Source: Candidatus Poribacteria bacterium (GTDB taxonomy: Bacteria; Poribacteria; WGA-4E; JAJDTR01). From it: a DNA stretch of 64,000 nt. The stretch's first letter is position 1; the number at the start of each line of letters is the position of its first letter. The notes beneath the pieces were generated by a model that saw only the letters and a program-made list of their open reading frames with translations, was not told where the DNA came from and did not search any database. The stretch spans positions 352,001 through 416,000 of the forward strand of contig CBDCTK010000002.1 in NCBI GenBank assembly GCA_965222225.1. Direction: 5' to 3'. Made by a program: the position numbers and the translations under genes. This document shows, piece by piece, positions 1 to 64,000 of this stretch.

Positions 1-2
1 AT

Positions 3-2531
3 GGCCTTCAAGAGGGAAGTGGGGTTGATGAGCTAGTGTGGATACCTCTGCATCTTCCAGTAGATGGTACCGCTGACGGGCGCTATACAGTGACTATTAC
101 ACCCGTGGATAGCCTTGGCCTTTCTGGCGCTCCCGCACGTTATGAGTTCGTATTGGATACACAGAAACCCGAGCTAATTGGTGTTGACCCACTAAATCTT
201 ACACACGCAGTGTCTTATATTGGCGGGCAGATTATCCAAATTTCTGCCCAAGTTGTGGATGTAGGCCCTGCCGGCTTAGACATCTCAGAACAGACCATTC
301 AACTGCAAGATGCTAATGGATCGCCCGTTCCGGCGGATTTGACGTCTGATGGAGATAGGCAAGTTTTCTTAACATTAGCTCAACCACTAGCCACGAACGG
401 CAGCAACGACGGAGAATACTCCACTATCATCAGCCTAGGCGATCGGGCCGGTAACACGCTTGAGGTTGAGCATACTTTTGTTTATGATACGCAAGCTCCA
501 ACGCTCGTGAATACTGATCCGGCAGGTGATTTAGTTCGAGACGATCTTACTTCGATTGTCGTTGACCTCAGCGATCGTGGAGGTAGTGGCATTGACTTCG
601 CGGTTTCCCATTTGATGCTTTTTGATCCGAACGGCAATCAGGTTAACGGACAGTTGGGTAATGATGGCGTTGGACAACTTACTTTACAGCTCGACGAATT
701 GGCGGAAGATGGCAGTTATCGTATTCGCGTGCTGGCGGTTGACAGAGCTGGCAATGGGGCTAACGCACCATTCGATAGAACTTTCCTCTTTTCCACGAAC
801 CTTCCCACTGTCGTATCGACTGTCCCGATAACGGCACCCGCTGAAAATGCTTTCACACGCACGCCACCGAATCAGGTCGAAGTTGAGTTTCAGTCATCGC
901 CGAATTTGTCCACGGTCAGGTTAATTCACCCTAACGGTACAACCGTACCAGGGCAGCAGATCCGAGATGGAAATCGGCTAATCTACCGTTTATCGCGAGA
1001 ACTAGCTTCCGATGGCTCGGACGATGGTAGTTACACAATCTTGGTGACGCCCGTCAATAGTGCGGGACGAAGTGGTGAGCAGCAGCAATATAATTTCATT
1101 TATGACACTGTTCTGCCAGAAGTTGACGGAATCTTGCCAGTTGTCGAATCGCCGAGCGTTAACAATGCACTGAATGAAATTGTGGCGCTTGTCACAGATG
1201 CAAACCCCGGTTCGTCTATTGACTGGGATGAATTAGACGACTCATGGGTGACCTTCGAGAAACTAGGGCTCGGGCAAAAGATTCGCGGTAGACTTTCAAC
1301 TGATAGAGAACAGATAATCAGTTTTCGCTTGGAATCGCCGTTGGCTTCCGATGGGAGTCAGGACGGGAAGTATCGCGTGATTGTCATGCCGCGGGACCGA
1401 GCGGGTAACGTCGCTATACCGACAGCCCTTGAATTTATCCTCGACACTCGACCGCCAACTATCCACACTGATTCCCTCCTGATTAATGACCGACCGCTAT
1501 TTGTTAGTACAAATCATCCAGACTATCCCTCGGCAGACGGAAGTGGTAGCGGGGTTGTGATTCAGGCAAGAATGTCCGATTTGGGGTCTGATGGAATGGC
1601 GGGGCTTGGTGTAGACCTTTCACGATCGTCGATTGTTGTGACTTCACCCGATGGCACGTCACTGACCGGGAACCTGATACAGAACGGTACTGACACTATC
1701 GTGTTTAAGTCAGGCCCGCTGATCGCTCAAGGATTTTACCGAGTTGAAATCACGAGTGTCGGATTGGATGTAGATGGGCTTGGATTTGCTCCTACTGACT
1801 CCATCACGACTCAGTTCTTGCACGAAACGACAGAACCTGTTGCGGAATTAACCGATTTCGGTGGAAAAACGAGCCTGACGGATCAACCATTGCCGCTGCG
1901 CGGTACGGCGATAGATCCAGTTTCGTTAGTGGAAGAGGGAACTGACGAGGAGCAAGGTGGTACTGATTCGGCTTCAGGGATTGCGTTTGTGGAAATAAGT
2001 GGCACGGGCCCAGACGGTGAACCAATCGAACCGGTGCTGGCTGTGGATAAAAGCGGCGCCGAGTCAGAACCGTGGAGCAGTTGGTCACTTGATTTTCTGC
2101 CGGCACGGTCCGGCGGATACAATCTTGATATTCGTGTGACAGATCGAGCCGGCAACGTCGCTGTATACGATGGCGTAACTGTCAACCTATCCGTCTCTCT
2201 AACATACCGTGGCTCCACCTACAGTTGGCCCAGCCCGCTAAGACACTCAACAGGAGATCGCGCCCACTTTTCCTTTGATGTCAATATACCTAGTGGCTCC
2301 AAAATTAACATGACCTTGAGCATCTATGATTTTGCCGGCGATCTTGTCTTTGAAGACACATTCTCTAACATAAGTCCCGGAAGGGATAGCGATCAACTTG
2401 TGACATGGGATCTAAAAAACCAAGCCGGTGCAGCGATTGCCCGCGGAGTCTATATTTTCCGTCTTGAAGCCGAGGATATCGCAACCCAGAATCTGAGCAA
2501 CGCAGTCGGAAAATTGCTTGTCATCGAATGA
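3..2531 (+). CDS. Large secreted Ig-like (Big) repeat protein with C-terminal FlgD-Ig/T9SS-type sorting domain; 5' end lies outside the window
   Basis: Frame is open from base 3. Repeated ~110-aa beta-sandwich units carry LAxxGSxDGxY and DRAGN motifs. C-terminus ...LSIYDFAGDLV...WDLKNQAGAAIARGVYIFRL...GKLLVIE resembles the CTD/FlgD-Ig sorting domain. Confidence 0.75.
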   Translation, partial: GLQEGSGVDELVWIPLHLPVDGTADGRYTVTITPVDSLGLSGAPARYEFVLDTQKPELIGVDPLNLTHAVSYIGGQIIQISAQVVDVGPAGLDISEQTIQLQDANGSPVPADLTSDGDRQVFLTLAQPLATNGSNDGEYSTIISLGDRAGNTLEVEHTFVYDTQAPTLVNTDPAGDLVRDDLTSIVVDLSDRGGSGIDFAVSHLMLFDPNGNQVNGQLGNDGVGQLTLQLDELAEDGSYRIRVLAVDRAGNGANAPFDRTFLFSTNLPTVVSTVPITAPAENAFTRTPPNQVEVEFQSSPNLSTVRLIHPNGTTVPGQQIRDGNRLIYRLSRELASDGSDDGSYTILVTPVNSAGRSGEQQQYNFIYDTVLPEVDGILPVVESPSVNNALNEIVALVTDANPGSSIDWDELDDSWVTFEKLGLGQKIRGRLSTDREQIISFRLESPLASDGSQDGKYRVIVMPRDRAGNVAIPTALEFILDTRPPTIHTDSLLINDRPLFVSTNHPDYPSADGSGSGVVIQARMSDLGSDGMAGLGVDLSRSSIVVTSPDGTSLTGNLIQNGTDTIVFKSGPLIAQGFYRVEITSVGLDVDGLGFAPTDSITTQFLHETTEPVAELTDFGGKTSLTDQPLPLRGTAIDPVSLVEEGTDEEQGGTDSASGIAFVEISGTGPDGEPIEPVLAVDKSGAESEPWSSWSLDFLPARSGGYNLDIRVTDRAGNVAVYDGVTVNLSVSLTYRGSTYSWPSPLRHSTGDRAHFSFDVNIPSGSKINMTLSIYDFAGDLVFEDTFSNISPGRDSDQLVTWDLKNQAGAAIARGVYIFRLEAEDIATQNLSNAVGKLLVIE

Positions 2532-2609
2532 CAAAGTTCCTTACTGGCGAAAAGCCGCACTCGGGATTGCACCGAGAGATGCCTTGCAAATATCTGTATC
2601 GTTTTACGC

Positions 2610-3581
2610 ATGGAAAAGGAGATTCCAGTGCAAAGAATCGTCTTAGTTCTTACCCTCTGTTTAATTAGTTTTTCCAGTTGGGGTGCCGATATTCATGATG
2701 ACGCCGGGACAACAGGTGCAGCCTTTCTCAAGATTGATGGGGGTAGCCGGCCAGCAGGTATGGGAGGCGCATTCGTTGGGCTTGCGAATGACGTAAATAC
2801 GATATTTTCAAATCCTGCAGGGCTAACCACTGTGCAGGCACACGAACTGACAGCAATGCAGAATTTCGCATTTGCGGATATCAGTAACCAGTCGATTGGC
2901 TATGCACAACGGGAAGGCAACCTCGTTTGGGGCGCGAGTTTTTTAGGCGCTTTTACTGAAATTGAGCGTCGTATTGGTCCAAGCGACAATCCGGATAGCA
3001 CGGTAAACGTCGGAGGATTCGCAGCAGGCTTCTCTCTTGCCTATCCCATATCCCCAAAAATCTCGGTTGGCGCGACAGCAAAAGCAGTTTCGCAGCAACT
3101 CGATCTCCAAAATTCATTTGGCGGGGCGATTGATGTAGGGGCTGTTTGGCGCACATTGGACGACTGCTTGGGGGTTGGGATTGCCGCACAGAATCTAGGT
3201 ATGCTTGACGAAAGTGAAGCTCTGCCGAGAAACATACGCGGAGGGATTGCCTACCATGTTCAAACCCCTTCATCTCAAGCTGAGGACGCACCGCCCAAAA
3301 ATCTCTTCTCTATCGTTGCCGATATTGATGTTCCCGTGATTGCAGCCTATCCCACGTTTCGCATCGGAGCCGAGAATTGGTTTTATGATCTGATCGCCGC
3401 TCGAATTGGTTATAGCATCAGCAAGGGTGAGAATCCCAAGAACGGCGTCACAGTTGGTATCGGGATCCGCCGTAAAGGCGAGGATTCGCTTAAAAGCGTC
3501 CGATTTCAGTTTGATTACGCTCTGGTGCCCGACGCAGATGTTGGTAATTCCCACCGGCTCGCATTTATCACTCGGTTCTAA
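2610..3581 (+). CDS. PorV/PorQ family outer-membrane beta-barrel (likely start GTG 2628)
   Basis: Signal peptide, family motif GAAFLKIDGGSRPAGMGGAFVGLANDVNTIFSNPAGL, C-terminal DYA...SHRLAFITRF ending in Phe. RBS AAGGAG precedes 2628. Confidence 0.85.
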   Translation: MEKEIPVQRIVLVLTLCLISFSSWGADIHDDAGTTGAAFLKIDGGSRPAGMGGAFVGLANDVNTIFSNPAGLTTVQAHELTAMQNFAFADISNQSIGYAQREGNLVWGASFLGAFTEIERRIGPSDNPDSTVNVGGFAAGFSLAYPISPKISVGATAKAVSQQLDLQNSFGGAIDVGAVWRTLDDCLGVGIAAQNLGMLDESEALPRNIRGGIAYHVQTPSSQAEDAPPKNLFSIVADIDVPVIAAYPTFRIGAENWFYDLIAARIGYSISKGENPKNGVTVGIGIRRKGEDSLKSVRFQFDYALVPDADVGNSHRLAFITRF

Positions 3582-3970
3582 CGACTATTCCTTTCGGCCA
3601 AAATCACCACCTTCCGCTGACACTTGCCCGTGCCACGGTCAAGTTTCCTGGTACGCGCCGTTATGTACCCGTTCATGTACGTTGCATTTTTGATACTTTC
3701 AGTGCAACTCATACCACATATTATCCCCCTCAATTTATCTCCAATCCACTCCTTTTGGATCGATTCCACATGGTTAGGAAATTGCAATGAGTTGCAGTCG
3801 TAGTGTTGGTGGGCTATGTTCGACTCCAGGATTGGTTGTAGCGGACTCAACGAATCCTCAACTCATCAAAGGGTGAACTTACGCCCAATCGCTTAGAGTT
3901 GCGTGCACCAAAAGCGTTTGGGAGTTTGGGAAAACGCTTCTTGGCATCAACCCGAAAGAAAAAAGGTCTA

Positions 3971-6298
3971 ATGCGTCAGATATCTACCCGGAACACCAGT
4001 GTCTTAACACTTTTGTTGATGGTGTTCTTACCAACGCTCCTGTTTGCCCAGGGGACAGGTCGTATCAATGGGTACTTGCATGACAAGGTTACCGGAGAAC
4101 CATTGCCCTATGCTAGGGTCATGCTGCAAGACACTCAATTTGCCGCAACATCCGATGTGCGTGGATATTATGTATTGAACGGCATACCGCCAGGTAAATA
4201 CACGTTGATTGTCTTAATGACGCGATATGAGCGGGTTGAAATGCAACTGGAAGTTCAAACCGACGGTGAAATCAGATTTGATGTTGAGGTCGCGCCGGAA
4301 GCAATTCAACTTGATGAAGTGGAAGTGACTGGCGAAAAAACGCGATTCAAAGAAGAGGTGGAAATCAGTCGCACAAATATCAGTTCCAAAGAGATAGTCA
4401 ATACACCGTCTTTTGTTGAAACCGATGTTTTTCGGACAATGCAGCAACTCCCGAGTGTCACTTCACAAAGCGACTTTAGTTCTGCGCTGGTCGTGCGTGG
4501 TGGCAGCCCTGATGAAAATCTCATTCTAGTTGATGGCGCGGAGATTTATAATCCGTATCATCTTGTCGGGTTATTCTCAACGTTTAACGCAGATACGATC
4601 GCCGATGCTAAATTCCTGGCTGGTGGCTATCCCGCAGAATACCCCGGCAGACTGTCATCTGTCTTGGACATTACATCACGAGAAGGAAAGCAAATCAAGG
4701 GAAAGGGAGAAATCTCGCTCCTCAGTAGTAAAATGATGTTGGAAGGGCCATTCTATAAGGGCGCCTGGATTATATCCGGTAGAAGAACCTATTTCGATCT
4801 CATTGCGGACCGATTCAATCTAGCAAGGGGAGAAGATCAAGACTGGAGGTATTATTTCTGGGACGGTCAAATCAAAATATTCAGCGATCTGAATTCAGAA
4901 AACAGGTTGACGTTTTCGACCTTTGATGGACGCGACGTCTTGAGGTTCTTCTTTGATGAAGAGGATTCTGATAACAAGACCGATTTTAGCTTCGATTGGG
5001 GAAATAACGCTCCCAGTCTGAAGTGGCGGTTTGTTCCAAACGCAAAGTTCTTCTCGGAATTTGTCCTGACGCGCTCCAATTTTGATTTCGATGTGAATCT
5101 GAAAGACACAGAATCCGACAGTGCTGGAAACCAAGGCGAAACTGTCGCCAGCGCAACCAATCAAATTCAAGACTATTCCGCCTCGGAAAAATTAACCTGG
5201 TACCTATCTCCTCAGCATACCCTGAAACTTGGAGCGGCGATAAAGAAACTGAGCATGAAATTCAACTTTCATGTCGATAACGTCAATTTCTTTGACATCA
5301 AGCAAAGCCCCTACGTCTTCAGCACTTTTATTCAGGATAAATGGAAAGTCAATGACCTGCTCTCGGTTCAATTGGGATTACGAAGTTCGAAATATGAATT
5401 ACATGAAAACATCTATCTTGATCCTCGTCTCGGATTCAAATACTTATTGTCGGAAGACTGGGCATTTAACGGGAGTTGGGGCAAGTTCAATCAATTCCTT
5501 TTCACTGTGAATGAGGAAGATCAAGTTCTGCAAGTTGTCGATTTCTGGTTACCGGTACCCGAAGAATTTGACGCGATAAAGAATCAGCATTTCATTCTTG
5601 GGATAGAAAGATGGTTCAATTCCGGATTTACCGGATCGATTGAAACCTATTATAAACCCTACAGCAATGTCCTCACCAACAATCCGGATAACGACCCCGG
5701 CATTGAGTTTGATGAATTCATAGCCGGCACAGGGCGCGTTTGGGGATTGGAGTTTTTTTTGAAGAAAACCACCGGAAAAGTTTCAGGCTGGATCGGCTAT
5801 TCATACTCGAATATTGAAAGACGATTCGATTTCAATGGCGATGGTAGGGTCGAAAAAACTGAAAACCAAGCGTCTGAGGTTTATGCATCCAAATATTCAA
5901 GACCACATTCACTCAATTTGGTTGCCAGTTATCAGATGAGTAAAAAAAATCGGGTATCACTGTCCTGGACTATGTCGAGCGGTCAACCGTATACGCCGGT
6001 CGTCGGCAAAGTCTTTCATGAGGGCTACGCGCTGGACGATCCCTATGCGAGAGTGATCAGTATCCAGGGCAGACGGAATTCATCCCGTTATCCACCCTAT
6101 GTTCGGGGAGATATTGCCTGGATTAGAGACATCTCACCCTTTGGAGTGAACGGGAAATTTAAGCTTCAGGTCATCAATTTTACGAATCATTACAACTATC
6201 TAATCTATCTGTGGGATCACAATAGTTCACCTTCAGAAGTTAGCGCGATCAGTATGTTCCCAATTGTCCCGTCTTTTGGATTAGAATTCGAATTCTAG
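3971..6298 (+). CDS. TonB-dependent receptor with N-terminal carboxypeptidase-regulatory-like domain
   Basis: GRINGYLHDKVTGEPLPYA N-terminal domain, plug motif LVVRGGSPDENLILVDG, C-terminal FGLEFEF. ORF is open from 3899; ATG 3971 fits the signal peptide. Confidence 0.9.
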   Translation: MRQISTRNTSVLTLLLMVFLPTLLFAQGTGRINGYLHDKVTGEPLPYARVMLQDTQFAATSDVRGYYVLNGIPPGKYTLIVLMTRYERVEMQLEVQTDGEIRFDVEVAPEAIQLDEVEVTGEKTRFKEEVEISRTNISSKEIVNTPSFVETDVFRTMQQLPSVTSQSDFSSALVVRGGSPDENLILVDGAEIYNPYHLVGLFSTFNADTIADAKFLAGGYPAEYPGRLSSVLDITSREGKQIKGKGEISLLSSKMMLEGPFYKGAWIISGRRTYFDLIADRFNLARGEDQDWRYYFWDGQIKIFSDLNSENRLTFSTFDGRDVLRFFFDEEDSDNKTDFSFDWGNNAPSLKWRFVPNAKFFSEFVLTRSNFDFDVNLKDTESDSAGNQGETVASATNQIQDYSASEKLTWYLSPQHTLKLGAAIKKLSMKFNFHVDNVNFFDIKQSPYVFSTFIQDKWKVNDLLSVQLGLRSSKYELHENIYLDPRLGFKYLLSEDWAFNGSWGKFNQFLFTVNEEDQVLQVVDFWLPVPEEFDAIKNQHFILGIERWFNSGFTGSIETYYKPYSNVLTNNPDNDPGIEFDEFIAGTGRVWGLEFFLKKTTGKVSGWIGYSYSNIERRFDFNGDGRVEKTENQASEVYASKYSRPHSLNLVASYQMSKKNRVSLSWTMSSGQPYTPVVGKVFHEGYALDDPYARVISIQGRRNSSRYPPYVRGDIAWIRDISPFGVNGKFKLQVINFTNHYNYLIYLWDHNSSPSEVSAISMFPIVPSFGLEFEF

Positions 6299-6308
6299 GA
6301 GCAAAACA

Positions 6309-7310
6309 GTGCAGATGTTAAGAATTTCGCTCATCATGCTTTTGTCAACGATTTGTCTCTCCTGTGAGCGAGAACTGGATGTTGCCGATTTCAAAGATGA
6401 TTTCGGTAATTACCAACCGGAATTAAAAGTTTCAGGACGGCTTCGGCATGATAGCCCGGAAGATTCCATCATCCGGATAATCAGAACCGAAGCAATTACG
6501 GATTCTGATGTATTCAACGGAATTGATGATGACGGAGATGGCGAAATCGATGAATACGATGAAACCCTCCCGCTTGTCCAGGATACAACCGCTTTCGTCA
6601 CAGTGACGAATTTGAATTCAGGGGAGAAATACGAATTTCAGTATGTTGAGCTGGCTGATAGGGTCGCCATTCGGTATCGTGAAGATTCCAACGGAGAAGA
6701 TTCCATAAATGGAATTCCCGACGGAGGTTACAAACCCAAGTCAAACGGTTTTCAGGTAGAACTCTATGTCCAATATCGAATAGAAATCTATTCTAGAGCG
6801 TTCGATAAAATGATTACCGGCGAAACAACAGTTTATCCGCCAGTTGAATTCCTTGATATTGATACACTCTCGACCTTTAATGACGACCACATAACGCTGA
6901 AAAGCAATGATGAAAAAGCAATCTTTTGGAAATCAGATTTGAATGTGACTTCATACTTCGTTACAGTTGAAGTACCGGAGCGCATCCGTGAAGATAAACC
7001 AGAATCCGAATTCGTCACTTCAACTTCATATTCATCTTCATCGTCTAGGGATAACGATTTGACAGAAAAGCATGGTGTTTCTATCGGAAAAGAAAACTTC
7101 TTTGTGAGCCGAATATCAAATGCCGGCAAAGTTCTGAGAATCACGGTTGAAGCGCTGAGCCCAGAATATGGGCATTATATCTTTTCATCATTGCCATTGA
7201 ATGATGCGCGAAGATCAAATCTTCGGGATCAAGATGGGAAACCCGTGATGGGCGCTTTCGGGGCAACCGCCGCGAGAAGCATACATGTAGCGATTGAAGA
7301 ACCTAGATGA
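6309..7310 (+). CDS. DUF4249-like lipoprotein, partner of the TonB-dependent receptor
   Basis: Lipobox CLSC followed by ERELD; C-terminal SNL...MGAFGA typical of DUF4249; 10 bp downstream of the receptor; contains a DDDGDGEIDE Ca-binding-like loop. Confidence 0.7.
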   Translation: MQMLRISLIMLLSTICLSCERELDVADFKDDFGNYQPELKVSGRLRHDSPEDSIIRIIRTEAITDSDVFNGIDDDGDGEIDEYDETLPLVQDTTAFVTVTNLNSGEKYEFQYVELADRVAIRYREDSNGEDSINGIPDGGYKPKSNGFQVELYVQYRIEIYSRAFDKMITGETTVYPPVEFLDIDTLSTFNDDHITLKSNDEKAIFWKSDLNVTSYFVTVEVPERIREDKPESEFVTSTSYSSSSSRDNDLTEKHGVSIGKENFFVSRISNAGKVLRITVEALSPEYGHYIFSSLPLNDARRSNLRDQDGKPVMGAFGATAARSIHVAIEEPR

Positions 7311-7724
7311 GGCGTACTGTTTTCATCGTCTGAATGGAATGCCACAAGCGTCCCTTCACCCACTCTCTTATCATTCGGATAAAGACATTATAGAATAATA
7401 GCGCCAGATAAGCCATTTAGAGCCTGATTATATCATTTGATTCGGTTTCGCATCATGTAAATTGAAGCAATGCACATCATAGTCTCAGCGGTTTTAGGAT
7501 TGGAATTCCATCTGTGATTCGATGATCGAAGATCCGTTTTTCTATTGACTGACTTTAGGAGATCTCTTTTTCCAGTCCAAAATCTATCTTATGCAACTGT
7601 CTAGTTTTTAGGGGTAATTACAAGTAAGTTGATTACCACTGCGGCACGGGAAGTAGCTTCCCGATTTGATAACCAATTATTCATTCCCCACCGTCCAAGC
7701 GAGGTGGAATTGGGAGGAACAAAA

Positions 7725-8405
7725 ATGCGAACAACAAGGTTTAATAATTGTGTGGCGCTGCTACTATTATCGGCGGGGTTCTGGATCGGGTGTGCTGCTA
7801 GAGTTGTAGACGACTCGAAACTCCAATACCTCGCCCCCGAATTTACATACAACTCGCTCTCCGAGTACGGTTTGAGCCTGCTCCCTGTAGTTGCAGGCGA
7901 GGGACAAGAAGGGCTACGCAGACCATTGGCAGCAAAGCTTGAAGCCCACCTTGCCACTCGGCTGCCAGAAGGGAGATTCGCGGGGGCAATCCAGACGCTC
8001 GATCTGATTAACGAAGCGAATTTGACAGAAGCCTATGCGCAGATGATCGATGATTATGCGCGAGCCGCGATCCTCAATAAAAGGACGCTCCATAGAATTG
8101 GCGAAGCCACTGGAATTCGATACCTCTTGCATGTGAAACTCTTGGATCAGTCTCGTACAGAACGACTTGCGCAGGCTTTTCTATCGGATGACATCGTCAG
8201 CTTGGAGGGCAAAAACGTCAGTATCTTCGGACAAGTCTGGGATTGCGGTTTGGGTGACGTTGTTTGGGAAGGTACGGGCGAGGTTGCTGCCGAGGTGGAG
8301 GTTGAATTCCAGTATGTAAAGCAGGACATCGATTATCTCGTGAGCATGGCGGCTCAATCGTTCTTAAACAACTTGCCGGGCATTCAAATTCCACGTGCCA
8401 ATTAA
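7725..8405 (+). CDS. Lipoprotein, LpoB/CsgG/DUF799-like fold (uncertain)
   Basis: RBS GGAGG before ATG 7725; lipobox WIGC; pattern LHRIGEATGIRYLL...VWDCGLGDVVWEG resembles TolB-N/CsgG-like lipoproteins. Confidence 0.55.
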   Translation: MRTTRFNNCVALLLLSAGFWIGCAARVVDDSKLQYLAPEFTYNSLSEYGLSLLPVVAGEGQEGLRRPLAAKLEAHLATRLPEGRFAGAIQTLDLINEANLTEAYAQMIDDYARAAILNKRTLHRIGEATGIRYLLHVKLLDQSRTERLAQAFLSDDIVSLEGKNVSIFGQVWDCGLGDVVWEGTGEVAAEVEVEFQYVKQDIDYLVSMAAQSFLNNLPGIQIPRAN

Positions 8406-8456
8406 GCATGAGTTGGGGACGCGGCGGCACATTTTGATAGTGGCTATTGCACAAGA

Positions 8457-8514
8457 CTGTAGGAGCGATCTCCCAATTGCGACATTCTGTCGCGAGCAGA
8501 ACTCACTCCTACAG
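8457..8514. repeat. GTAG-type REP doublet (empty, no 35-bp insert)
   Basis: CTGTAGGAG...CTCCTACAG inverted ends; homologous to 36027-36116. Confidence 0.7.
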
Positions 8515-8530
8515 AAGACGCGTGATGAAG

Positions 8531-8565
8531 GGATTCCTATCGCCCTCAGTATCTGTGCGGTTGAT
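8531..8565 (-). repeat. 35-bp structured insert element, copy G
   Basis: Minus strand reads ATCAACCGCACAGATACTGAGGGCGATAGGAATCC, directly after GTAGTAGAG. Confidence 0.8.
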
Positions 8566-8580
8566 CTCTACTACAAACCG

Positions 8581-8596
8581 AACTGCGTAAGTCCTA
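8581..8596. mobile_element. IS701-like terminal repeat (end of a non-autonomous element)
   Basis: AACTGCGTAAGTCCTA; its reverse complement matches the IS701 end at 63497-63512 at 15/16 positions. Confidence 0.6.
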
Positions 8597-8847
8597 TATG
8601 TATAATACTGAATTGGAATGACTACATATTTCGCTCAATGATGTCAATCATTGATTGTTGCCACCTATAATTCGCTAGAATCCGCCATTTTTTATCCGGT
8701 GATGCTCGTTGATTGGTTTGGGACAACATATCACCAAACAGAGATTATCTAACCCGGGACGCGAATTGCGTCCCTTTACTCAATGTGAAACCGGATGAAA
8801 TTCCTGTTTTAACTGGCGTCAAAACTACTCTAATATCTGAGGGAGGC

Positions 8848-9582
8848 ATGAAACACATGAGAATCATAAGTACCACCAATCAATATCCTAATCCGATTCT
8901 GGCGTTCAGCGTTGGAATTTCTTTAACCGTGTTGTGTTTTCTGTTTCTCAGTTGCGGTGCACCAACCCAGAACGAGCAATGGCCTATTGCCGAACTTAAA
9001 CATTCAGGTTCCGGCAAAACTACGGTTCCCGGAAAATCCGCTAAGGAACCGTCATCATTACCGGCGAGCGCAGAGATTACCCGAAATCTGCTGCGCCCGT
9101 TGGTTGAAACCTTCGAATCACAACGACCACAGAATTTCAATGCGCTTAACGCAACCACAGTTAGCAGAGCGTATAGCCTCACGTTTATTTCGAACTGCGA
9201 TTTGGATGTTTTGAAGGGATTTATTGCAAAAGGATGGGCACCCGTTGTGTCACTGCGCGGCACTGGCAGTAACTCGCGACTTTGGGCTATGGTCGGATAC
9301 GATGCGATAGGTCAAGTTCATTTGGAAAACCCAACAAACAATCAGAGGAAAACCTCAAGAGAGGAGGATTTCACAACTCAGTGGGAATTGGCATCGGATA
9401 ACAGGTGTGCCCTAATCACACCTGGCAGGTTAGACCAAGCGAAGGTCCAGATGGAGCTAAATCGCTATCTTCCTCCATCTAAAGTCGCTCAAGTTAAAGT
9501 TCTGAGGTCGTTACAAGGACGCGCTGCTGCGCGAGGTGGTTCTTCGCCACAATCAAGGACTCGAAGTGGAAGTAATCGTTGA
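8848..9582 (+). CDS. Lipoprotein with a degenerate peptidase C39-like domain
   Basis: RBS GGAGG before ATG 8848; lipobox FLSC; DLDVLKGFIAKGWAPVV...AMVGYD...HLENP...F...W follows the C39-like pattern. Confidence 0.5.
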   Translation: MKHMRIISTTNQYPNPILAFSVGISLTVLCFLFLSCGAPTQNEQWPIAELKHSGSGKTTVPGKSAKEPSSLPASAEITRNLLRPLVETFESQRPQNFNALNATTVSRAYSLTFISNCDLDVLKGFIAKGWAPVVSLRGTGSNSRLWAMVGYDAIGQVHLENPTNNQRKTSREEDFTTQWELASDNRCALITPGRLDQAKVQMELNRYLPPSKVAQVKVLRSLQGRAAARGGSSPQSRTRSGSNR

Positions 9583-9784
9583 TTTAAACTTGAGGTTCTT
9601 TACATTCACTGGGCGAGATTTATACGCTAGTCCATTCGAAACGGAGCACCGTAAATCCTCTTATGATTGTCTCATAAATGAGCGGTCCGGAGCCCAGAAA
9701 CCGTGATGGTATTAGATCAATTATGATTCAAACGGTACAGATTATGTCCGGGACCATGGTTCCGATAGGTAGGAGGTAATTCAA

Positions 9785-12700
9785 GTGACCAGAGATATCG
9801 TTCTAAGTATCTATTATGTGCTAATGATAAGTCTCTTCCCTGTTTGGAACCAATCCCGGGCAGACGAAGCGGAAATTTCGGAGATTCTCGTCGGACAAGA
9901 TCTGCGCTACGTAGAGGTCGGCGGTGATTATCTGTGGTTTGCAACCAGCAAGGGTGTCAGTCGATATAATGTCGACACAAAATCATGGAGTTCCTTCACT
10001 AGCAAAGATGGACTCATCAGTAACCAGGTCAACTGTATCGCCATTGAGTGGAAGGAAGGGGTTTTTCGCAAGAATCCCACTCAACGTGTCTGGTTCGGCA
10101 CTGACTCCGGTCTGTCGGTATACGACATGAATAATAACAAATGGGAGAGTTATACCGTCAAAGATGGTTTGATTGCGAACAAAATCAAGTGCATTTCTGC
10201 GCGTCGTGATTGGATCTGGGTGGGTACAGAGCAAGGCGCAAGCGCCTATCAGCGAAAGAAGGATCGTTGGCAGTCCTATTCAACGTTTTCGGGTATCGCG
10301 TCTCCTTCAGTAACAGCCATTTATCACGATTCCGTCTATGTTTGGATTGGCACAAACAGCGGCTTGGCAAGATATAATTATAGGCACAAACAATGGGAAC
10401 ACTTCACTCGGCAAAGTAGCTCGTGGATCGGCGTCAGGGGCGGCAATCGTGGTATGCCTCGTTCTCCATTGCCAAGCGAACAGATTTACGACATTCAGGG
10501 CAGTGGGGATGTCATCTATGTTGCCACAGACAACGGTCTTGTGATAGTGACAAACAAAAAATTCCGAAGTGGGGTCGATCTTGCGCGAGCTGACAAAGCG
10601 TATTCGCAATTGAAAGGCCCTGAAAGATATAACGCGGATTTGCGGACGAGAAGCCGCCGATTGTCACGGGGCGCTAATGCCGCACGGCTACGCGCAGCCG
10701 AAGCAGAATTTGGTAGGGCACAGAGATCATTTACCCGCAACGAGGTGGAAGCTTGGGCTGCCCTCGGATGGCAAATTTACCAGCCATCAATGGTTGTCCA
10801 AGACAAAGAAAAACGGGGGCTGATATCCGATCGGATTCTCGCCCTGCAAATCTCCGCAGGTCAGGTATGGATGGCAACCAACATGGGGCTTCTGAAGTTT
10901 GACACAAAGATGCAGAATTGGGATTGGCATCACCAAGAAATGGGGCTGGTGTCAGACCGGATTAGTTCGCTGGGAATGACTGGAAACACAATCTGGATTG
11001 CCACTAATCATGGACTGTCAAAATTCGGCACACTTTCGGGCAAATGGATGAACTATGCTGCAGAGCGAACGCTGCCATCCGCCAACGTGCTGGCGGTCGG
11101 AGAAGATACAAGCGGTGTCTGGCTTGCAACTCCCAAGGCAATTAGTCTATTCAATCCGAACACAGAACGTTGGAAAACCTATACTAACGAAGAAGGTTTG
11201 GGTGGTGGAAGGGTCGCGTGCCTTGATGTCGTTGGCAATTATGTCTGGATTGGAACCGACCAAGGTATTTCACGGTTTGACAAATCTGATGAAACATGGA
11301 CGTACTTCCAGGCAGCCAAGAGCGGGTTGGTAGCCGATGAGATCACTACGACCTTAGTCGATGGCAAACACATTTGGATTGGCACCCACCTTGGACTCAA
11401 CAGATATGACAACACTACGGGGGAGTGGAGAGCGTTTTCTACACGTTTAGGGTTGGCAGGCGATCGGATTAACGACCTCGCCGCTGACCCGAGCTACGTG
11501 TGGGTTGGCACGGAAAAAGGGCTGTCCCGTTATAGCAAGTCGGATGATAGTTGGAACACAATTTCCGAATTGGGAGAAGTTCGCGTTCTTGCAATTGCCC
11601 AAAATGACGGCAAGCTTGCGGTCTCAACTGAGCGCGGGATTTATCTCCATGACGACGGATTAAGCTGGCGTCAGCTTCAAATCAAGCCGGAGCGTCCCAG
11701 CGATACCATCGTTCTTGATGGAGAACTACTCTGGCTGGGTGGCTGGCGGCACCTAGAGAGGTACGACATTCAATCCGGTCAGACCCGTAAGTTTACCGAA
11801 GAAGACGCTCAAGGGCTTTCTCGTGTGCGAGTACACGACATCAAGAACTCACTTCGTTATATTTGGGTCGCAACAGATGGAGGAATATACAGGTATAACA
11901 AGACAGATAATACATGGTGGAGTTATGCCCCAAGTCGAGAACGCGGCGCCACGGAAGTGCTTGCTGATCGAAACATCTTGGCAATCGCTGTAGGTGATGA
12001 ATTTCTCTTCGTAGGTACCCCAAGAGGGATTAGCAGGTACGACAAAATAGCGGATTCATGGCTGAACTATACCCCGAAAGACGGCTTGATTCACCATTAC
12101 GCTTCCAGCCTAGCTTGGGACGGGGAATTTCTGTGGGCAGGGACGCTTGGCGGGTTGAGCAGATACAGCTTGGGCACCGACCGGTGGGCTAACTTCACAC
12201 GTGCCCAAGGACTGTGTGACAATCGTATCAATGCGATTGCCGAATACGAGAATGTGTTGTGGATTGCTACGCAAGGAGGCGTTTCACGCTACGACACGCG
12301 CGCCGGGACTTGGCGGACATTTACTACCGACGATGGGCTTCCGCACAACATTGTCTGGGCAGTGGCAGTTGATGATGATAAGGTCTGGATTGGCACAAAC
12401 AACGGAGCGGCAAGATACAATGCTTCGGAAGATGAATGGCAAGTTTTCACGACGGTTGATGGTCTGATTAACAATGTTGTCAATTCTATCAGCGTGGAAG
12501 ATAAGTATATTTTTCTAACAACTCCTGCTGGAGTGGCGATTTACGACAAGGAGATCGGTTCCTTATCTCCCTATTCACGCAAAGACGGTTTGATTGCCAG
12601 CGATGCCAAGAGCATAGGGTCCAAAGAGAAGTATCACTGGATTGGCACCGTTGACGGTATCACACTCTACAACCAAATTACTGATCTCTCGCGGGACTTT

Positions 12701-14080
12701 ACGGTGACAGAGGGATTGCCTTCCAACAACATCCAGGTTGTCGCTGTCGATGGCGATGAAATCTGGTTTGGTACAGACGCCGGACTAGCGCGGCATCATT
12801 GGAGAAGCGGCATCTGGACAGTCTATTCTGAGGCGCCTACGGAAGTTGTCTCTACTTCCTTGGATTTAATGGGTAACAACGTGAAATCAGTGATTTCTGA
12901 TGGTGACACTCTCTGGGTTGGAACTCGAGTCGGATTGGCGCGATATGACAAAATCTTACATACTTGGCATGTCGCCAATTTGGGATATGATCTGCTCAGA
13001 AGCACGGAAAACGCTCAGACAGTTGACCTGAAGAGGGCCGTCGATAACACGGTCGAGGCGGTCGAGGAAGCGCTGCAAGCAACATCGCCCACAACGGAAC
13101 AGAAGGTTTACGTTGAATACGATCCTGTCGTAGCGCAAGAAAAAGCGGTTCAAGCTCTCCATCAAGTGATTATTCAGAAGACTCCCATGCCGAATGATCC
13201 GATCATTCCTTCCCCATTTTTGGATCTCGACATCACCTTTCCACCGAGCCCTGTGGTTCGCGTCATTGAGCCGATCTTAGGCACACTCTGGATAGGCACA
13301 GAGGCCGGAGTAATTATTTATAACAAGGCACGTGAACAGGTAATCAAAACGCATCCTTTACTTCCGTGGGTGCGGGAAATCAAATACCATCAGGGCAGAA
13401 CTTGGGTATTGTGCGATGATATGATTGCAATTCGTGATTTGAAGGCTGATTCATGGGTGCTCATATCGGGACCGCAAGTGGTAGAGCAAACACGCGCTAG
13501 GACATCCGTGGGCTACACTGAAAAGATTGAAACCGCGTCCGAGGACTGGGGTATTGTCGAATGTACAGCAATGACGTTCATGGGGGACCAGATCTGGATC
13601 GGTCGCGAAAATGGGTTGAAGGTACTTAAAATGGATTTTCCACAATTCGAAATCGCGTCCGAAATCAACATCCCCGAATACCTTCAGGAGGCAGAAATCA
13701 CCGCGCTTGATTTCGACGGACGCGACACTTGGATAGGAACCAGAAATGGACTGTTTCAATATCACTCAGAGACGGGTGCATGGAGGCCTTACACTATTCT
13801 CAACGGTCTCGCCGGTAATGAGATTAGTGCCATAACCGCAGGCGACAAATCTATCTGGGTTGGCACGGCAGGTGAGGGACTTAGTCGGTACGACAAATCA
13901 GCACAGGAATGGGCGAGTTTTAGGCTTGAGGACGGTTTAGCGGACAACAACATCCGCAGCATAGCGCTTGATGGGAAGTACATCTGGATCGGAACGTTCT
14001 CGGCTGGAGTTTGCCGGTACGACCTAACGACTGAACTTTGGACAATCTATCAGACAGCAAATCAACTCGCGCGTAGATGA
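9785..14080 (+). CDS. Very large secreted multi-beta-propeller protein (two-component regulator propeller repeats), no kinase domain
   Basis: Signal peptide; dozens of ~40-aa repeats W(I/V)GTxxG(L/V)SRYD...W..(F/Y)T..DGL..N.(I/V); RBS AGGAGG. Confidence 0.85.
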   Translation: MTRDIVLSIYYVLMISLFPVWNQSRADEAEISEILVGQDLRYVEVGGDYLWFATSKGVSRYNVDTKSWSSFTSKDGLISNQVNCIAIEWKEGVFRKNPTQRVWFGTDSGLSVYDMNNNKWESYTVKDGLIANKIKCISARRDWIWVGTEQGASAYQRKKDRWQSYSTFSGIASPSVTAIYHDSVYVWIGTNSGLARYNYRHKQWEHFTRQSSSWIGVRGGNRGMPRSPLPSEQIYDIQGSGDVIYVATDNGLVIVTNKKFRSGVDLARADKAYSQLKGPERYNADLRTRSRRLSRGANAARLRAAEAEFGRAQRSFTRNEVEAWAALGWQIYQPSMVVQDKEKRGLISDRILALQISAGQVWMATNMGLLKFDTKMQNWDWHHQEMGLVSDRISSLGMTGNTIWIATNHGLSKFGTLSGKWMNYAAERTLPSANVLAVGEDTSGVWLATPKAISLFNPNTERWKTYTNEEGLGGGRVACLDVVGNYVWIGTDQGISRFDKSDETWTYFQAAKSGLVADEITTTLVDGKHIWIGTHLGLNRYDNTTGEWRAFSTRLGLAGDRINDLAADPSYVWVGTEKGLSRYSKSDDSWNTISELGEVRVLAIAQNDGKLAVSTERGIYLHDDGLSWRQLQIKPERPSDTIVLDGELLWLGGWRHLERYDIQSGQTRKFTEEDAQGLSRVRVHDIKNSLRYIWVATDGGIYRYNKTDNTWWSYAPSRERGATEVLADRNILAIAVGDEFLFVGTPRGISRYDKIADSWLNYTPKDGLIHHYASSLAWDGEFLWAGTLGGLSRYSLGTDRWANFTRAQGLCDNRINAIAEYENVLWIATQGGVSRYDTRAGTWRTFTTDDGLPHNIVWAVAVDDDKVWIGTNNGAARYNASEDEWQVFTTVDGLINNVVNSISVEDKYIFLTTPAGVAIYDKEIGSLSPYSRKDGLIASDAKSIGSKEKYHWIGTVDGITLYNQITDLSRDFTVTEGLPSNNIQVVAVDGDEIWFGTDAGLARHHWRSGIWTVYSEAPTEVVSTSLDLMGNNVKSVISDGDTLWVGTRVGLARYDKILHTWHVANLGYDLLRSTENAQTVDLKRAVDNTVEAVEEALQATSPTTEQKVYVEYDPVVAQEKAVQALHQVIIQKTPMPNDPIIPSPFLDLDITFPPSPVVRVIEPILGTLWIGTEAGVIIYNKAREQVIKTHPLLPWVREIKYHQGRTWVLCDDMIAIRDLKADSWVLISGPQVVEQTRARTSVGYTEKIETASEDWGIVECTAMTFMGDQIWIGRENGLKVLKMDFPQFEIASEINIPEYLQEAEITALDFDGRDTWIGTRNGLFQYHSETGAWRPYTILNGLAGNEISAITAGDKSIWVGTAGEGLSRYDKSAQEWASFRLEDGLADNNIRSIALDGKYIWIGTFSAGVCRYDLTTELWTIYQTANQLARR

Positions 14081-14090
14081 AACACTCTAG

Positions 14091-14229
14091 TGTATCCAAA
14101 CACCGTCCGGGACGTACACTTAGTGCTTGGGCTCATACGGGGTAGGCATGAATGAAGCCGCTGAGTGAAAAATCGCCGGAGGCGGGAAGAGGTAAGTAAG
14201 GACGGAGGACCGAGACGGGTGAGGATACA
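14091..14229 (+). ncRNA. Candidate structured ncRNA (6S-like rod)
   Basis: Intergenic. End-to-end pairing by eye: TGTATCC/GGATACA, CACCGTC/GACGGGTG, ACTTA/TAAGT, GCTCA/TGAGT, with an asymmetric central loop. No covariance model was run. Confidence 0.35.
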
Positions 14230-14274
14230 ACGCATCTTCAGTCGGAAAAGCGAAAACACGCTTCCAATATTTTA

Positions 14275-15447
14275 GTGATAAATCTCTCTCACTCACCCTC
14301 TCTCCCGATGCAGCGTCGGCGGAATCATCGAATCACACTCGCCTCATGGATGCTGTCGCTGCTGCTCAACGCTTTGATCCTATATCTTTTCACATTCCTC
14401 CCTCAACGCTATCCGGAGACTTCCGACGATGCGCTGCAAGTGGACACGGTTACCATGCCGACTGAACGATTTCCCAAAACTCGCGTTATCCCGCGTTCGA
14501 GATTAACTCGTTCTAACCACCCCGTCGAAGTGACTCCGCCAAAGCGTCACTCCGCTCCAACGCCGACCTTATCGCTCGTCACATCCGCTCGTCCTACGGA
14601 ACGAGTACCAAATGAAACAATTCTATCCTCATCGGACGAAGTGATGCCAATAGAAGGCAATCAGATTGCCATTGAATTAAACACTCACTTGGCTGCTTCC
14701 ACTCCAAATACACCGGTGGGTTCCAAAGTAGAATCTGCACGGAATAAGAGTCTTTCTGTTGACGCTCCGGCGCGAAAACAGGGGTGGCTGGATAAGTTGC
14801 GAGGAGAAGTCGGAGCTTCGCCGCAGGCTCAAGTGAGAAGCTCCGGCAAAGAACTGAGCGGTTATTATCACATTGCTACTGTGCAGCACGAAGACACTGC
14901 CGACACCGTCCGGAACAAAGTGTTGGGGCGACTAGTAGGTGCGATGAATCGCTGGACCAACGTGCGCACCAAACTCCTCCCCGGGAATTCGCCGCTGGCT
15001 GACCCGGAAATTCAGCGAATCCCGCTAATCTACATTACGGCAACAAGCGCCTTCACCTTTTCCGAGCAGGAGCGTGCGAATCTGGAGACATATCTTCAAA
15101 ATGGTGGGACGCTTCTATTTTCAGACCTCTCACAGGATTGGGGAAATGAGGGCGCAGTCGCAAATTCCGTCCGGTTTGAACTTTGGAAAATATTGGGCGA
15201 AAGTGCAGATTTGCATCCTGTCGATCCGGGAGAGCCTATTTGCAATAGTTTCTTTGAATTCAAGAAGGGACCGCCTCTTGTAGATGAGAAACGAGGGCAA
15301 TTCTCTGTGCTGCGACTGGATGGCCGGACTGCCGTCTTCTACGATGCGGCAGGATTGGGCTTAAAGTGGATGGAAAATGACCCAGATGAAAAGTGGCTGC
15401 GATGGGGCGTAAACCTGATTGTGCATACCCTTGCCTCTTGGCGATAA
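14275..15447 (+). CDS. DUF4159 domain protein with N-terminal membrane anchor and Pro-rich linker
   Basis: TM segment SWMLSLLLNALILYLF; C-terminal PLIYIT...FSEQERANLETYLQNGGTLLF...RWGVNLIVHTL typical of DUF4159. Start may be ATG 14308. Confidence 0.75.
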   Translation: MINLSHSPSLPMQRRRNHRITLASWMLSLLLNALILYLFTFLPQRYPETSDDALQVDTVTMPTERFPKTRVIPRSRLTRSNHPVEVTPPKRHSAPTPTLSLVTSARPTERVPNETILSSSDEVMPIEGNQIAIELNTHLAASTPNTPVGSKVESARNKSLSVDAPARKQGWLDKLRGEVGASPQAQVRSSGKELSGYYHIATVQHEDTADTVRNKVLGRLVGAMNRWTNVRTKLLPGNSPLADPEIQRIPLIYITATSAFTFSEQERANLETYLQNGGTLLFSDLSQDWGNEGAVANSVRFELWKILGESADLHPVDPGEPICNSFFEFKKGPPLVDEKRGQFSVLRLDGRTAVFYDAAGLGLKWMENDPDEKWLRWGVNLIVHTLASWR

Positions 15448-15545
15448 CCACGTCGATTTCTTGTAAGTTACCCTTATGAGAGGTGATGCAGCACACATAG
15501 GCACGAGCGGCGATAAGGCGTAAAATACCCTAGATGGAGTTGACT

Positions 15546-15632
15546 TTGGCTAAACCCAAACCTTCTCGACTTGACTACCGTGAGCATTTTCTCAGCAGTC
15601 CAATTAGTTACGCAATTAGTAGTTTCAGGTGA
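15546..15632 (+). pseudogene. Remnant of an IS701-family transposase N-terminus
   Basis: Translates MAKPKPSRLDYREHFLSSPISY, resembling the recalled IS701 N-terminal pattern KPTRLDYCQYLLSSxINY; then stops. Confidence 0.4.
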
Positions 15633-15638
15633 GCATAT

Positions 15639-16013
15639 GTGAAAAAGATTCGAGTCGCACAAGTTGGCTGTGGCGGGCGAGGAATCGCCCACCTTGAAGG
15701 ATAGCTCGCCAATTGCGCCACTACGATATTGTTACCCTCCGTGAGTTGGACGGAAGCGCGTATGAGGACGGCAACTGAGCGTCTCGGGATTGAGGCAGAA
15801 CTCTACGCGGAAGCTGACCGCATGTTGGCCGAGACCAAGCCAGATTCGCTTTGATTCGCCGCAATGCCGAATGTACGGCTATTAATGGTGGAGTTAGCTG
15901 CAAAGCATTCGATTAGAGGTCTGGCTTTCGAGAAGCCTATGGCACTGCAGTCAGAGGCAAACCGAATCGCCGAACTTTTTCGCGACGGCGGGCAGGCAGG
16001 TCTCGGTGCCGGC
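15639..16013 (+). pseudogene. Gfo/Idh/MocA oxidoreductase pseudogene (N-terminal part)
   Basis: VKKIRVAQVGCGGRG Rossmann motif, in-frame TAG after codon 21, further disruptions, then the EKPMA motif; truncated at the 3' end of the convergent high-GC gene. Confidence 0.75.
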
Positions 16014-18893
16014 TCAAAACTCTGGGATATTGACCACCGCTCCAAAGCGTGCATCTCCCTCGTCAAAACGGTAGCTGTACCTCACGCCCATATCCCATGG
16101 GATGAACAGTGAAAAGAGTCGAAAATCGAAGGTCAGCTCGGCACCCGCCGTCTGATAGGTAGTGTGCTGAGACCCGTCCTTGCCCAAGCCGAAGTCGTAA
16201 AAAAAGTTGGACTTGATACGCTGGAGGTACACCAACGCCCCCAAGTTCCAGTCCGGGTAGAACAGCGGCAAGGCATAGTTGGCCGACCCCTGATAGAAGT
16301 GGCGATGGAAGTGGTAGTCGTAGCCGCGGACAAAGACCTGTTCGCTTGCAAAACGGTAGAGATTGGCATCATCTTGCCACTCGTAAGTACCCTTCAGTCG
16401 CAGGCTGTGGTGAGCCCAGAGACCGGGAAAGGTCAACCCCAGCCGCCCTGACAACAAGGTGACGTCGTAGTCGCCCGGAAAGGGCGTGTGGCGGTAGGTC
16501 AGTTGCAAACTCTGGCTCCAGGCCGGGGCCAGATCGCGCTTTGCCTTATGGCGCGACCGAGATAAGGCGAGCTGGTACGACACCGGCGCAAAACGCCGGT
16601 TCAGGTTTTCCTTGAACAAGCCGCTTGTATCGGGATGGTTTGGGTCGTTCTCGTCGGTGATATCGGTCAACTCTGCCTTTACGCTCAAATTGGCGGAAGA
16701 ACTCCAGGGGCCACGGGATAAATTCAAGGGCACTTCGACGACGGCATGCAGGCTCTTTTCGGTCCACTTCTCAGTGATTTCCTCTATGTCAGTGTCGTCT
16801 TTAGTACCATCTTCCTCTTCGATTTCGTAGGCTCCGATCCGCTTGCCCCAGCGTCCACCCACGCTGAAAATGGGATACGACGCCGACAAGCTGAAATCGC
16901 CCAAGACGCTGAAGGCGTCCTCGTTGCTATTGTATTCGACCCCGCTGGTCAAGCTGCTGAGATCGAGCAAATCACTGGACGTGAGTTTGAGGGAGTGGTT
17001 TGCCCCGTCTGTCCGAGGAGCCCAGCTGTGGATCTTGAGCAGATGGCCCAGTGGTCGATAGCGGCGTACCGGGTAGACCTGCCGAGGGATGTTCACCAAT
17101 ACGCTGCCGCCCTGCTCTTGGTCAATCAGCGGTTCGTAATAGCGTACACGGCGATCCACTACCTGCTCGATCGGTGTCCAGGTCGTCGGGTCTAGAGGCA
17201 TGACCGCGATGCGGTAGCCGTCAACAGTGTAATCCTCGAACAGGAGCGAATCGCCGTACACGGACACATGGGTGGCAGCCAGTGGTCGAGAGGTCACCTG
17301 GTAGTGGGCCCCGCTCGATAGGTGGACAGCGTGGATATTGTCGATACCCGAATAGGGCGAGTCGAAAAGCAGGTAGGAACCCCAGAAAATCGGCCAGCCA
17401 ATCTCGTCGCGGGTGTGCGGCAATACAATCTGCCCCTCGCCATCGACAACATCAATGTGCTCAAGCGCGTTGCCGCGTGCGTCCTGCCGCACGACAGCGA
17501 TATGGCGCCCGTCCTCCGACCACGCCGGCGTGCGCCAATACACCCCGTCGGGGGCTGGAAAACGCGCCTGCTCCTCGCCACTGGCTGTTTCCAACAGCAC
17601 CAAGTGGCAGCGCCGGTCCGGTCCGAATTCAATGGCGGCGAGGCGTGTGCCATCGGGCGAAGGAGCGGGCGCGAACAACTTGGATTTGTGGGTGAGTTGG
17701 TGCATCCGGCCGCTGGCAATGTCCAGCACCACCACGTCAGAATAGTCGCGACGGCCCCAGCGCATATCCGGGATAAAGCGGTTCCAAGCTATTTTGCCGC
17801 CGGCCACGCGAATACCGCCCAGGGGTGAGTAGAAGCGCACTCGCTCCTCGCGGCCGTCGGGATACAGCCGTATCAGCGTCGCCGGGTCAGCCATGCCGCT
17901 CTTGCTCGCCAGCACGCTGCCGTCTGCCAGGTAATGCGGGTATTTGTAGTTAGTCCATACGCCCGACTGGCTTTGCCCGGCGAGCACCCGCAACGGCGTT
18001 GTGTGCAGGTCTTTTTGCTGTACCTGCCACAGCTCGGTCAACTCGTCCATCGTCCGCTCGTAGGTTTGGGAGGCGCTGGCACCGGTGTGTTTCTTGAGCG
18101 CACGGTTAAAAGCGAAGGGATGGAACGCCCGGTTGGCGAAACTGCCCATCACCTTGTCCCACATCTCCGGACCGTAGCGGCGCTTGACGTTGGTCGTCAT
18201 AAAATACCCCAGCGTGTAGTGGTCGGGATACCAGTCGTGGTACGAGCGGTGGTAGGCCTTGTAGTAAGAATAGCGCCGTCCCGCCAGAAGCGGGGCCCGG
18301 ATGCCCAGATCGAACTGGGGCATGCGCCCACGCCCGCTCTCGCTCAGCGCCGTCTCGATCCCCACCGCATCCCCCTCCGAAAACCACTTCGGCTCCAACA
18401 GACCACCCACCAGGGATTCGCCTGTTTCGCCCGACAGCGCCCACCACAAGCGGATAAAGCCCCGGCGCATGCGGTCGGTCTGCACCACGTGGCGCATCTC
18501 GTGGAGCGCCAAGAGTTGCAACCACTCGCCGGCGAGGCCGCCAACGTTCTGGTCCGGGGTGGTTGACCACAAGCTGCGGCGCGGTGCCAAGCCGACAAAA
18601 CCGTTAGACACGGTCGTTTGGTTGGTCAGCACGACCTCCAGCGGCTTTTGCGGTCCCCGCAGCGTTTTGGAGACGGGGCCGTAGGTGTGTTCGAGCGTAT
18701 TGGCTAACCGCTGGACGTCGTTGGTAATTTCCTCGGGGAAAATGATCGTGAATCGATCTGTTTTAATCTGTCGCCAGTCCACGCCGGGCGGGGTTTGCCC
18801 CGAGAAAAAGTTTTGCTGCGCGAACGACGGGCGGGCAATCAGCACCGCCAGCGCAATTGCTACCAGCGTCTTGGTTATCATCATAGCCATCAT
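16014..18893 (-). CDS. Secreted gluzincin-like peptidase + TolB-like propeller + C-terminal outer-membrane barrel-like region
   Basis: Signal peptide; HEMRH plus downstream WFSEG (third Zn ligand); PD40-like repeats (PAPSPDG, PAWSEDG); amphipathic C-terminal strands ending in F. Confidence 0.75.
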   Translation of the reverse strand: MMAMMITKTLVAIALAVLIARPSFAQQNFFSGQTPPGVDWRQIKTDRFTIIFPEEITNDVQRLANTLEHTYGPVSKTLRGPQKPLEVVLTNQTTVSNGFVGLAPRRSLWSTTPDQNVGGLAGEWLQLLALHEMRHVVQTDRMRRGFIRLWWALSGETGESLVGGLLEPKWFSEGDAVGIETALSESGRGRMPQFDLGIRAPLLAGRRYSYYKAYHRSYHDWYPDHYTLGYFMTTNVKRRYGPEMWDKVMGSFANRAFHPFAFNRALKKHTGASASQTYERTMDELTELWQVQQKDLHTTPLRVLAGQSQSGVWTNYKYPHYLADGSVLASKSGMADPATLIRLYPDGREERVRFYSPLGGIRVAGGKIAWNRFIPDMRWGRRDYSDVVVLDIASGRMHQLTHKSKLFAPAPSPDGTRLAAIEFGPDRRCHLVLLETASGEEQARFPAPDGVYWRTPAWSEDGRHIAVVRQDARGNALEHIDVVDGEGQIVLPHTRDEIGWPIFWGSYLLFDSPYSGIDNIHAVHLSSGAHYQVTSRPLAATHVSVYGDSLLFEDYTVDGYRIAVMPLDPTTWTPIEQVVDRRVRYYEPLIDQEQGGSVLVNIPRQVYPVRRYRPLGHLLKIHSWAPRTDGANHSLKLTSSDLLDLSSLTSGVEYNSNEDAFSVLGDFSLSASYPIFSVGGRWGKRIGAYEIEEEDGTKDDTDIEEITEKWTEKSLHAVVEVPLNLSRGPWSSSANLSVKAELTDITDENDPNHPDTSGLFKENLNRRFAPVSYQLALSRSRHKAKRDLAPAWSQSLQLTYRHTPFPGDYDVTLLSGRLGLTFPGLWAHHSLRLKGTYEWQDDANLYRFASEQVFVRGYDYHFHRHFYQGSANYALPLFYPDWNLGALVYLQRIKSNFFYDFGLGKDGSQHTTYQTAGAELTFDFRLFSLFIPWDMGVRYSYRFDEGDARFGAVVNIPEF

Positions 18894-18982
18894 ACTTGCT
18901 CCCTCCTTATACCAATGGATCTAGACGGCATCGGATCGGACAAGGAGATTCGCAGAACTTTTCCTGCGAATCTCCTCAACTG

Positions 18983-19211
18983 TTAATTGAACGTTGCACT
19001 GAAAAGGATACCGACGCTGTGCGTCGTGAGATTGAGTTCCTCTCCAGTTCGTAGATTCTTGTCAGGAAGAACGGTACTAGACAACTGTTCTGCAACACCA
19101 AGTCCCCAATTGTCACTCACCCACCACTCCTTACCAAGCGCTAGATTTATGCCAATACCATTATCCGATTCCAATTCCTCCCCTTCGGATTCAACAGTCC
19201 CCTTAGCGAGA
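18983..19211 (-). pseudogene. C-terminal half of a small outer-membrane beta-barrel gene
   Basis: GIGINLALGKEWWVSDNWGLGVA...GILFSATFN; the matching N-terminal half is at 19955-20292. Confidence 0.65.
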
Positions 19212-19365
19212 GAAAATGACCGTGAATCGAATCCGTTCGGATCTGTCGCCAGTCCAGATCGGGTAGGGTTTGGCCGAACAAAAAGCGTCCCTGTGCGAAC
19301 GATGGACCGGCGATTAGCACCACCGGCGCGACTGCTACTAGCATCTTGGTTAGCATCTTAGTCAT
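19212..19365 (-). pseudogene. Diverged duplicate of the 5' end of the 16014-18893 gene
   Basis: MTKMLTKMLVAVAPVVLIAGPSFAQ..GQTLPDLDWRQIRTD versus MMITKTLVAIALAVLIARPSFAQ..GQTPPGVDWRQIKTD. Confidence 0.8.
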
Positions 19366-19442
19366 CACACGTACTTCCTCCTTGATGATGATCGATAAAA
19401 CACTCCACAACTAAGCCATGGTTTAGCAACTTTAACCGGCGA

Positions 19443-19962
19443 AAGGCGTTGGGTAAACAGTTGAATACTACTGGGGTGTCTCATACCCAATTAACCAGAC
19501 TCGCACCGTTTTTCCCTCTCGTATTTCCAAAGAGGCGGCTCCTATATCCGCCCGCTCAATACTCTCATCACGAACAGCGCGATTCACGCATTTCACTGTG
19601 AAGCCCCCTCCAGACGCAAACCGACATTCCCAATAGGATAATGGCGAACGGGAGGCCAGCCGCGAGCGTGGCCGCCTGTAACGATTTTAGACCGCCGCCA
19701 AGCAGCAGCGCGATGGCGACCAGCCCCTCGACAGTACACCAGAACACACGTTGCAGCACCGGAGTGTCAATCTTGCCGCCAGCTGCGATGAGGTCAATGA
19801 TTAGGGGCCGGAGTCTGAGGAGGTAATGAAAAATACGATTGTCAGAATTATCGCGACGGATGAAAGTAGTGCCATCATCGGTAGTTTGTCAAACATTTTG
19901 AACAATGCAATTTCAAGATTATGAACTTCAACATTCTCGGTTACATCAGTATAGCCGTCAAC
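19443..19962 (-). pseudogene. Duplicated 3' fragment of the BCCT transporter plus its downstream spacer
   Basis: Near-identical to 22098-22618, with a 1-bp deletion near 19806 (TTAGGGGCC versus TTAGGGAGCC). Confidence 0.9.
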
Positions 19963-20292
19963 TATCACTATCAGATCCTGCACGTTACTGCCAAAGATAT
20001 TGAGATTGAGAATCAGATTCTCGGCAATCGCATATCCGATCCCAATTGTCGTGTTACCAGAAACGCCGCCGAAAACAAACTCTTTTCCCTCAACCTCTTC
20101 GATAGATGCTGTGACTCCGATCCCTGTAGAAAGGCGAAGAAAGAACCCATCATACCTATGCTCAGTGTTGTCATCACCAGCCGTGACAGTGGGGGCGATC
20201 TGACCGTGGCTAATACATTATACACCATAAATCAACAACATCATCGCTAGAATCAACACGATGACTTTTCCATTCACACTTGCGTTCAACAT
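19955..20292 (-). pseudogene. N-terminal half of a small outer-membrane beta-barrel gene, with an internal stop
   Basis: RBS AAGGAG and ATG at 20292; signal peptide; TAA at codon 25; then HRYDGFFLRLSTGIG...GIGYAIAENLIL; fused in frame to the BCCT fragment at VDG. Confidence 0.7.
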
Positions 20293-20429
20293 GAGAAAAC
20301 TCCTTATATTTGTTTTTCGATTTCAAAACGAAATCGGGTTAATGCTTGTCCTACTTGACTCCACGGCGCTCAGAATATAATACCATTTCGTTTGAATAAT
20401 AGTGCGTATAGTGTTTTTCAAATATACTA

Positions 20430-21401
20430 ACCTTTGGTGCTAGTTTAGAGAGTGAATTGAGCTATTGACAGAGGCACAAAGCCATCGTCGTCAATCGACA
20501 ATCCATTCCACTGTACCAAGAGATTGAACAAAGCCATTGTAAAGCCGACTCGCGTTTTGAAGTAACTCCAACGACGGTGCATGACTTTCTTAAAATGGCA
20601 CACTAGCGTCAACATGGACAAAATCGTTTCTACCAGCATCCGAGAATTCCACTCGCCACGTCGGCACAGACGCAAGTTGGAAGGGAACCAATCCGCTTTG
20701 GCGAAATTTACATCGGCAAAAACAACCATCTGGTCACTGACCCCATCAACGAGATGTTGGAAGGCACTCCCATCATGTACATTGGCAGTGTCGCAGTCCC
20801 AGTTGACAATCAGTCCGAGATGATTGTGTAGCAAGCAAAGTTTTCCACCTACAATCCATCGTTGGTTGGAAATGCCTTTGCGTCCGATTTGACGTTTAGA
20901 GCGCCCTTCTCGGCGCGGGTGAATCAATTCAATACCGTACGTGTCAATTCCACCGATAAGCGAAGGATTCGCCATAAAAACGTCAATGAGATGTTGATGC
21001 CCGTCGAATAAGCGGAACAATCGGGTACGCTCGGGTAACATCGGAAATAAGGATTTGAAATTGTTCGCTATCCAGCGATAGGAGGCTCGATTACCCACAC
21101 CCTTGAGCGCAAAGAGCATGGCAATGGTAACCACTTCAGACGGATAAAGTTTGGCATGGCTATGCTTATGGTTTTTACCGTGCTGTGAGAGTTTATCATC
21201 AACACAACAAAACAGTTCTGTGATAAAATCTACTATGGTCATGAGTCTAGATTTCCTCCCGTTATTTGATAGCTACCGATACTCAAATTAACGGTAGAAT
21301 CGAGGAAATCGTCTCATGCCCTGATACCTTTCGCGTTAAAGCAAAGCCAAAAGGGAATGTTATGCTTATTAACCTCCAAATTTCAAACTAGCACCATTGG
21401 T
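20430..21401 (-). mobile_element. IS982-like insertion sequence
   Basis: Terminal IRs ACCTTTGGTGCTAGTTT / AAACTAGCACCATTGGT (15/17); 5-bp direct repeat TACTA at 20425-20429 and 21402-21406. Confidence 0.85.
20445..21242 (-). CDS. DDE transposase (IS982-like)
   Basis: FITELFCCVDD...LYPSEVVTI, IDT, ANVHD, FAD and RMLVET motifs; lies within the IRs. Confidence 0.85.
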   Translation of the reverse strand: MTIVDFITELFCCVDDKLSQHGKNHKHSHAKLYPSEVVTIAMLFALKGVGNRASYRWIANNFKSLFPMLPERTRLFRLFDGHQHLIDVFMANPSLIGGIDTYGIELIHPRREGRSKRQIGRKGISNQRWIVGGKLCLLHNHLGLIVNWDCDTANVHDGSAFQHLVDGVSDQMVVFADVNFAKADWFPSNLRLCRRGEWNSRMLVETILSMLTLVCHFKKVMHRRWSYFKTRVGFTMALFNLLVQWNGLSIDDDGFVPLSIAQFTL

Positions 21402-21718
21402 TACTATTATGACACGCCCCATACCACCTGTTGGCCTTCACACCAAACCCCGTAGGCGGGGCATCTTGCCCCGCTGTGGAAAGACCTGATTGACGCTATT
21501 GATGCACTTCGAATATAGAGAAATGGTATAACCACAAATTATAGTCAAAAGAATCTTTCCGTTTTCCACTGTTTTGCACTAATCCGTGTGCTATAAAACT
21601 CGAGTTTCCACCTTGTGAAGAAATGAGGCAAGAGAGCTTGTAAGTTGGGTAGAGGTCGGTCAATTAACGACATTGCGAACTAGTTTCTGTTAAAATTTTT
21701 GTCAAGCGTGTGCGTACT

Positions 21719-21804
21719 CGTAGGGGCGCGGATCAAATGAGCGAATAGCGAATGCGATAGAGATCTTCTCCTCGCCCAACGGGTTGGGAGACCCAACCCC
21801 TACG
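21719..21804. repeat. GTAG-type REP doublet carrying 35-bp insert copy A (21732-21766)
   Basis: CGTAGGGG...CCCCTACG ends; insert ATCAAATGAGCGAATAGCGAATGCGATAGAGATCT; removing it restores the hairpin GGGCGCGG-TCT-CCTCGCCC. Confidence 0.8.
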
Positions 21805-21922
21805 TTTGCCGGTGCGTGTCTAACTAGGGGGCTTGGTTTCCTCGTCCGTTCCTCCAACGCGTTGAGTTGTGTCCACATGTCAAAAAACGTGCAAAGCACA
21901 AACAGAACCCGAACGGGCGGGG

Positions 21923-21976
21923 ATCAAATGAGCAGATAGCAATCAAGCGAACGGATAGTGAGTGCGATAGAAATCT
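21923..21976 (+). repeat. 35-bp insert element: truncated copy B1 (21923-21941) plus full copy B2 (21942-21976)
   Basis: ATCAAATGAGCAGATAGCA followed by ATCAAGCGAACGGATAGTGAGTGCGATAGAAATCT, inside a CGGGG...CCCCG hairpin. Confidence 0.8.
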
Positions 21977-22219
21977 TCTTACCCCGTGCTGACTTCCCAC
22001 AAACTCGGTTGCTTTGCCCAATTTGCTTACTTGAGAGAACCTATTTATGCCTCCCTCGATTATCTGGTGACGACGAAATGCCAACAGAACCTAGCACAAG
22101 GCGTCGGGTTAACAGTTAAATACTACTGGGGTGTCTCATACCAAATTAACCAGATTCGCCCCGTTTTCCCCTCTCGTATTTCCAAAGAGGCGGCTCCTAT
22201 ATCCGCCCGCTCAATATTC

Positions 22220-23784
22220 TCAGCGCGATTTGCGCGATTCACGCATTTCACTGTGAAGCCCCCTCCAGACGCAAACCGACATTCCCAATAGGATAATGGC
22301 GAACGGGAGGCCAGCCGCGAGCGTGGCCGCCTGTAACGATTTTAGACCGCCGCCAAGCAGCAGCGCGATGGCGACCAGCCCCTCGACAGTACACCAGAAC
22401 ACACGTTGCGGCGCCGGTGTGTCAATCTTGCCGCCAGCCGCGATGAGGTCAATGATTAGGGAGCCGGAGTCTGAGGAGGTAATGAAAAATACGATTGTCA
22501 GAATTATCGCGACGGATGAAAGTAGTGTCATCATCGGAAATCTGTCAAACATTTTGAACAATGTAATTTCAAGATTCTGAGCTTCAACATTCTCGGCCAC
22601 ATCGGAATAACCGTCAACGAGATGCTGGTGGAGTGCAGTGCCGCCAAAGCCGCCGAACCACAATAAACATAACAACGTCGGCAAAAGGAGCACGAAGATT
22701 GTGAATTCTCGAACCGTGCGTCCTCTTGAAATGCGAGCAATGAATGGGCCAACGAACGGTGCCCAAGCAAGCCACCATGCCCAAGAGAACGTCGTCCAAT
22801 CGTGCAAGAATCCGATATCTTCCCGCCCAATCCAGTTACTGAGTGGTACAATCATCGCTAGATAGCTACCAAACCCAGCCAACATACTGCGGAAAATATA
22901 GCGCGTCGGGCCGAGGATGATAACAGTCAAGAGCAACAAAAACGCAAGAATTATGTTGAACTGGCTAAGACGCTTGATGCCCACATTAATACCGGTCAAC
23001 ACCGATGTCAGCGCGATGCACGTAATGACGACAATCAGCATTACCATGGTGGCGCTGGTCGCCGGAACATCAAACAGATAGTTCAGGCCGATGGTAATCT
23101 GTTGTACCCCCAAGCCGAGCGAGGTCGCAAGCCCAAACAACCCTGCGAATATGGCGAACGTATCAATGATATGGCCAGGCCATCCCCAGACGCGGTCTCC
23201 GATCAATGGATAGAACGCTGAGCGGATAGTGAGAGGTAGTTTCTTATTGTAGGCGAAAAACCCTAAAGCAAGTCCGCCATGCCGTAAATTGCCCAGCCGT
23301 GTAGACCCCAGTGGAAGATCGCAGCCGATATACCGACGGTGGCAGCTTCCTCCGTTCCGGCGGTAACCCCGAGCGGAGGGTTCTGCAAGTAATACATCGG
23401 TTCCGCCACACCGAAAAACAGTAGACCAATACCCACACCTGCCGAAAAGAGCATGGCAAACCAGGTTAAATTGGAGTACTCGGGTTTTGAATCCGCGCCC
23501 CCCAGGCGCACCTTGCCGAGCGGTGAGAACACCAAGTACAGAAAAAAGAGTAAGATTAGGTTGGCAGCGATCATGAAAAACCAATTAAGATTCGTTGTGA
23601 GCCAAGTGTAAGTGTCTCCGAAAACTTTCGTCGCACCTTCTTGAAAGACGAGTGCCCCAACGACAAATAGGGCGATGCCTATGCTGGACATCACGAACAC
23701 CGGAGTTAGATAGATATCTAAACCGAATAACTTCCGGTACGTCGTGTCATCTGGCAGATATGGTTGATTTTCTTCTTCGCGCAC
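22220..23784 (-). pseudogene. BCCT family (betaine/choline/carnitine) transporter, frameshifted
   Basis: WFAMLFSAGVGIGLLFFGVAEP and FHWGLHGWAIY in one frame; WAWWLAWAPFVGPFIARISRGRT in another. One base is missing near 23277 (ATG GC- GGA CTT GCT). Confidence 0.85.
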
Positions 23785-23901
23785 TTTCAAAATTCTCCTT
23801 TTAGCCAAGTAGGCGCGCCTTGCAAACATACCTACTTGACCCTACAGACGTAGCTGATTAGGACATTTTAAGGAAGGATGGAAAAATCCTTGCATGCCTT
23901 C

Positions 23902-24138
23902 TTCGTAACAGTTTAGTTCGGTTCAAGAAAAGGGGCTAACTGTTGAGTTTGGTCTATGAAAATGGATAAATGGTCGTAAAGTTTATGTCTCTATTTATCG
24001 GTGGGAGCGGCATCTCTGCCGCGACCAGCGCGGGTGGAGTAGCATCCGCCCATTACATGTAAACGGCGGACGTGCAATGAATTGCACTACTACGAGCCAA
24101 CATCGGCAATATAGATCGATGGACTAAACTGTTACGAA
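23902..24138. mobile_element. MITE with perfect 16-bp terminal inverted repeats and internal REP-like hairpins
   Basis: TTCGTAACAGTTTAGT (23902-23917) / ACTAAACTGTTACGAA (24123-24138); internal GCGGCATCTCTGCCGC and GTGCAATGAATTGCACTACTAC. Confidence 0.75.
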
Positions 24139-24318
24139 AAATGGTAGTTCTTGACAATGGGTTCATCTTGCCAGGCTCTCTTAGGGAATATCGGCGATCA
24201 TTCCCTGCATTGTCCAGTCATTTTGCAAAAGGAATTACCCTTAAACTAGCCTAGATTTTCAACTCGTTGGGACAAATATACTCAATCCGGTTGAGTCGTT
24301 AAGGAGGGAAAGTGAAAA

Positions 24319-25095
24319 TTAGGAGAGCACCATCTGGTGGGCTTTCGTGAAGCAACGGCGGCGAACAATGTGAACGACGATTGAAGTGCCGATTGCCGTG
24401 GATGCAACTAACATTAACATTACTAGAATTTGATACTTGATGGCGGTCAACGGTTGAGTACCTGACATAATCTGACCTGTCATCATGCCCGGTAGCGAGA
24501 CTAAGCCGACCGTCATCAGCGCGTTAATTGAGGGGATCATTCCCGCTTTGATAACCGTGCGAAGAATATCACCGGTTGCCTCCTGATACGTGGCTCCCAA
24601 ACACAAAGCCAATTCAATTGTATCAGATTCTTTCCGCAGGTCCGAGAACAATCGATCCAAAGCAATGGATATGGCGTTCATCGAGTTGCCGATAATCATG
24701 CCGCCAAGTGGAATGAAATACTGAGGAGTATACCACGGCTTAACTTGCAGAATTGCACCAGTGACAGCGAAGGCAACAATCATGTAGCTGACAACCATGG
24801 AAACAAAGGTTGGCGTAAAAAGACGAACCTCTTTCTCCTTAACCCGACCGCTGATGGTTTGTGCCGCCCAGAAAATCATCCAGATATAGCAGAGAATCAC
24901 GAGATACGGATTCTTGATGTCGAAGATGAACTTGAGAATGTATCCGACCAGAAATAGTTGAGCAAACGTCCGCACAGTTCCCCAGACGAGGTCTTTCTCC
25001 AACCTCAACTTAAAGAGGAGGGATCCGACGCCAGCGACCACAACAAATGCCAAGCAAAGTACCAACTGGAGTGGAGAAATCTCTATGATATTCAT
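24319..25095 (-). CDS. fetB: Iron-export ABC transporter permease FetB (UPF0014/YbbM)
   Basis: RTFAQLFLVGY, PQYFIPLGGMIIGNSMNA, VGLVSLPGMMTGQI and AIKYQI motifs. Confidence 0.9.
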   Translation of the reverse strand: MNIIEISPLQLVLCLAFVVVAGVGSLLFKLRLEKDLVWGTVRTFAQLFLVGYILKFIFDIKNPYLVILCYIWMIFWAAQTISGRVKEKEVRLFTPTFVSMVVSYMIVAFAVTGAILQVKPWYTPQYFIPLGGMIIGNSMNAISIALDRLFSDLRKESDTIELALCLGATYQEATGDILRTVIKAGMIPSINALMTVGLVSLPGMMTGQIMSGTQPLTAIKYQILVMLMLVASTAIGTSIVVHIVRRRCFTKAHQMVLS

Positions 25096-25757
25096 GCGGA
25101 TACCTCCTCAAGCCTATCAGGTTGGAGGAGAAATCTCCGAGACTTTACTCGGTCGGGGACAAAATCGAAGTGTGTTACTAAAATAACACCAATCTTCTGT
25201 TCAATATTCAGTCGTTCTAGGGAATCCTCAACAATCTCCTTTGACTGTTGGTCAAGCGCCGATGTCGGTTCATCGCACAGCAGGATTTCAGGCTCCGTGA
25301 GCACCGTCCGAACCAAGGCAATTCGTTGTTTTTGACCCACGGAAAGTTTCATCGCGTCATCACTCAGCTTAACGCCTTCAATTACAAACGTCTCCATCCA
25401 CTTCTGTTTTTCAGCCGTGCCGGGCAGCTTTTGAGCGCCTGTCGAGTGGAATCGGAATGGGAAATCAAGGTTGTCTTCGACGGAGCCGGGTATCATTATA
25501 GGGGTTTGTTGGACATAGCCAATTTTACGCCTCAATGAAGTGACTTCATATGTGGCAATCAGTTGACCATCAATCAAAATCTCCCCCGATGTAGTTTCTT
25601 GCAGGCGATTCATCAGGCGCAATAGACTGGACTTCCCGACTCCGGACGCTCCCTGAACTACAATGAATTTACCTGTCTCTACGACTAGATTGATACCCTG
25701 AAGCAGCGGTGGTTTCCCGTCGTATTGCAAAGACACGTTTTTCAATTCGATTCGCAT
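25092..25757 (-). CDS. fetA: ABC transporter ATP-binding protein (FetA/YbbL-like)
   Basis: Walker A GASGVGKS, LSVGQKQR signature, LLCDEPTSALD; overlaps the fetB start by 4 bp. Confidence 0.85.
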   Translation of the reverse strand: MRIELKNVSLQYDGKPPLLQGINLVVETGKFIVVQGASGVGKSSLLRLMNRLQETTSGEILIDGQLIATYEVTSLRRKIGYVQQTPIMIPGSVEDNLDFPFRFHSTGAQKLPGTAEKQKWMETFVIEGVKLSDDAMKLSVGQKQRIALVRTVLTEPEILLCDEPTSALDQQSKEIVEDSLERLNIEQKIGVILVTHFDFVPDRVKSRRFLLQPDRLEEVSA

Positions 25758-25850
25758 ATCGGGTTAAGGGACTGTCCTGCTGTGAAGTGTAGCAAGCGTC
25801 ATCAAATTGCCTTGCATTTTCTCGCACCTCAATTCAAGTTCTCCACACAA

Positions 25851-26867
25851 TTAAAAACCGCGTCCGCTTGCTACAATAAAAGGCTGCAATTCCTCAACTA
25901 ATTGTAGGAATGTGTCTGGACTAAGCGATTGTGCACCATCAGAAAGCGCTTTATCGGGATTCGGATGCATTTCAATCATTAGTCCGTCTGCTCCCGCAGC
26001 GACAGCAGCTTTTGCCATTGGTGGAACAAATTCTGAATCTCCAGTCCCATGGCTAGGATCTGCGATGATGGGCAAATGACTCATTTTTTTGAGTACGGGA
26101 ATTGCGTTCAAATCAAATGTGTTGCGAGTTGCTGTTTCAAATGTGCGAATACCTCGCTCGCACAGCAGTACATTGTAGTTGCCACCAGAAAGGACGTATT
26201 CGGCTGAAAGCAAGAGTTCATCCACCTTGGACATCATGCCGCGCTTAATCATGACCGGCTTTTTTGCCTTTCGCAGGCGTGAGAGAAGCCCGTAGTTCTG
26301 CATATTCCGAGCTCCAATCTGAATGATGTCGGTATATTTCTCCACAAGCTGCAAATCATAACTATCAAGCAATTCGGTGATAATCAACAACCCGGTTTTG
26401 TCTCGCGCTTCGGCGAGGTATTCTAGCCCTTCTTCGCCAAGTCCTTGAAAACTATACGGAGACGTGCGCGGTTTGAAAGCGCCTCCCCGCAAGATTTGTG
26501 CACCGGACTCTTTGACAGTTTCGGCTGCTTCCAGAATCTGCTCTCGACTTTCAACGGAGCACGGTCCAGCCATCAAGATTAACCTATCACCACCGATTTC
26601 AACATTCCCGATTCGAATAACACTTCGCTCCTGCCTATATTCTCTGCCCGATAATTTGTACGGTTCAAGAATCGGTACAACTTTATCAACCGCGTGCATT
26701 GACTCTAGCTGCTGGAGTTCGTACTTGCCGCGTTCATCTCCAATAGCGGCTATGACTGTGCATTCCGTTCCCTGAATCGGGTGGGGGGTGTACCCAAGCT
26801 CCTCAATTCTGGCAATGACGGCATCAATGTATCGCTGTTCCGCCTCTGCGCTCATAACAATGACCAC
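25851..26867 (-). CDS. aroF: 3-deoxy-7-phosphoheptulonate (DAHP) synthase, class I-beta with N-terminal regulatory domain
   Basis: [49 protein letters not shown]. Confidence 0.95.
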
Positions 26868-27143
26868 TGGTCTCTATCTCCTGTGTATTTTAAGGGGTGT
26901 GGGTTGTGGTTGGTTCTCGCAACGAAGCCGGAATCCTTACATTATCGGTTTCTAACGTTGGGATTCGCGTACCCTACTTTAATCGTAGCGAATTCAATTG
27001 CATTTTCGAACGGGATTCTTGTCGAATCCAAGAAAATGGTTGGTTTTCAATCAACAATACGATTTATTGTGGTTCCGCGATTCATCATCTTTGAGCGAAT
27101 TTCGATTGTCAAATGGAAGATGGAGTTCCGAACTGCGTAAATC

Positions 27144-27179
27144 CAAGCAATTCAATACTATCAAGCAATTCAATACTAT
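27144..27179. repeat. Perfect 18-bp tandem duplication next to an IS701-like end (27131-27146)
   Basis: CAAGCAATTCAATACTAT x2; preceded by AACTGCGTAAATCC. Confidence 0.8.
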
Positions 27180-27409
27180 TTCGAAGGAAGTTGCGCCGAC
27201 TCTTTACCATTAAAGAATAACATATCTATCCACTTATTTACAAGAACAGGCAAGAACGTGTCTGAACCTAGACACGCTTCAAAGTCAGAGTATCGGGAGT
27301 ATGAATCCGTTTTCGGGGGTTAAGTCAAGGTAGTCGTAGAGGTCGAGTTATGCCATATCTAAGGGTGTTGTATACAAATCCTTGGAGTCGGCATTGTCTT
27401 TCTTTTAAC

Positions 27410-27438
27410 TTGACTTTTGGGACTGTTTTTGCTAAAAT
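27410..27438 (+). promoter_or_regulatory. Putative sigma70 promoter upstream of gltA
   Basis: TTGACT-17 bp-TAAAAT with an extended TG motif. Confidence 0.5.
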
Positions 27439-27625
27439 AGCAGTGGGGTAGCGCCGAATTTAAAGTACGTTAATGCACTGCTGCGACAGAATCGGAATTT
27501 TTTTATTGAGCCTGCCGGAATGCAGTCCGTCCAAAGGTAGTGCATACCTTCCCTGTTTTCCTCACGAAGTTGACTCGTTACGAGCATTCGGGGCGCCCAA
27601 ATCTAGGACATGCACTTTGTTTGTT

Positions 27626-27840
27626 ATACCATTTCGCTTGAATAATAGTGCGTATAATGTCTTAATTATATCGTTCACTTTCTCCGTCGGCGGGGATCAA
27701 CTGACCCAACAGGCAGGGCGATGGAGATCTCGTCTTGCCCCGCCGACTTTTCGCGGAGACAAGGTTTATTTCTCTGCTACAAGCAAGTTTCTTTACTTAA
27801 TCCACGTAATCAATGCACTTGCATTTTAGTGAAATAGTAT
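27626..27840. mobile_element. MITE copy 2 carrying 35-bp insert copy E (27696-27730)
   Basis: ATACCATTTC...GAAATAGTAT ends; aligns along its length with 52867-53113. Confidence 0.75.
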
Positions 27841-28046
27841 TACCAATGTAAAATTCATGGCAAATGAATTGTTCTGTTGACTTAGAGGCTATTGGGAGGG
27901 AAGGTCGCGAAGAGCAATTCTGCTTAATCTTACTGTGCTTTTTTCGGAGCCATATAAGGCAATTCACCAGATTCACAGAAACCATGTTGAAATGAATGCG
28001 GAACGATTCTCACGTGCCGTGCCGTGTCAGCCATAGGAGGGGTTGC

Positions 28047-29195
28047 ATGCCACATGAATTTGTACCCGGCCTTGAAGGGGTGCCGATTGCTAAATCCGCA
28101 ATCAGTTTTGTTGATGGGCTAAACGGAGTCTTGGAATACCGAGGAATCCGCATACAAAATCTTGCCGAACACAGCACGTATGAGGAAACCGCTCATTTGT
28201 TGCTCAAAGGCGAACTGCCAGACCAAGCGGCGCTTGACGATTTAATCCATGATTTGGCTCACTACCGAAGGCTTGAATCCCAAGTGATTGATTTAATTAA
28301 ATGCCTGCCTGAATACGGACATCCGATGGACGCCTTGCAAGCGGCGATTGCTGCTTTGGGCATGTTTCATTCTGCCAAGGATGTCACCAATAACGCGGAA
28401 AACAACCTTTCTTGCATTCGCTTAATTGCCAAGCTTCCTACCATCGTCAGTACATTCGAGAGGTTCCGAAACGGCGCTGAGATCCTTCCTCCTCATGACG
28501 GCCTTGGACACGCTGCCAATTTCTTATTCATGCTTACGGGTGAGGAGCCTAATCATGTGAGCGTAAGAGCTCTTGACGTGTGTCTAATATTGCATGCCGA
28601 CCATACAATGAATGCTTCAACGTTTAGCGGACGCGTGACAGGTTCGACCTTGGCGGATCCGTACACGGTTGTCAGTTCGGCGGTTGGCACGCTGTCAGGG
28701 CCATTACACGGTGGCGCGAACGAACAGGTGCTTGATATGCTCCGTGAAATCGGATCAGTTCAAAATGCGGAGTCCTACATCGAAAGCAAGATGGCGAACA
28801 AAGAACGAATCATGGGCTTTGGGCACCGTGTGTATAAGACCAAGGACCCGCGGGCGATTATCCTGAGACGCCTGGCAGACGAAATGACTGAGGAGCATGG
28901 TTCAACCGAGTTGTGCGAAATCGCTCTGAGGGTCGACGAAATCGTCACTGAACGGTTGGGTGAGAAGGGAATATATGCAAATGTTGATTTCTACTCGGGT
29001 ATCGTTTACGACGCGCTGGGGATCCGGCCAGACGCTTTTACTCCAATCTTTGCCATGGGGCGAGTCGCAGGATGGCTTGCGCATTGGTTGGAGCAACTAA
29101 TCGATAATCGAATCTTTCGACCGACCCAAATATACGCAGGGGAACACGACGTTCAATATAATCCGGCGGAGCAACGCGGCGGAAAATCAAGCTAG
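28047..29195 (+). CDS. gltA: Citrate synthase
   Basis: PGLEGV, LHADHTMNASTF, GPLHGGAN, MGFGHRVYK, ANVDFYSG; RBS AGGAGG before ATG 28047. Confidence 0.95.
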   Translation: MPHEFVPGLEGVPIAKSAISFVDGLNGVLEYRGIRIQNLAEHSTYEETAHLLLKGELPDQAALDDLIHDLAHYRRLESQVIDLIKCLPEYGHPMDALQAAIAALGMFHSAKDVTNNAENNLSCIRLIAKLPTIVSTFERFRNGAEILPPHDGLGHAANFLFMLTGEEPNHVSVRALDVCLILHADHTMNASTFSGRVTGSTLADPYTVVSSAVGTLSGPLHGGANEQVLDMLREIGSVQNAESYIESKMANKERIMGFGHRVYKTKDPRAIILRRLADEMTEEHGSTELCEIALRVDEIVTERLGEKGIYANVDFYSGIVYDALGIRPDAFTPIFAMGRVAGWLAHWLEQLIDNRIFRPTQIYAGEHDVQYNPAEQRGGKSS

Positions 29196-29209
29196 AATGA
29201 GGAACAACA

Positions 29210-30460
29210 GTGATAGAATTTGATAAACTGCAAGTGCCTACTAAAGGCGAAACTATCGGTAAAGTAAACGGGCAGCTAGAGGTGCCAAGTCAGCCGATTA
29301 TTCCGGTCATTGAAGGCGATGGTATTGGCCGTGATATCATGAAAGCCACGCGCCGAGTGATTGACGCCGCAATTGAATCAGCGTATGGAAGCGAAAAACG
29401 TGTCGTATGGTTTGATGTCTATGCCGGCGAGAAAGCAAATGCCGAATATGGAGAATGGCTGCCGCAGGACACCTTCGATGCTATCAAGCATTTCCGCGTT
29501 GCCCTGAAGGGACCATTGACGACACCAGTGGGCGGCGGATTTCGAAGCTTAAATGTGACGCTGCGCCAAGTATTGGACCTGTATGCCTGTGTTCGCCCGG
29601 TGCGCTATTTTGAAGGCGTGCCAGCTCCCGTAACTCACCCCGAAAACATGAACGTCGTTATTTTCCGTGAGAATACCGAAGATGTTTATGCCGGAATCGA
29701 GTGGGCGAAGGGAACGCCTGAAGCCAAAAAAGTAATCGACTTTCTTCACAGTGATATGGGTGTGAAGGTGCGTAAAGATTCCGGGATTGGCATTAAACCT
29801 ATTAGCGTATTCGGAACAAGTCGTCTTGTGCGGATGGCGATGCAGTACGCTATCGACCACAACCGTTCCAGCGTCACGTTTGTCCATAAAGGCAATATCA
29901 TGAAGTTCACTGAAGGCGCTTTCCGTGATTGGGGTTATCAAGTTGCGGAGGATGAATTTCCGGATTCGACAATTACCGAAGACAATCTCTACGAGGTACA
30001 TGACGGGCGAGTTCCCAATGGCAAAATCGTCGTGAAAGATCGGATTGCCGACAGTATGTTACAGCAAATCTTAACACGGACTGCCGAATACGATGTAATC
30101 GCTACGCCAAACCTGAATGGCGACTACCTCTCCGATGCCTGTGCGGCGCAGGTTGGTGGTATCGGGATGGCGCCCGGCGGGAATTTTGGCGATGAAACAG
30201 CACTGTTTGAAGCAACTCACGGCACCGCTCCGAAGTACACGGATCAGGATGTTGTCAATCCAAGTTCGTTGATTCTTTCCGCCGTAATGATGCTTGAACA
30301 TCTTGGTTGGCAAGAGGCAGCAGACTTGGTTATCCATGGGCTTGAGCAAACAATTCTGCAAAAGCGTGTGACTTATGACCTTGAACGGCTGATGGACGGA
30401 GCGACGAAGGTGCGTACTTCTGAATTTGCCACCGCAATCATTGAAAATTTCACGGCTTGA
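29210..30460 (+). CDS. icd: Isocitrate dehydrogenase (dimeric, E. coli/Bacillus type)
   Basis: [54 protein letters not shown]. Confidence 0.95.
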
Positions 30461-30502
30461 TGAGATCTGATTCTGTTGCACTTTTTCTGAATGGAGGAAG
30501 AC

Positions 30503-31429
30503 GTGGGTAGAAAGAAAATCAGCGTCATTGGCGCGGGAAACGTCGGCGCGACAGCAGCGTTTCTGATTGCCCAAAAGCAACTGGGCGATGTTGTGATGGT
30601 AGACATAATCGACGGTATTCCGCAAGGCAAAGCTCTTGACATGGCACAAACCGCGCCAATTGAAGCTTTTGACGCGAACATCACGGGAGCAGTTGATTTT
30701 GAAGCTACTGCCGGGTCGGATTTAGTGATTATCACTTCGGGCTCTCCTCGAAAACCGGGTATGACCCGCGAGGATCTCTTGCAAACGAACGCCAACATAG
30801 TTAGAAACGTCACAGAAAATGTGGTAACACGCTCACCAGATTGCGTCATCGTAATGTTGACCAACCCGCTCGACATCATGACCTATCATGCGTGGAAGGT
30901 ATCGGGATTTCCTGCTCACCAAGTGGTTGGACAAGCTGGCGTCCTTGACTCGGCGCGATTCCGTTATTTTATTTCACTCGAATTGGGAGTATCCGTTGAG
31001 GACATCCACGCGCTTGTTCTTGGCGGACACGGCGATACCATGGTGCCGCTTCCTCGCTATACGACGGTTAACGGTGTTCCAATCACTCAACTTATTCCTG
31101 CCAACCGGATTGAAGAGATGGCACAACGGACTCGCGATGGCGGCGCTGAAGTCGTTGATTTGCTGAAGACTAGTGGTTATTACGCTGCGGGTGCTTCGCT
31201 CGCCGAAATGGCGGAAGCCATCATCCTTGATAGGAAGCGTCTGCTTCCCTGCTCAGCGTATCTTACTGGACAGTACGGTATTGATGACTTGTATATAGGA
31301 GTCCCAATAAAGCTTGGAGGTGGCGGCGTTGAACAGGTTATCGAAATCGACCTGACCGATGACGAACTTCAGGCATTGCAAACATCTGCCAAAACGTATC
31401 GCGAGGGAATTGCTCTACTAAGCAAGTAA
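30503..31429 (+). CDS. mdh: Malate dehydrogenase (LDH-like)
   Basis: IGAGNVG, PRKPGMTREDL, GVLDSARFR, LGGHGD; RBS GGAGG before GTG 30503. Confidence 0.95.
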   Translation: MGRKKISVIGAGNVGATAAFLIAQKQLGDVVMVDIIDGIPQGKALDMAQTAPIEAFDANITGAVDFEATAGSDLVIITSGSPRKPGMTREDLLQTNANIVRNVTENVVTRSPDCVIVMLTNPLDIMTYHAWKVSGFPAHQVVGQAGVLDSARFRYFISLELGVSVEDIHALVLGGHGDTMVPLPRYTTVNGVPITQLIPANRIEEMAQRTRDGGAEVVDLLKTSGYYAAGASLAEMAEAIILDRKRLLPCSAYLTGQYGIDDLYIGVPIKLGGGGVEQVIEIDLTDDELQALQTSAKTYREGIALLSK

Positions 31430-31534
31430 TTGCTTCGGTTGCAAAAGAACATACCTTGTAGTGTGGAACCGTGTAGGTTATCCGAGTTGGGAGTTCAGGC
31501 AGGAGCGATAAGTTACGGAGGCTGAAGAACAAGA

Positions 31535-32296
31535 ATGACGGAACTCGCCGATATTGAAAATGAATTCATCCGCGAAGAGATTGAAGAGTTTCTCGAACGA
31601 CCCGATGAAATAGAACGAACGATTAAGACATTTGCCAAAACTGCTCCCGAGATGCAGGCTATCGCCGCCGCGCTAATTGACGGAGACAATGATGCGGTGG
31701 ACGAATTGACCAAAGAAGCCTTGGATGCCGGGACTGAAGCACTAGAGATTATGGACGACGGGCTCATCTCTGGCATGGGTATTGTTGGCATCAAGTTCCG
31801 GGAAAACTTCATTTTCGTGCCGGAGGTGCTTGCTTGTGCGCGTGCAATGAAGGCGGGTATGGCATACGTTGAGCCCATACTGTCCGCTTCCGGGGTCGAA
31901 CCCGTTGGAACGGTAATCATGGGGACAGTGAAGGGCGATCTACACGACATTGGGAAGAATCTTTGCATTATGATGCTACGCGGTGCCGGGTTCGTAGTTC
32001 ATGACCTCGGTGTGGATACTTCGGATGATGAATTTATTAAGGCCTTTGAGGAGCACGATGCGAAAGTGTTGGGGATGTCCGCTCTGTTGACGACCACGAT
32101 GCCGAACATGGGTAAGACAATCGAAGCTTTCATTGACGAGGATCTTCGTGATGACGTTAAAATTATGGTCGGTGGAGCGCCCGTGACGCAGGAGTTCGCC
32201 GATGATATGGGCGCCGACGGGTACGGCAAGGATGCACTTGAATGTGTCGCATTGGCAAAGAAGTTTGTCGAAGAAGAAGATGAGGAAGAGTTCTGA
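31535..32296 (+). CDS. Corrinoid (cobalamin-binding) protein of a split methyltransferase system
   Basis: Four-helix cap (FVPEVL) plus GTVKGDLHDIGKNL (DxHxxG), SALLTTT, VGGAP. Confidence 0.95.
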   Translation: MTELADIENEFIREEIEEFLERPDEIERTIKTFAKTAPEMQAIAAALIDGDNDAVDELTKEALDAGTEALEIMDDGLISGMGIVGIKFRENFIFVPEVLACARAMKAGMAYVEPILSASGVEPVGTVIMGTVKGDLHDIGKNLCIMMLRGAGFVVHDLGVDTSDDEFIKAFEEHDAKVLGMSALLTTTMPNMGKTIEAFIDEDLRDDVKIMVGGAPVTQEFADDMGADGYGKDALECVALAKKFVEEEDEEEF

Positions 32297-32314
32297 AATT
32301 TGTGAAAGTGCAGA

Positions 32315-34216
32315 ATGCAGAAAATAGACAAGGAAGAATACCAGAAGCGACTTGACAAAATTACCGAAACGTTTGAGGGCATAGTGCTGCACGCGGATGA
32401 GCAATCCACATATCGATGTCCTTACAAGAATCGTTTCGATCAATGTACGGCAAAATTCGGATGTCGCAATCAACGCAAGCCACCTACCAAAGGGGATTTA
32501 CTTCTATGTGGCGGCGATGACCGCATAGATTACCGAAGTGCCTGGGAAACCGAGGCAGTAGACGGTGCTTATCTAGAGGACATTGAGTACGGCATGGGTA
32601 CAATTGAACATGCTGGAAAAGCCCGGAAATTATCTGCCGGGAAAACCATCTTCGATTATGCTGATGAGCTTGCTGTCCAAGTGCCGACCTCCTGTTTTCG
32701 CACCGGACAATGCCATGAGTGTATCGTCGAAGTGAAGTCGGGCATGGAAGCGTTACGCCCTCGAAATGAAGTAGAATCATTTCTACGAGACAACCACCGT
32801 CTCGCTTGTCAGGCGGTGGTTCTAGATCCCGACATTGATATAGAATTCTCCCCATTGCGGCGCACGCCTAAAATTCTCACCCTGACAGATGAAAAGCCGA
32901 TAGCATCTGATCCGTTAGTCACCCGCCGAGGGGACAGCGTTTATTATAACGGCGAGTACATCGACAGATATCGGGGTCACCTCTACGGTTTGGCAATCGA
33001 TCTTGGCACGACCACCATTGTCATTGATTTAGTGGACTTGGAAGGCGGAAAAACCGTTCACGTCAGTTCGTTTGAGAACCCGCAAAGGTTTGGCGGAAGT
33101 GATGTGATGCATAGAATATCATACGACGCTGAATTCGGAGGCGAGTTACGTAAAGCGGTCATCAACGCGCTGAATCACGAAATCTTGGAGATGGGCAAGA
33201 GCCTTGGTTTTGTTCGTCAAGAAATCTATGAGATTGTCTTGGTGGGCAATTCGACCATGCGCGACATCTTTTTCAATCTTGATGTGCAGAGCATCGGTCA
33301 AAAACCTTACAAGTCCACAATAGAACACGAATATCTGGAAGGCAAGCGCGAGACCACCGCGCTCCTAGAGAAAACGCGACGGCTGGGAATTCGGGCGAAT
33401 CCAAAAGCCGTTGTTTACGGTTTGCCTCTGATTGCAAGCCACGTTGGCGCAGATGTTGCCGCCGACCTAGTGGCAATTGAGATCGCCTCGCAAGACGAAG
33501 TTGTGATGCTGGTGGATGTTGGTACCAACACCGAAGTGGTTGTGGGGCACGCAGGCCGGTTGGTGGCAGCTTCCTGTCCGGCAGGTCCCGCTTTTGAAGG
33601 GGGCGGAATCGAATACGGCATGCCCGGGTACGATGGTGCCATTGAGTCAATTCATTTGAACAACGGTCAGACCGAATACCGAACTATTGGTGATGTCGAA
33701 CCCCAGGGCATCTGCGGATCCGGTTTAATCGATCTGCTGGCGGAACTTCGAAACCATGATTTGATGACGCCAATGGGAGTTTTCTCAGAAAAGAAACAGC
33801 GCAAGATAGCAGTTATTCCCGAATATGGAATCACTCTGTCACGTGATGATGCCAGCAATCTTGCCCAAGCGAAAGCCGCGAATTATTGCGGTCAATTCAT
33901 CGTAATGCGAAAATTTGGTGTTAACCCGGCGGATGTGAAGAAGCTATATTTAGCTGGTGGATTCGCCAACTATGTGGATGTGCGCAATGCAATTGACATC
34001 GGGTTCTTGGCACCGGTTCCCGACGATCGAATTGTCAAGGTTGGCAACGCAGCGGTACAAGGGGCAAGGGAGATATTGCTGTCGCGCAAGAAGCGTGAAT
34101 CAATCGAGGATTTGGTCAAGAAGATTGAGCACGTCGAATTGGAGACGACGCCGGATTTCTTCGAAGTATTCGTGGAAGGCTGCCAATTCAAACCGATGCC
34201 AACGAAGTTCGCCTAA
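32315..34216 (+). CDS. ASKHA-type ATP-dependent reductive activator of corrinoid enzymes (RACE/RamA-like, DUF4445) with 2Fe-2S domain and extra N-terminal Cys domain
   Basis: SCFRTGQCHEC...RLACQ ferredoxin; AIDLGTTT, NPQRFGGSDVMHRI, DVGTNTE, SCPAGPAFEG, GICGSG, LAGGFANY. Confidence 0.9.
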   Translation: MQKIDKEEYQKRLDKITETFEGIVLHADEQSTYRCPYKNRFDQCTAKFGCRNQRKPPTKGDLLLCGGDDRIDYRSAWETEAVDGAYLEDIEYGMGTIEHAGKARKLSAGKTIFDYADELAVQVPTSCFRTGQCHECIVEVKSGMEALRPRNEVESFLRDNHRLACQAVVLDPDIDIEFSPLRRTPKILTLTDEKPIASDPLVTRRGDSVYYNGEYIDRYRGHLYGLAIDLGTTTIVIDLVDLEGGKTVHVSSFENPQRFGGSDVMHRISYDAEFGGELRKAVINALNHEILEMGKSLGFVRQEIYEIVLVGNSTMRDIFFNLDVQSIGQKPYKSTIEHEYLEGKRETTALLEKTRRLGIRANPKAVVYGLPLIASHVGADVAADLVAIEIASQDEVVMLVDVGTNTEVVVGHAGRLVAASCPAGPAFEGGGIEYGMPGYDGAIESIHLNNGQTEYRTIGDVEPQGICGSGLIDLLAELRNHDLMTPMGVFSEKKQRKIAVIPEYGITLSRDDASNLAQAKAANYCGQFIVMRKFGVNPADVKKLYLAGGFANYVDVRNAIDIGFLAPVPDDRIVKVGNAAVQGAREILLSRKKRESIEDLVKKIEHVELETTPDFFEVFVEGCQFKPMPTKFA

Positions 34217-34223
34217 GTGACGT

Positions 34224-35840
34224 GTGAGGGTACAGCTTATGAATACCGCCCACGCTCAGTCTAGTCAGCAGGTCGGTGCTTGGCAAAAGCGTCCACTGCG
34301 TCATCTACTTGAGGAAACGGATACGTTTGTCACTTGCGTTGAGCTGGTGACTTCGCGCGGCGTAATCACCGAACGTAATGGCAGACGCGTACTGGAATTG
34401 GCTAGAAAGCTCACCGAGCACCCGCGCATACATGTCCTAAGTATTACCGACAACCCTGGCGGTAATGCCATGCTCAGCGCTGACACGCTCGGAACGGATC
34501 TCATCTCTCGAGGTCAGGAAGTTGTTATCCACCTTTCATGCAAAGACTGGAACCGCAATGCCCTCCAGAGCCGTGGGTGGCAGCTCGCGAGCGAGGGCTT
34601 CAACAATGTACTCGCTTTGTCGGGCGACTATCCCAACGATGGCTATCAAGGGCAGGCAAGCCCCGTTTTTGACACCGATTCGGTTGGTCTGCTCAAAATG
34701 TTCTCGGATATGAACGCCGGAATGACCGTTGCGGCAGGGGGAAAAAACGAGGTATTAAAACGCACCGACTTCTATCTAGGCGCCGTAGTAAACAACCACA
34801 AACGTTTTGAACGCGAGGTGATGCCGCAGTATTTCAAGCTTGCCAAGAAGGTGAAAAACGGAGCGGCGTTTATCATCAATCAGATTGGCTACGACTCGCG
34901 TAAGCAGGACGAATTATTGAAATATATGTCAATGCACGGTATCAACGTGCCGGTGCTTGGCAACGTCTATGTGCTGAGCCGCGCCGCGGCGCGATACTTC
35001 AATGCGGGGAAAATTCCGGGTGTCACGGTAACCGACGATCTGCTGCGACTGGTTGAAAAGCAAGCGAAATCGCGCGATAAGGGCAAAGCCTTCTTCTTGG
35101 ATTTTGCCGCGAAACAGTGTGCTATTGCGAAGGGATTGGGCTACCGCGGCGTCTACTTGGGCGGACATCTGCAATATAAGGATTATGAGAAAGTTCTGCA
35201 GATGACCGATGAGTTCGGCGCCGATGACTGGAAGGAGTTCGTGGAGGAAATCTGTTTCGGTCACTCCGGCGAATTCTACTTCTTTGAACCGGAACCAAAA
35301 ACAGGTCTCAGTTCAACCGCGGTCAACCGGAGTTACCTTTTTTCAAAACGTCCCGAAGCCTTGCAGGCGGCAAGGCGCGATATCTCGTTCGGATACAAGC
35401 TAAACAGGGGTGTGCACGGAGCAGCATTTGAAGGTGAAACACTTGGGTTCAAAGCCGGGCGGAAGATTTTCCGGGCGGTTGACAAAGCCGGCGTTCGCGT
35501 ACAGACAGCCGTGCATGCAGCCGAACATGCCATTAAAGCAGTAATGTTTGACTGCCGTGATTGCGGCGACTGTTCATTGCCGGAAATTGCCTTTCTCTGT
35601 CCCGAATCTCAATGCGTAAAAAACCAGCGTAACGGCCCCTGTGGCGGCACACGTCAGGGAAAATGTGAAATCGGTGAAAAAGATTGCATTTGGGGAAGAG
35701 CCTACGACCGACTAAAGGCATACGGGGAAGAGGAGAGCATGATGGAAGAACCGGTGGTCTTCAAGAACGGCGCGTTGAAGGGTACAAGCGCGTGGGCAAA
35801 CACGTTTCTAGGACGAGATCATCACGCACGCAAGAAATGA
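34224..35840 (+). CDS. metF: Methylenetetrahydrofolate reductase (MetF) fused to a C-terminal Cys-rich MetV-like domain
   Basis: SITDNPGG, HLSCKDWNRNALQS, LALSGD, KKVKNGAAFIINQ; C-terminal CRDCGDC...CPESQCVKNQRNGPCGG...CE...CIW. Confidence 0.85.
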   Translation: MRVQLMNTAHAQSSQQVGAWQKRPLRHLLEETDTFVTCVELVTSRGVITERNGRRVLELARKLTEHPRIHVLSITDNPGGNAMLSADTLGTDLISRGQEVVIHLSCKDWNRNALQSRGWQLASEGFNNVLALSGDYPNDGYQGQASPVFDTDSVGLLKMFSDMNAGMTVAAGGKNEVLKRTDFYLGAVVNNHKRFEREVMPQYFKLAKKVKNGAAFIINQIGYDSRKQDELLKYMSMHGINVPVLGNVYVLSRAAARYFNAGKIPGVTVTDDLLRLVEKQAKSRDKGKAFFLDFAAKQCAIAKGLGYRGVYLGGHLQYKDYEKVLQMTDEFGADDWKEFVEEICFGHSGEFYFFEPEPKTGLSSTAVNRSYLFSKRPEALQAARRDISFGYKLNRGVHGAAFEGETLGFKAGRKIFRAVDKAGVRVQTAVHAAEHAIKAVMFDCRDCGDCSLPEIAFLCPESQCVKNQRNGPCGGTRQGKCEIGEKDCIWGRAYDRLKAYGEEESMMEEPVVFKNGALKGTSAWANTFLGRDHHARKK

Positions 35841-35975
35841 TATGGCGGTCCATTGCGTGTTCATACGAGATTGTCTCAACCAAGTCCAAAGTTAGATGCC
35901 TATTGTAGTTATCTATAGTCATTGCAATTAAGAATTTTACACACTCGGACTTAGGTTGTTCGATTTGTAGTAGCA

Positions 35976-36010
35976 ATCAAGGGAGCGAATAGCGACTGCG
36001 ATAGAAATCC
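35976..36010 (+). repeat. 35-bp structured insert element, copy C
   Basis: ATCAAGGGAGCGAATAGCGACTGCGATAGAAATCC after TGTAGTAGCA. Confidence 0.85.
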
Positions 36011-36026
36011 CTTTATTGCGCGTCTT

Positions 36027-36116
36027 CTGTAGAGGATCAAACGACCGAATAGGGAGTGCGATAGAGATTTTCTCGCGATCGCGACTTCCTGACGTGAGCA
36101 AAGCTCGCTCCTACAG
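36027..36116. repeat. GTAG-type REP doublet carrying 35-bp insert copy D (36036-36070)
   Basis: CTGTAG...CTCCTACAG; insert ATCAAACGACCGAATAGGGAGTGCGATAGAGATTT; the homologue at 8457-8514 lacks the insert. Confidence 0.8.
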
Positions 36117-36249
36117 TTGAATTATCGTAACAGTCTACAATCATCAAATCGCCCATCTCCATGCTTTCAATTCGCGTCTGACTGGTTTTTCACTCGCTTG
36201 TAGACTGAAATGTGTGTAAATTTATGAATCTAAATGACTATAATCTGTT

Positions 36250-37284
36250 ATGAAGCTAAACGGTAAAGAATTTATCAGCATTGGTGAAAACGTCCATACT
36301 ACGCGCGTGGTAATGCGAAAGGGCAAGCTGGTTACCAGCAATCCTGACGGGGTTGAATCCGTTTGCTATCTTGACGCTGGAAAAAAGAGACGCTGTTTAA
36401 CTATTCCCGAAGATGTAAAAAAAACTCAGGATTACGAAGAGGGTCGGGTCAAACACGTTAAAATTGCAGTTCAAGCGGCAATGACCGGCGAGGGTGCCGA
36501 TGCCTCTGAAGGACTGAACTACATACACCGACTGGTTCAGCGCCAAGTTGACGCCGGTGCCAGTTTCATCGATTTGAATGTGGATGAAATCTCGCTGCGT
36601 CCTCAGGAACAGAAAGAGGCAATGCAGTGGCTGGTACGAACAGTGCAAAAGATGTGTCCTGTACCGCTGTCGGTGGATTCATCGAACGTCGAGACTATTC
36701 AAGCGGGCCTGGAAGCCGGCGATTGGAGAGCCGGTCGAATGTTGCTGAACTCGGCGTCACTGGAACGACTTGAGGCACTCGATCTTGCGAAACAGTATGA
36801 CTCGCAGGTCATCGTGACGGCAGCGGGGGAGTCTGGCATGCCGCAGGATGATGCAGAACGAATCGCCAATGCTTCTCGGATGGTGGACACTGCCCTAGAT
36901 AGAGGCATTTCGATTGAGGATATATTCATTGATGTACTCATATTTCCTATCTCGGTTGACGGCGCGTTCGGCGCCCATGCCTTTGACACAATTCGTCAAC
37001 TACGCGCCAAGTATGGGCCCGACATCCACATCACCGGGGGCTTTAGTAATGTGTCCTTCGGCTTGCCTTGTCGCCGCATTGTCAATGACGTTTTTATGTG
37101 CTTGGCGATTGTAGCCGGTGCGGACAGCGGAATCATCGATCCGGTCACAAGCCGACCCTCCAAGGTATTCACCATTGATAGGGGGTTGCGGCCGTATCAA
37201 CTCACCGAAGATATGCTGCTTGGACGAGATCGATTCTGCAAGGAATTCTTGAGGGCTTATCGCAAAGGGGAATTGGAAGTCTAA
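36250..37284 (+). CDS. Methyltetrahydrofolate:corrinoid methyltransferase (pterin-binding, DHPS fold, AcsE/MeTr-like)
   Basis: IGEN, GASFIDLNVD, LSVDS, LLNS, GFSNVSFG and IIDP motifs. Confidence 0.9.
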   Translation: MKLNGKEFISIGENVHTTRVVMRKGKLVTSNPDGVESVCYLDAGKKRRCLTIPEDVKKTQDYEEGRVKHVKIAVQAAMTGEGADASEGLNYIHRLVQRQVDAGASFIDLNVDEISLRPQEQKEAMQWLVRTVQKMCPVPLSVDSSNVETIQAGLEAGDWRAGRMLLNSASLERLEALDLAKQYDSQVIVTAAGESGMPQDDAERIANASRMVDTALDRGISIEDIFIDVLIFPISVDGAFGAHAFDTIRQLRAKYGPDIHITGGFSNVSFGLPCRRIVNDVFMCLAIVAGADSGIIDPVTSRPSKVFTIDRGLRPYQLTEDMLLGRDRFCKEFLRAYRKGELEV

Positions 37285-37290
37285 CTAAGG

Positions 37291-37590
37291 ATGGCAACGT
37301 ATCAGATTCTGTACTGGAAGCATATTCCGGCTCAAATCAGAGTCTTTGAGGGGAAAAAACCGATTTCGCAGCCGATGCCTGATCGATTTCAGACCGACAT
37401 CGATCGAACTGCTATGAAGGAAGGCTTGACGGGGACTGACGAATATCTTGATCAGTGGCAGTGGACGGAAAAACGCGAGCGCCCGGGTGATGCCCGTGAC
37501 GTTTTGCCAGAGCTCGTGAGAGAACTCGAATCTGAATACGACATCAATGTCCCCATCAATGTCCCAAAGACAGGTAACCGTCAACAGTAA
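37291..37590 (+). CDS. Small 'virulence factor' family protein found with split MetH/MetF clusters
   Basis: YQILYWKHIPAQI...MPDRFQTDIDRTAM..G....DEYLDQW pattern. Confidence 0.8.
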   Translation: MATYQILYWKHIPAQIRVFEGKKPISQPMPDRFQTDIDRTAMKEGLTGTDEYLDQWQWTEKRERPGDARDVLPELVRELESEYDINVPINVPKTGNRQQ

Positions 37591-37719
37591 AGGGGAGATG
37601 CGAGCAAATCACAGACAAATCGCATCCGCTCAAAATCTGCGCTTTAACTAGCAATCCAAGAGTTGTCATAAAGGTTGAAGACATTCAAGAATTGATACAA
37701 ATCAGGGAATCTGCCGATT

Positions 37720-38787
37720 ATGGATACAACGATTCAATCCATTCTGGAGAAAGCATTAGCCGGTGAGCGCTTAGACTTCGACGATGGTCTAACCCTCTTC
37801 AAGAGTACCGACCTCCTCTCCATTGGAAGCGCGGCTGACGTTATTCGTCAACGCAAGCACCCGGAAGGCGTAATCACCTATGTTGTTGATCGCAACATCA
37901 ACTACACAAACTGGTGCTATGTGGATTGCGATTTCTGCGCCTTCTATCGGCATAAGAGTGACCCTGATGCTTATGTCATGGGACGAGAGGAACTAGGCCA
38001 GAAGATTCAAGAAACCATTGACTTAGGAGGGGTACTTATCCTCATGCAAGGTGGTCTGCATCCCAAACTCAAACTCGATTGGTACGAAGACCTCCTTCTC
38101 TGGATCAAAAAGAACTATGAGATCCATATCCATGGGTTCTCGCCCCCGGAACTTGACTGGTTTGCAAAAATCAACCGAATCAGTCTTAAGGAAACATTGA
38201 CGCGACTACGGGATGCGGGGCTGGATTCAATACCTGGCGGAGGCGCAGAAATTCTTACCGATCACGCTCGGAATGAAATCAGTCCCAAGAAATGCACCGC
38301 GGATGAATGGCTGGAAGTCATGCGGCAGGGGCATTACGTGGGCTTAAAATCGAGCGCAACGATGATGTATGGACACGTCGAAAGTTACGGCGAGCGTGTT
38401 GAACATCTTCTTCGTCTCCGCGAGTTGCAAGACGAGACTGGTGGGTTCACTGCGTTCATCTGCTGGTCGCTGCAACCCAACAACACGCGCATGGACCACA
38501 TCCCCCCGGCTGGAAGTTTCGAGTATCTAAAAACCTTGGCGATATCCAGGATCATGCTTGACAATTTTGACAACTTTCAATCTTCATGGGTGACTCAAGG
38601 TCCCAAAATTGGTCAGTTGTCGCTTAAGTTTGGCGCGAACGACATGGGAGGAACGATGATCGAGGAGAATGTCGTGAGTAAGGCGGGAACTGTCTACTGC
38701 ATGTCGATTGAGGAGATTGAACAGACGATTACCGAGTTGGGGTTGGTTCCGAAGCGGCGGAATTTCTTTTATGAATTGGTTGATTGA
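37720..38787 (+). CDS. mqnC: Cyclic dehypoxanthine futalosine synthase (radical SAM)
   Basis: VDRNINYTNWCYVDCDFCAFYR, LMQGGLHP, SIPGGGAEIL, QSSWVTQG, GANDMG..MIEENVV. Confidence 0.9.
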   Translation: MDTTIQSILEKALAGERLDFDDGLTLFKSTDLLSIGSAADVIRQRKHPEGVITYVVDRNINYTNWCYVDCDFCAFYRHKSDPDAYVMGREELGQKIQETIDLGGVLILMQGGLHPKLKLDWYEDLLLWIKKNYEIHIHGFSPPELDWFAKINRISLKETLTRLRDAGLDSIPGGGAEILTDHARNEISPKKCTADEWLEVMRQGHYVGLKSSATMMYGHVESYGERVEHLLRLRELQDETGGFTAFICWSLQPNNTRMDHIPPAGSFEYLKTLAISRIMLDNFDNFQSSWVTQGPKIGQLSLKFGANDMGGTMIEENVVSKAGTVYCMSIEEIEQTITELGLVPKRRNFFYELVD

Positions 38788-38851
38788 AGTGAACGGGTAA
38801 GACAAAAGCCACTTTGGCAACTTTAAACCATAGACCTTATTTGGAGGACAT

Positions 38852-39748
38852 ATGACGCAGAGTGTGATTACCAAAACAGATCTGGCCAATCTACCGCTAT
38901 TCAACATAGGTAAGGTGCGTGATCTCTACGATCTTGATGATAAACTCTTGATGATTTCAACAGATCGGATTTCGGCATTCGATTACGTCCTCCCGGACGG
39001 CATCCCGTGTAAGGGCGACGTTTTGACCGCATTGTCAGAGTTCTGGTTCAATCACACAAAGTCAATCGTGGACAATCACCTAATTACTACGGATGTCGCA
39101 GCGTATCCTGACGAATTGAAACCACATGCCGAAGTGATCAGAGGAAGGTCAATGCTGGTGCACAAAGCCGATCGAATCGACATCGAATGTGTGGTGCGCG
39201 GTTACATCGCTGGGTCGGCATGGTTGGAATACAAGGCAGATGGAACGGTTTGTGGCGAGAAATTACCTGAAGGCTTGCGTGAATCCGATCGTTTGCCTCA
39301 GCTTATCTTTACGCCTGCCACGAAGGCAGAGCAGGGGGAGCATGACGAGAATATCTCGATTGCGCGGATGGAGGAAATAATTGGAAAAGATTTATCGGAG
39401 CGAATCATTGAGGCAAGTTTCGCACTTTTTAAATCCGCAAGTCAACACGCGGAAAAGGTTGGGATAATCCTTTGCGATACGAAGTTTGAGTTTGGACTGC
39501 TTGATGACAATTTGATTCTCATTGACGAGGTGTTTACACCTGACTCTTCCCGATTCTGGCCGAAGGACGAATATGAGCCGGGCAAATCTCAAAGTAGCTT
39601 TGACAAACAGTACGTGCGAGATTATTTATCTGAAGTCGGCTGGAACAAAGAACCGCCCGCGCCTCATTTGCCCAAGGACGTAATCCACAGAACAAGCGAG
39701 AAGTATCTGGAAGCATACCGATTGATTGTTGGGCGAGAATTGACTTAG
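38852..39748 (+). CDS. purC: SAICAR synthetase
   Basis: GKVRDLY, TDRISAFD, ECVVRGYIAGS, DTKFEFG, TPDSSRFW, FDKQYVRD. Confidence 0.97.
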   Translation: MTQSVITKTDLANLPLFNIGKVRDLYDLDDKLLMISTDRISAFDYVLPDGIPCKGDVLTALSEFWFNHTKSIVDNHLITTDVAAYPDELKPHAEVIRGRSMLVHKADRIDIECVVRGYIAGSAWLEYKADGTVCGEKLPEGLRESDRLPQLIFTPATKAEQGEHDENISIARMEEIIGKDLSERIIEASFALFKSASQHAEKVGIILCDTKFEFGLLDDNLILIDEVFTPDSSRFWPKDEYEPGKSQSSFDKQYVRDYLSEVGWNKEPPAPHLPKDVIHRTSEKYLEAYRLIVGRELT

Positions 39749-39816
39749 GTGGAGAAGAAGAAAGTAGAACGGCAGGGCTGTGAGAAATCTAAACTGTGTG
39801 ATTGACGAATCCAGAC

Positions 39817-40281
39817 TTACTCTACAAGAAACAGATGGCTACGTTCAAACAAGTCGTCTACGGAAATGTCAACAATCCATTCACCTTTCGGGAATCCGTT
39901 AGAAGGGCGTTCTATATAGAACCACGTAATCTGTTCGCCGGTCGCAGAGGAGAACGTCTCACGTTCTTCTCGGAACGGGGGATCGTCCAAGGTTCCGTCT
40001 GGAGAGAACCAACGAACATCAACTGAATGACGTCCTTCGACATTGGTCCAATAAATCCATAAGAAAATCCTATCACTCGTGTCGGAAAAGAAGACATCCG
40101 TGATGCCATCAGGACGGTCGTCACTTACCGAAATTGCCAAAGCTGAGTCTAAAATTGCAGGCTCACCTCTGAAAACACCGCTAGATCCGCTCCCACCGGA
40201 ACCTGTTTCATCACACCCACTGAAAAGCATGACGCCCCACAGCAGGGCTAAACCGATCGTCCAAACAACAGCCTTATTCAT
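39817..40281 (-). CDS. Lipoprotein with a single Ig-like beta-sandwich domain
   Basis: RBS GAGGAG, lipobox FSGC, Gly/Ser linker, W.SPDG...GEW.VDI pattern. Confidence 0.65.
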   Translation of the reverse strand: MNKAVVWTIGLALLWGVMLFSGCDETGSGGSGSSGVFRGEPAILDSALAISVSDDRPDGITDVFFSDTSDRIFLWIYWTNVEGRHSVDVRWFSPDGTLDDPPFREERETFSSATGEQITWFYIERPSNGFPKGEWIVDISVDDLFERSHLFLVE

Positions 40282-40319
40282 TGTGTTTCTCCTCAAATGT
40301 CTAGCGTAGTACGATACTA

Positions 40320-40348
40320 ATCATACCTAACCCGATAGCGTCTGTCAA
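40320..40348 (-). promoter_or_regulatory. Putative sigma70 promoter
   Basis: TTGACA-17 bp-TATGAT on the minus strand, upstream of 40281. Confidence 0.55.
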
Positions 40349-40391
40349 CCGAAAAAACAGTAACAAACTACGTCTAGATTGTTGCAGAACG

Positions 40392-40901
40392 ATGGAATGG
40401 GAGCAAAGGTTCTTTTTCCCCGCCAATTGGTTATGGTGTCAACACAAGAAAGGAACACTGAATTTGGGTGCTGCCGCGACTCTGCATAGATGTGCAGGCG
40501 GAATTGTCATACGTCGGAGTAGTGATTTCGTTGAATTTCTACTGCTAAAACAGATAAGAAAAACCGGCGAAGTCCAATGGGTCATGCCTAAAGGACATAT
40601 TCAAAAAGGCGAAACTTCCGAGAGAACAGCGATCCGCGAGGCGAGGGAAGAAGCGGGGCTTGAAGAACTTCGGCTTATTGCTTGCCTTGGTAAACAGGAG
40701 TTTCGGTACCGTGAGGAGCACGAAATTCAACACAAGAAAGTGGTGAGTTGGTATCTGATGGAAACACCCTATGAATCCCATCTTTCTATCAAGGCTGAAG
40801 AAGGATTTATCAAAGCGATGTGGCTTCCGTATGAGGAGACACGGAAACAATGTTCACACAAGGACTTTCGAGAGTGGGTAGATAAGGCGGCAAAGCCCTA
40901 G
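40392..40901 (+). CDS. NUDIX hydrolase (Ap4A-hydrolase-like); true start may be downstream
   Basis: WVMPKGHIQKGETSERTAIREAREEAGL Nudix box. Confidence 0.85.
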   Translation: MEWEQRFFFPANWLWCQHKKGTLNLGAAATLHRCAGGIVIRRSSDFVEFLLLKQIRKTGEVQWVMPKGHIQKGETSERTAIREAREEAGLEELRLIACLGKQEFRYREEHEIQHKKVVSWYLMETPYESHLSIKAEEGFIKAMWLPYEETRKQCSHKDFREWVDKAAKP

Positions 40902-41037
40902 GTTTACGGAAAAACCAAACAGGAATCTGAAATAATGGTCGACAGTAAATACCTGCAATCTCAAGGTCTCTGAATTCTGGCTTACCGTGGCTAGAGGCTG
41001 CCAAGGGCGTTACAAGACATGTGAAAAGTACAGTGAT

Positions 41038-42546
41038 ATGAAACAGTATGATTTAACAATTATCGGTGGCGGGAGTGCCGGGCTTGTATTGGCTGTTGCT
41101 AGCGCCAAATTAGGCAAAACGACCGCTCTCGTTGAGAAACATCGCCTAGGTGGGGATTGCCTATGGACCGGCTGTGTGCCATCGAAAGCAATCCTCAAAG
41201 CGGCAAAGGTTGCGAATTATGTGAAAGAAGCAGGAAGATACGGAATCCGAGTGAACGACGCCCAAGTAGATTTTGAACGGGTAATGGCGCATGTCACCTC
41301 CGCACAGGACACTATCGAAAAAAAGCATGACAATCCAGAACGCTTCCGAGAGATGGGCGTGGATGTCATCTTCGGCCATGGACATTTCGATTCCCTACGC
41401 ACGTTTATAGTAGAAGATCAAGAAGAAGCGCAAATGAGGACGCTCAAGAGCAAGAAATTTGTGATTGCGACAGGCTCGCGCCCCGCAATTCCAGCGATTC
41501 CCGGACTTGAATCTAGCGGTTATCTTCACAGCGAAAATGTGTGGCATTTGAAGGAACTCCCCTCAAGACTTTTGGTGGTAGGCGCGGGTCCCATTGGAAT
41601 CGAGTTGGGACAGGCATTTCATCGCCTCGGTACAGAAGTTATCATTGCCCAACGAAGCAATCGAATCTTGCCTAAAGAGGAACCTGAAGTTTCTAATAGA
41701 ATGTTGAACTACCTCAGAGAGGAAGGCATCACGATTCTTCCGGACACACGTCTGCTCAATGTCAACAATCACGAGCGAAGCCTAATAAGTGACGGCGGTC
41801 ATAATGGACCGCGCTTGGGACACTACTCTGCCAACCTTGATATCGCCGGTGAAGAATGCAGCTTGGATGTAGATCAGATTCTGATGGCGGTCGGTCGACG
41901 ACCAAATATTGAGGGATTAGGACTTAATGAGATAGGCGTCGAGGCTGAGCCCAGTGGGATATGCGTTAATAAAAGACTACAAACTACGGTAAGCAACATC
42001 TATGCTGCTGGTGATGTGATTGGACATTACCTTTTTACGCATGTTGCGGCGTTTCAAGCAGCACAGATTGTCCGCAATATGTTCTTCCCCGGCTCTAACG
42101 CAATAGACTATTCTGTTGTACCTTGGACGACTTTCTGTGATCCGGAAGTCGCTCGGTGCGGAATGACCGAAGCGGAAGCCCGAGACAAACATGGGGAGGT
42201 TGACGTTTTCATCGTTGATTTACGGGATGTTGATCGTGCTGTCGCGGAGGGCGAAACCAAGGGTTTTGTAAAGGTAATTGCCACGAAGTGGACCGGCAAG
42301 ATTCTTGGCGCCCATCTCGTTTGCCCGGCGGCGGGAGAGGTCATCCACGAGTTCGTTCTCGCCATGAAGCAAGGAATCCCGCTGCGTAAGTTAAGCGGCG
42401 TGATCCATGTCTATCCGACGTTCTCAAACATTGTTTGGCGCGTAGCCGGAAAGTGGTTGACGGAGGGCAAACTAATTCAAACGCTGCGGGGTGTCCTAAG
42501 TAAAACGGAAGGAGATAAGGATAAAGAAAGACGTGAGTTGCGATAA
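41038..42546 (+). CDS. Class I pyridine nucleotide-disulfide oxidoreductase (MerA/Lpd-like)
   Basis: IGGGSAG, GGDCLWTGCVPSK redox disulfide, VGAGPIGIE, YAAGDV, HVYPT; no C-terminal Cys-Cys. Confidence 0.9.
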   Translation: MKQYDLTIIGGGSAGLVLAVASAKLGKTTALVEKHRLGGDCLWTGCVPSKAILKAAKVANYVKEAGRYGIRVNDAQVDFERVMAHVTSAQDTIEKKHDNPERFREMGVDVIFGHGHFDSLRTFIVEDQEEAQMRTLKSKKFVIATGSRPAIPAIPGLESSGYLHSENVWHLKELPSRLLVVGAGPIGIELGQAFHRLGTEVIIAQRSNRILPKEEPEVSNRMLNYLREEGITILPDTRLLNVNNHERSLISDGGHNGPRLGHYSANLDIAGEECSLDVDQILMAVGRRPNIEGLGLNEIGVEAEPSGICVNKRLQTTVSNIYAAGDVIGHYLFTHVAAFQAAQIVRNMFFPGSNAIDYSVVPWTTFCDPEVARCGMTEAEARDKHGEVDVFIVDLRDVDRAVAEGETKGFVKVIATKWTGKILGAHLVCPAAGEVIHEFVLAMKQGIPLRKLSGVIHVYPTFSNIVWRVAGKWLTEGKLIQTLRGVLSKTEGDKDKERRELR

Positions 42547-42838
42547 GCGTAACACTCCTTGTTGATTTCAACATCTCTTTCACGGAATAATCTCGACGTT
42601 GTGAAACACTCCTAGCATTTTTTTATTGACGAGACATTGATTGTGTGTTACGCTAAGAGCAAAGTGGTAATTGACTTTGAAAGTCCTGTTCAGCAAAGGT
42701 ACAATCTTGGTTACTTGCTGGCTATATTAAACTTTTTGTGGTATGGACTAGCGATTTGTGCTAAAATAAGGGTATAAACAAATAGAGCGTCAGGACGTTT
42801 ATCAAGATATATTTTAACCTTATCTTTAGGAGGGAACC

Positions 42839-43711
42839 ATGAGAAACATGACTGTGGTGGTAGTTGTTAGCGTTTTTGTTTTTGGTGCTATTCTAAGCGG
42901 ATGCGGCAAACTCAGTACCGACGAGTTCGAGGGCTGGAAAAGCGATTACGTCGCGACAAATGACCAAGCGTTCGCTGACCTTGATGGTAGAGCTTCCAAG
43001 TTGGAGGGTGGACTTGAACAGCAGAAGGCGGACCTAGGCAAAGCAATTGAGGATGCGCGGGATGATGCTATAGCTGCATCTCAACTCGGAGACGCGGACA
43101 CCATCAAGAGATCGGAAGAGTTTGCGAAGGGTGGGGATGCCAAGCTTCGAGATGAACTGATGCAAGCTGTAAATGCTGCTGGCGAAAGCGCGCAGAGTTT
43201 TGCCAAGTCTGAGGACGATAAACTGCGTCAAAGCATCAGCGGTGTTGAGGAACAAGCAAGTTCAACCGCGCAAAGTGTGTCAAATCTTAAAAGTGACCTG
43301 ATGGCGGCAAAGAAAGAATTGGAAGAAGCGATGGCTGCTAAGGCAATGAGCGCGGCTATAGTCCAATTTGCCAGCGGAAAAACCAGCTTGAGTAATGAGG
43401 CTAAGGGCGAGCTTAACAAAGCGGCGGCAGCAATCAGACAACACCCGTATGCCGTGGTTGTCGTTTCCGGCCATGCGGACGGTACTCCAGTGTTGAGCGG
43501 AAAACATCGTAGTAACTGGGATCTTTCTCAGGCACGTGCCAATGCCGTGGCCACATACCTCAAGGAAAATGGCGTAACGAACGACATTAAAACTCTTGCC
43601 CGCGGGCATACCATGCCGGTTGCTAATGTGAATACGAGAGACGGGCGCGCCGCAAACCGACGTGCTGACGTAGTTGTCTATCCTCCCGGCACTATGCCTG
43701 CCGGAATGTAG
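42839..43711 (+). CDS. Lipoprotein with coiled-coil region and C-terminal OmpA/MotB-like peptidoglycan-binding domain
   Basis: Lipobox LSGC; helical Ala/Glu/Lys-rich stalk; FASGK, GHAD, NWDLSQARA, NRRAD. Confidence 0.9.
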   Translation: MRNMTVVVVVSVFVFGAILSGCGKLSTDEFEGWKSDYVATNDQAFADLDGRASKLEGGLEQQKADLGKAIEDARDDAIAASQLGDADTIKRSEEFAKGGDAKLRDELMQAVNAAGESAQSFAKSEDDKLRQSISGVEEQASSTAQSVSNLKSDLMAAKKELEEAMAAKAMSAAIVQFASGKTSLSNEAKGELNKAAAAIRQHPYAVVVVSGHADGTPVLSGKHRSNWDLSQARANAVATYLKENGVTNDIKTLARGHTMPVANVNTRDGRAANRRADVVVYPPGTMPAGM

Positions 43712-43733
43712 AACTTGATTCACTGCTATGTGA

Positions 43734-43775
43734 GGTAAATTGGGAAGCGTTGTTCTTCCTAATTTCCCTTTTTTT
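43734..43775 (+). terminator. Rho-independent terminator
   Basis: AAATTGGGAAG/CTTCCTAATTT stem followed by a T run. Confidence 0.7.
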
Positions 43776-44114
43776 GTCAACTTGTTGGGACTTCTGAATG
43801 AAGCTTTAAAGGCATGAGACTGAGTAATTGGGAAGTTTATCTGATTTCCAACAGCACCACACCATCGCTAAAACATCGACTTTCGAACATACCAATTGTT
43901 CCATTGTGACTGTCTCATTTTAGCTTCAACTTAATTCATATGTTGTAGATTTGATACTGTGGCGGGACGATCGTGCCAATATTCGGTGGATAGTCATAGA
44001 TAGGAACTTTTCATCTCGTTCGGGGTATTATCTACAGGAAAGAATAGGTTTCGCGTCGTGTTGGATTCGATGTGAATCCCAGGAGATGTCAAGGATTTTG
44101 AAGTGACAATGCTT

Positions 44115-44129
44115 TGGCACGTAAATTGC
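44115..44129 (+). promoter_or_regulatory. Sigma54 (-24/-12) promoter
   Basis: TGGCAC-GTAAA-TTGC with canonical spacing, about 60 bp upstream of ATG 44189. Confidence 0.7.
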
Positions 44130-44188
44130 CCGAATCTGTACCGTAAAGTCGTCGGTCACGAAATCACTCAAACTGCAAGGAGGGCAAA

Positions 44189-44887
44189 ATGAAAAGGTTA
44201 AAATCTCATTTCGGCATTTCTCTGACGATTTGCCTGATCGCCGGGTTAACCGCTATTAGCAACGCGCAAATTGAAAGTCTGAAGTTTGAATTATTCGGTG
44301 TTGTCAGTAGTGATGATGAACGACAGATTAGGCGGCGGTTGGAACTGTGGGCAGAACCCGACGAAGTGACCTTCCATACACCTGTTGATAAAAACGGACG
44401 GAAGCGACTGTTTAGCACCCTTATTAAGATTAAACCGAGAACCGACGACAAATACTCTGAATCACATACGCTTGACACCTACCAAATCCTTCAGCAGTTG
44501 AAAGATCAACGCTTTCGAGGGCGCCCGGCGGCCAGCCAACCGTGGATTGTCAAGTCTGAAGTTAAAATAAATGGGGAAGTCTTCGCACATCCCGGTTGGG
44601 CACGTAGCTACATCCGTAATGTTCCGTTTTGGAGGCATTGGAGAGCCCAAACATCGGTAATCAATCATGCAATGATAGCAGGAACGTGGGACCAGAAGGT
44701 TGTTTTTAGCGACAATGAGAAATTTGACCAGCTTCGGCAAGACGCTGCCAAGACCGATCGAGAAGTCAAAGTGAAGGGTGTAATCGCCGGCTTTGATGGT
44801 CCGTATCCAGTTGTGTCAGTACGTAGCTATCGCTTTGAGCAAAAGGCTAAAACGAATAAAACGAAAAAGAATAAACCGACAAAATAG
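44189..44887 (+). CDS. Secreted basic hypothetical protein
   Basis: RBS AAGGAGG, signal peptide ending SNA-Q, Lys-rich tail; family not recognised. Confidence 0.7.
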   Translation: MKRLKSHFGISLTICLIAGLTAISNAQIESLKFELFGVVSSDDERQIRRRLELWAEPDEVTFHTPVDKNGRKRLFSTLIKIKPRTDDKYSESHTLDTYQILQQLKDQRFRGRPAASQPWIVKSEVKINGEVFAHPGWARSYIRNVPFWRHWRAQTSVINHAMIAGTWDQKVVFSDNEKFDQLRQDAAKTDREVKVKGVIAGFDGPYPVVSVRSYRFEQKAKTNKTKKNKPTK

Positions 44888-45170
44888 TCTGCTGGAGAGG
44901 ATCCATCTAACGATCAATCGGCGCAGCCCCCTAGCAAGAAGCGGAACCAGTAGGTATTCTCCTTTTTCTTTGCCTGGACTACACGTACCGAATGACTAGG
45001 AACCTGAGGGTCGCTGACTCATAGAATCAACCCGGACAAGAATGGTGATTTTAATCAAACTTGTGTTGTCCTTGTAGTTATCTGCGGCATGATTGTATCA
45101 GATGTTTATTCATACGTGCCTGATAACGAATAGGTCAAATCTATCAAGTTGCTCAATAGTAGTCCAACGC

Positions 45171-45208
45171 AAAACGAGCCCCAAGAAACTTATTGGGGCT
45201 CGTTTTTT
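45171..45208. terminator. Bidirectional rho-independent terminator
   Basis: AAAACGAGCCCCAA...TTGGGGCTCGTTTT perfect stem between convergent genes. Confidence 0.85.
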
Positions 45209-45230
45209 GATTTGGATGTCGATACCTGAT

Positions 45231-45701
45231 TTAGTTTAGGTGATCTAGTTCGTCTAGGACCTCCGCTACAGCCAGCGTGTTATCCGGCGGCGCATCTTCG
45301 ACGTGCGAAAAAGCCACCTTGCCATCTCTATCTATGACTATCACACCGCGGTTTGTGATTCCTACCTCCTCAAGCGCCATCCCGAATTTCTTCGATACTT
45401 CAAGATTCATGTCCGCTAATAGCGGAAAATCCACGCCGCCGAGGTGTTCACACCAAGCTTTGTGAGCGAATGCCGAATCACGGTTGATGGCAATAATCTC
45501 AGCGTTTTTTGCTCGAATTTCGTCAACCTTCTCGTTGAAATCGGGAATCTGAACTGAGCACACCGGGGAGAAATCCAGTGGATAGAAAACGACGACCAGA
45601 TTCTTGCCTTCAAAGTCCTTCAAAGACACCTCGGTATCTTCTTGACCAAGGGATCCGGCGAGTGTAAAATCCGGAGCATCACTTCCGACTTCCAATGCCA
45701 T
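45231..45701 (-). CDS. Peroxiredoxin (AhpC/TSA, AhpE-like)
   Basis: APDFTL, FYPLDFSPVC (PxxxS/TxxC), DSAFAHKAW, RGVIVID. Confidence 0.9.
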   Translation of the reverse strand: MALEVGSDAPDFTLAGSLGQEDTEVSLKDFEGKNLVVVFYPLDFSPVCSVQIPDFNEKVDEIRAKNAEIIAINRDSAFAHKAWCEHLGGVDFPLLADMNLEVSKKFGMALEEVGITNRGVIVIDRDGKVAFSHVEDAPPDNTLAVAEVLDELDHLN

Positions 45702-45780
45702 TTATTACAACCTCCTAATATTGTGGTGCAGGGATTGTGGGTATTTATTACGCCTTAAAGTCATTCCTGCTTCAGGTCAA

Positions 45781-45809
45781 ATTCTATCATAAGGTAAAAC
45801 GAGTGTCAA
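45781..45809 (-). promoter_or_regulatory. Putative sigma70 promoter of the peroxiredoxin gene
   Basis: TTGACA-17 bp-TAGAAT on the minus strand. Confidence 0.6.
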
Positions 45810-45865
45810 CGAAATCTCAAATTTCCTGTTTCCCAAATCTTTCGGTTGAGACTTAAATAATCTAG

Positions 45866-45899
45866 GTAGCCACTTAACAAGAGTAGCCACTTAACAAGA
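45866..45899. repeat. Perfect 17-bp tandem duplication
   Basis: GTAGCCACTTAACAAGA x2. Confidence 0.85.
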
Positions 45900-46351
45900 A
45901 ATTGAGGGATTTTCAGAATTTTTGCATATTGTATTGCGTTCTATTTATTAACCTCACTCGGCTTGGACAAATATATCCGTACACATGCAATGATTGAGTT
46001 TGCTCGCATCTCTCGGTTTGCAGACGTTCCTATAAAATAACTCCGTTGCCGCAGGTGTGCTTGGCTCAATAGCTGAAACGCACTCTTGACACCATGTAGC
46101 TTCTATGTTAGAATTTCGGAGTATGTAGAAACTGTTTTTTAGTTGCAACTCGGTTCTGATTTTTGCTAAAAACTTCATCGCGATTTCCGTCGTGAGGTAG
46201 TAAAAGCACATAATAATGAGTAACTGATCCAACTACGGCTAGTCGCCAAAAGCGATGTAACGAACATCAGCTTGTGCATCGGTCATTGAGTTGGAGGATC
46301 CTTGGTTTTGTGGTACGTGTGTATCATACCATCGCAGCTTAGGAGATTGTA

Positions 46352-47974
46352 ATGCGAGCAAACGATGCAGTTGCGAAAATATTGAAGCTTGAAGGAGTCG
46401 AATATCTGTTCTGTTTTCCTGCAAATGATCTCATTGAGGCTTGCGCAAGGGTTGACATCCGACCGATTATGGCGCGGACGGAGCGCACGTTAATCAATAT
46501 GGCTCATGGCTATAGCCTTGTTTCCAACGGCAAGCGCCTTGGAGTTGGTTGTGTGCAAGGCGGGCCGGGAAGCGAAAATGCTTTCGCAGGCGTCGCGCAT
46601 GCTTTTGCGGATTCTGCACCCGTTCTCATGCTACCGGGCGGAATTTCCCAATCGGAACGGAGCATTCCTACGGGGTTTGAGGCAGTCAGGCACTACGGTG
46701 GAATTACAAAGTGGGTGGCGGAAGTCAACATGGCGAAACGCATCCCGAGTATGATGCATCGGGCATTCCACCTGCTTCGATCCGGACAGCCGGGCCCCGT
46801 GATGCTTGAGTTTCCGGGTGATGTCGTAGGCGACGAGGTAGACGATGATTTCGAGTATAAGTCGCCAAAATCGGCTAAACCTGCGGCGAATCCGGACGAT
46901 ATTACGGCAGCAGTCAAAGCGCTGCTCGCAGCCGAGAATCCCTTGCTTCACGTTGGACAGGGAGTGCTTTATGCGGAAGCAACAGATGAACTCATTGAGT
47001 TCGCCGAACTGCTTCAGCTTCCTGTCATGACTACGATGCCTGGCAAGAGCGCATTTCCGGAGAATCATCCGCTATCGATCGGTTCGAGTGGCTACAAAGG
47101 TGTGAAAAGGGTCGCGCCATTCCTTAACAGAGCCGATCTCGTCTTCGGGCTTGGATCCGGATTCTCTACACAGGTGATGTCCACAAACATTCCACCTGGA
47201 AAAGTCCTTATTCAGAACTCTATCAGCGAAATCGACATTAGCAAGGAATACTTTATCGACTACCCAATCCTCGGAGATGCGAAGCTAGTGTTACGTCAAC
47301 TTATTGACGAAGTCAAAAAGCAAGGCGGGGGGGGAAAAGGTAACCCCGAGCTCGTCCAAGAAATCAAAACTGTCAAGGACGAATGGCTGGCGAAGTGGAT
47401 GCCGAAGCTTACATCGGGCGAAATGCCGATCAATCCCTATCGGGTGATTTGGGATTTGATGAACACGGTCGATCGCACAAAGACGATGGTTACGCACGAC
47501 TCGGGGAATCCGCGCGATCAGATGATGCCGTTTTACCAATCAATTATTCCACACGGATACATTGGTTGGGGGAAATCGACCCAATTGGGCTTTGGCTTAG
47601 GCTTAATCATGGGGGCGAAACTTGCCGCACCGCAAAACCTGGCTGTCAACATAATGGGCGATGCAGCGTTTGGTATGGCGGGCATGGACTTTGAGACAGC
47701 TGCACGGGAACGCATCCCAATTCTGACAATTATTCTCAACAACTCCGCGCTCGGCAACTATAAATACGGTATGCCAGTTTCTACAGAACGATACGGTACG
47801 CCATTCCTTTCCGGTGATTACGCGAAGGTCGCTGAAGGTTTGGGAGGCTATAGCGAGCGGGTCGAAGACCCGGCCGAGATTATCCCGGCAATCAATCGGG
47901 CACAGAAAGAGATGGAAGCCGAAAAGCCCGCACTGCTTGAGATAATCACGCGGGAGGAAGGGGAATTCTCCTAA
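46352..47974 (+). CDS. Thiamine pyrophosphate-dependent enzyme (acetolactate synthase-like)
   Basis: QGGPGSEN, PGPVMLEFP, and the TPP-binding motif GDAAFGM...ILNN. Confidence 0.9.
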   Translation: MRANDAVAKILKLEGVEYLFCFPANDLIEACARVDIRPIMARTERTLINMAHGYSLVSNGKRLGVGCVQGGPGSENAFAGVAHAFADSAPVLMLPGGISQSERSIPTGFEAVRHYGGITKWVAEVNMAKRIPSMMHRAFHLLRSGQPGPVMLEFPGDVVGDEVDDDFEYKSPKSAKPAANPDDITAAVKALLAAENPLLHVGQGVLYAEATDELIEFAELLQLPVMTTMPGKSAFPENHPLSIGSSGYKGVKRVAPFLNRADLVFGLGSGFSTQVMSTNIPPGKVLIQNSISEIDISKEYFIDYPILGDAKLVLRQLIDEVKKQGGGGKGNPELVQEIKTVKDEWLAKWMPKLTSGEMPINPYRVIWDLMNTVDRTKTMVTHDSGNPRDQMMPFYQSIIPHGYIGWGKSTQLGFGLGLIMGAKLAAPQNLAVNIMGDAAFGMAGMDFETAARERIPILTIILNNSALGNYKYGMPVSTERYGTPFLSGDYAKVAEGLGGYSERVEDPAEIIPAINRAQKEMEAEKPALLEIITREEGEFS

Positions 47975-48209
47975 GAACCGGTCCACAGTACATCATGAGG
48001 CAACTCTCTGGTAATGATAGCGATGTCATGACAGTGGCAGCCATCATTACCAACCTGTCCTGTCCCTGCATCAAACTTTGTCAATCACCCTATCGCGGCT
48101 ATCAGCCACCCCACTCAAAGTAGACAGATAAATCGATTCGACCGGTTTGCACTGGAATCCTACCCAAGATCCTGATTGTTAGGATGAGGAAGAGAAAGGA
48201 AGATCAAGA

Positions 48210-48704
48210 GTGAGAAGGCTGACGATGCTCTTTCTTGTTGGAGCAAGTTTTTTCCACAGCGGCTGCGCCGAGCGCGCTTCTATAAAACCGCCTGACGCGG
48301 CAGTAGCACATTTCAACTGGGGGGTCGACTACGCTAGTCGAGGCGATCTGGATCAGGCAATTACTGAATTCAAAATCGCCATCAAACGAGACGTGAGGTG
48401 GGCGAAACCTTACTACAATCTGGGCGTAGCGTACAGCCGGCAAGGGAAATGGAATCATGCGATTGTTACCTGGAAAAAGACTGTCTACATTGACCCCAAA
48501 TATGCCAATGCACATTACAACCTTGCACGTGCCTACGCACGCGGAAATCAGCGCGACCTATCAATAACACACCTGTCAATAACACACCTGCGTGAGGCGG
48601 TCTCTCTGGATGAAAAGCTTTCTGAAGCGATGCAAACCGACGAAAATTTTAATCAAATTCGTCAAAGCCAAGAATTCAAGGAGTTCCTCCGTTCGATTCA
48701 CTAG
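48210..48704 (+). CDS. TPR-repeat lipoprotein
   Basis: HSGC lipobox; three TPRs (AHFNWG, PYYNLG, AHYNLA); 15-bp in-frame duplication at 48561-48590. Confidence 0.85.
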   Translation: MRRLTMLFLVGASFFHSGCAERASIKPPDAAVAHFNWGVDYASRGDLDQAITEFKIAIKRDVRWAKPYYNLGVAYSRQGKWNHAIVTWKKTVYIDPKYANAHYNLARAYARGNQRDLSITHLSITHLREAVSLDEKLSEAMQTDENFNQIRQSQEFKEFLRSIH

Positions 48705-48724
48705 ATCGGGTTTTTTAGCGCCTA

Positions 48725-51478
48725 ATGTTTGAGAGAAAGAGTCCGATGAATCCCAATCAGCCTTTAAAGGTTGCGATTTCAATCCTCACAGTCTGTCTGA
48801 TGCTGCATGTTTATGTTCAGGCAGGTGAAGCACAAACGGAATCCGCCAAGAATCAGGGCAAGCAGTTAATTGACGATTTTGCGCAGCGTGCAACCGCGAC
48901 TCTTAATGGACAGGTCAACTGGGAAAATATGGATCTCTCCCAGACAACCGTACAGGTGTACAGAGACAAGACATTGACCGAATTATACACAGGTGTTACC
49001 AAAATTGAAGGCGGGCCCTTTTCCATAAAGGTTGAACCGGGCAGCTATTATGTTGTAGCTTTCGTTGACGTAAACAGGTCAGGGAAATTCGACGATGGCG
49101 ACGGTATGGGAATCTTGGGAATTGAGGATTGGCGTAATTCGGGTCAACAAAAGCAGTTGCTCAAGGTTGGTCCGCAACAGACTATTTCTGGGTTGATGAT
49201 TCTTGTGACGGCGAGAAATCAAAGGGGTAAGGTCGTTAGTGCTCAGCAATATCGGCCGGATGCAATTGACCAATTTAAGTCAGAACTTGAGAAAACCTCT
49301 TCCGGTGTAAAAGGAAGTATCAGTTATGCCACTCGTGCTTCTCTTGAAAATACCTCTGTACGCGCCTATACAGATCTTTCTTGGAAATACCTGGCAACCC
49401 AAACCGGGATAGAGGGTGATGGAAGTTTTACCCTCAATTTGAAGCCCGGGAAATATTACTTGATGGTCGTTATTGATTGGAACGATTCAAATCTTATTGA
49501 TCACGGGGATTGGCTGGGTATCCACGGAATTAACAATCTACAAAGTCGGAAGGCGTTTCCCGAACCCATTTTAGTCACCGCCAATAAATTCACGAAAGAC
49601 GTTCAAATTCAGATTTCAGGAAAGCAGCTTGAAAGTGGTCGAGTCGTCCCACTCGTTGACGCCGATTCTGCTTCGACTCCCTTGGACGATAAAATCGTTG
49701 AAGTCTCGGGTACAGTCGTATGGCGGGGGCATAATCTTGATGGATGTGTTTTACAGGTCTATGTGGACCCGACCTTGATACGACCTGTTCAGCAAGTGGA
49801 AGTTGAGGCGGATGGTAACTTCAGATTTCAACTGCGTCCGGGAGATTACTATATGATAGCCAGTGTAGACGCGGACGGGAATGGTCAATATGGTTCTAGT
49901 GACGGAGTTGGTGGTTACGGTACGTTGGACATGACAACTAGACCACCTACGGCACTCACGCTTACAAGTGGCGAAAATGCCAAGATTGAAATTGTGGTGA
50001 GTGCGCAATATGATGTAGATGGTCAACTTCAACCAACCGAATCGAAACATAGAATTTCGCAGTCAAGCAACGCCGAGACAGGTATATCCGGACGTATCGT
50101 GTGGGATGGCAAGAAATTCAAAGGAGGGATTCTGTCGCTTTCCAATATGCCGACGTTTAGCTCTGTTATTCCGATAGCTCTCAACTTGGAAGACGACGGT
50201 CGGTATAAAGTGGCAGTTCCTCCGGGCGATTATTACGTGACGGTAGCCGTTGATGTTGACGCGGATGGGCAAACAGGTCTAAGGGATGGAGTTGGTGTCT
50301 ACGGAACACGTCAACCTGTTCGCGGTACGCCACAATTGGTTTCCGTGTTTAATGATTATGTTACGCCCCATATTGACATTGAGATATTCGCAATGTACAT
50401 TGATTCGGAAGGCAACATCGCCGAATTTGAGGATGGTCACAGGTCCGAGATAAAATACCAACATGGGGACCCGGAAGACATATTTCAGTTCACGCGTTTC
50501 GGACGCGAGTTCGAGGAGTGGTGGTATTGGACGCAAGGACATCATTTCACGTTTTCCCTGACTCCCTCCGGTTGGAAATTGCAGGACCAACAGGAGTTTG
50601 AACCAAAGGTAAGCCTACAGCAACTCGCGCAAGCGCAACATCAGTTTGAGAGCGCGGGATGGCATTCTGATACGGATAATGCCTTGGAGTCAACCTTACT
50701 AAATGCCGCATTTTATTATAGCTACGATGGAATCATCTGGGAATATCACCCAATGGGCGCGTTACAACCTGTGGGTGCAGGGAGTTACCCGACCGTTGCT
50801 CAGAATGGACGACTCGTCTACTTGGATACAGAAGGAAATGTGCTTGGCCGAGATGCTGGTTCTCAAGACTCAAAACTTCTCTTGAGTCGCCAGGAACTGG
50901 CAAAGGAAGTTGTAATTTCTCCGTCAGGGGAGTACATCGGATTCACGCAGCAGCAAATCGATCGACAGCGAATCTTCATCCGACATTTGCCGTCAAATAG
51001 CGAATTTCTTCTTCCTTCTACGGCACGAGAAATGGGCTCGCCGAGGTGGAGCAGCAATGAAGAAATCCTGGCATATAGTACACGCGGAAGTATTGAAAAC
51101 GTGGGTAATCGAACAGGTCGAAACATCTACGCGTATGATCGAATCAACGAACGCATAGAACCGGTTGTAATTAGTAATGAAGATGATGCCGATCCCGCAT
51201 GGTCACCATCAGATGCTAATCTCATTGCGTTCTCGCGTGCCGAAGGAGGACATCGTCAAATCTGGCTCATTAAGTTCAATAGGGAAGGCGAACCGTCAGA
51301 GAATCAACTTACCCGGTACGGGGGCGAAAACCCGGTCTGGCTCCCGGACGGTTCAATAATCCTTTACGAAAGCAACGGTCAACTGTGGTTAATTTCGCGC
51401 GATGGAAGCGATAGCCGACCCGTTATTCATGAAGGCCAACTACTGTATGGCAATGAGCCATACGTTGTTCCCCAATGA
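48725..51478 (+). CDS. Secreted multidomain protein: four beta-sandwich repeats with DxDxDG Ca-binding-like loops plus a C-terminal TolB-like propeller
   Basis: 4x (PG.YY....D.(N/D).....D..G..G); PD40-like ISPSG, PRWSS, PAWSP, PVWLPDG. Confidence 0.75.
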   Translation: MFERKSPMNPNQPLKVAISILTVCLMLHVYVQAGEAQTESAKNQGKQLIDDFAQRATATLNGQVNWENMDLSQTTVQVYRDKTLTELYTGVTKIEGGPFSIKVEPGSYYVVAFVDVNRSGKFDDGDGMGILGIEDWRNSGQQKQLLKVGPQQTISGLMILVTARNQRGKVVSAQQYRPDAIDQFKSELEKTSSGVKGSISYATRASLENTSVRAYTDLSWKYLATQTGIEGDGSFTLNLKPGKYYLMVVIDWNDSNLIDHGDWLGIHGINNLQSRKAFPEPILVTANKFTKDVQIQISGKQLESGRVVPLVDADSASTPLDDKIVEVSGTVVWRGHNLDGCVLQVYVDPTLIRPVQQVEVEADGNFRFQLRPGDYYMIASVDADGNGQYGSSDGVGGYGTLDMTTRPPTALTLTSGENAKIEIVVSAQYDVDGQLQPTESKHRISQSSNAETGISGRIVWDGKKFKGGILSLSNMPTFSSVIPIALNLEDDGRYKVAVPPGDYYVTVAVDVDADGQTGLRDGVGVYGTRQPVRGTPQLVSVFNDYVTPHIDIEIFAMYIDSEGNIAEFEDGHRSEIKYQHGDPEDIFQFTRFGREFEEWWYWTQGHHFTFSLTPSGWKLQDQQEFEPKVSLQQLAQAQHQFESAGWHSDTDNALESTLLNAAFYYSYDGIIWEYHPMGALQPVGAGSYPTVAQNGRLVYLDTEGNVLGRDAGSQDSKLLLSRQELAKEVVISPSGEYIGFTQQQIDRQRIFIRHLPSNSEFLLPSTAREMGSPRWSSNEEILAYSTRGSIENVGNRTGRNIYAYDRINERIEPVVISNEDDADPAWSPSDANLIAFSRAEGGHRQIWLIKFNREGEPSENQLTRYGGENPVWLPDGSIILYESNGQLWLISRDGSDSRPVIHEGQLLYGNEPYVVPQ

Positions 51479-52812
51479 CACGACGACTCAGCCCCGCAGG
51501 TAGAAAAATGCTTTCACTCAACCGCCTTTTAATAGTACTTATATTTTCGCTAATGTCAATAGTGAACACCGGCTTGGCGCAGTGGATGCTTGTACCGATG
51601 GACCGAGTTCAAACCAATCACCTCAAAGCATACGGCTTGACCTACTGGACGCTCCAAACGCCACGAGAGTATAATACGAAGTGGCTGCTGAACTATCGCG
51701 GCGGTGCGTTTCTCCTTTCCGATTCGCCTGATGTGCGAGCTCAAGCACAGCGTATGGGAGTTAGTTTTGAACCCATCTCCAATCTTGAATACGGCGGTAT
51801 TCAAGCGGAGCTAGAGGGGAGCAACATGGACGAAATTCTTCTGGAGAAAGCGCCGAAGATCGCTGTCTATGCACCGCCTGATAATACGCCTTATCGCGAT
51901 CCCTGGGATGATGCGGTAAAACTTGCATTGGACTATGCGCAAATACCGTACGATAAAATCTGGGATGAGCAAGTTGCAGCAGGTGTTTTGTCGCTGGGCG
52001 AATATGACTGGCTCCACTTGCATCATGAGGATTTTACCGGGCAGCATGGAAAGTTTTACAGAACTTTCAAGAGCGCGGTTTGGTATCAACAACGTGTGCG
52101 TTTGTTCGAAGAAGCTGCCGCCAAAGCTGGATTTAATCGCGTGCCGACTCTCAAAGGATTCATCTCCCAGCGAATCCAAGATTATGTCGTTGGTGGGGGT
52201 TTTATTTTTGCAATGTGTTCTGCACCTGAAACACTAGATATCGCGTGCGCGACAAAGGCAGGGCGTGTCGACATTGTTGAACCGGAGTTGGATGGTACGC
52301 CGCTCGATCCGAATTACCAAGCACAGTTGGATTTTGAGCGAACCTTCGCATTCGAAAATTTCATGCTATACACGGATCCGAATCGATATGAGTTTTCCAA
52401 CATAGATAATCCACAGCCCGACTTCAACCCGTTATCGGGTGTTGAAGATTTCGTTCTATTTGAGTTCGCTGCCAAGCACGATCCGATACCTACAATGCTC
52501 ACGCAGAACCATGTGAGTAAGGTGCGTGGTTACCTAGGACAAACTACGTCCTTCAATAAAGCCACAATTCGGGATACGGTAACGGTTCTCGGTGACATTG
52601 AGGGCAGCCGATACGCGAAGTACATCCACGGAAAATTGGGAAAAGGTACCTTCACCTTTCTCGGTGGGCACGACCCGGAGGATTATAGACATTCCGTTGG
52701 CGAAGGCAAGATCCCGACCAACCTAGATCTTCACAAACATTCACCGGGGTATCGACTTATTCTTAACAACATACTCTTTCCCGCCGCAAGAAAGAAGCTG
52801 CAAAAGACATGA
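51475..52812 (+). CDS. Secreted conserved protein of the Bacteroidota family usually mislabelled 'asparagine synthetase B' (GATase1-like fold)
   Basis: PMD..Q.NHLKAYG, WLLNYRGG, DPWDDAV, YDWLHLHHEDFTGQ.GKF, FAMCSA, GGHDPEDY.H, SPGYRLILNN.LFPAA. Confidence 0.8.
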   Translation: MTRRLSPAGRKMLSLNRLLIVLIFSLMSIVNTGLAQWMLVPMDRVQTNHLKAYGLTYWTLQTPREYNTKWLLNYRGGAFLLSDSPDVRAQAQRMGVSFEPISNLEYGGIQAELEGSNMDEILLEKAPKIAVYAPPDNTPYRDPWDDAVKLALDYAQIPYDKIWDEQVAAGVLSLGEYDWLHLHHEDFTGQHGKFYRTFKSAVWYQQRVRLFEEAAAKAGFNRVPTLKGFISQRIQDYVVGGGFIFAMCSAPETLDIACATKAGRVDIVEPELDGTPLDPNYQAQLDFERTFAFENFMLYTDPNRYEFSNIDNPQPDFNPLSGVEDFVLFEFAAKHDPIPTMLTQNHVSKVRGYLGQTTSFNKATIRDTVTVLGDIEGSRYAKYIHGKLGKGTFTFLGGHDPEDYRHSVGEGKIPTNLDLHKHSPGYRLILNNILFPAARKKLQKT

Positions 52813-52866
52813 GATATAAACTTAGCGACCACAAAAAGCGCTGATTTGCACTTCGTATTGGTGGTT

Positions 52867-53113
52867 ATACCTTTTCGTTTGAATAGCATGAATAACAGTG
52901 CAAATGATGTTTTAATTATATCATTTTCTTTCTCCGTAGGCGGGGATCAAGCGAGCGCGATAGAAATCCCCTCAAGTGACCGAATAGGGAACGCGATAGC
53001 AATCCCCTTGCCCCGCCGACTTTATGCGGCGACAAGGCATCTTATTCCACTCCACACAAGTTTCTTTACTTGACCCACGCAATTAATGCACTTGAATTTG
53101 GGATAAACGATAT
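52867..53113. mobile_element. MITE copy 3 carrying two tandem 35-bp-type inserts (F1 52946-52970, internally deleted; F2 52971-53005)
   Basis: Colinear with 27626-27840; right end degenerate. Confidence 0.75.
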
Positions 53114-53220
53114 GAGTAGAGATCGGTTAGGAACCACGGGGCTCCATTTCGTATGGACAGGATTTTTTCTCGGCATTCCACCGTTTATTTTGTCGACATT
53201 GCATTCTTTACTGCTGCATT

Positions 53221-55323
53221 ATGAAACTTGCTACATTAGCAACCTGCAATCTTAATCAGTGGGCACTTGATTTTAGCGGTAATTTTGAGAGGATAATTGA
53301 ATCTATCCAAGTTGCCAAGAGCAGAGGTGCTCGATATCGGTTGGGTCCGGAACTCGAAATTCCGGGTTATGGTTGCGAGGATGCTTTTTTGGAAGATGAC
53401 ACGTTCCTCCATTCGTGGGAATGTCTTGGTGAGATTCTTAAAAGTGACTTGACAGATAATATCCTCTGCGACACCGGTATGCCCGTTATGCACAAGAATG
53501 TACGATATAATTGCAGAGTCATCGTGTTAAACGGGAAGATTCTCTTTATCCGCCCTAAGCTTGTGCTTGCGTCCGATCGCAACTATCGAGAACCACGATG
53601 GTTCGTTCCTTGGCAATTGCCCAGCAAGTTGGAAGAACACTACCTGCCAAGGATGATTCGGGAAATTACGGGGCAGGCTACTGTACCTTTTGGCGATGGC
53701 GCTATTGCCACTCGGGATACAGCACTCGCTCCCGAGACCTGCGAGGAACTTTTTGCACCCAATAGCCCGCATATTTATCTTGGTCTTGATGGAGTCGAGA
53801 TTATTGCGAACGGATCGGGCTCCCATCACGAACTAAGAAAACTAAATCAGCGGGTTGACCTGATACGGAATGGCACATCGAAAAACGGAGGTGTATATCT
53901 CTACTCCAATCAGAGGGGGTGCGATGGCGGACGCCTTTACTTCGACGGATGCGCGCTTATTGCGGTCAACGGCGAGGTTGTCGCACAAGGCCAGCAATTT
54001 TCGTTGCAAGATGTCGAAGTCGTTACTGCCACAGTGAACCTTGAGGATGTTCGGTCATACCGTGGTGCCATGGTAAGTCGTTCGGTTCAAGCCAGTCAAT
54101 CTCAGCCAATTCCGCGCATTGATGTAGATTTTGATTTGACCGTGGAGGAATATCAGATTGCGCCTTCTGTGCCAACAAAGGTCCGATACCATCTCCCGGA
54201 GGAGGAGATTGCGTGTGGCCCCAGTTGCTGGCTATGGGATTACCTCAGACGGTCTGGTGCGTGCGGTTATTTTCTGCCAATATCCGGCGGATCCGATAGT
54301 TCGTCCGTGGCAACCATGGTTGGCTCAATGTGTCAGATGGTGGTCAATGAGACGGCACAAGGAAATCAACAAGTTATTCGCGATGTTCGCCGATTAGTTG
54401 GAAAAGAAGATACCGATTACTTCCCGGTAGACGCGCGCGAGCTGGCAAACCGTGTCTTCTACACTTGCTATATGGGTACGGAAAATAGTTCCAAGGCGAC
54501 ACGAAGTCGGGCAAAGGTTTTGACGAATCAAATTGGCTCATTCCACTTGGACGCCAATATTGATTCGATAGTTACCGCCATGTTTGAACTCTTTGTGCGC
54601 TTGACCTCAAAAGCGCCTCGATTTAAAGTTGAGGGAGGGACAGATGCCGAAAACGCTGCTCTACAGAACATCCAAGCGCGTTTGCGCATGGTATTGTCCT
54701 ATTTCCTGGCACAACTTTTACCGTGGGTAAGAGGCAAACATGGAGGATTGCTAGTATTGGGAACTGCCAATGTGGATGAGAGTTTACGCGGCTATATGAC
54801 AAAGTACGATTGCAGTAGCGCAGATATCAACCCGATTGGCGCCATTAGTAAAACGGACCTACGCTCGTTTCTGCGATGGGCATCGGAAAATCTCGGATAT
54901 ACCTCCCTCACAGAAATCGTCGAAGCGCCCTCAACCGCCGAATTGGAACCGTTGACCGAAACACATGTGCAGGAAGATGAAGCGGACATGGGCATGACTT
55001 ATGCCGAACTTAGCCGATTTGGCAGATTACGGAAAGTTCATCGTTGTGGTCCTGTGAGTATGTTTGAAAAGCTTGTCCACGAGTGGACACATCTCGCCCC
55101 TAGCGAAGTTGCCGTAAAAGTTAAGAGATTCTTTCGGTATTACGCCATCAATCGTCACAAAATGACGACCCTAACGCCGTCTTATCACGCGGAGTCCTAT
55201 TCACCGGATGACAATCGGTTTGATCTTCGACAGTTTCTCTACAATGTAAGATGGACGTGGCAATTCCACAAAATGGATGAACTTGTGGAAAAAATGCACG
55301 AGAAAAACAGAACGCGAGTTTAA
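53221..55323 (+). CDS. nadE: Glutamine-dependent NAD+ synthetase, eukaryote (NADSYN1/Qns1)-type
   Basis: Nitrilase triad (GPELE, RPKL, ETCEE), SGGSDS P-loop, [37 protein letters not shown]. Confidence 0.95.
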
Positions 55324-56971
55324 GATGAGTCTAGGTCTAGCAGACGTTCAAACATTCAAGCGTTCAGTCTCCCCTAAATCTACCAGCATATTAACTATAT
55401 TGCGATGCGCAACATGCAACTCGCACTACCCTCCACTTTTCACCTTTAACGCATGCCTTATTGTCTTCTCCTTCCTTGTAGTAAGTGCAGTCAATGCTAC
55501 GCCAGACGCGGTTTTCCATTTCGACGCATGGGTGAATTCTGCTCTAGAAAAACTAGAAACCGATGGTGTTACTGGCGGTTTTCACCGGCACACACGTCCC
55601 CACACACGTCGCCAGATTGCAGAAGTGATACGTCAAGCACGGCGCCGGCTTGCCAGTGGAAGGAGTAAACCATCCCCCATAACAATGGAACTTCTGGAAA
55701 AATTACAATGTGAGTTCGCTCCGGAGTTAGCCCTCCTATCAGGTCAAGACGATGGGGGTGGATTGCGCGCTCGCGGGACTATCCAGTTGCGGAGTAGACG
55801 AGATAGCTCGGAACTCGGTCCTGTGTATGAAGGGGCGATTATTTATGATGCGGGCGCGTGGATGACGCTCTATCAAGAATTTGAGGTTGCGAACTTGCCG
55901 GAGAAGTATCCAATTCATGGTAAGACTGCTTCGAAACGTCTAAAGTCTTGGCGCGGAGATTTTTCAGCTGACTTCAAGAGAGTTTATCTGCGTTTCCCGA
56001 TTTCCAAGTTCGAACTACTCATAGGCCGTGATCAACTCTTCTGGGGCACAGGATTTCGCGGAGCGGTTGGAATTTCCGATAACTCGCCTCCATTCGATCT
56101 TATTTTGCTGACCGGCAAATTCGGTAAAATTAGAGGAACGTCCTTCACGGCACAACTCGACCAGGTTTGGCATGACGAGGAGCCTCGTCGCTATCTCGCT
56201 AGTCGCTATCTGGCAGGGCACCGATTGGATTACCAAATCAACGACCGCGTTGAGGTCGGAGTCTCGGAGCTAATCTTGTACGGAGGAGAAACACAAGGGG
56301 TTGAATGGCAGTATTTCAATCCAATCCTGCCGTATTATGCCAGCCAATACAATGCTGATAAAGACGACAATGTAATGTTTCTTTTCGAGGGAGCAGTTCG
56401 TCCTGTTGATGGGTTACGTCTTTACGGAGAATTCCTCATGGATGATGTCCATTACGTTAAGGCGAATGATCCAAACGCTGTAGCATGGCTCACGGGGCTG
56501 GAATGGAACCGCACACTCGAATCACGCCGACTAGGGATTCGTACCGAATACGCTCGTGTAAATCGGTGGGCGTATACGCACCTCGTTCAAGAGAATCAGT
56601 TCACCCATTTTGGTTCGATTATTGGACATGAGATTGGAGTAGATGCCGATATTTCTTATCTCGAAGGAAATTATCTGATAAACGCTGATACCCGCGTAAA
56701 CCTGTTCTTTGAGTTGGAACGTCAAGGAGAAGCAGGAGTTGAGGACCGCTATGCCGGTGAAGATTTCCGATTAATCCCGTTTCCATCCGGTGTCGTTGAA
56801 CGCCGGCACAGTTTCGGGTTTCGGTTCGTGTACGAGCCACTCCGTGCTTGGCAATTAGATTTTTCATATCGACACGCTTATACTCTAAACGGGAATCATC
56901 AACGCGGAATCAGTCGGAACTCTAATCATCTTGAGTTCCAGTTCCGATATCTTTGGGAACGAGGTTTTTAA
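55277..56971 (+). CDS. Capsule assembly Wzi-family outer-membrane protein (true start probably downstream, e.g. 55325)
   Basis: RPHTRRQIA helical N-domain, [43 protein letters not shown]. Confidence 0.8.
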
Positions 56972-57402
56972 CACATGCTGATACATACTGGGACACGAGC
57001 ACTCTAGACTATAGCAGCCCTGCCAGTTGAGTAATCAAAACAGGATTTTTTTGGCATAAATTGAGGACTCACACGTATTTGCCGGATACATGGAACATTG
57101 GAGTTGTGTTCGTAGTCAACGAGATACGGAGGTATCTGCGCTGAATTATGCATTTCCTATTATTTTGCAAGTCAGGTTGGTGAATGGCGAGAAAACGAGT
57201 TGGTATTTTCCCAACGATGGGTTATAATAGCTTTTAGACAATAGGGCGACAACCCTGAGCTCCTATGTGCATGACTGAGTTTTTCAAGTCGATAGCTAGG
57301 AGCGCATGATTGGCATCATGTCAAACGGGACTTCATTCATCAGAGTGTGTTCATTGTCGCACTGATATCTTATGTCTTTATACTTTGAACTCAAGAGGTG
57401 AT

Positions 57403-57954
57403 ATGTTTCGAAAAAACGAAATTCTTTTGACACTCAGCCAAATTGTCTTGGGGGCAGTTGTTGGTCTGGTTGGCGGTGGGCTCTGCCTTTTCATCTTTGA
57501 AAAGTTTTTCTTGGGAGTAATAATCTCGGATCGCGTGCAGCACGGGTTTTGGGTAGGATTATTCCTACTGATTTCTTTTGGTGTTACCTATGGTGCCACA
57601 GTTGTCGGAGTCGCTGAGAGCGTACGATTTGCAGGGTTAAAGTTTGGCGTTCATATTGGTCGTAGGGGAACGTACCAAGGCGCCTTCCTTGGAGCTCCGG
57701 CGATTGTCGCGCTTATGTCACTACTAAACATTCAGTGGGCGGAGTTAATTCCACAAAATCTGCTTATCTCACTTCTTTTGCCCGTTTTTCGGGCGCTCGC
57801 CTTTCTTATCTCTTTGCCGCTGCGTGTTCTACTATTGCTTAAATGTCCTCCCGAACTATTGTATATTCTCGCGGCGCCAGTCGGTGCGATTTTGGGATAC
57901 CGACTGAGCCGACGTGCGAACAGTAAAACTGTGCCTCTCGCTGGTGACCAGTAA
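57403..57954 (+). CDS. Hypothetical integral membrane protein
   Basis: RBS GAGG before ATG 57403; several hydrophobic Gly-rich helices. Confidence 0.65.
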   Translation: MFRKNEILLTLSQIVLGAVVGLVGGGLCLFIFEKFFLGVIISDRVQHGFWVGLFLLISFGVTYGATVVGVAESVRFAGLKFGVHIGRRGTYQGAFLGAPAIVALMSLLNIQWAELIPQNLLISLLLPVFRALAFLISLPLRVLLLLKCPPELLYILAAPVGAILGYRLSRRANSKTVPLAGDQ

Positions 57955-58029
57955 AAATTTCTTCCTAAGTGCTAGGAATACAAACTTTCGATTGGGTCCG
58001 ATTCGTCAACAGAATGGAGTAACCACAGC

Positions 58030-59463
58030 ATGCAATATCTTGATGGGAGCGATGACAAGCCAAGGGATGAGTGCGGTGTTTTCGGTGTTTTCGGGCATCC
58101 CAGAGCGGCCGAGTTAACCTATCTTGGATTACGTGCACTTCAACATCGGGGGCAAGAAAGCGCGGGAATCGCTGCATCAAGTAGAGAAGAGTTCCACCAC
58201 CATCTGGGGATGGGGCTCGTCGATCACGTTTTTGATCCGGAAACATTGTCCAAGCTAGAGGGGTATGTTGCAATTGGGCATAATCGTTATTCAACCGCGG
58301 GCAGTAGTAATCTCGAAAACGCCCAACCACTCATTCGGACGTACAAGGGCGGTCCATTGGCAATTGCTCACAACGGAAATCTTGTAAATGCGTCTCAGGT
58401 TCGGGATAATCTAGTGGATACCGGATCAATCTTCCATTCCTCCACGGATACCGAGGTGATTGCCCATTTAATAGCAAGGTCATCGCAGCAGCATTTGGAA
58501 GATCGCGTTGTTGACGCCTTAAAGCAAGTCCAAGGGGCGTACTCCATTCTCATTATGAGTAAGGCTATTCTAATTGCCGCTCGAGATCCCTATGCCTTTC
58601 GGCCGCTCTGGCTTGGACGACTGAATGACGCGCATGTAATTGCCTCCGAAACTTGCGCGTTTGATGTCATTGAAGCCGAAACCGTCCGCGAGATTGAACC
58701 GGGCGAGATAGTTACTATTACCGCGGCTAGGCGCGACCCGACGTCATTCAGATTTCACGATCGCTTGCCCAACCTGTCACAATGTATCTTCGAATACATT
58801 TATCTTGCTAGGCCCGATAGCCTTGTTTTTGGTGAGTTGGTTAATCGCCCAAGGCGTGAACTTGGACGGCAACTCGCACGGGAATGTCCCGCTGATGCCG
58901 ACGTGGTCATTTCTGTGCCGGATTCGGCGACGATCGCCGCTCTTGGTTACTCGGAAGAGTCGGGAATCCCTTTCGATATCGGGCTCTACCGAAACTCGTT
59001 CGTTGGGCGTTCATTCATGCATCCATCTCATCAGATGCGCGAACTCATGGTTAAGGTGAAGTTGAATCCGATTCGGAGTATACTCCAAGGTAAGCGCGTT
59101 GCGGTAATTGATGATTCCATCATGCGAGGGCCCACTTCTCGCCAACTCGTGAAACTCATACGTAAGGGCGGGGCGCTAGAGGTTCATGTCCGTATCGCAT
59201 CTCCTCCCAATCGGTTTCCGTGCTTTTACGGTGTTGACACACCAACTCGGAAGGAGCTAATTGCGAGCTCCCATACTGTTGAAGAGATACGCAAGTATAT
59301 TCGAGCGGATAGTCTAGGCTATCTCAGTACGGAGGGACTGCTAAAGGGTGTCAAGTCCGGCAAGGATTTCTGCACAGCCTGCTTTGATGGTAAGTATCCG
59401 GTCGAATTTAGCGGCGAACAGAGCAGCCAACTTTCCTTGGGTCTTCCGGAAGACGGGGGATAA
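58030..59463 (+). CDS. purF: Amidophosphoribosyltransferase
   Basis: Propeptide plus CGVFG, LQHRGQESAG, GHNRYSTAG, AHNGNL, IDDSIMRG, Fe-S cysteines (FCTACF). Confidence 0.97.
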   Translation: MQYLDGSDDKPRDECGVFGVFGHPRAAELTYLGLRALQHRGQESAGIAASSREEFHHHLGMGLVDHVFDPETLSKLEGYVAIGHNRYSTAGSSNLENAQPLIRTYKGGPLAIAHNGNLVNASQVRDNLVDTGSIFHSSTDTEVIAHLIARSSQQHLEDRVVDALKQVQGAYSILIMSKAILIAARDPYAFRPLWLGRLNDAHVIASETCAFDVIEAETVREIEPGEIVTITAARRDPTSFRFHDRLPNLSQCIFEYIYLARPDSLVFGELVNRPRRELGRQLARECPADADVVISVPDSATIAALGYSEESGIPFDIGLYRNSFVGRSFMHPSHQMRELMVKVKLNPIRSILQGKRVAVIDDSIMRGPTSRQLVKLIRKGGALEVHVRIASPPNRFPCFYGVDTPTRKELIASSHTVEEIRKYIRADSLGYLSTEGLLKGVKSGKDFCTACFDGKYPVEFSGEQSSQLSLGLPEDGG

Positions 59464-59637
59464 TCGGAGTACAGACAAAATATAAGGTTTGGAGGTGCGT
59501 CGGCACACGGTTTAGTTATCGATAAATCAGGGAGACGTTTCATGCGTCGACGATTAAGGCGTAGCATTCAAAGTAACTATTTTATACCCAACTCGAAAAC
59601 CTTCAAGCAGGTGCATTCGGATCAAGGCAGATACACG

Positions 59638-59901
59638 ATGTATGCCTTGGTAATCTGCGCGATAATTGGCTTGGCAATGAGTAAACTGTTGCAACCGGTT
59701 ATTCGCATGCTCAATCCGACGATTGCCCGAAGTAGTGTGCCCGATGTAGCAAATGTGGTTGCCTTCGGGTTGAGCGCAATTGTATTGATTGTCCTGCTCT
59801 TGAATATGAAATCAATCATGAACGTGGTTGTGCCAGCAAACGAGAGACGTCGCTTAAAGGCTTTTAACAACCGAAGAAAATCGAATCAAGCCGATGACTG
59901 A
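59638..59901 (+). CDS. Small membrane protein between purF and purM (start uncertain)
   Basis: Two hydrophobic helices; stop overlaps the purM start. Confidence 0.5.
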   Translation: MYALVICAIIGLAMSKLLQPVIRMLNPTIARSSVPDVANVVAFGLSAIVLIVLLLNMKSIMNVVVPANERRRLKAFNNRRKSNQADD

Positions 59902-60934
59902 ACAGGGATTGACTTATGCCAGCGCTGGCGTTTCATTTAGCGCCAAAGAAGAGACTACCGATCGCCTAAAGCGCATCCTTAAATCAACTTATCGCGCCGA
60001 AGTCTTGAGCGAGGTTGGGCATTTTGGAGGCCTTTTTGCACTCGGAAACTACGACGAACCTGTTTTGGTCTCAAGCACGGACAGCGTTGGTACGAAACTA
60101 AAGATTGCCTTCATGACCGGACGTCATGACACTGTTGGGTTTGACATTGTTGCCCATTGCGCGAATGATATCCTTGTTCAAGGGGCAGAACCGCTGTTTT
60201 TCTTGGACTATATCGGCACGAGCAAGCTGTATCCGGACGTTGTGGAACAAATTGTTTCCGGACTGGCGGTGGGATGCCGGCAAATCGGTTGCGCGTTTAT
60301 TGGCGGTGAAACGGCGGAGTTGCCAGAGTTCTACAGGGAGGGCGAGTATGACCTTGTGGGGACAATTGTTGGCGTGGTAGAACGGTCCAATGTGATTACT
60401 GGGGATGAAATACGCCCTGGAGATCAGTTAATTGGTCTCGGTTCACTGGGTTTGCACACAAACGGTTTTTCCCTCGCGCGCCGGATTTTGCTGGATATTT
60501 GCGACTACAATCCTACCGACTATATTGCTGAGTTCGGGATGACGCTCGGGGAGGAATTGCTCAAGAATCATAAGAGCTATGTCAGCGCTATTCTGAAACT
60601 GCGAGAACATTGCAACATTAAAGGCATGGCACACATCACGGGTGGCGGTTTGCCGGGAAACCTAGTTCGTATATTGCCGTCAAGTTGCTCAGCAATAATT
60701 CATAAAGGCACGTGGGAGATTCTGCCGATTTTTGGGTTCCTTCAGAACAAAGGGTGCGTCGAATCGGACGAAATGTACCGTGTTTTCAATATGGGAATCG
60801 GCTTGGTGCTGGCAGTTTCAAGAGATCAGGTGGACACGGCAGTTGATGTGTTGACAGCGTCCGGCGAATCGCCGTTCCGTATTGGCGAGATTCTCGATGG
60901 GAAGAGGCAAGTCCAATTAGTCGAAATGGGTTAA
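59894..60934 (+). CDS. purM: AIR synthetase
   Basis: TYASAGV, STDSVGTK, GAEPLFFLDY, GGETAELP, GLHTNGFSL, AHITGGG, VFNMGIG. Confidence 0.97.
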   Translation: MTEQGLTYASAGVSFSAKEETTDRLKRILKSTYRAEVLSEVGHFGGLFALGNYDEPVLVSSTDSVGTKLKIAFMTGRHDTVGFDIVAHCANDILVQGAEPLFFLDYIGTSKLYPDVVEQIVSGLAVGCRQIGCAFIGGETAELPEFYREGEYDLVGTIVGVVERSNVITGDEIRPGDQLIGLGSLGLHTNGFSLARRILLDICDYNPTDYIAEFGMTLGEELLKNHKSYVSAILKLREHCNIKGMAHITGGGLPGNLVRILPSSCSAIIHKGTWEILPIFGFLQNKGCVESDEMYRVFNMGIGLVLAVSRDQVDTAVDVLTASGESPFRIGEILDGKRQVQLVEMG

Positions 60935-60983
60935 ACTCGTCGTAATTACTGAGATAAGCACTGATACATCCATTATCCATACT

Positions 60984-61823
60984 CTATGTCCGCTGCGCAA
61001 TTGCCAATTTCAGCGTGTTCTCTAGCAACATGGCGCGTGTCATCGGGCCCACTCCCCCCGGAACGGGGGTAATATATCCGGCTACTTCTCTTACCGATTC
61101 ATAATCGACATCCCCGGCGGCGCGATTATTAACTCGGGAGATTCCCACATCAATCACAACCACACCCTCCGAGACCATTGGTGCGGTAACTAATCCTGGC
61201 TTGCCGGCTGCCACCACCAAAATTTCCGCATTTCGAGTCTCTTCCGCGAAGTTCCGAGTCCGAGTATGACAGTATGTGACGGTGGCATTGCGATTGAGCA
61301 ACATCAATCCCACCGGTTTACCGACAAGGCTGCTTCGTCCTAAGCAAACGGCGCGTTTCCCTTCAATTTCTACACCTGTTGACTCAATTAAGCGGATAAC
61401 CCCCGTGGGCGTGCACGGCGTCACTCGCTCGCGATTGATGAGTAGGTTGCCCAAGTTAATAGGACTGAGGCCGTCAGCATCTTTTTCTGGTGAAATTGTG
61501 TCAATCACTGCTTGCTCATCTACCCCGCTCGGTAACGGCATTTGCACAATGATGCCATGAACATCCTCTCGCTCGTTGAGGAACTGAACTTGGTCGATGA
61601 TTTCCGCTTGGGTCGTTTTCGTTGGCGTTTTATAAACTTCCGAGTGGAAATTAACCCGTCTGCAATCTTTCTCCTTATTGGTGACATAGATTGTGGATGC
61701 GGGGTTGTCTCCTACCTGAACTACGGCAAGCCCCGGAGTGAAATCCAATTCCTTCACTCGGCGTCGGATCTGACTGCGAATCGATTTGGCTATCTGGCTA
61801 CCATCAATAATCTCGGATGACAT
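60984..61823 (-). CDS. folD: Bifunctional methylene-THF dehydrogenase/methenyl-THF cyclohydrolase
   Basis: PGLAVVQVG, GIIVQMPLP, EKDADG, PCTP, GRSSLVGKP, TPVPGGVGPMT. Confidence 0.97.
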   Translation of the reverse strand: MSSEIIDGSQIAKSIRSQIRRRVKELDFTPGLAVVQVGDNPASTIYVTNKEKDCRRVNFHSEVYKTPTKTTQAEIIDQVQFLNEREDVHGIIVQMPLPSGVDEQAVIDTISPEKDADGLSPINLGNLLINRERVTPCTPTGVIRLIESTGVEIEGKRAVCLGRSSLVGKPVGLMLLNRNATVTYCHTRTRNFAEETRNAEILVVAAGKPGLVTAPMVSEGVVVIDVGISRVNNRAAGDVDYESVREVAGYITPVPGGVGPMTRAMLLENTLKLAIAQRT

Positions 61824-62192
61824 CTGGTCGATACTCCCGTAATGAATTTAAATCGAGCCCTCAGACTTTTCGGGAAACGGTGATTGCCCCGTTCTCATTG
61901 ATCTATGATGACTTGGTGGTTTGTCGGGATAAAGATTTGTTCCGCATTAGAATACGCGGAGATTAATCCCTTGGTTAACATAGGCCTTCCATGAAAAGTA
62001 GGTTCGTATTTCTGATACTTGCACCTGTAACTCGTACAGTACGAATTATATCACATTCTCTCACGTCTTTTTGAGGTCTTTTTTCCCAATTCAAAGTTGG
62101 TATTGTTGTTTCTTTTATGTGGCGGTGTCCGTGCGGGGATTCGAATAAAGTTCGAAGATTCTTCACTATAATTCCGGCGAAAATATTCCATC

Positions 62193-62221
62193 TTGACATA
62201 TTAACTGAAATTTGGGATAAT
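62193..62221 (+). promoter_or_regulatory. Putative sigma70 promoter
   Basis: TTGACA-17 bp-GATAAT upstream of the FIST gene. Confidence 0.55.
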
Positions 62222-62279
62222 CGAATCTTGGTAGAGCATCGTCAGCATACGGAGAGATACGAAAGGAAGGGTAAGAATA

Positions 62280-63455
62280 ATGATGCGTGTTGGCGTTGGA
62301 CAGAGTCAAAGAACCGCTTTGGCAGATGCCCTTGAAGATGCCGTAACGATAGCAATGGGTAACGCGCAGCTGGCAAAAGCAGACTTGGCGGTTGTGTTCG
62401 CAACAGTGGATTATCAGGCAGACTATGGGCAACTTTTTCGTACGATTCATGAGGTTTCGGGGTGCGACCATCTTGTCGGTTGCAGTGGAATGAGTGTGCT
62501 CACTTCGGCGGGAGAGATTGAAGGTGAGCCTGCCGTTGCTGTCCTTGTCCTACGTTCAGACGATGTTTCGGCAATGCCCTTCTTGGTTTCATCAGATGAT
62601 TCCTCAATGATTGGAGCAGCGATACGTGAGCGCATCTCGCCCAAGCTTAACGAAAACTCGCTCCTAGTTGTGTTACCGGATGTACGTTGCATCAGCCCCG
62701 AAGCGCTTGTGCACCAAATCGGCGAGGATGGGAGCAGGCTTCCAATAGTGGGAGCAGCAGCTTCGGGCAGCCCGGACGGACAGTACATTTATGAGTGGCT
62801 TGATGGGGAGGTTGTGGAGGCGGGTGTCGCAGGGATGCTACTGACGGGTGCAATCCACACTGAAATAGGTGTGGCGCAGGGATGTCAACCAATTGGGCGC
62901 TCTCTCGAAATCACCCGTGCAGAAGGAAACGTGATTTACAAAGTCAATGGCGGGCCCGCGCTTGATGGTCTGCAGGGAGCACTTGAATCTCTGTCGACGG
63001 AAGTTCTTCGACAATCGGGACGTGTTGTGTTCATAGGCATTGCAATGGAAAAAGAAAATCCGGCGCCTCAACGTGGAGATTTTCTCGTTCGCAATGTAGT
63101 CGGCTATGACAAGGAAAGTGGAGCAATCGCTGTATCTGAAAGCGTATCGGAAGGCCAGCTTATACAATTTCATTTGCGAAATTCATCTTCCGCAGATAAA
63201 GAGATTCAAGAGATTGTCCTCGATCTGCATAAGCGAACACGCGAACAACCACCAGCCTTCGGAATGTATTTCAACTGCTTGGGGAGAGGAAAGGGATTGT
63301 ACGGGGAGGCGAATCACGATATCCGGATTATCAAGCAGAGATTTCCGGATCTTCCAGTTATCGGTTTCTTCGGTAATGCAGAATTTGCTCCAATCGGTGG
63401 TCGGAATTTTGCTCACGCCTATACCGGTGCACTTGTGCTCTGCTCCGAAGGGTGA
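62280..63455 (+). CDS. Stand-alone FIST N/C domain protein
   Basis: LVGCSG, VAQGCQPIG, ITRAEGNVI, DFLVRN, FNCLGRG, GFFGNAEFAP. Confidence 0.9.
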   Translation: MMRVGVGQSQRTALADALEDAVTIAMGNAQLAKADLAVVFATVDYQADYGQLFRTIHEVSGCDHLVGCSGMSVLTSAGEIEGEPAVAVLVLRSDDVSAMPFLVSSDDSSMIGAAIRERISPKLNENSLLVVLPDVRCISPEALVHQIGEDGSRLPIVGAAASGSPDGQYIYEWLDGEVVEAGVAGMLLTGAIHTEIGVAQGCQPIGRSLEITRAEGNVIYKVNGGPALDGLQGALESLSTEVLRQSGRVVFIGIAMEKENPAPQRGDFLVRNVVGYDKESGAIAVSESVSEGQLIQFHLRNSSSADKEIQEIVLDLHKRTREQPPAFGMYFNCLGRGKGLYGEANHDIRIIKQRFPDLPVIGFFGNAEFAPIGGRNFAHAYTGALVLCSEG

Positions 63456-63496
63456 TGTTACGTAGGTGAATTCGCTCTCCGCCGTTTTGAATTAAA

Positions 63497-64000
63497 TAGG
63501 AGTTACGCAGTTGGCTGAAGCGTATAAAGAGGTTGTGCCAAATAAGCCCGTACCGCATCTCTGACAATAGAGAGTTTTGCATCAAACCAACTGATACCGG
63601 TATGATAGCAATAGTGCTCAATTCTCAGAAAGGCTCTCAGCGCTAAACCGATATGATTTCTTTGAGTGCGAGCAGAGCGCACTTGTGCGCGTTCAATGCC
63701 AACAAATTGCTTAATCCCGCGATGATATTCTTCTATTGTCCAAGACCATTCGGCATATTTGAGACGCGTCAATTCGTCCATCTGTAAATCATTCGTTGCC
63801 CAATATTCAATGTCACCTTCTGGAGTGTCAACCTTAAATACTCGAATCAATCCATAGCCTTTGAGATGGACAATTGTACCTGTTGATTCACTCGGAAGCG
63901 TACTCACCGGACGGTTACCGGAATAATCTTTACTGACAAGTCGGTTGGCAGCTAGACGAGTAAGCCACTTCCAACCATGACCTCGCACCGCTTTTAGATT
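63497..64000 (-). mobile_element. IS701-family element (transposase C-terminal part, 63503 to window end)
   Basis: YWATND, W.IEEYHRGIKQ..G.ERAQ.R....QRNHI motifs; terminal repeat TAGGAGTTACGCAGTT overlaps the stop codon. Confidence 0.9.

Follow-up and report, generated by a model that had tools for sequence, protein, structure and literature searches.

Copies of the repeat in the window

The window analysed here, a stretch of 64,000 nucleotides from the genome of a Candidatus Poribacteria sponge symbiont, contains copies of a short dispersed repeat, which are listed in Table 1 together with their host repeats. A preliminary description of this DNA had placed seven full copies in it, and we located all seven at those coordinates by means of a pattern search, the 3' motif and a covariance model. 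It had furthermore claimed two truncated copies at 21923 and 52946; both are present, the first as a 5' part (21923-21941) and the second as a copy without tip (52946-52970). The pattern search, allowing up to 3 mismatches, recovered five of the seven full copies, the 3' motif found seven, and the covariance model, which was built from the same seven, also found seven. Dinucleotide shuffles of the window gave no pattern match.

Table 1. Copies of the repeat and associated features in the window. Bits are scores of the covariance model; the two copies marked as flagged are those singled out in the preliminary description.
Feature	Position	Strand	Bits	Context
Full copy (G0 to Y36), most diverged	8530-8566	-	48.5	5 nt after GTAGTAGAG; 11:17 is C-C
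'Empty' host REP GTAGGCGGGGCATCTTGCCCCGC	21452-21474	+		Same hairpin as the host at 27695 and 52946-53006, here copy-free
Full copy	21731-21767	+	57.0	Within tip of double-foot GTAG REP (GTAGGGGCGCGG 21720-21731 ... CCCCTAC ending 21803)
Truncated 5' part, ATCAA..GA..G.ATAGCA	21923-21941	+		Next full copy directly adjoins
Full copy behind truncated one	21941-21977	+	55.2	Between GGGCGGGG and CCCCGTGC
MITE-like insert, 216 bp	27626-27841			Houses hairpin of the 27695 copy; missing in four congeners
Diverged full copy	27695-27731	+	47.6	Loop of hairpin GTCGGCGGGG...CTTGCCCCGCCGAC
Full copy, flagged	35975-36011	+	55.7	5 nt after GTAGTAGCA
Full copy, flagged	36035-36071	+	55.4	3 nt past GTAG of double-foot REP (GTAGAGG 36029 ... 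CGCTCCTAC ending 36114)
Copy with hairpin tip deleted	52946-52970	+		ATCAAGCGAGC-GCGATAGAAATCCC
Full copy, tandem behind tip-deleted one	52970-53006	+	51.2	Starts CTCAA

Paralogous empty sites of the hairpin around the 27695 copy read GGCGGGG-CA-TCTTGCC, and the copy-free REP at 21452 agrees with the empty forms found for such sites. The 35975 copy lies within a stretch of about 330 bp (35918-36245), which six congeners lack at the same intergenic site. Around the second flagged copy, a joint present in four public runs swaps 36033-36076 for 12 other letters, corresponding to a REP form that lacks the copy. The tandem pair at 52946-53006 is bracketed by GTAGGCGGGG and CCTTGCCCCGCCGAC and belongs to a class of 11 copies genome-wide. 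The layout at 21923-21941 is that of a genome-wide class, too, in which copies are nested after R17 (40 copies). A DDE insertion sequence at 20445-21242 has no relation to the element.

Repeat family and conserved unit

In the 5.7-Mb genome the family comprises 897 copies (at most 5 substitutions), with none in the reversed genome used as control. These numbers support the earlier view of a very small dispersed, structured and mobile-looking element. The unit comprises about 36 nt with the consensus G-ATCAA-NN-GA-NY-GRATA-RN-GA-NN-GCGATAG, followed by a variable tail. Its 5' limit is sharp, whereas tails of different length and sequence occur at the 3' end; in the 4.7-4.9-Mb chromosomes, TCTT replaces ATCY. 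The consensus proposed earlier holds in outline with some amendments. The loop, given as GAATA, reads GRATA genome-wide, and position 11, taken for a fixed C, is a Y that pairs with R17. G0, which is a G in 801 of the 897 copies, and Y36 have to be added, both lying within the conserved unit. A covariance model of the seven window copies gave 126 matches in 85.6 kb, consisting of loci of other Poribacteria genomes and the window.

A comparison with Rfam, as had been proposed, matched no family: the whole window yielded no match at the gathering score, and around the flagged pair a scan at E<=10 returned a single match of 10 bits to a family with a threshold of 158 bits, which we read as chance. 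No description of this repeat sequence was found in the literature searched, and the viral contigs searched gave no match to the element. The earlier statement that it belongs to no known family thus holds for the sequence but not for the kind of element, since small palindromic repeats of the REP type are already described in the sections of PMC3733652 considered here.

Fold and covariation

All 21 pairings listed in the preliminary description for positions 6:22, 7:21 and 10:18 of the seven window copies had been read correctly. A fourth covarying pair is 11:17 (Y-R), with C-G in 469, T-A in 271 and T-G in 120 of the 897 copies. Over the four pairs, 3398 of 3588 cells are paired (94.7%), compared to a shuffled mean of 2140 (59.6%) and a maximum of 2206, and 737 of the 897 copies form all four. 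The same pairs exhibit the highest mutual information of all column pairs (1.11, 0.94, 0.74 and 0.39 bits; next 0.33). Among 120 distinct copies 96.5% of the cells pair (79.0% shuffled), double-change cells number 151 (29 shuffled), and the covariation score is 0.554 (0.204 shuffled), a value reached in none of 500 shuffles; slid controls gave at most 0.11. Furthermore, distinct cores at distance 2 form 1808 pairs, 265 of which differ at the two partners of one base pair, where 2.9% would be expected. From 7 to 897 copies the covariation grows stronger; it does not disappear, which would have spoken against the preliminary description.

G.T and T.G cells number 418 in the 897 copies and A.C and C.A cells 66, indicating that only the written strand (ATCAA...GCGATAG) folds; the earlier claim that the fold is selected on a single strand is borne out by these counts. 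The written strand is also calculated to be more stable than its complement, in 78% of the copies with DNA and in 92% with RNA parameters. Single copies are uninformative for the fold, because their folding z-scores lie near 0 (-1.2 to +1.3). The outer pairing of GG(G)AT with the terminal ATCY, which had been suggested as well, lacks covariation support. Guide-target pairing was not apparent either: the mutual information between flank and stem columns was never above 0.15 bits.

The fold can be modelled as a rod made up of two Watson-Crick helices, each of 2 bp and free in sequence, which stack between conserved G.A pairs. These would be A5.G23, G8.A20, A9.G19 and G12.A16; a tip of 3 nt would cap the rod, and the 3' heptamer GCGATAG would come next. 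The purines are invariant, and a strict rule governs the pair types allowed beside each G.A pair. Recognition would read the shape and the conserved purines, not the letters of the stem.

The thermodynamic calculations do not favour the DNA form. Calculated with DNA nearest-neighbour parameters, just 52 of 897 copies have the covarying fold as their predicted minimum-energy structure, and the energy is equal to that of shuffles. With RNA parameters this applies to 699 of 897 cores, with a mean of -4.25 kcal/mol compared to -2.53 kcal/mol for shuffles, which would fit a fold acting as RNA. The element might be a SINE-like retro-element or a processed RNA hairpin; sense transcripts of some copies would fold, be recognised by a reverse transcriptase or an RNA-guided enzyme and return to DNA in either orientation. 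G.U pairs and tandem G.A pairs, too, are typical of RNA. Target-primed copying would fit the sharp 5' end, the variable 3' tail and the target loss of 1-2 nt. Contigs from RNA libraries cover the intergenic region, continuing from the gene upstream into the first of the flagged copies, although as contigs they display neither ends nor strand and may stem from DNA carry-over. Against an RNA form speak the orientation of the copies, which is unbiased with respect to neighbouring genes (see below), the absence of a promoter-like conserved flank and the lack of an Rfam family. Moreover, there is one weak RVT_1 match in this genome, and RVT_1 is absent at E<=0.001 from 3 of 9 congeners with more than 400 copies. 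We consider it rather improbable that the element acts as RNA.

The preliminary description had also offered a catalytic motif. An invariant purine-rich core with covarying helices, for which a protein partner was not found, would be compatible with a self-processing ribozyme or deoxyribozyme. Nothing points to catalysis, however: neither an Rfam ribozyme nor any other family matched, the predicted simple rod has no internal loop or junction that could provide a pocket, and evidence for cleavage is absent. Self-processing appears extremely improbable.

Genomic location and replication strand

The copies are mainly intergenic (749 of 897) in a genome that is 82% coding according to a crude ORF map. 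Their orientation shows no relation to transcription, with 267 copies in the same and 232 in the opposite direction between co-directional genes. It follows replication, as 449 copies lie on the C-rich and 191 on the G-rich strand according to the coding-only skew (about 70% on the C-rich strand); counted by cluster, the values are 218 and 99 (p = 2e-11). This check of transcription versus replication had been proposed earlier, and its outcome favours ssDNA over a locally acting RNA. We infer that the folded form is DNA rather than RNA.

GTAG REPs are biased alike, e.g. GTAGGGTGCG with 106 compared to 37. The element is co-oriented with GTAG, which occurs within 30 nt upstream of 313 of the 897 copies, CTAC occurring there in 53. 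The upstream GTAG stands at varied spacings and belongs to the host REPs, not to the unit. The folding strand is mostly the C-rich one, i.e. the leading-strand template. This is contrary to the IS608-type model, in which the active strand lies on the lagging-strand template according to the part of PMC6006769 considered.

Insertion sites and nesting

Copies lie at the hairpin junctions of GTAG REPs and other copies, directly after a G. A comparison of occupied with empty paralogous sites places the unit at GGTGCG/CACTG, GGCGGGG/CATC, GCCCCAGCGGGG/CGACAGG and GTAGGAGCG/ATCTCC (the slash marks the position of the copy). The left junction lies after G with a preference for S-G. The right junction is imprecise, with a net gain of 33-38 nt (34, 35 and 36 about equally common), and the host sequence often picks up 1-2 nt late. 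At least 188 copies are nested in others, 114 after G23, 40 after R17 and 34 after G12. Neighbours less than 70 nt apart are direct in 129 and inverted in 22 cases in this genome; a few tail-to-tail pairs were found in the 4.7-4.9-Mb chromosomes.

Many copies are carried along in larger composite repeats, and the 897 copies therefore do not equal 897 events. For instance, one stem combination occurs in 63 copies, of which those inspected lie in the same REP context. Gains at orthologous sites concern composite blocks of 216-330 bp. The element might thus have no dedicated mobility and be a module of mosaic REP clusters, spread passively by template switching, slippage or gene conversion, with its stems kept paired by intra-hairpin repair. 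The shared letters at the left junction (S-G) and the small losses at the right are what microhomology-mediated switching would give, and the two helices vary almost independently (mutual information 0.14, 232 combinations), suggesting recombination. Yet in the 130 copies with unique sequence on both flanks the unit is complete and its conservation sharply delimited (preceding G in 113 of 130), and nested copies are whole units of 34-37 nt at three defined sites. Intra-hairpin repair should also erase the conserved G.A mismatches, and the excess of G.T over A.C requires selection on one strand. We regard purely passive spread as quite improbable.

Turnover and distribution

Five window sites were compared with 9 congeners, the flanking genes of which are 85-88% identical, and in none of these was any of the sites occupied. 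Evidence for mobility comes from comparisons between species and between paralogous sites, and no insertion or excision was seen at strain level. Metagenome loci of the neighbouring gene had at most 73% protein identity and provided no useful strain-level empty sites. In four public runs on 20500-40400 the contigs were broken at repeats and gave no clean presence/absence polymorphism; their joints are paralogous REP forms.

High copy numbers are restricted to 2 of 31 Poribacteria genera (176 genomes of the phylum). Exact-pattern matches number 372-891 in all ten genomes of genus g1 and 134-154 in all four of genus g4. Sporadic matches in other genera are located on contigs with 84-96% identity to this genome, which we take for mis-binning and not spread. 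In a scan of a genome collection all matches listed (at least 80 loci) belong to Candidatus Poribacteria. The REP family GTAGGAGCGATCTC was rejected as a co-travelling partner, being present in 32 of 41 related genomes and far outside the range of the element.

A strand-specific fold at high copy number, with an orientation linked to replication and not to transcription, could also be expected of an ssDNA site which the host keeps for a binding protein or nuclease in the manner of Neisseria NTS/Ssn. Such a site might serve replication, recombination or DNA uptake, its spread being a by-product. The invariant purines and the strict pair-type rule resemble protein read-out, and a precedent exists in the NTS repeats, hairpins of about 30 nt present in hundreds of copies, at which Ssn cuts a single DNA strand (PMC11893778, in the part considered). 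The positions are not conserved between congeners, though, which argues against a function at each site. Copies stack inside one another and inside other repeats in the fashion of selfish DNA, high copy numbers were not found in 29 of the 31 genera, and there is no copy in the vicinity of the genome's small GIY-YIG gene (see below). A site kept by the host therefore seems improbable to us.

Candidate enzymes

A cognate enzyme was not identified among Y1/RAYT, GIY-YIG, reverse transcriptase and tyrosine recombinase genes. Copies are present on both sides of 80 of the 4391 crude genes, and 28 of these have inverted copies. The genome contains five Y1_Tnp loci, two of which are flanked by inverted copies; by motifs, none of the five looks like a class 1.1 TnpA. 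The intact Y1 gene P0001 belongs to subclass 1.2 by its motifs, and in congeners a copy lies no more than about 170 nt away from each of its six close orthologues. Homologues of P0001 occur in element-free genera as well (g6, 7 of 7; g3, 5 of 10), with another inverted repeat on their flanks; here, the element simply lies within that repeat. Thus, the flanking of Y1 genes may be secondary, because REPs are the preferred targets. The class-2 RAYT, which is truncated here, was rejected as a partner: full-length homologues in other congeners are not flanked by the element. None of the Y1 clades tested co-occurs with the element.

An Ssn-like GIY-YIG enzyme was rejected, too, as the only small protein (L234) among 7 PF01541 matches has no copy within 2.5 kb. 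The weak RVT_1 match resides in a 670-aa protein beside a type I restriction subunit, an arrangement of the defence-island type, and was not retained as a candidate. Of the genes with copies on either side, just one other than Y1 encodes an enzyme of interest, a multi-copy tyrosine recombinase. Most genomes of g1 and g4 contain its close clade; so does one element-free g6 genome, and one g1 genome with 515 copies of the element lacks it. The gene is not generally flanked here and its orthologues elsewhere almost never are, so that it was rejected.

Comparison with known systems

The element has much in common with the REP/REPIN-RAYT systems of Proteobacteria and Cyanobacteria. In the parts of PMC6006769, PMC3733652 and PMC3116915 considered here, these are imperfect palindromes of 20-40 nt, mostly intergenic and present in hundreds of copies. 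Their sub-families have alternative complementary stem residues and tolerate G.A mismatches, they cluster as mosaics with a patchy taxonomic spread, and the genomes contain Y1 genes, some with flanking copies. REP families combining such stems and mismatches with tag-less forms are described in the same part of PMC3733652. The excerpted PMC6006769 mentions atypical REPs without GTAG and with weak structure next to some Y1 subclasses, and gives no known DNA partner for subclass 1.2. In contrast to REPs, the element itself carries neither a GT[AG]G nor a CGTC tag at the hairpin foot, the conserved motif GCGATAG follows the hairpin on its 3' side, the helices would comprise just 2 bp between G.A pairs, and the element inserts into other REPs and into itself. 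Unlike REPINs, which are inverted doublets, its close neighbours are mostly direct.

SDR4-6 of Nostoc punctiforme, which Elhai et al. reportedly described in 2008, are said to be mobile-looking repeats of 21-27 nt whose hairpins are kept by compensatory changes. They are reportedly often embedded in other repeats and have no known enzyme. Compared to these SDRs, the element belongs to another phylum, probably differs in sequence, is longer and has the G.A-pair design and the 3' heptamer. It also has a replication-strand bias, which is not known to have been reported for SDRs.

In integron attC sites structure is conserved over sequence, and the folded single strand is used, in chromosomal arrays preferentially on the leading-strand template. 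They comprise 57-141 nt with RYYYAAC/GTTRRRY boxes and extrahelical bases and bound gene cassettes next to intI. The element shares the conservation of structure over sequence and the preference for the leading-strand template, but its consensus contains no GTTRRRY, and its copies are nested in repeats and bound no cassettes.

IS200/IS605 elements such as IS608 and ISDra2, and the gene-less elements derived from them, have sub-terminal hairpins, which resemble the element in being imperfect hairpins recognised on one DNA strand, with insertion 3' of a short specific sequence, no target duplication and replication-coupled mobility. The joins of IS608 are said to be precise. IS200/IS605 elements have two different ends, precise joins and an active strand on the lagging-strand template (PMC6006769, in the part considered), whereas the element has a single hairpin, is fuzzy at its right junction and prefers the opposite strand. 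NTS repeats share with it the hairpin of about 30 nt, oriented non-palindromic flanks and hundreds of copies, according to the portion of PMC11893778 considered. In the same portion, NTS stems form a perfect palindrome (ATTCCC...GGGAAT), and the motif, which is bound and cut as ssDNA on one strand only, usually lies on the flanks of the ssn gene; here, in contrast, the sole small GIY-YIG gene is unflanked.

Proposed mechanism and significance

The best reading of these data is that the element is a gene-less mobile DNA of about 36 nt and a very small relative of REP elements. We assign a probability of about 0.55 to a REP-like, tag-less and non-autonomous ssDNA hairpin element. The written strand would fold as ssDNA into the rod, and a protein acting on single-stranded hairpin DNA, most likely a Y1 HUH enzyme (RAYT/IS200-like), would copy or move the unit. 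It would be inserted where stem and loop of extruded hairpins meet, on the immediate 3' side of a G; such hairpins would be the GTAG REPs of the genome and earlier copies of the element. Copies with unpaired stems would stop spreading, and this loss together with many active source copies would lead to the compensatory pattern. We infer that an HUH enzyme is involved and that the element is selfish.

Alternatively it might be that the element represents a new class of mobile 'nano-element', which would be defined by the shape of its G.A-zipper hairpin and not by its sequence, specifically invade stem/loop junctions of other single-stranded hairpins (REPs as well as its own copies) and live as a hyper-parasite of REP systems. 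Its enzyme would stand outside the known RAYT/IS200 clades, because none of those tested co-occurs with the element. We think this unlikely; if true, the element would be among the smallest mobile DNA units known.

If the unit of the REP-like element truly moves as 34-37 nt, it lies near the lower size limit of mobile DNA. The sole comparable case known to us are the cyanobacterial small dispersed repeats, the mechanism of which is not known to have been clarified since 2008. Insertion at REP hairpin junctions suggests one repeat system parasitising another. With at least 14 genomes that each contain hundreds of copies, the family provides a clean data set, which separates recognised parts (the four G.A pairs, the tip and the GCGATAG heptamer) from parts that merely pair (four base pairs under the strict type rule). 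The element also offers a testable substrate for Y1 enzymes of an uncultured phylum, including subclass 1.2. Furthermore, it can be used as a marker of two Poribacteria genera, flagging mis-binned contigs in metagenome bins. The reverse complement of its 5' end, TTGAT, is identical to the ISDra2 target, which we take for a coincidence.

The repeat unit and its fold

All seven full copies of the dispersed hairpin repeat reported in the preliminary description, including the pair at 35976-36010 and 36036-36070, are present exactly where it had placed them, and the shuffled window contained no match to the consensus. The genome of the window, G000 (5.70 Mb in two contigs, the window being contig 2, 352001-416000), carries 897 copies with up to 5 substitutions, the reversed genome none. 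From the column statistics of the 897 copies, the unit now reads G0-ATCAA-NN-GA-NY-GRATA-RN-GA-NN-GCGATAG plus a tail, mostly ARATCC-Y (positions counted from G0 to Y36); beyond positions -2 to +36 conservation equals background. The tail is variable in register (GCGATAG, 2-3 nt, ATCC) and reads TCTT in chromosomes of 4.7-4.9 Mb, which, judged by their sizes, would belong to a second host genus. The constant part therefore comprises positions 0-29, and 529 distinct 29-nt cores were found.

The covariation seen in seven copies, which should vanish with more copies if the hairpin were spurious, clearly persists in the 897 copies and in 120 distinct rows, as pair counts, mutual information, model-matched rows and two-site differences between cores all indicate. 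Standard pairs are formed in 847 (6:22), 838 (7:21), 852 (10:18) and 861 (11:17) of the 897 copies, all four being intact in 737. Altogether 3398 of the 3588 cells of these pairs are paired, compared to a mean of 2140 (maximum 2206) with shuffled 3' partners. When every pair of columns between -12 and +47 was compared, mutual information was highest for these four, and no link between flank and stem was found. The seven window copies were also turned into a covariance model, which matched 126 times in a set of 85.6 kb that combined the window with 80 short loci of other Poribacteria genomes. In the 120 distinct matched rows, 96.5% of the cells pair (79.0% in shuffles), 151 cells are changed on both sides (29 in shuffles) and the covariation score is 0.554 (0.204 in shuffles, as high in 0 of 500; at most 0.11 in slid-partner controls), with the caveats that the loci were fetched by a pattern fixing Y11 and R17 and that the alignment was fitted to the model. 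Among 1808 core pairs differing at two sites, 265 differ in both partners of one base pair, 5 times the expected 2.9%, and the four commonest classes of such differences are the four base pairs. The two helices vary almost independently (232 stem combinations).

It is the written strand, i.e. the one reading ATCAA...GCGATAG, that folds. G.T or T.G occupies 418 cells of the four pairs vs 66 for A.C or C.A, and the G.A pairs (conserved G8-A9/G19-A20, A5/G23 and G12/A16) are possible on this strand only. An A-T pair whose A lies 5' of the G is never used as the Watson-Crick neighbour of a G.A pair; the forbidden letters 7A, 21T, 10T, 18A, 6T and 22A occur in 4, 9, 8, 8, 11 and 5 of the 897 copies, respectively. 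This rule also holds for the covariance-model rows from other genomes.

Insertion into host hairpins

All seven window copies lie inside REP hairpins, 3-11 nt 3' of GTAG or GTCG. When the left flanks of all G000 copies were classified, 206 had GTAG within 16 nt, 114, 40 and 34 were nested in another copy after G23, R17 and G12, respectively, 11 stood directly behind another copy and 492 had other flanks. Comparison of filled with paralogous empty sites (118 good pairs) revealed that insertion always occurs after a G, at stem/loop or hairpin-end junctions (^ marks the insertion point): GGTGCG^CACTG-CGCACC, GGCGGGG^CATCTTG-CCCCGCC, GCCCCAGCGGGG^CGACAGGT and GTAGGAGCG^ATCTCC. The net gain was 33, 34, 35, 36, 37 and 38 nt in 6, 40, 31, 35, 3 and 3 of these cases. 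No target duplication was detected at these sites; the host sequence often restarts 1-2 letters late, CG becoming C. The 130 copies with unique sequence on both sides retain G0 in 113, S-1 in 105 and Y36 in 122 cases. Larger repeats carry many copies as passengers, amplified together. One block of G000 (Table) holds more than 20 copies in dense, alternating orientation with regular spacings and is apparently a tandemly amplified composite.

Coordinates of the features discussed (window positions unless prefixed)
Feature	Position	Strand	Remark
Gene upstream of the copy pair	34224-35840		
Repeat-module stretch	35918-36245		~330 bp
Gene downstream of the copy pair	36250-37284		
MITE-like insert	27626-27841		216 bp
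Insertion sequence	~20500-21407		~907 bp
DDE_Tnp_1-type transposase	20445-21242	minus	265 aa
Composite block	G000:C2:2706000-2709700		~3.7 kb
P0001 gene (Y1_Tnp)	G000:C2:3080255-3080728 (locus L001 1384-1857)	minus	homologues in loci L012-L018
YVDD protein gene	G000:C2:4499560-4501572 (L278 2061-4073)	minus	670 aa
Tyrosine recombinase copies	G000:C2:460255-461199, 1313887-1314795, 3335622-3336530, 3989323-3990231, 4161171-4162079		303 aa
Element-bearing contigs in other-genus bins	G066:C72, C83, C116; G146:C61, C362; G010:C38, C42, C43		

Turnover and range

None of the five copies in window 20500-38500 is present in the orthologous regions of nine congeners, whose genes there are 85-88% identical; these regions carry copies elsewhere. 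The pair at 35976 and 36036 lies in a repeat-module stretch between two co-directional genes, and six congeners lack this stretch, the same genes being only ~70 nt apart. RNA-library contigs extend from the upstream gene into the stretch. The copy at 27696 is part of a MITE-like insert that is missing from the orthologous site of four congeners. This insert contains a GTCG/GTAG-GGCGGGG hairpin; the congener G005 has many copies of it, and G000 at least one besides this. An insertion sequence in the same region has at least nine further G000 copies (97-100% identity) and dozens near 89% in two congeners.

In a survey of 176 Poribacteria genomes, a 22-nt core pattern matched 372-891 times in 10 of 10 genomes of the window's genus and 134-154 times in 4 of 4 genomes of one genus from another family. 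Three further genomes had 13, 5 and 2 matches, four had single ones and the remaining 155 none. In the three genomes with 13, 5 and 2 matches, the contigs concerned show 84-96% DNA identity to G000 and, judged by this identity, are probably mis-binned; the element could be used as a marker of contig contamination in bins. When each prokaryote species was represented by one genome, a scan detected at least 126 stretches, and among the matches listed 80 of 80 belong to Candidatus Poribacteria. Viral contigs gave no match.

Orientation to genes and replication

On a crude ORF map of G000 (82% coding), 749 copies are intergenic, 38 lie across an ORF end and 110 within ORFs. Most of the ORFs that hold copies are short (median 120 aa vs 291), and only 16 copies lie in ORFs of at least 300 aa. 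The preliminary description had proposed to compare strand bias relative to transcription and replication. Copies between co-directional genes have the written strand as sense in 267 and as antisense in 232 cases, their orientation thus being indifferent to transcription. In relation to local skew (coding sequence only, 30 kb on each side, 254 weak-skew copies left out) it lies on the C-rich strand in 449 and on the G-rich strand in 191 cases. This applies to clusters (218 vs 99, p = 2e-11), singletons (124 vs 69) and unique-flank copies (57 vs 31). Because genes of G000 favour the G-rich strand (1903 vs 1299), it is taken as the leading strand in sequence, and the bias follows replication. 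The GTAG repeats of G000 have this bias in common with the element, which is co-oriented with them. Equally, the bias could arise if stable hairpins on the lagging-strand template are preferentially lost, an effect known from quasi-palindromes in E. coli. In 200-kb bins, the GC skew of contig 2 flips sign many times and the gene-strand majority does not always go with it, e.g. at 1.2-1.6 Mb, suggesting many rearrangements or assembly joins.

Candidate partner enzymes

G000 has five Y1_Tnp loci. Two of them are flanked by inverted element copies, compared to 28 of 4391 crude genes; this exceeds chance, but may only reflect that REPs around RAYT genes are the favourite targets of the element. 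P0001, an intact Y1 protein of 157 aa (motifs DHIH, WQ and YIKNQEAHH), belongs to subclass 1.2 by the motifs in Table 1 of PMC6006769, where REP is listed as 'no' for this subclass. In three genera, however, inverted AAGCCCCAGCGGGGCGACAKGT hairpin repeats bracket a Y1 gene of this subclass (YIKNQEAHH), an arrangement resembling a REPtron. An antisense element copy follows the stop of the P0001 gene at a distance of 10 nt and two sense copies precede the gene; each of its six closest orthologues has a copy within ~170 nt. P0001 is nevertheless probably not the partner, because homologues with 70-77% identity in an element-free genus are flanked by another repeat, inverted AAGCCCCAGCGGGGCGACATGT; the copy in G000 simply lies inside this inverted repeat. 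The truncated class-2 RAYT of G000 also has inverted element copies on both sides; as they do not flank its full-length relatives, it was rejected. Two of the remaining three Y1 loci adjoin GTAG REPs of their own.

A small GIY-YIG gene, reverse transcriptases and a five-copy tyrosine recombinase showed no consistent link to the element. The recombinase copies share 86-100% protein identity; the one at 460255 contains an in-frame element adding ~11 residues, and two of three copies inspected have paralogues of one neighbour gene beside them. A protein with a weak reverse-transcriptase match and a YVDD motif looks like a defence-type enzyme; its gene adjoins a type I restriction R-subunit-like gene, and similar ORFs occur in five congeners.

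Nature of the element and known relatives

The strand-specific fold, the indifference to transcription and the replication-strand bias in common with GTAG REPs fit a REP-like, gene-less element working as folded single-stranded DNA, as do duplication-free insertion at hairpin junctions, nesting, fast turnover, patchy range and the presence of several HUH genes. In contrast to textbook IS608, it prefers the leading-strand template, its right junction is loose and no co-distributed enzyme was found among the candidates checked. The covarying fold was recovered in 699 of 897 copies with RNA parameters and in 52 with DNA parameters, which to our knowledge have no terms for stacked G.A pairs. The choice between both forms is not settled by the energy models; a SINE-like route via an RNA intermediate therefore keeps some weight, although we consider it unlikely.

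In line with the preliminary description, which recognised no known family, there was no match in Rfam, and full-text literature on Poribacteria plus repeats yielded nothing relevant. The closest small analogue is presumably the SDRs of Nostoc. PMC3733652 describes REP families that have G.A mismatches and alternative, mutually complementary residues in the stem, as well as tag-less REP-like families, and section 12 of PMC6006769 reports atypical, weakly structured repeats accompanying some Y1 subclasses. The element is REP-like but set apart from REPs by the lack of a tag and of doublets and by its G.A-stacked 2-bp helices; other hairpin repeats are its hosts, on which it is apparently parasitic.

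Follow-up and report, generated by a model that had tools for sequence, protein, structure and literature searches.

A predicted NADSYN1/Qns1-type glutamine-dependent NAD+ synthetase as the only NadE of a poribacterial genome

The closest described relatives of the protein dealt with here are the eukaryotic glutamine-dependent NAD+ synthetases, represented by human NADSYN1 (structure 6ofb) and including, according to excerpts of two papers (PMC3376133, PMC6946656), yeast Qns1. An excerpt of the latter paper assigns the residue roles within the glutaminase domain, names the tunnel and gate residues of the human enzyme and reports that Tyr123 and His203 of this enzyme are conserved in eukaryotes, whereas prokaryotes have Phe and Pro at these positions. 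On the bacterial side, the fused NadE of Cytophaga hutchinsonii (3ilv) is placed with the type-F (fused, two-domain) branches in the excerpted text of De Ingeniis et al. 2012 (PMC3376133); the same text derives the eukaryotic branch from a bacterial branch, so that some bacterial donor must have existed. Finally, the NadE type of Mycobacterium tuberculosis (3dla/3sdb) is octameric and glutamine-dependent, as stated in extracts of PMC6946656 and PMC7196632.

In the window analysed here, i.e., the whole stretch of 64,000 nucleotides, the initial annotation had drawn attention to an intronless gene encoding a protein of 700 aa reminiscent of NADSYN1 and Qns1, flanked by bacterial genes and preceded by a MITE. 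The features relevant to this gene are the following.

48725..51478, + strand: second upstream neighbour (up2), 917 aa, weak matches to PD40 and transthyretin-like repeats, syntenic with nadE
51475..52812, + strand: conserved upstream neighbour (up1), 445 aa, without Pfam family, found in synteny with nadE in two families of Poribacteria
52925..53035, no strand assigned: intergenic short repeat upstream of nadE, dispersed in many genomic copies
53221..55323, + strand: nadE, predicted eukaryote-type (NADSYN1/Qns1-like) glutamine-dependent NAD+ synthetase, 700 aa, ATG start, intact
53236..54063, + strand: N-terminal nitrilase-type glutaminase domain of nadE, aa 6-281 (Pfam PF00795, CN_hydrolase, E 1.3e-36)
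54229..55014, + strand: C-terminal NAD synthetase (ATP pyrophosphatase) domain of nadE, aa 337-598 (Pfam PF02540, NAD_synthase, E 8.2e-25)
55325..56971, + strand: downstream neighbour (dn1), Wzi-like outer-membrane protein (PF14052, E 2.1e-23)

The 700-aa ORF is indeed uninterrupted by introns, and the eukaryotic resemblance attributed to its product held up. Among the solved structures searched, the human enzyme (6ofb_A) yields 948.3 bits in a collinear match that joins residues 4-689 of the query to residues 6-692 of the chain, and the six motif strings from which the resemblance had originally been deduced are all present in the translation and all align with this structure. The solved bacterial enzymes score far lower: the nearest of them, 3ilv, shares the fused glutaminase-synthetase organization and matches with both domains (105 and 108 bits) but reaches only 215 bits in total, and 3dla yields 76 bits, confined to the glutaminase domain, although the domain order, and presumably the reaction, is the same in the M. 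tuberculosis enzyme and in the fused NadE (~700 aa) that most Chloroflexota possess. The equivalog cut-offs of the bacterial NadE models of NCBIfam are missed for PRK02628 (138.6 vs 473 bits), PRK13981 (101.9 vs 479), PRK13980 (74.3 vs 255) and PRK00768 (61.8 vs 250), the generic nadE domain model TIGR00552 being the sole NCBIfam NadE model that is passed (83 vs 63.65).

At the level of overall identity, the protein is 61–62% identical to its orthologues from lancelet, sea anemone, lamprey and a mammal (62% for lancelet and sea anemone, 61% for Tupaia) and 61% identical to that of the red alga Galdieria, which is thus level with the animals. Since animals and red algae are only 53–58% identical to each other, the poribacterial protein is nearer to each of them (62 and 61%, respectively) than they are between themselves, a relationship that fits a very old split. 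Furthermore, when a red-alga protein is used as query, the bacterial proteins (57–59%) outrank all animal, fungal and plant proteins with the exception of one double-length lupin model. The fungal orthologues, Qns1 included, have the same architecture and presumably belong to the same family as the poribacterial enzyme; their identity lies well below that of the animals, amounting to 48% for Durotheca, the one labelled fungal sequence.

The ungapped alignment with 6ofb superimposes the Cys-Glu-Lys triad (C174, E44 and K113) and the second Glu (E124) on human C175, E45, K114 and E125. The eukaryote-signature residues are likewise both present, the YRE-loop Tyr (Y122) and H202 mapping onto human Tyr123 and His203, whereas enzymes of the M. 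tuberculosis/Chloroflexota type have the Phe and Pro mentioned in the excerpt of PMC6946656. The two domains of the human enzyme and of its animal orthologues are matched over their full length; on the other hand, three of the human tunnel and gate residues differ in the poribacterial protein (Trp54 → Glu, Trp179 → Phe, Tyr242 → Phe) and, unlike its human counterpart, the gene resides without introns in a bacterial chromosome. The C-terminal domain contains an SGGSDS motif at aa 355-360 of the translation, which we take to be the PP-loop of the NAD synthetase domain. Taken as a sequence, the predicted protein is a NADSYN1/Qns1-type glutamine-dependent NAD+ synthetase, i.e., a familiar enzyme from a host in which it was not expected, and its catalytic activity is predicted on the same grounds: the nitrilase-type domain would hydrolyze glutamine and the ammonia would travel via an internal tunnel to the ATP-pyrophosphatase domain, which would first adenylate and then amidate nicotinate adenine dinucleotide (NaAD) to yield NAD+.

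This enzyme is probably the sole NAD synthetase of the bacterium. A PF02540 search of the 5,698,352-bp, two-contig Poribacteria genome returned the gene at 53221..55323 as the only NadE, and the search for a second nadE, which had been suggested at the outset, came back empty; the two other PF02540 matches in the genome were considered as NadE candidates and rejected, being LarE and MnmA. Genes nadD, nadA and nadC were found elsewhere in the genome, so that the substrate NaAD can be made.

The distribution across the phylum, whose examination had also been suggested, proved to be sharply delimited. Of 139 further genomes sampled from the same poribacterial order, 138 contain the eukaryote-type nadE, and none of the 11 that represent other orders and classes of the phylum does (E<=1e-20). 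All five of these 11 that were checked have an ordinary NadE, single-domain or of the ~550-aa fused PRK13981-like kind, which belongs to the same phylum and would serve the same catalytic step but scores 186–268 bits against PF02540, compared with 89 bits for the window protein, and matches the latter with 21–50 bits only. In none of the genomes checked for both (that of the window and the five just mentioned) do the two types coexist. When 185,579 species were scanned, each represented by one genome, 107 relatives were found, and the 80 loci kept comprise 64 titled Poribacteria, five titled “uncultured bacterium”, 10 of Chloroflexota type and one from Peribacteria. The copies of 10 Chloroflexota species genomes are 70–73% identical to the window protein, whereas 400 evenly drawn Chloroflexota genomes contain none, a count that includes one unpublished genome (G193) with only a weak 62-bit match; the ordinary Chloroflexota homologues do not exceed 89 bits and 24–35% identity. 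Thus, the protein does not nest within an ordinary, widespread bacterial NadE clade, the first of the two outcomes that the initial annotation had named as fatal to its interpretation, and we infer that the eukaryote-type nadE replaced the ordinary NadE in the ancestor of one poribacterial order.

The other such outcome, a misassembly, is contradicted by the gene neighborhood. The flanking genes are bacterial, as had been claimed, with envelope genes among them, and include in addition to the PD40-repeat protein and the Wzi-like outer-membrane protein a purF-like class-II glutamine amidotransferase. The order up2-up1-nadE-dn1 is common to the family of the window and to the most divergent NadE subclade (66–70% identity), and the gene order around nadE recurs in complete chromosomes of relatives as well as in a second family of Poribacteria. 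The listed dn1 ORF begins at 55277, overlapping nadE; an in-frame ATG is found at 55325, directly after the nadE stop, and we judge a start at this position likelier. A scan of 52700-55500 for promoters and terminators gave hits at chance level (5 vs 3.7 and 5 vs 2.8 expected, respectively). The codon usage of nadE is native (GC3 0.480 vs 0.513±0.060; deviance rank 31 of 33). What might speak for a eukaryotic (host) fragment mis-binned or mis-assembled into a bacterial genome is that the genome is metagenome-assembled and that in other runs the short-read contigs end at the repeat directly upstream of nadE, where word depth rises 5–10-fold. However, nadE lies ~405 kb inside a multi-megabase contig, two other studies provide contigs (12.9 kb and 4.1 kb) that span it into dn1 with 3–6 mismatches, and a 319-bp contig joins the upstream repeat to the start of the gene; contigs from RNA libraries, which may contain DNA, also tile it. 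These data, together with the conserved gene order, the occurrence throughout the order, the native codon usage, the lack of introns and the lack of any other NadE in the genome, effectively refute an artefact, the residual probability of which we regard as negligible.

The phylogenetic position of the gene was analyzed with several trees, in all of which the protein is placed among eukaryotic sequences. The first was built from representatives of 620–900 aa only, among them 21 of the 69 Poribacteria-type loci; the outgroup-rooted tree comprises 53 rows, and the more careful maximum-likelihood tree, like the AU test of grouping with animals, 38 rows, from which three outgroup and four “deep” rows as well as P0155, P0134, L008, L063, L033, Tupaia, Cyanidium and P0164 had been removed. 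Poribacteria and Chloroflexota form one short-branched clade, with a support of 95/93 in the careful tree and 99 in the rooted one, which attaches near the center of the eukaryote radiation. In the careful tree this clade is located on an unresolved non-opisthokont backbone, Metazoa (100/97) and opisthokonts (98/98) being recovered without bacteria, whereas in a denser FastTree tree (72 rows) it is found exactly between the opisthokonts (99) and the remaining eukaryotes (94), the point where a sister of all eukaryotes would join under the usual rooting. A second bacterial clade, Peribacteria-like (100/99), is found elsewhere in the trees and, being apart from the former, suggests repeated capture by bacteria.

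Rooting on the ordinary fused NadE of other Poribacteria (L086, L089, L090) was rejected, the connecting branch having a length of ~10 substitutions per site. In the outgroup-rooted tree the node containing the bacteria excludes the alveolates (95, 95); animals and parasites known to evolve rapidly (Myxobolus, Eimeria) were attracted to the root, and in light of this and of the long outgroup branch the rooted “nesting” of the bacteria may be due to long-branch attraction. As a candidate for a closer prokaryotic outgroup we examined an unlabelled “deep” clade (P0218, P0230, P0224, P0226), which was likewise discarded: a relative was found on a contig of 26–32% GC with polyubiquitin and an OTU protease as neighbors, indicative of a giant virus or of an AT-rich protist.

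That nadE was transferred between bacteria and eukaryotes is secure, and the alternative formulated by the initial annotation, i.e., transfer from a eukaryote or descent from a bacterial sister clade, is supported as a pair, although the phylogeny does not choose between its two members. As to the direction, the distribution favors that from eukaryote to bacterium, which we consider probable. With comparable, moderate confidence we favor the following account as a whole: a working NADSYN1-type enzyme most likely came from a eukaryote, near the early radiation of this group or from an unsampled lineage, and would have displaced the ordinary bacterial NadE in the ancestor of one poribacterial order, while other poribacterial lineages keep the latter; since then the gene would have been passed on vertically, its chromosomal position being conserved, and a few Chloroflexota species would have obtained the same gene lineage by transfer between bacteria. 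Conversely, the Poribacteria/Chloroflexota gene could descend from the bacteria to which the last eukaryotic common ancestor owed its NAD synthetase and would then be, at ~60% identity to the animal enzyme, the nearest relative of the eukaryotic one still extant among prokaryotes rather than something taken from eukaryotes; both parts of this reading appear possible but rather unlikely. The bacterial ancestry of the eukaryotic branch, the attachment points in the careful and in the 72-row tree and the equal or greater proximity to animals and red algae are consistent with it, and so is the alignment, in which there are no group-specific indels that could polarize the tree or set the bacterial clade apart from the eukaryotes. 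Moreover, a clade of all 19 labelled eukaryotes without bacteria is not rejected by the AU test (p 0.261, dlnL 12.6) when the unlabelled rows are left free, as in all these tests, the labelled set being devoid of sponges, amoebozoans, excavates, stramenopiles, rhizarians, haptophytes and green algae. On the other hand, the bacterial hosts both give the impression of recipients, the gene being restricted to one poribacterial order, with none of the 11 sister genomes and none of the 400 Chloroflexota carrying it, and this rarity in both groups means that a bacterial donor would require an unseen bacterial reservoir persisting since before the eukaryote ancestor. The separate Peribacteria-like clade, and outgroup rooting, weak as it is, which puts the bacteria inside the eukaryotes, also speak against it.

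A more specific source has to be considered, since Poribacteria are sponge symbionts: an ancestral poribacterium associated with sponges might have taken up the gene from its animal (sponge) host, and Chloroflexota would have received it later. In line with this, the top raw identities are those of slowly evolving animals, the best solved structure is the human one and a tree in which Metazoa, Poribacteria and Chloroflexota are forced together is not rejected by the AU test (p 0.158, dlnL 12.75). Two sequencing runs labelled sponge metagenome (X19, X20) gave word shares of 0.26–0.34, which we do not count as an indication of habitat. Yet the careful tree recovers Metazoa and opisthokonts free of bacteria, Galdieria is as similar as the animals, the red-alga query ranks the bacterial proteins above the animal ones and the record titles of the Chloroflexota carriers name no sponges; with all comparisons made without any sponge sequence, the sponge host is not demonstrably the source, and we consider such a capture quite improbable. 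The preferred reading remains entry from a eukaryote near the base of the radiation or from an unsampled lineage.

A search of open-access PMC and bioRxiv found no published description of this Poribacteria/Chloroflexota clade. In the poribacterial nadE an essential, single-copy housekeeping enzyme appears to have been exchanged for the animal/plant/fungal version across a whole bacterial order, which provides a clean and datable case of cross-domain gene replacement. Given the location of the clade near the center of the eukaryote tree, a phylogeny with proper sampling could name either the eukaryotic donor or the bacteria that stand closest to the origin of the eukaryotic enzyme; if the gene were to descend from the bacterial donor, a concrete bacterial partner would be available for a housekeeping gene of eukaryotes that in 2012 had been inferred to come from bacteria, though with no close donor to point to. 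In practical terms, the poribacterial gene may be of use in expression, structural and inhibitor-selectivity work, as it supplies from a bacterium, and without introns, an enzyme of NADSYN1 type that shares ~60% identity with its human counterpart, and NADSYN1-like metagenomic reads that are sorted to eukaryotes by similarity alone would cause these bacteria to be misfiled.

As to the presumed MITE upstream of nadE, no inverted repeat was found in 52700-53300 (seed 9, minimum length 12), and its MITE features are thus not demonstrated. A 7-nt GGCGGGG...CCCCGCC pair, below the search threshold, is visible by eye. The part of the assignment that stands is that of a short dispersed repeat: the element holds two GCGATAG[A/C]AATCCCCT cores spaced 36 nt apart, the core is matched three times within the window (0 expected), and at least 47 matches are listed for the genome, 40 of the 367 first-look candidates having been scored.

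The open reading frame taken by the initial annotation for a eukaryote-type NAD synthetase gene (nadE) is present at 53221–55323 of the forward strand, with an ATG start and a 700-aa product, and the six motif strings quoted in its support all occur in the translation and all align with the solved human enzyme. In a search of all solved structures, the top match of this protein is 6ofb_A (948.3 bits, E 2.2e-284), aligned nearly without gaps over residues 4–689 and described in passages of its report as the human enzyme (PMC6946656). Bacterial structures score far lower, the best being the fused NadE of Cytophaga hutchinsonii (3ilv, 215 bits), whereas the structure of M. tuberculosis NadE reaches 76 bits with a match limited to the glutaminase domain. 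The curated bacterial NadE models of NCBI all remain below their cut-off (138.6 vs 473 and 101.9 vs 479), the generic nadE domain model being the sole curated NadE model that is passed. Since the 6ofb match dominates and the bacterial models fail, “eukaryote-type” is a fair description. The features of the locus are the following:

48725–51478, forward strand: neighbour of nadE, 917 aa, weak PD40 and transthyretin-like repeat matches
51475–52812, forward strand: neighbour of nadE, 445 aa, no Pfam family
53221–55323, forward strand, aa 6–281 of the product: carbon-nitrogen (CN) hydrolase domain (Pfam, E 1.3e-36)
53221–55323, forward strand, aa 337–598 of the product: NAD synthase domain (Pfam, E 8.2e-25), C-terminal to the former
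immediately after the nadE stop codon: Wzi-like outer-membrane protein gene
farther downstream: class-II amidotransferase, a purF look-alike

The alignment with 6ofb, ungapped across the first ~310 residues, places the human catalytic residues Glu45, Lys114 and Cys175 at E44, K113 and C174 and the second glutamate, Glu125, at E124. According to passages of Chuenchor et al. (PMC6946656), Tyr123 and His203 of the human enzyme are kept across eukaryotes, their place being taken by Phe and Pro in prokaryotes; both are retained in the window protein (Y122 and H202). The window protein departs from the human enzyme at three tunnel or gate positions, Trp54 being replaced by Glu, Trp179 by Phe and Tyr242 by Phe. 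The SGGSDS at residues 355–360 is presumably the PP-loop ATP-binding motif.

The genome (5,698,352 bp in 2 contigs, 94.9% complete; window at 352001–416000 of contig C2) yields three matches to PF02540, namely nadE and two genes identified by NCBIfam equivalogs as larE and mnmA; thus, there is no second nadE and the gene is the only NAD synthetase of this genome. As nadD, nadA and nadC are found elsewhere in the genome, the bacterium can make its substrate, NaAD. The neighbours are bacterial (PD40-repeat-like, Wzi-like and purF-like genes), as had been noticed at the outset. The longest ORF of the Wzi-like gene overlaps the nadE end by 47 nt (55277–55323), and its in-frame ATG at 55325, directly past the nadE stop, suggests tight coupling or co-transcription. 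GC content (0.485 vs 0.499±0.028 in the window's 32 other long ORFs) and GC3 (0.480 vs 0.513±0.060) are within range, and the codon usage deviance of nadE (rank 31 of 33) is among the lowest.

The sequence from 52300 to 56300 is present nearly word for word in 20 public runs of 9 studies and was compared at the contig level in four runs, each from a different study. Contigs of 12,852 and 4,074 bp run from nadE into the gene downstream, showing 3 and 6 mismatches, respectively, and a 319-bp contig spans the upstream repeat into the nadE start; a misassembly of the locus was set aside. The gene is also tiled by contigs from two RNA libraries, which is consistent with its transcription without proving it, since such libraries may contain DNA.

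The element just upstream, initially called a MITE, is a genuine dispersed repeat: the segment 52925–53035 has at least 47 matches in the genome (40 of 367 first-look candidates scored), and it is precisely here that short-read contigs from other runs are interrupted and that word depth rises 5–10-fold. It holds two GCGATAG[A/C]AATCCCCT cores 36 nt apart, this core having 3 matches in the window vs 0 expected; a related core lies at 35998–36013. The name MITE is unproven because no inverted repeat was detected around the segment at the settings used.

Homologues with 70–99% identity are plentiful and, where named, belong to Poribacteria or Chloroflexota. In a sample of 150 other genomes of the phylum, the gene was found in 138 of the 139 belonging to the same order (families f1 9/9, f2 25/26, f3 100/100, f4 4/4) and, at E≤1e-20, in none of the 11 from other orders and classes, all five checked of the latter having an ordinary NadE, single-domain or fused (~550 aa), with 186–268 bits to PF02540 and merely 21–50 bits to the window protein. 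The only genome of the order without a match (G134; family f2, genus g5) is 95% complete in 260 contigs. Nine genomes, from two poribacterial genera, have the match split into two segments (G056, G057, G059, G070, G079, G111, G112, G116, G126), examples being loci L054, L057 and L071.

A pattern scan of one genome per species over 185,579 prokaryote species, biased towards close relatives, gave 107 relatives, of which 80 were kept: 64 titled Poribacteria, 5 “uncultured bacterium”, 10 of Chloroflexota type (70–73% identity; Anaerolineae, Ardenticatenaceae, Promineifilaceae and others) and 1 Peribacteria (53%). The gene is absent from 400 Chloroflexota genomes drawn evenly across the phylum (one, G193, unpublished), where the strongest other match, 89 bits, comes from an ordinary ~700-aa fused NadE. 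Two of four checked Chloroflexota carriers (G152, G154) have a second NAD-synthase-like gene (~330-aa frame, 96–113 bits to PF02540); the other two have the eukaryote type alone. The Peribacteria genome G153 (locus L075; candidate-phyla-radiation, 1.4 Mb) has both an ordinary (254-aa frame) and a eukaryote-type NadE (758-aa frame).

The order of the two upstream genes, nadE and the Wzi-like gene is common to the window's family and to the most divergent poribacterial NadE subclade (66–70% identity), the neighbours being 72%, 42–49% and 41–51% identical, i.e., as divergent as nadE or more so. It follows that the gene had reached this position early in the order's history. Other contexts are found in a ~78% NadE group and in all Chloroflexota.

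The window protein is 62% identical to the lancelet and sea anemone enzymes and 61% to those of a mammal and of Galdieria, while lancelet and red algae share only 53–57%; being nearer to animals and Galdieria than these are to each other, it is a sequence that evolves slowly and lies close to the centre of the eukaryote tree. With a red-alga query, Chloroflexota and Poribacteria proteins (57–59%) rank right behind other red algae and outrank all animal, fungal and plant proteins bar a double-length lupin model, whose first copy is the plant row of the trees. The labelled eukaryotes comprise many animals, red algae, one fungus, one plant, three apicomplexans and one ciliate, without sponges, amoebozoans, excavates, stramenopiles, rhizarians, haptophytes or green algae.

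In the trees the protein falls among eukaryotic sequences and not in the ordinary bacterial NadE clade. Poribacteria and Chloroflexota form a single clade both in a FastTree of 123 rows rooted on ordinary NadE (support 100) and in a rooted IQ-TREE LG+C20 PMSF analysis of 53 rows (99), within an unresolved node that also holds opisthokonts, red algae and the plant, the alveolates lying outside. The ordinary NadE outgroup branch measures ~10 substitutions per site, and the basal position of a myxozoan animal and Eimeria is a signature of long-branch attraction. With outgroup and longest rows removed (38 rows; ultrafast bootstrap/SH-aLRT), Metazoa (100/97), opisthokonts (98/98), red algae (100/98), Chloroflexota (98/96), six Poribacteria (97/94) and the latter two together (95/93) were recovered, with a separate Peribacteria-like clade (100/99), an otherwise unresolved backbone, and L074 (poribacterial) and P0123 (unlabelled) loosely attached. 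In a denser FastTree of 72 rows, the bacterial clade (98) branches at the node that separates opisthokonts (99) from all remaining eukaryotes (94). The alignment contains no group-specific indels.

A transfer between domains is secure because a collinear, ~60% identical animal-type protein is restricted, in bacteria, to one order and a few species, and because sister lineages retain an unrelated NadE form. This distribution argues for both bacterial hosts being recipients, so that the favoured direction, which we hold with moderate confidence, is one in which the NAD synthetase gene would have passed from eukaryote to bacterium. The initial annotation had also put forward a bacterial clade sister to the eukaryotic enzyme; the Poribacteria/Chloroflexota clade could occupy this place with respect to all eukaryotic forms, its short branch and its central position, close to or at the split of opisthokonts from non-opisthokonts, being exactly as expected of a sister, and an AU test did not reject a clade of 19 labelled eukaryotes without any bacteria (p 0.261, dlnL 12.6), yet given the distribution we consider this origin rather unlikely. 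If the gene did come from a eukaryote, an animal host as donor seems quite improbable: a clade of Metazoa, Poribacteria and Chloroflexota likewise withstands the AU test (p 0.158, dlnL 12.75), but the maximum-likelihood tree, built with labelled eukaryotes lacking sponges, does not favour it. In all trees the L075 clade (with P0131 and P0155) stands apart from the one formed by Poribacteria and Chloroflexota, suggesting a separate acquisition and arguing for repeated capture of the gene by bacteria.

The enzyme is ordinary and its host unusual, and the clade could render the origin of the eukaryotic NAD synthetase directly testable. Passages of De Ingeniis et al. (2012; PMC3376133), based on ~940 genomes, derive the eukaryotic branch of fused NAD synthetases from a bacterial branch and mention no bacteria within the former. 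No published description of this bacterial clade was found in open-access PMC and bioRxiv full texts; the homologue sequences are public, labelled by depositors NAD(+) synthase or glutamine-dependent NAD(+) synthetase.

A prokaryotic nature of the deepest unlabelled clade was rejected, a relative being encoded on AT-rich DNA next to genes for polyubiquitin and an OTU protease. The metagenome contig L095 (1676–8055; relatives L094, L096–L098) carries a long-branched NADSYN1-type gene (890–940 aa), on intron-free DNA of 26–32% GC, next to polyubiquitin, OTU-protease-like and ribose-phosphate-pyrophosphokinase-like genes, and probably belongs to a giant virus or AT-rich protist that carries genes for NAD synthesis.
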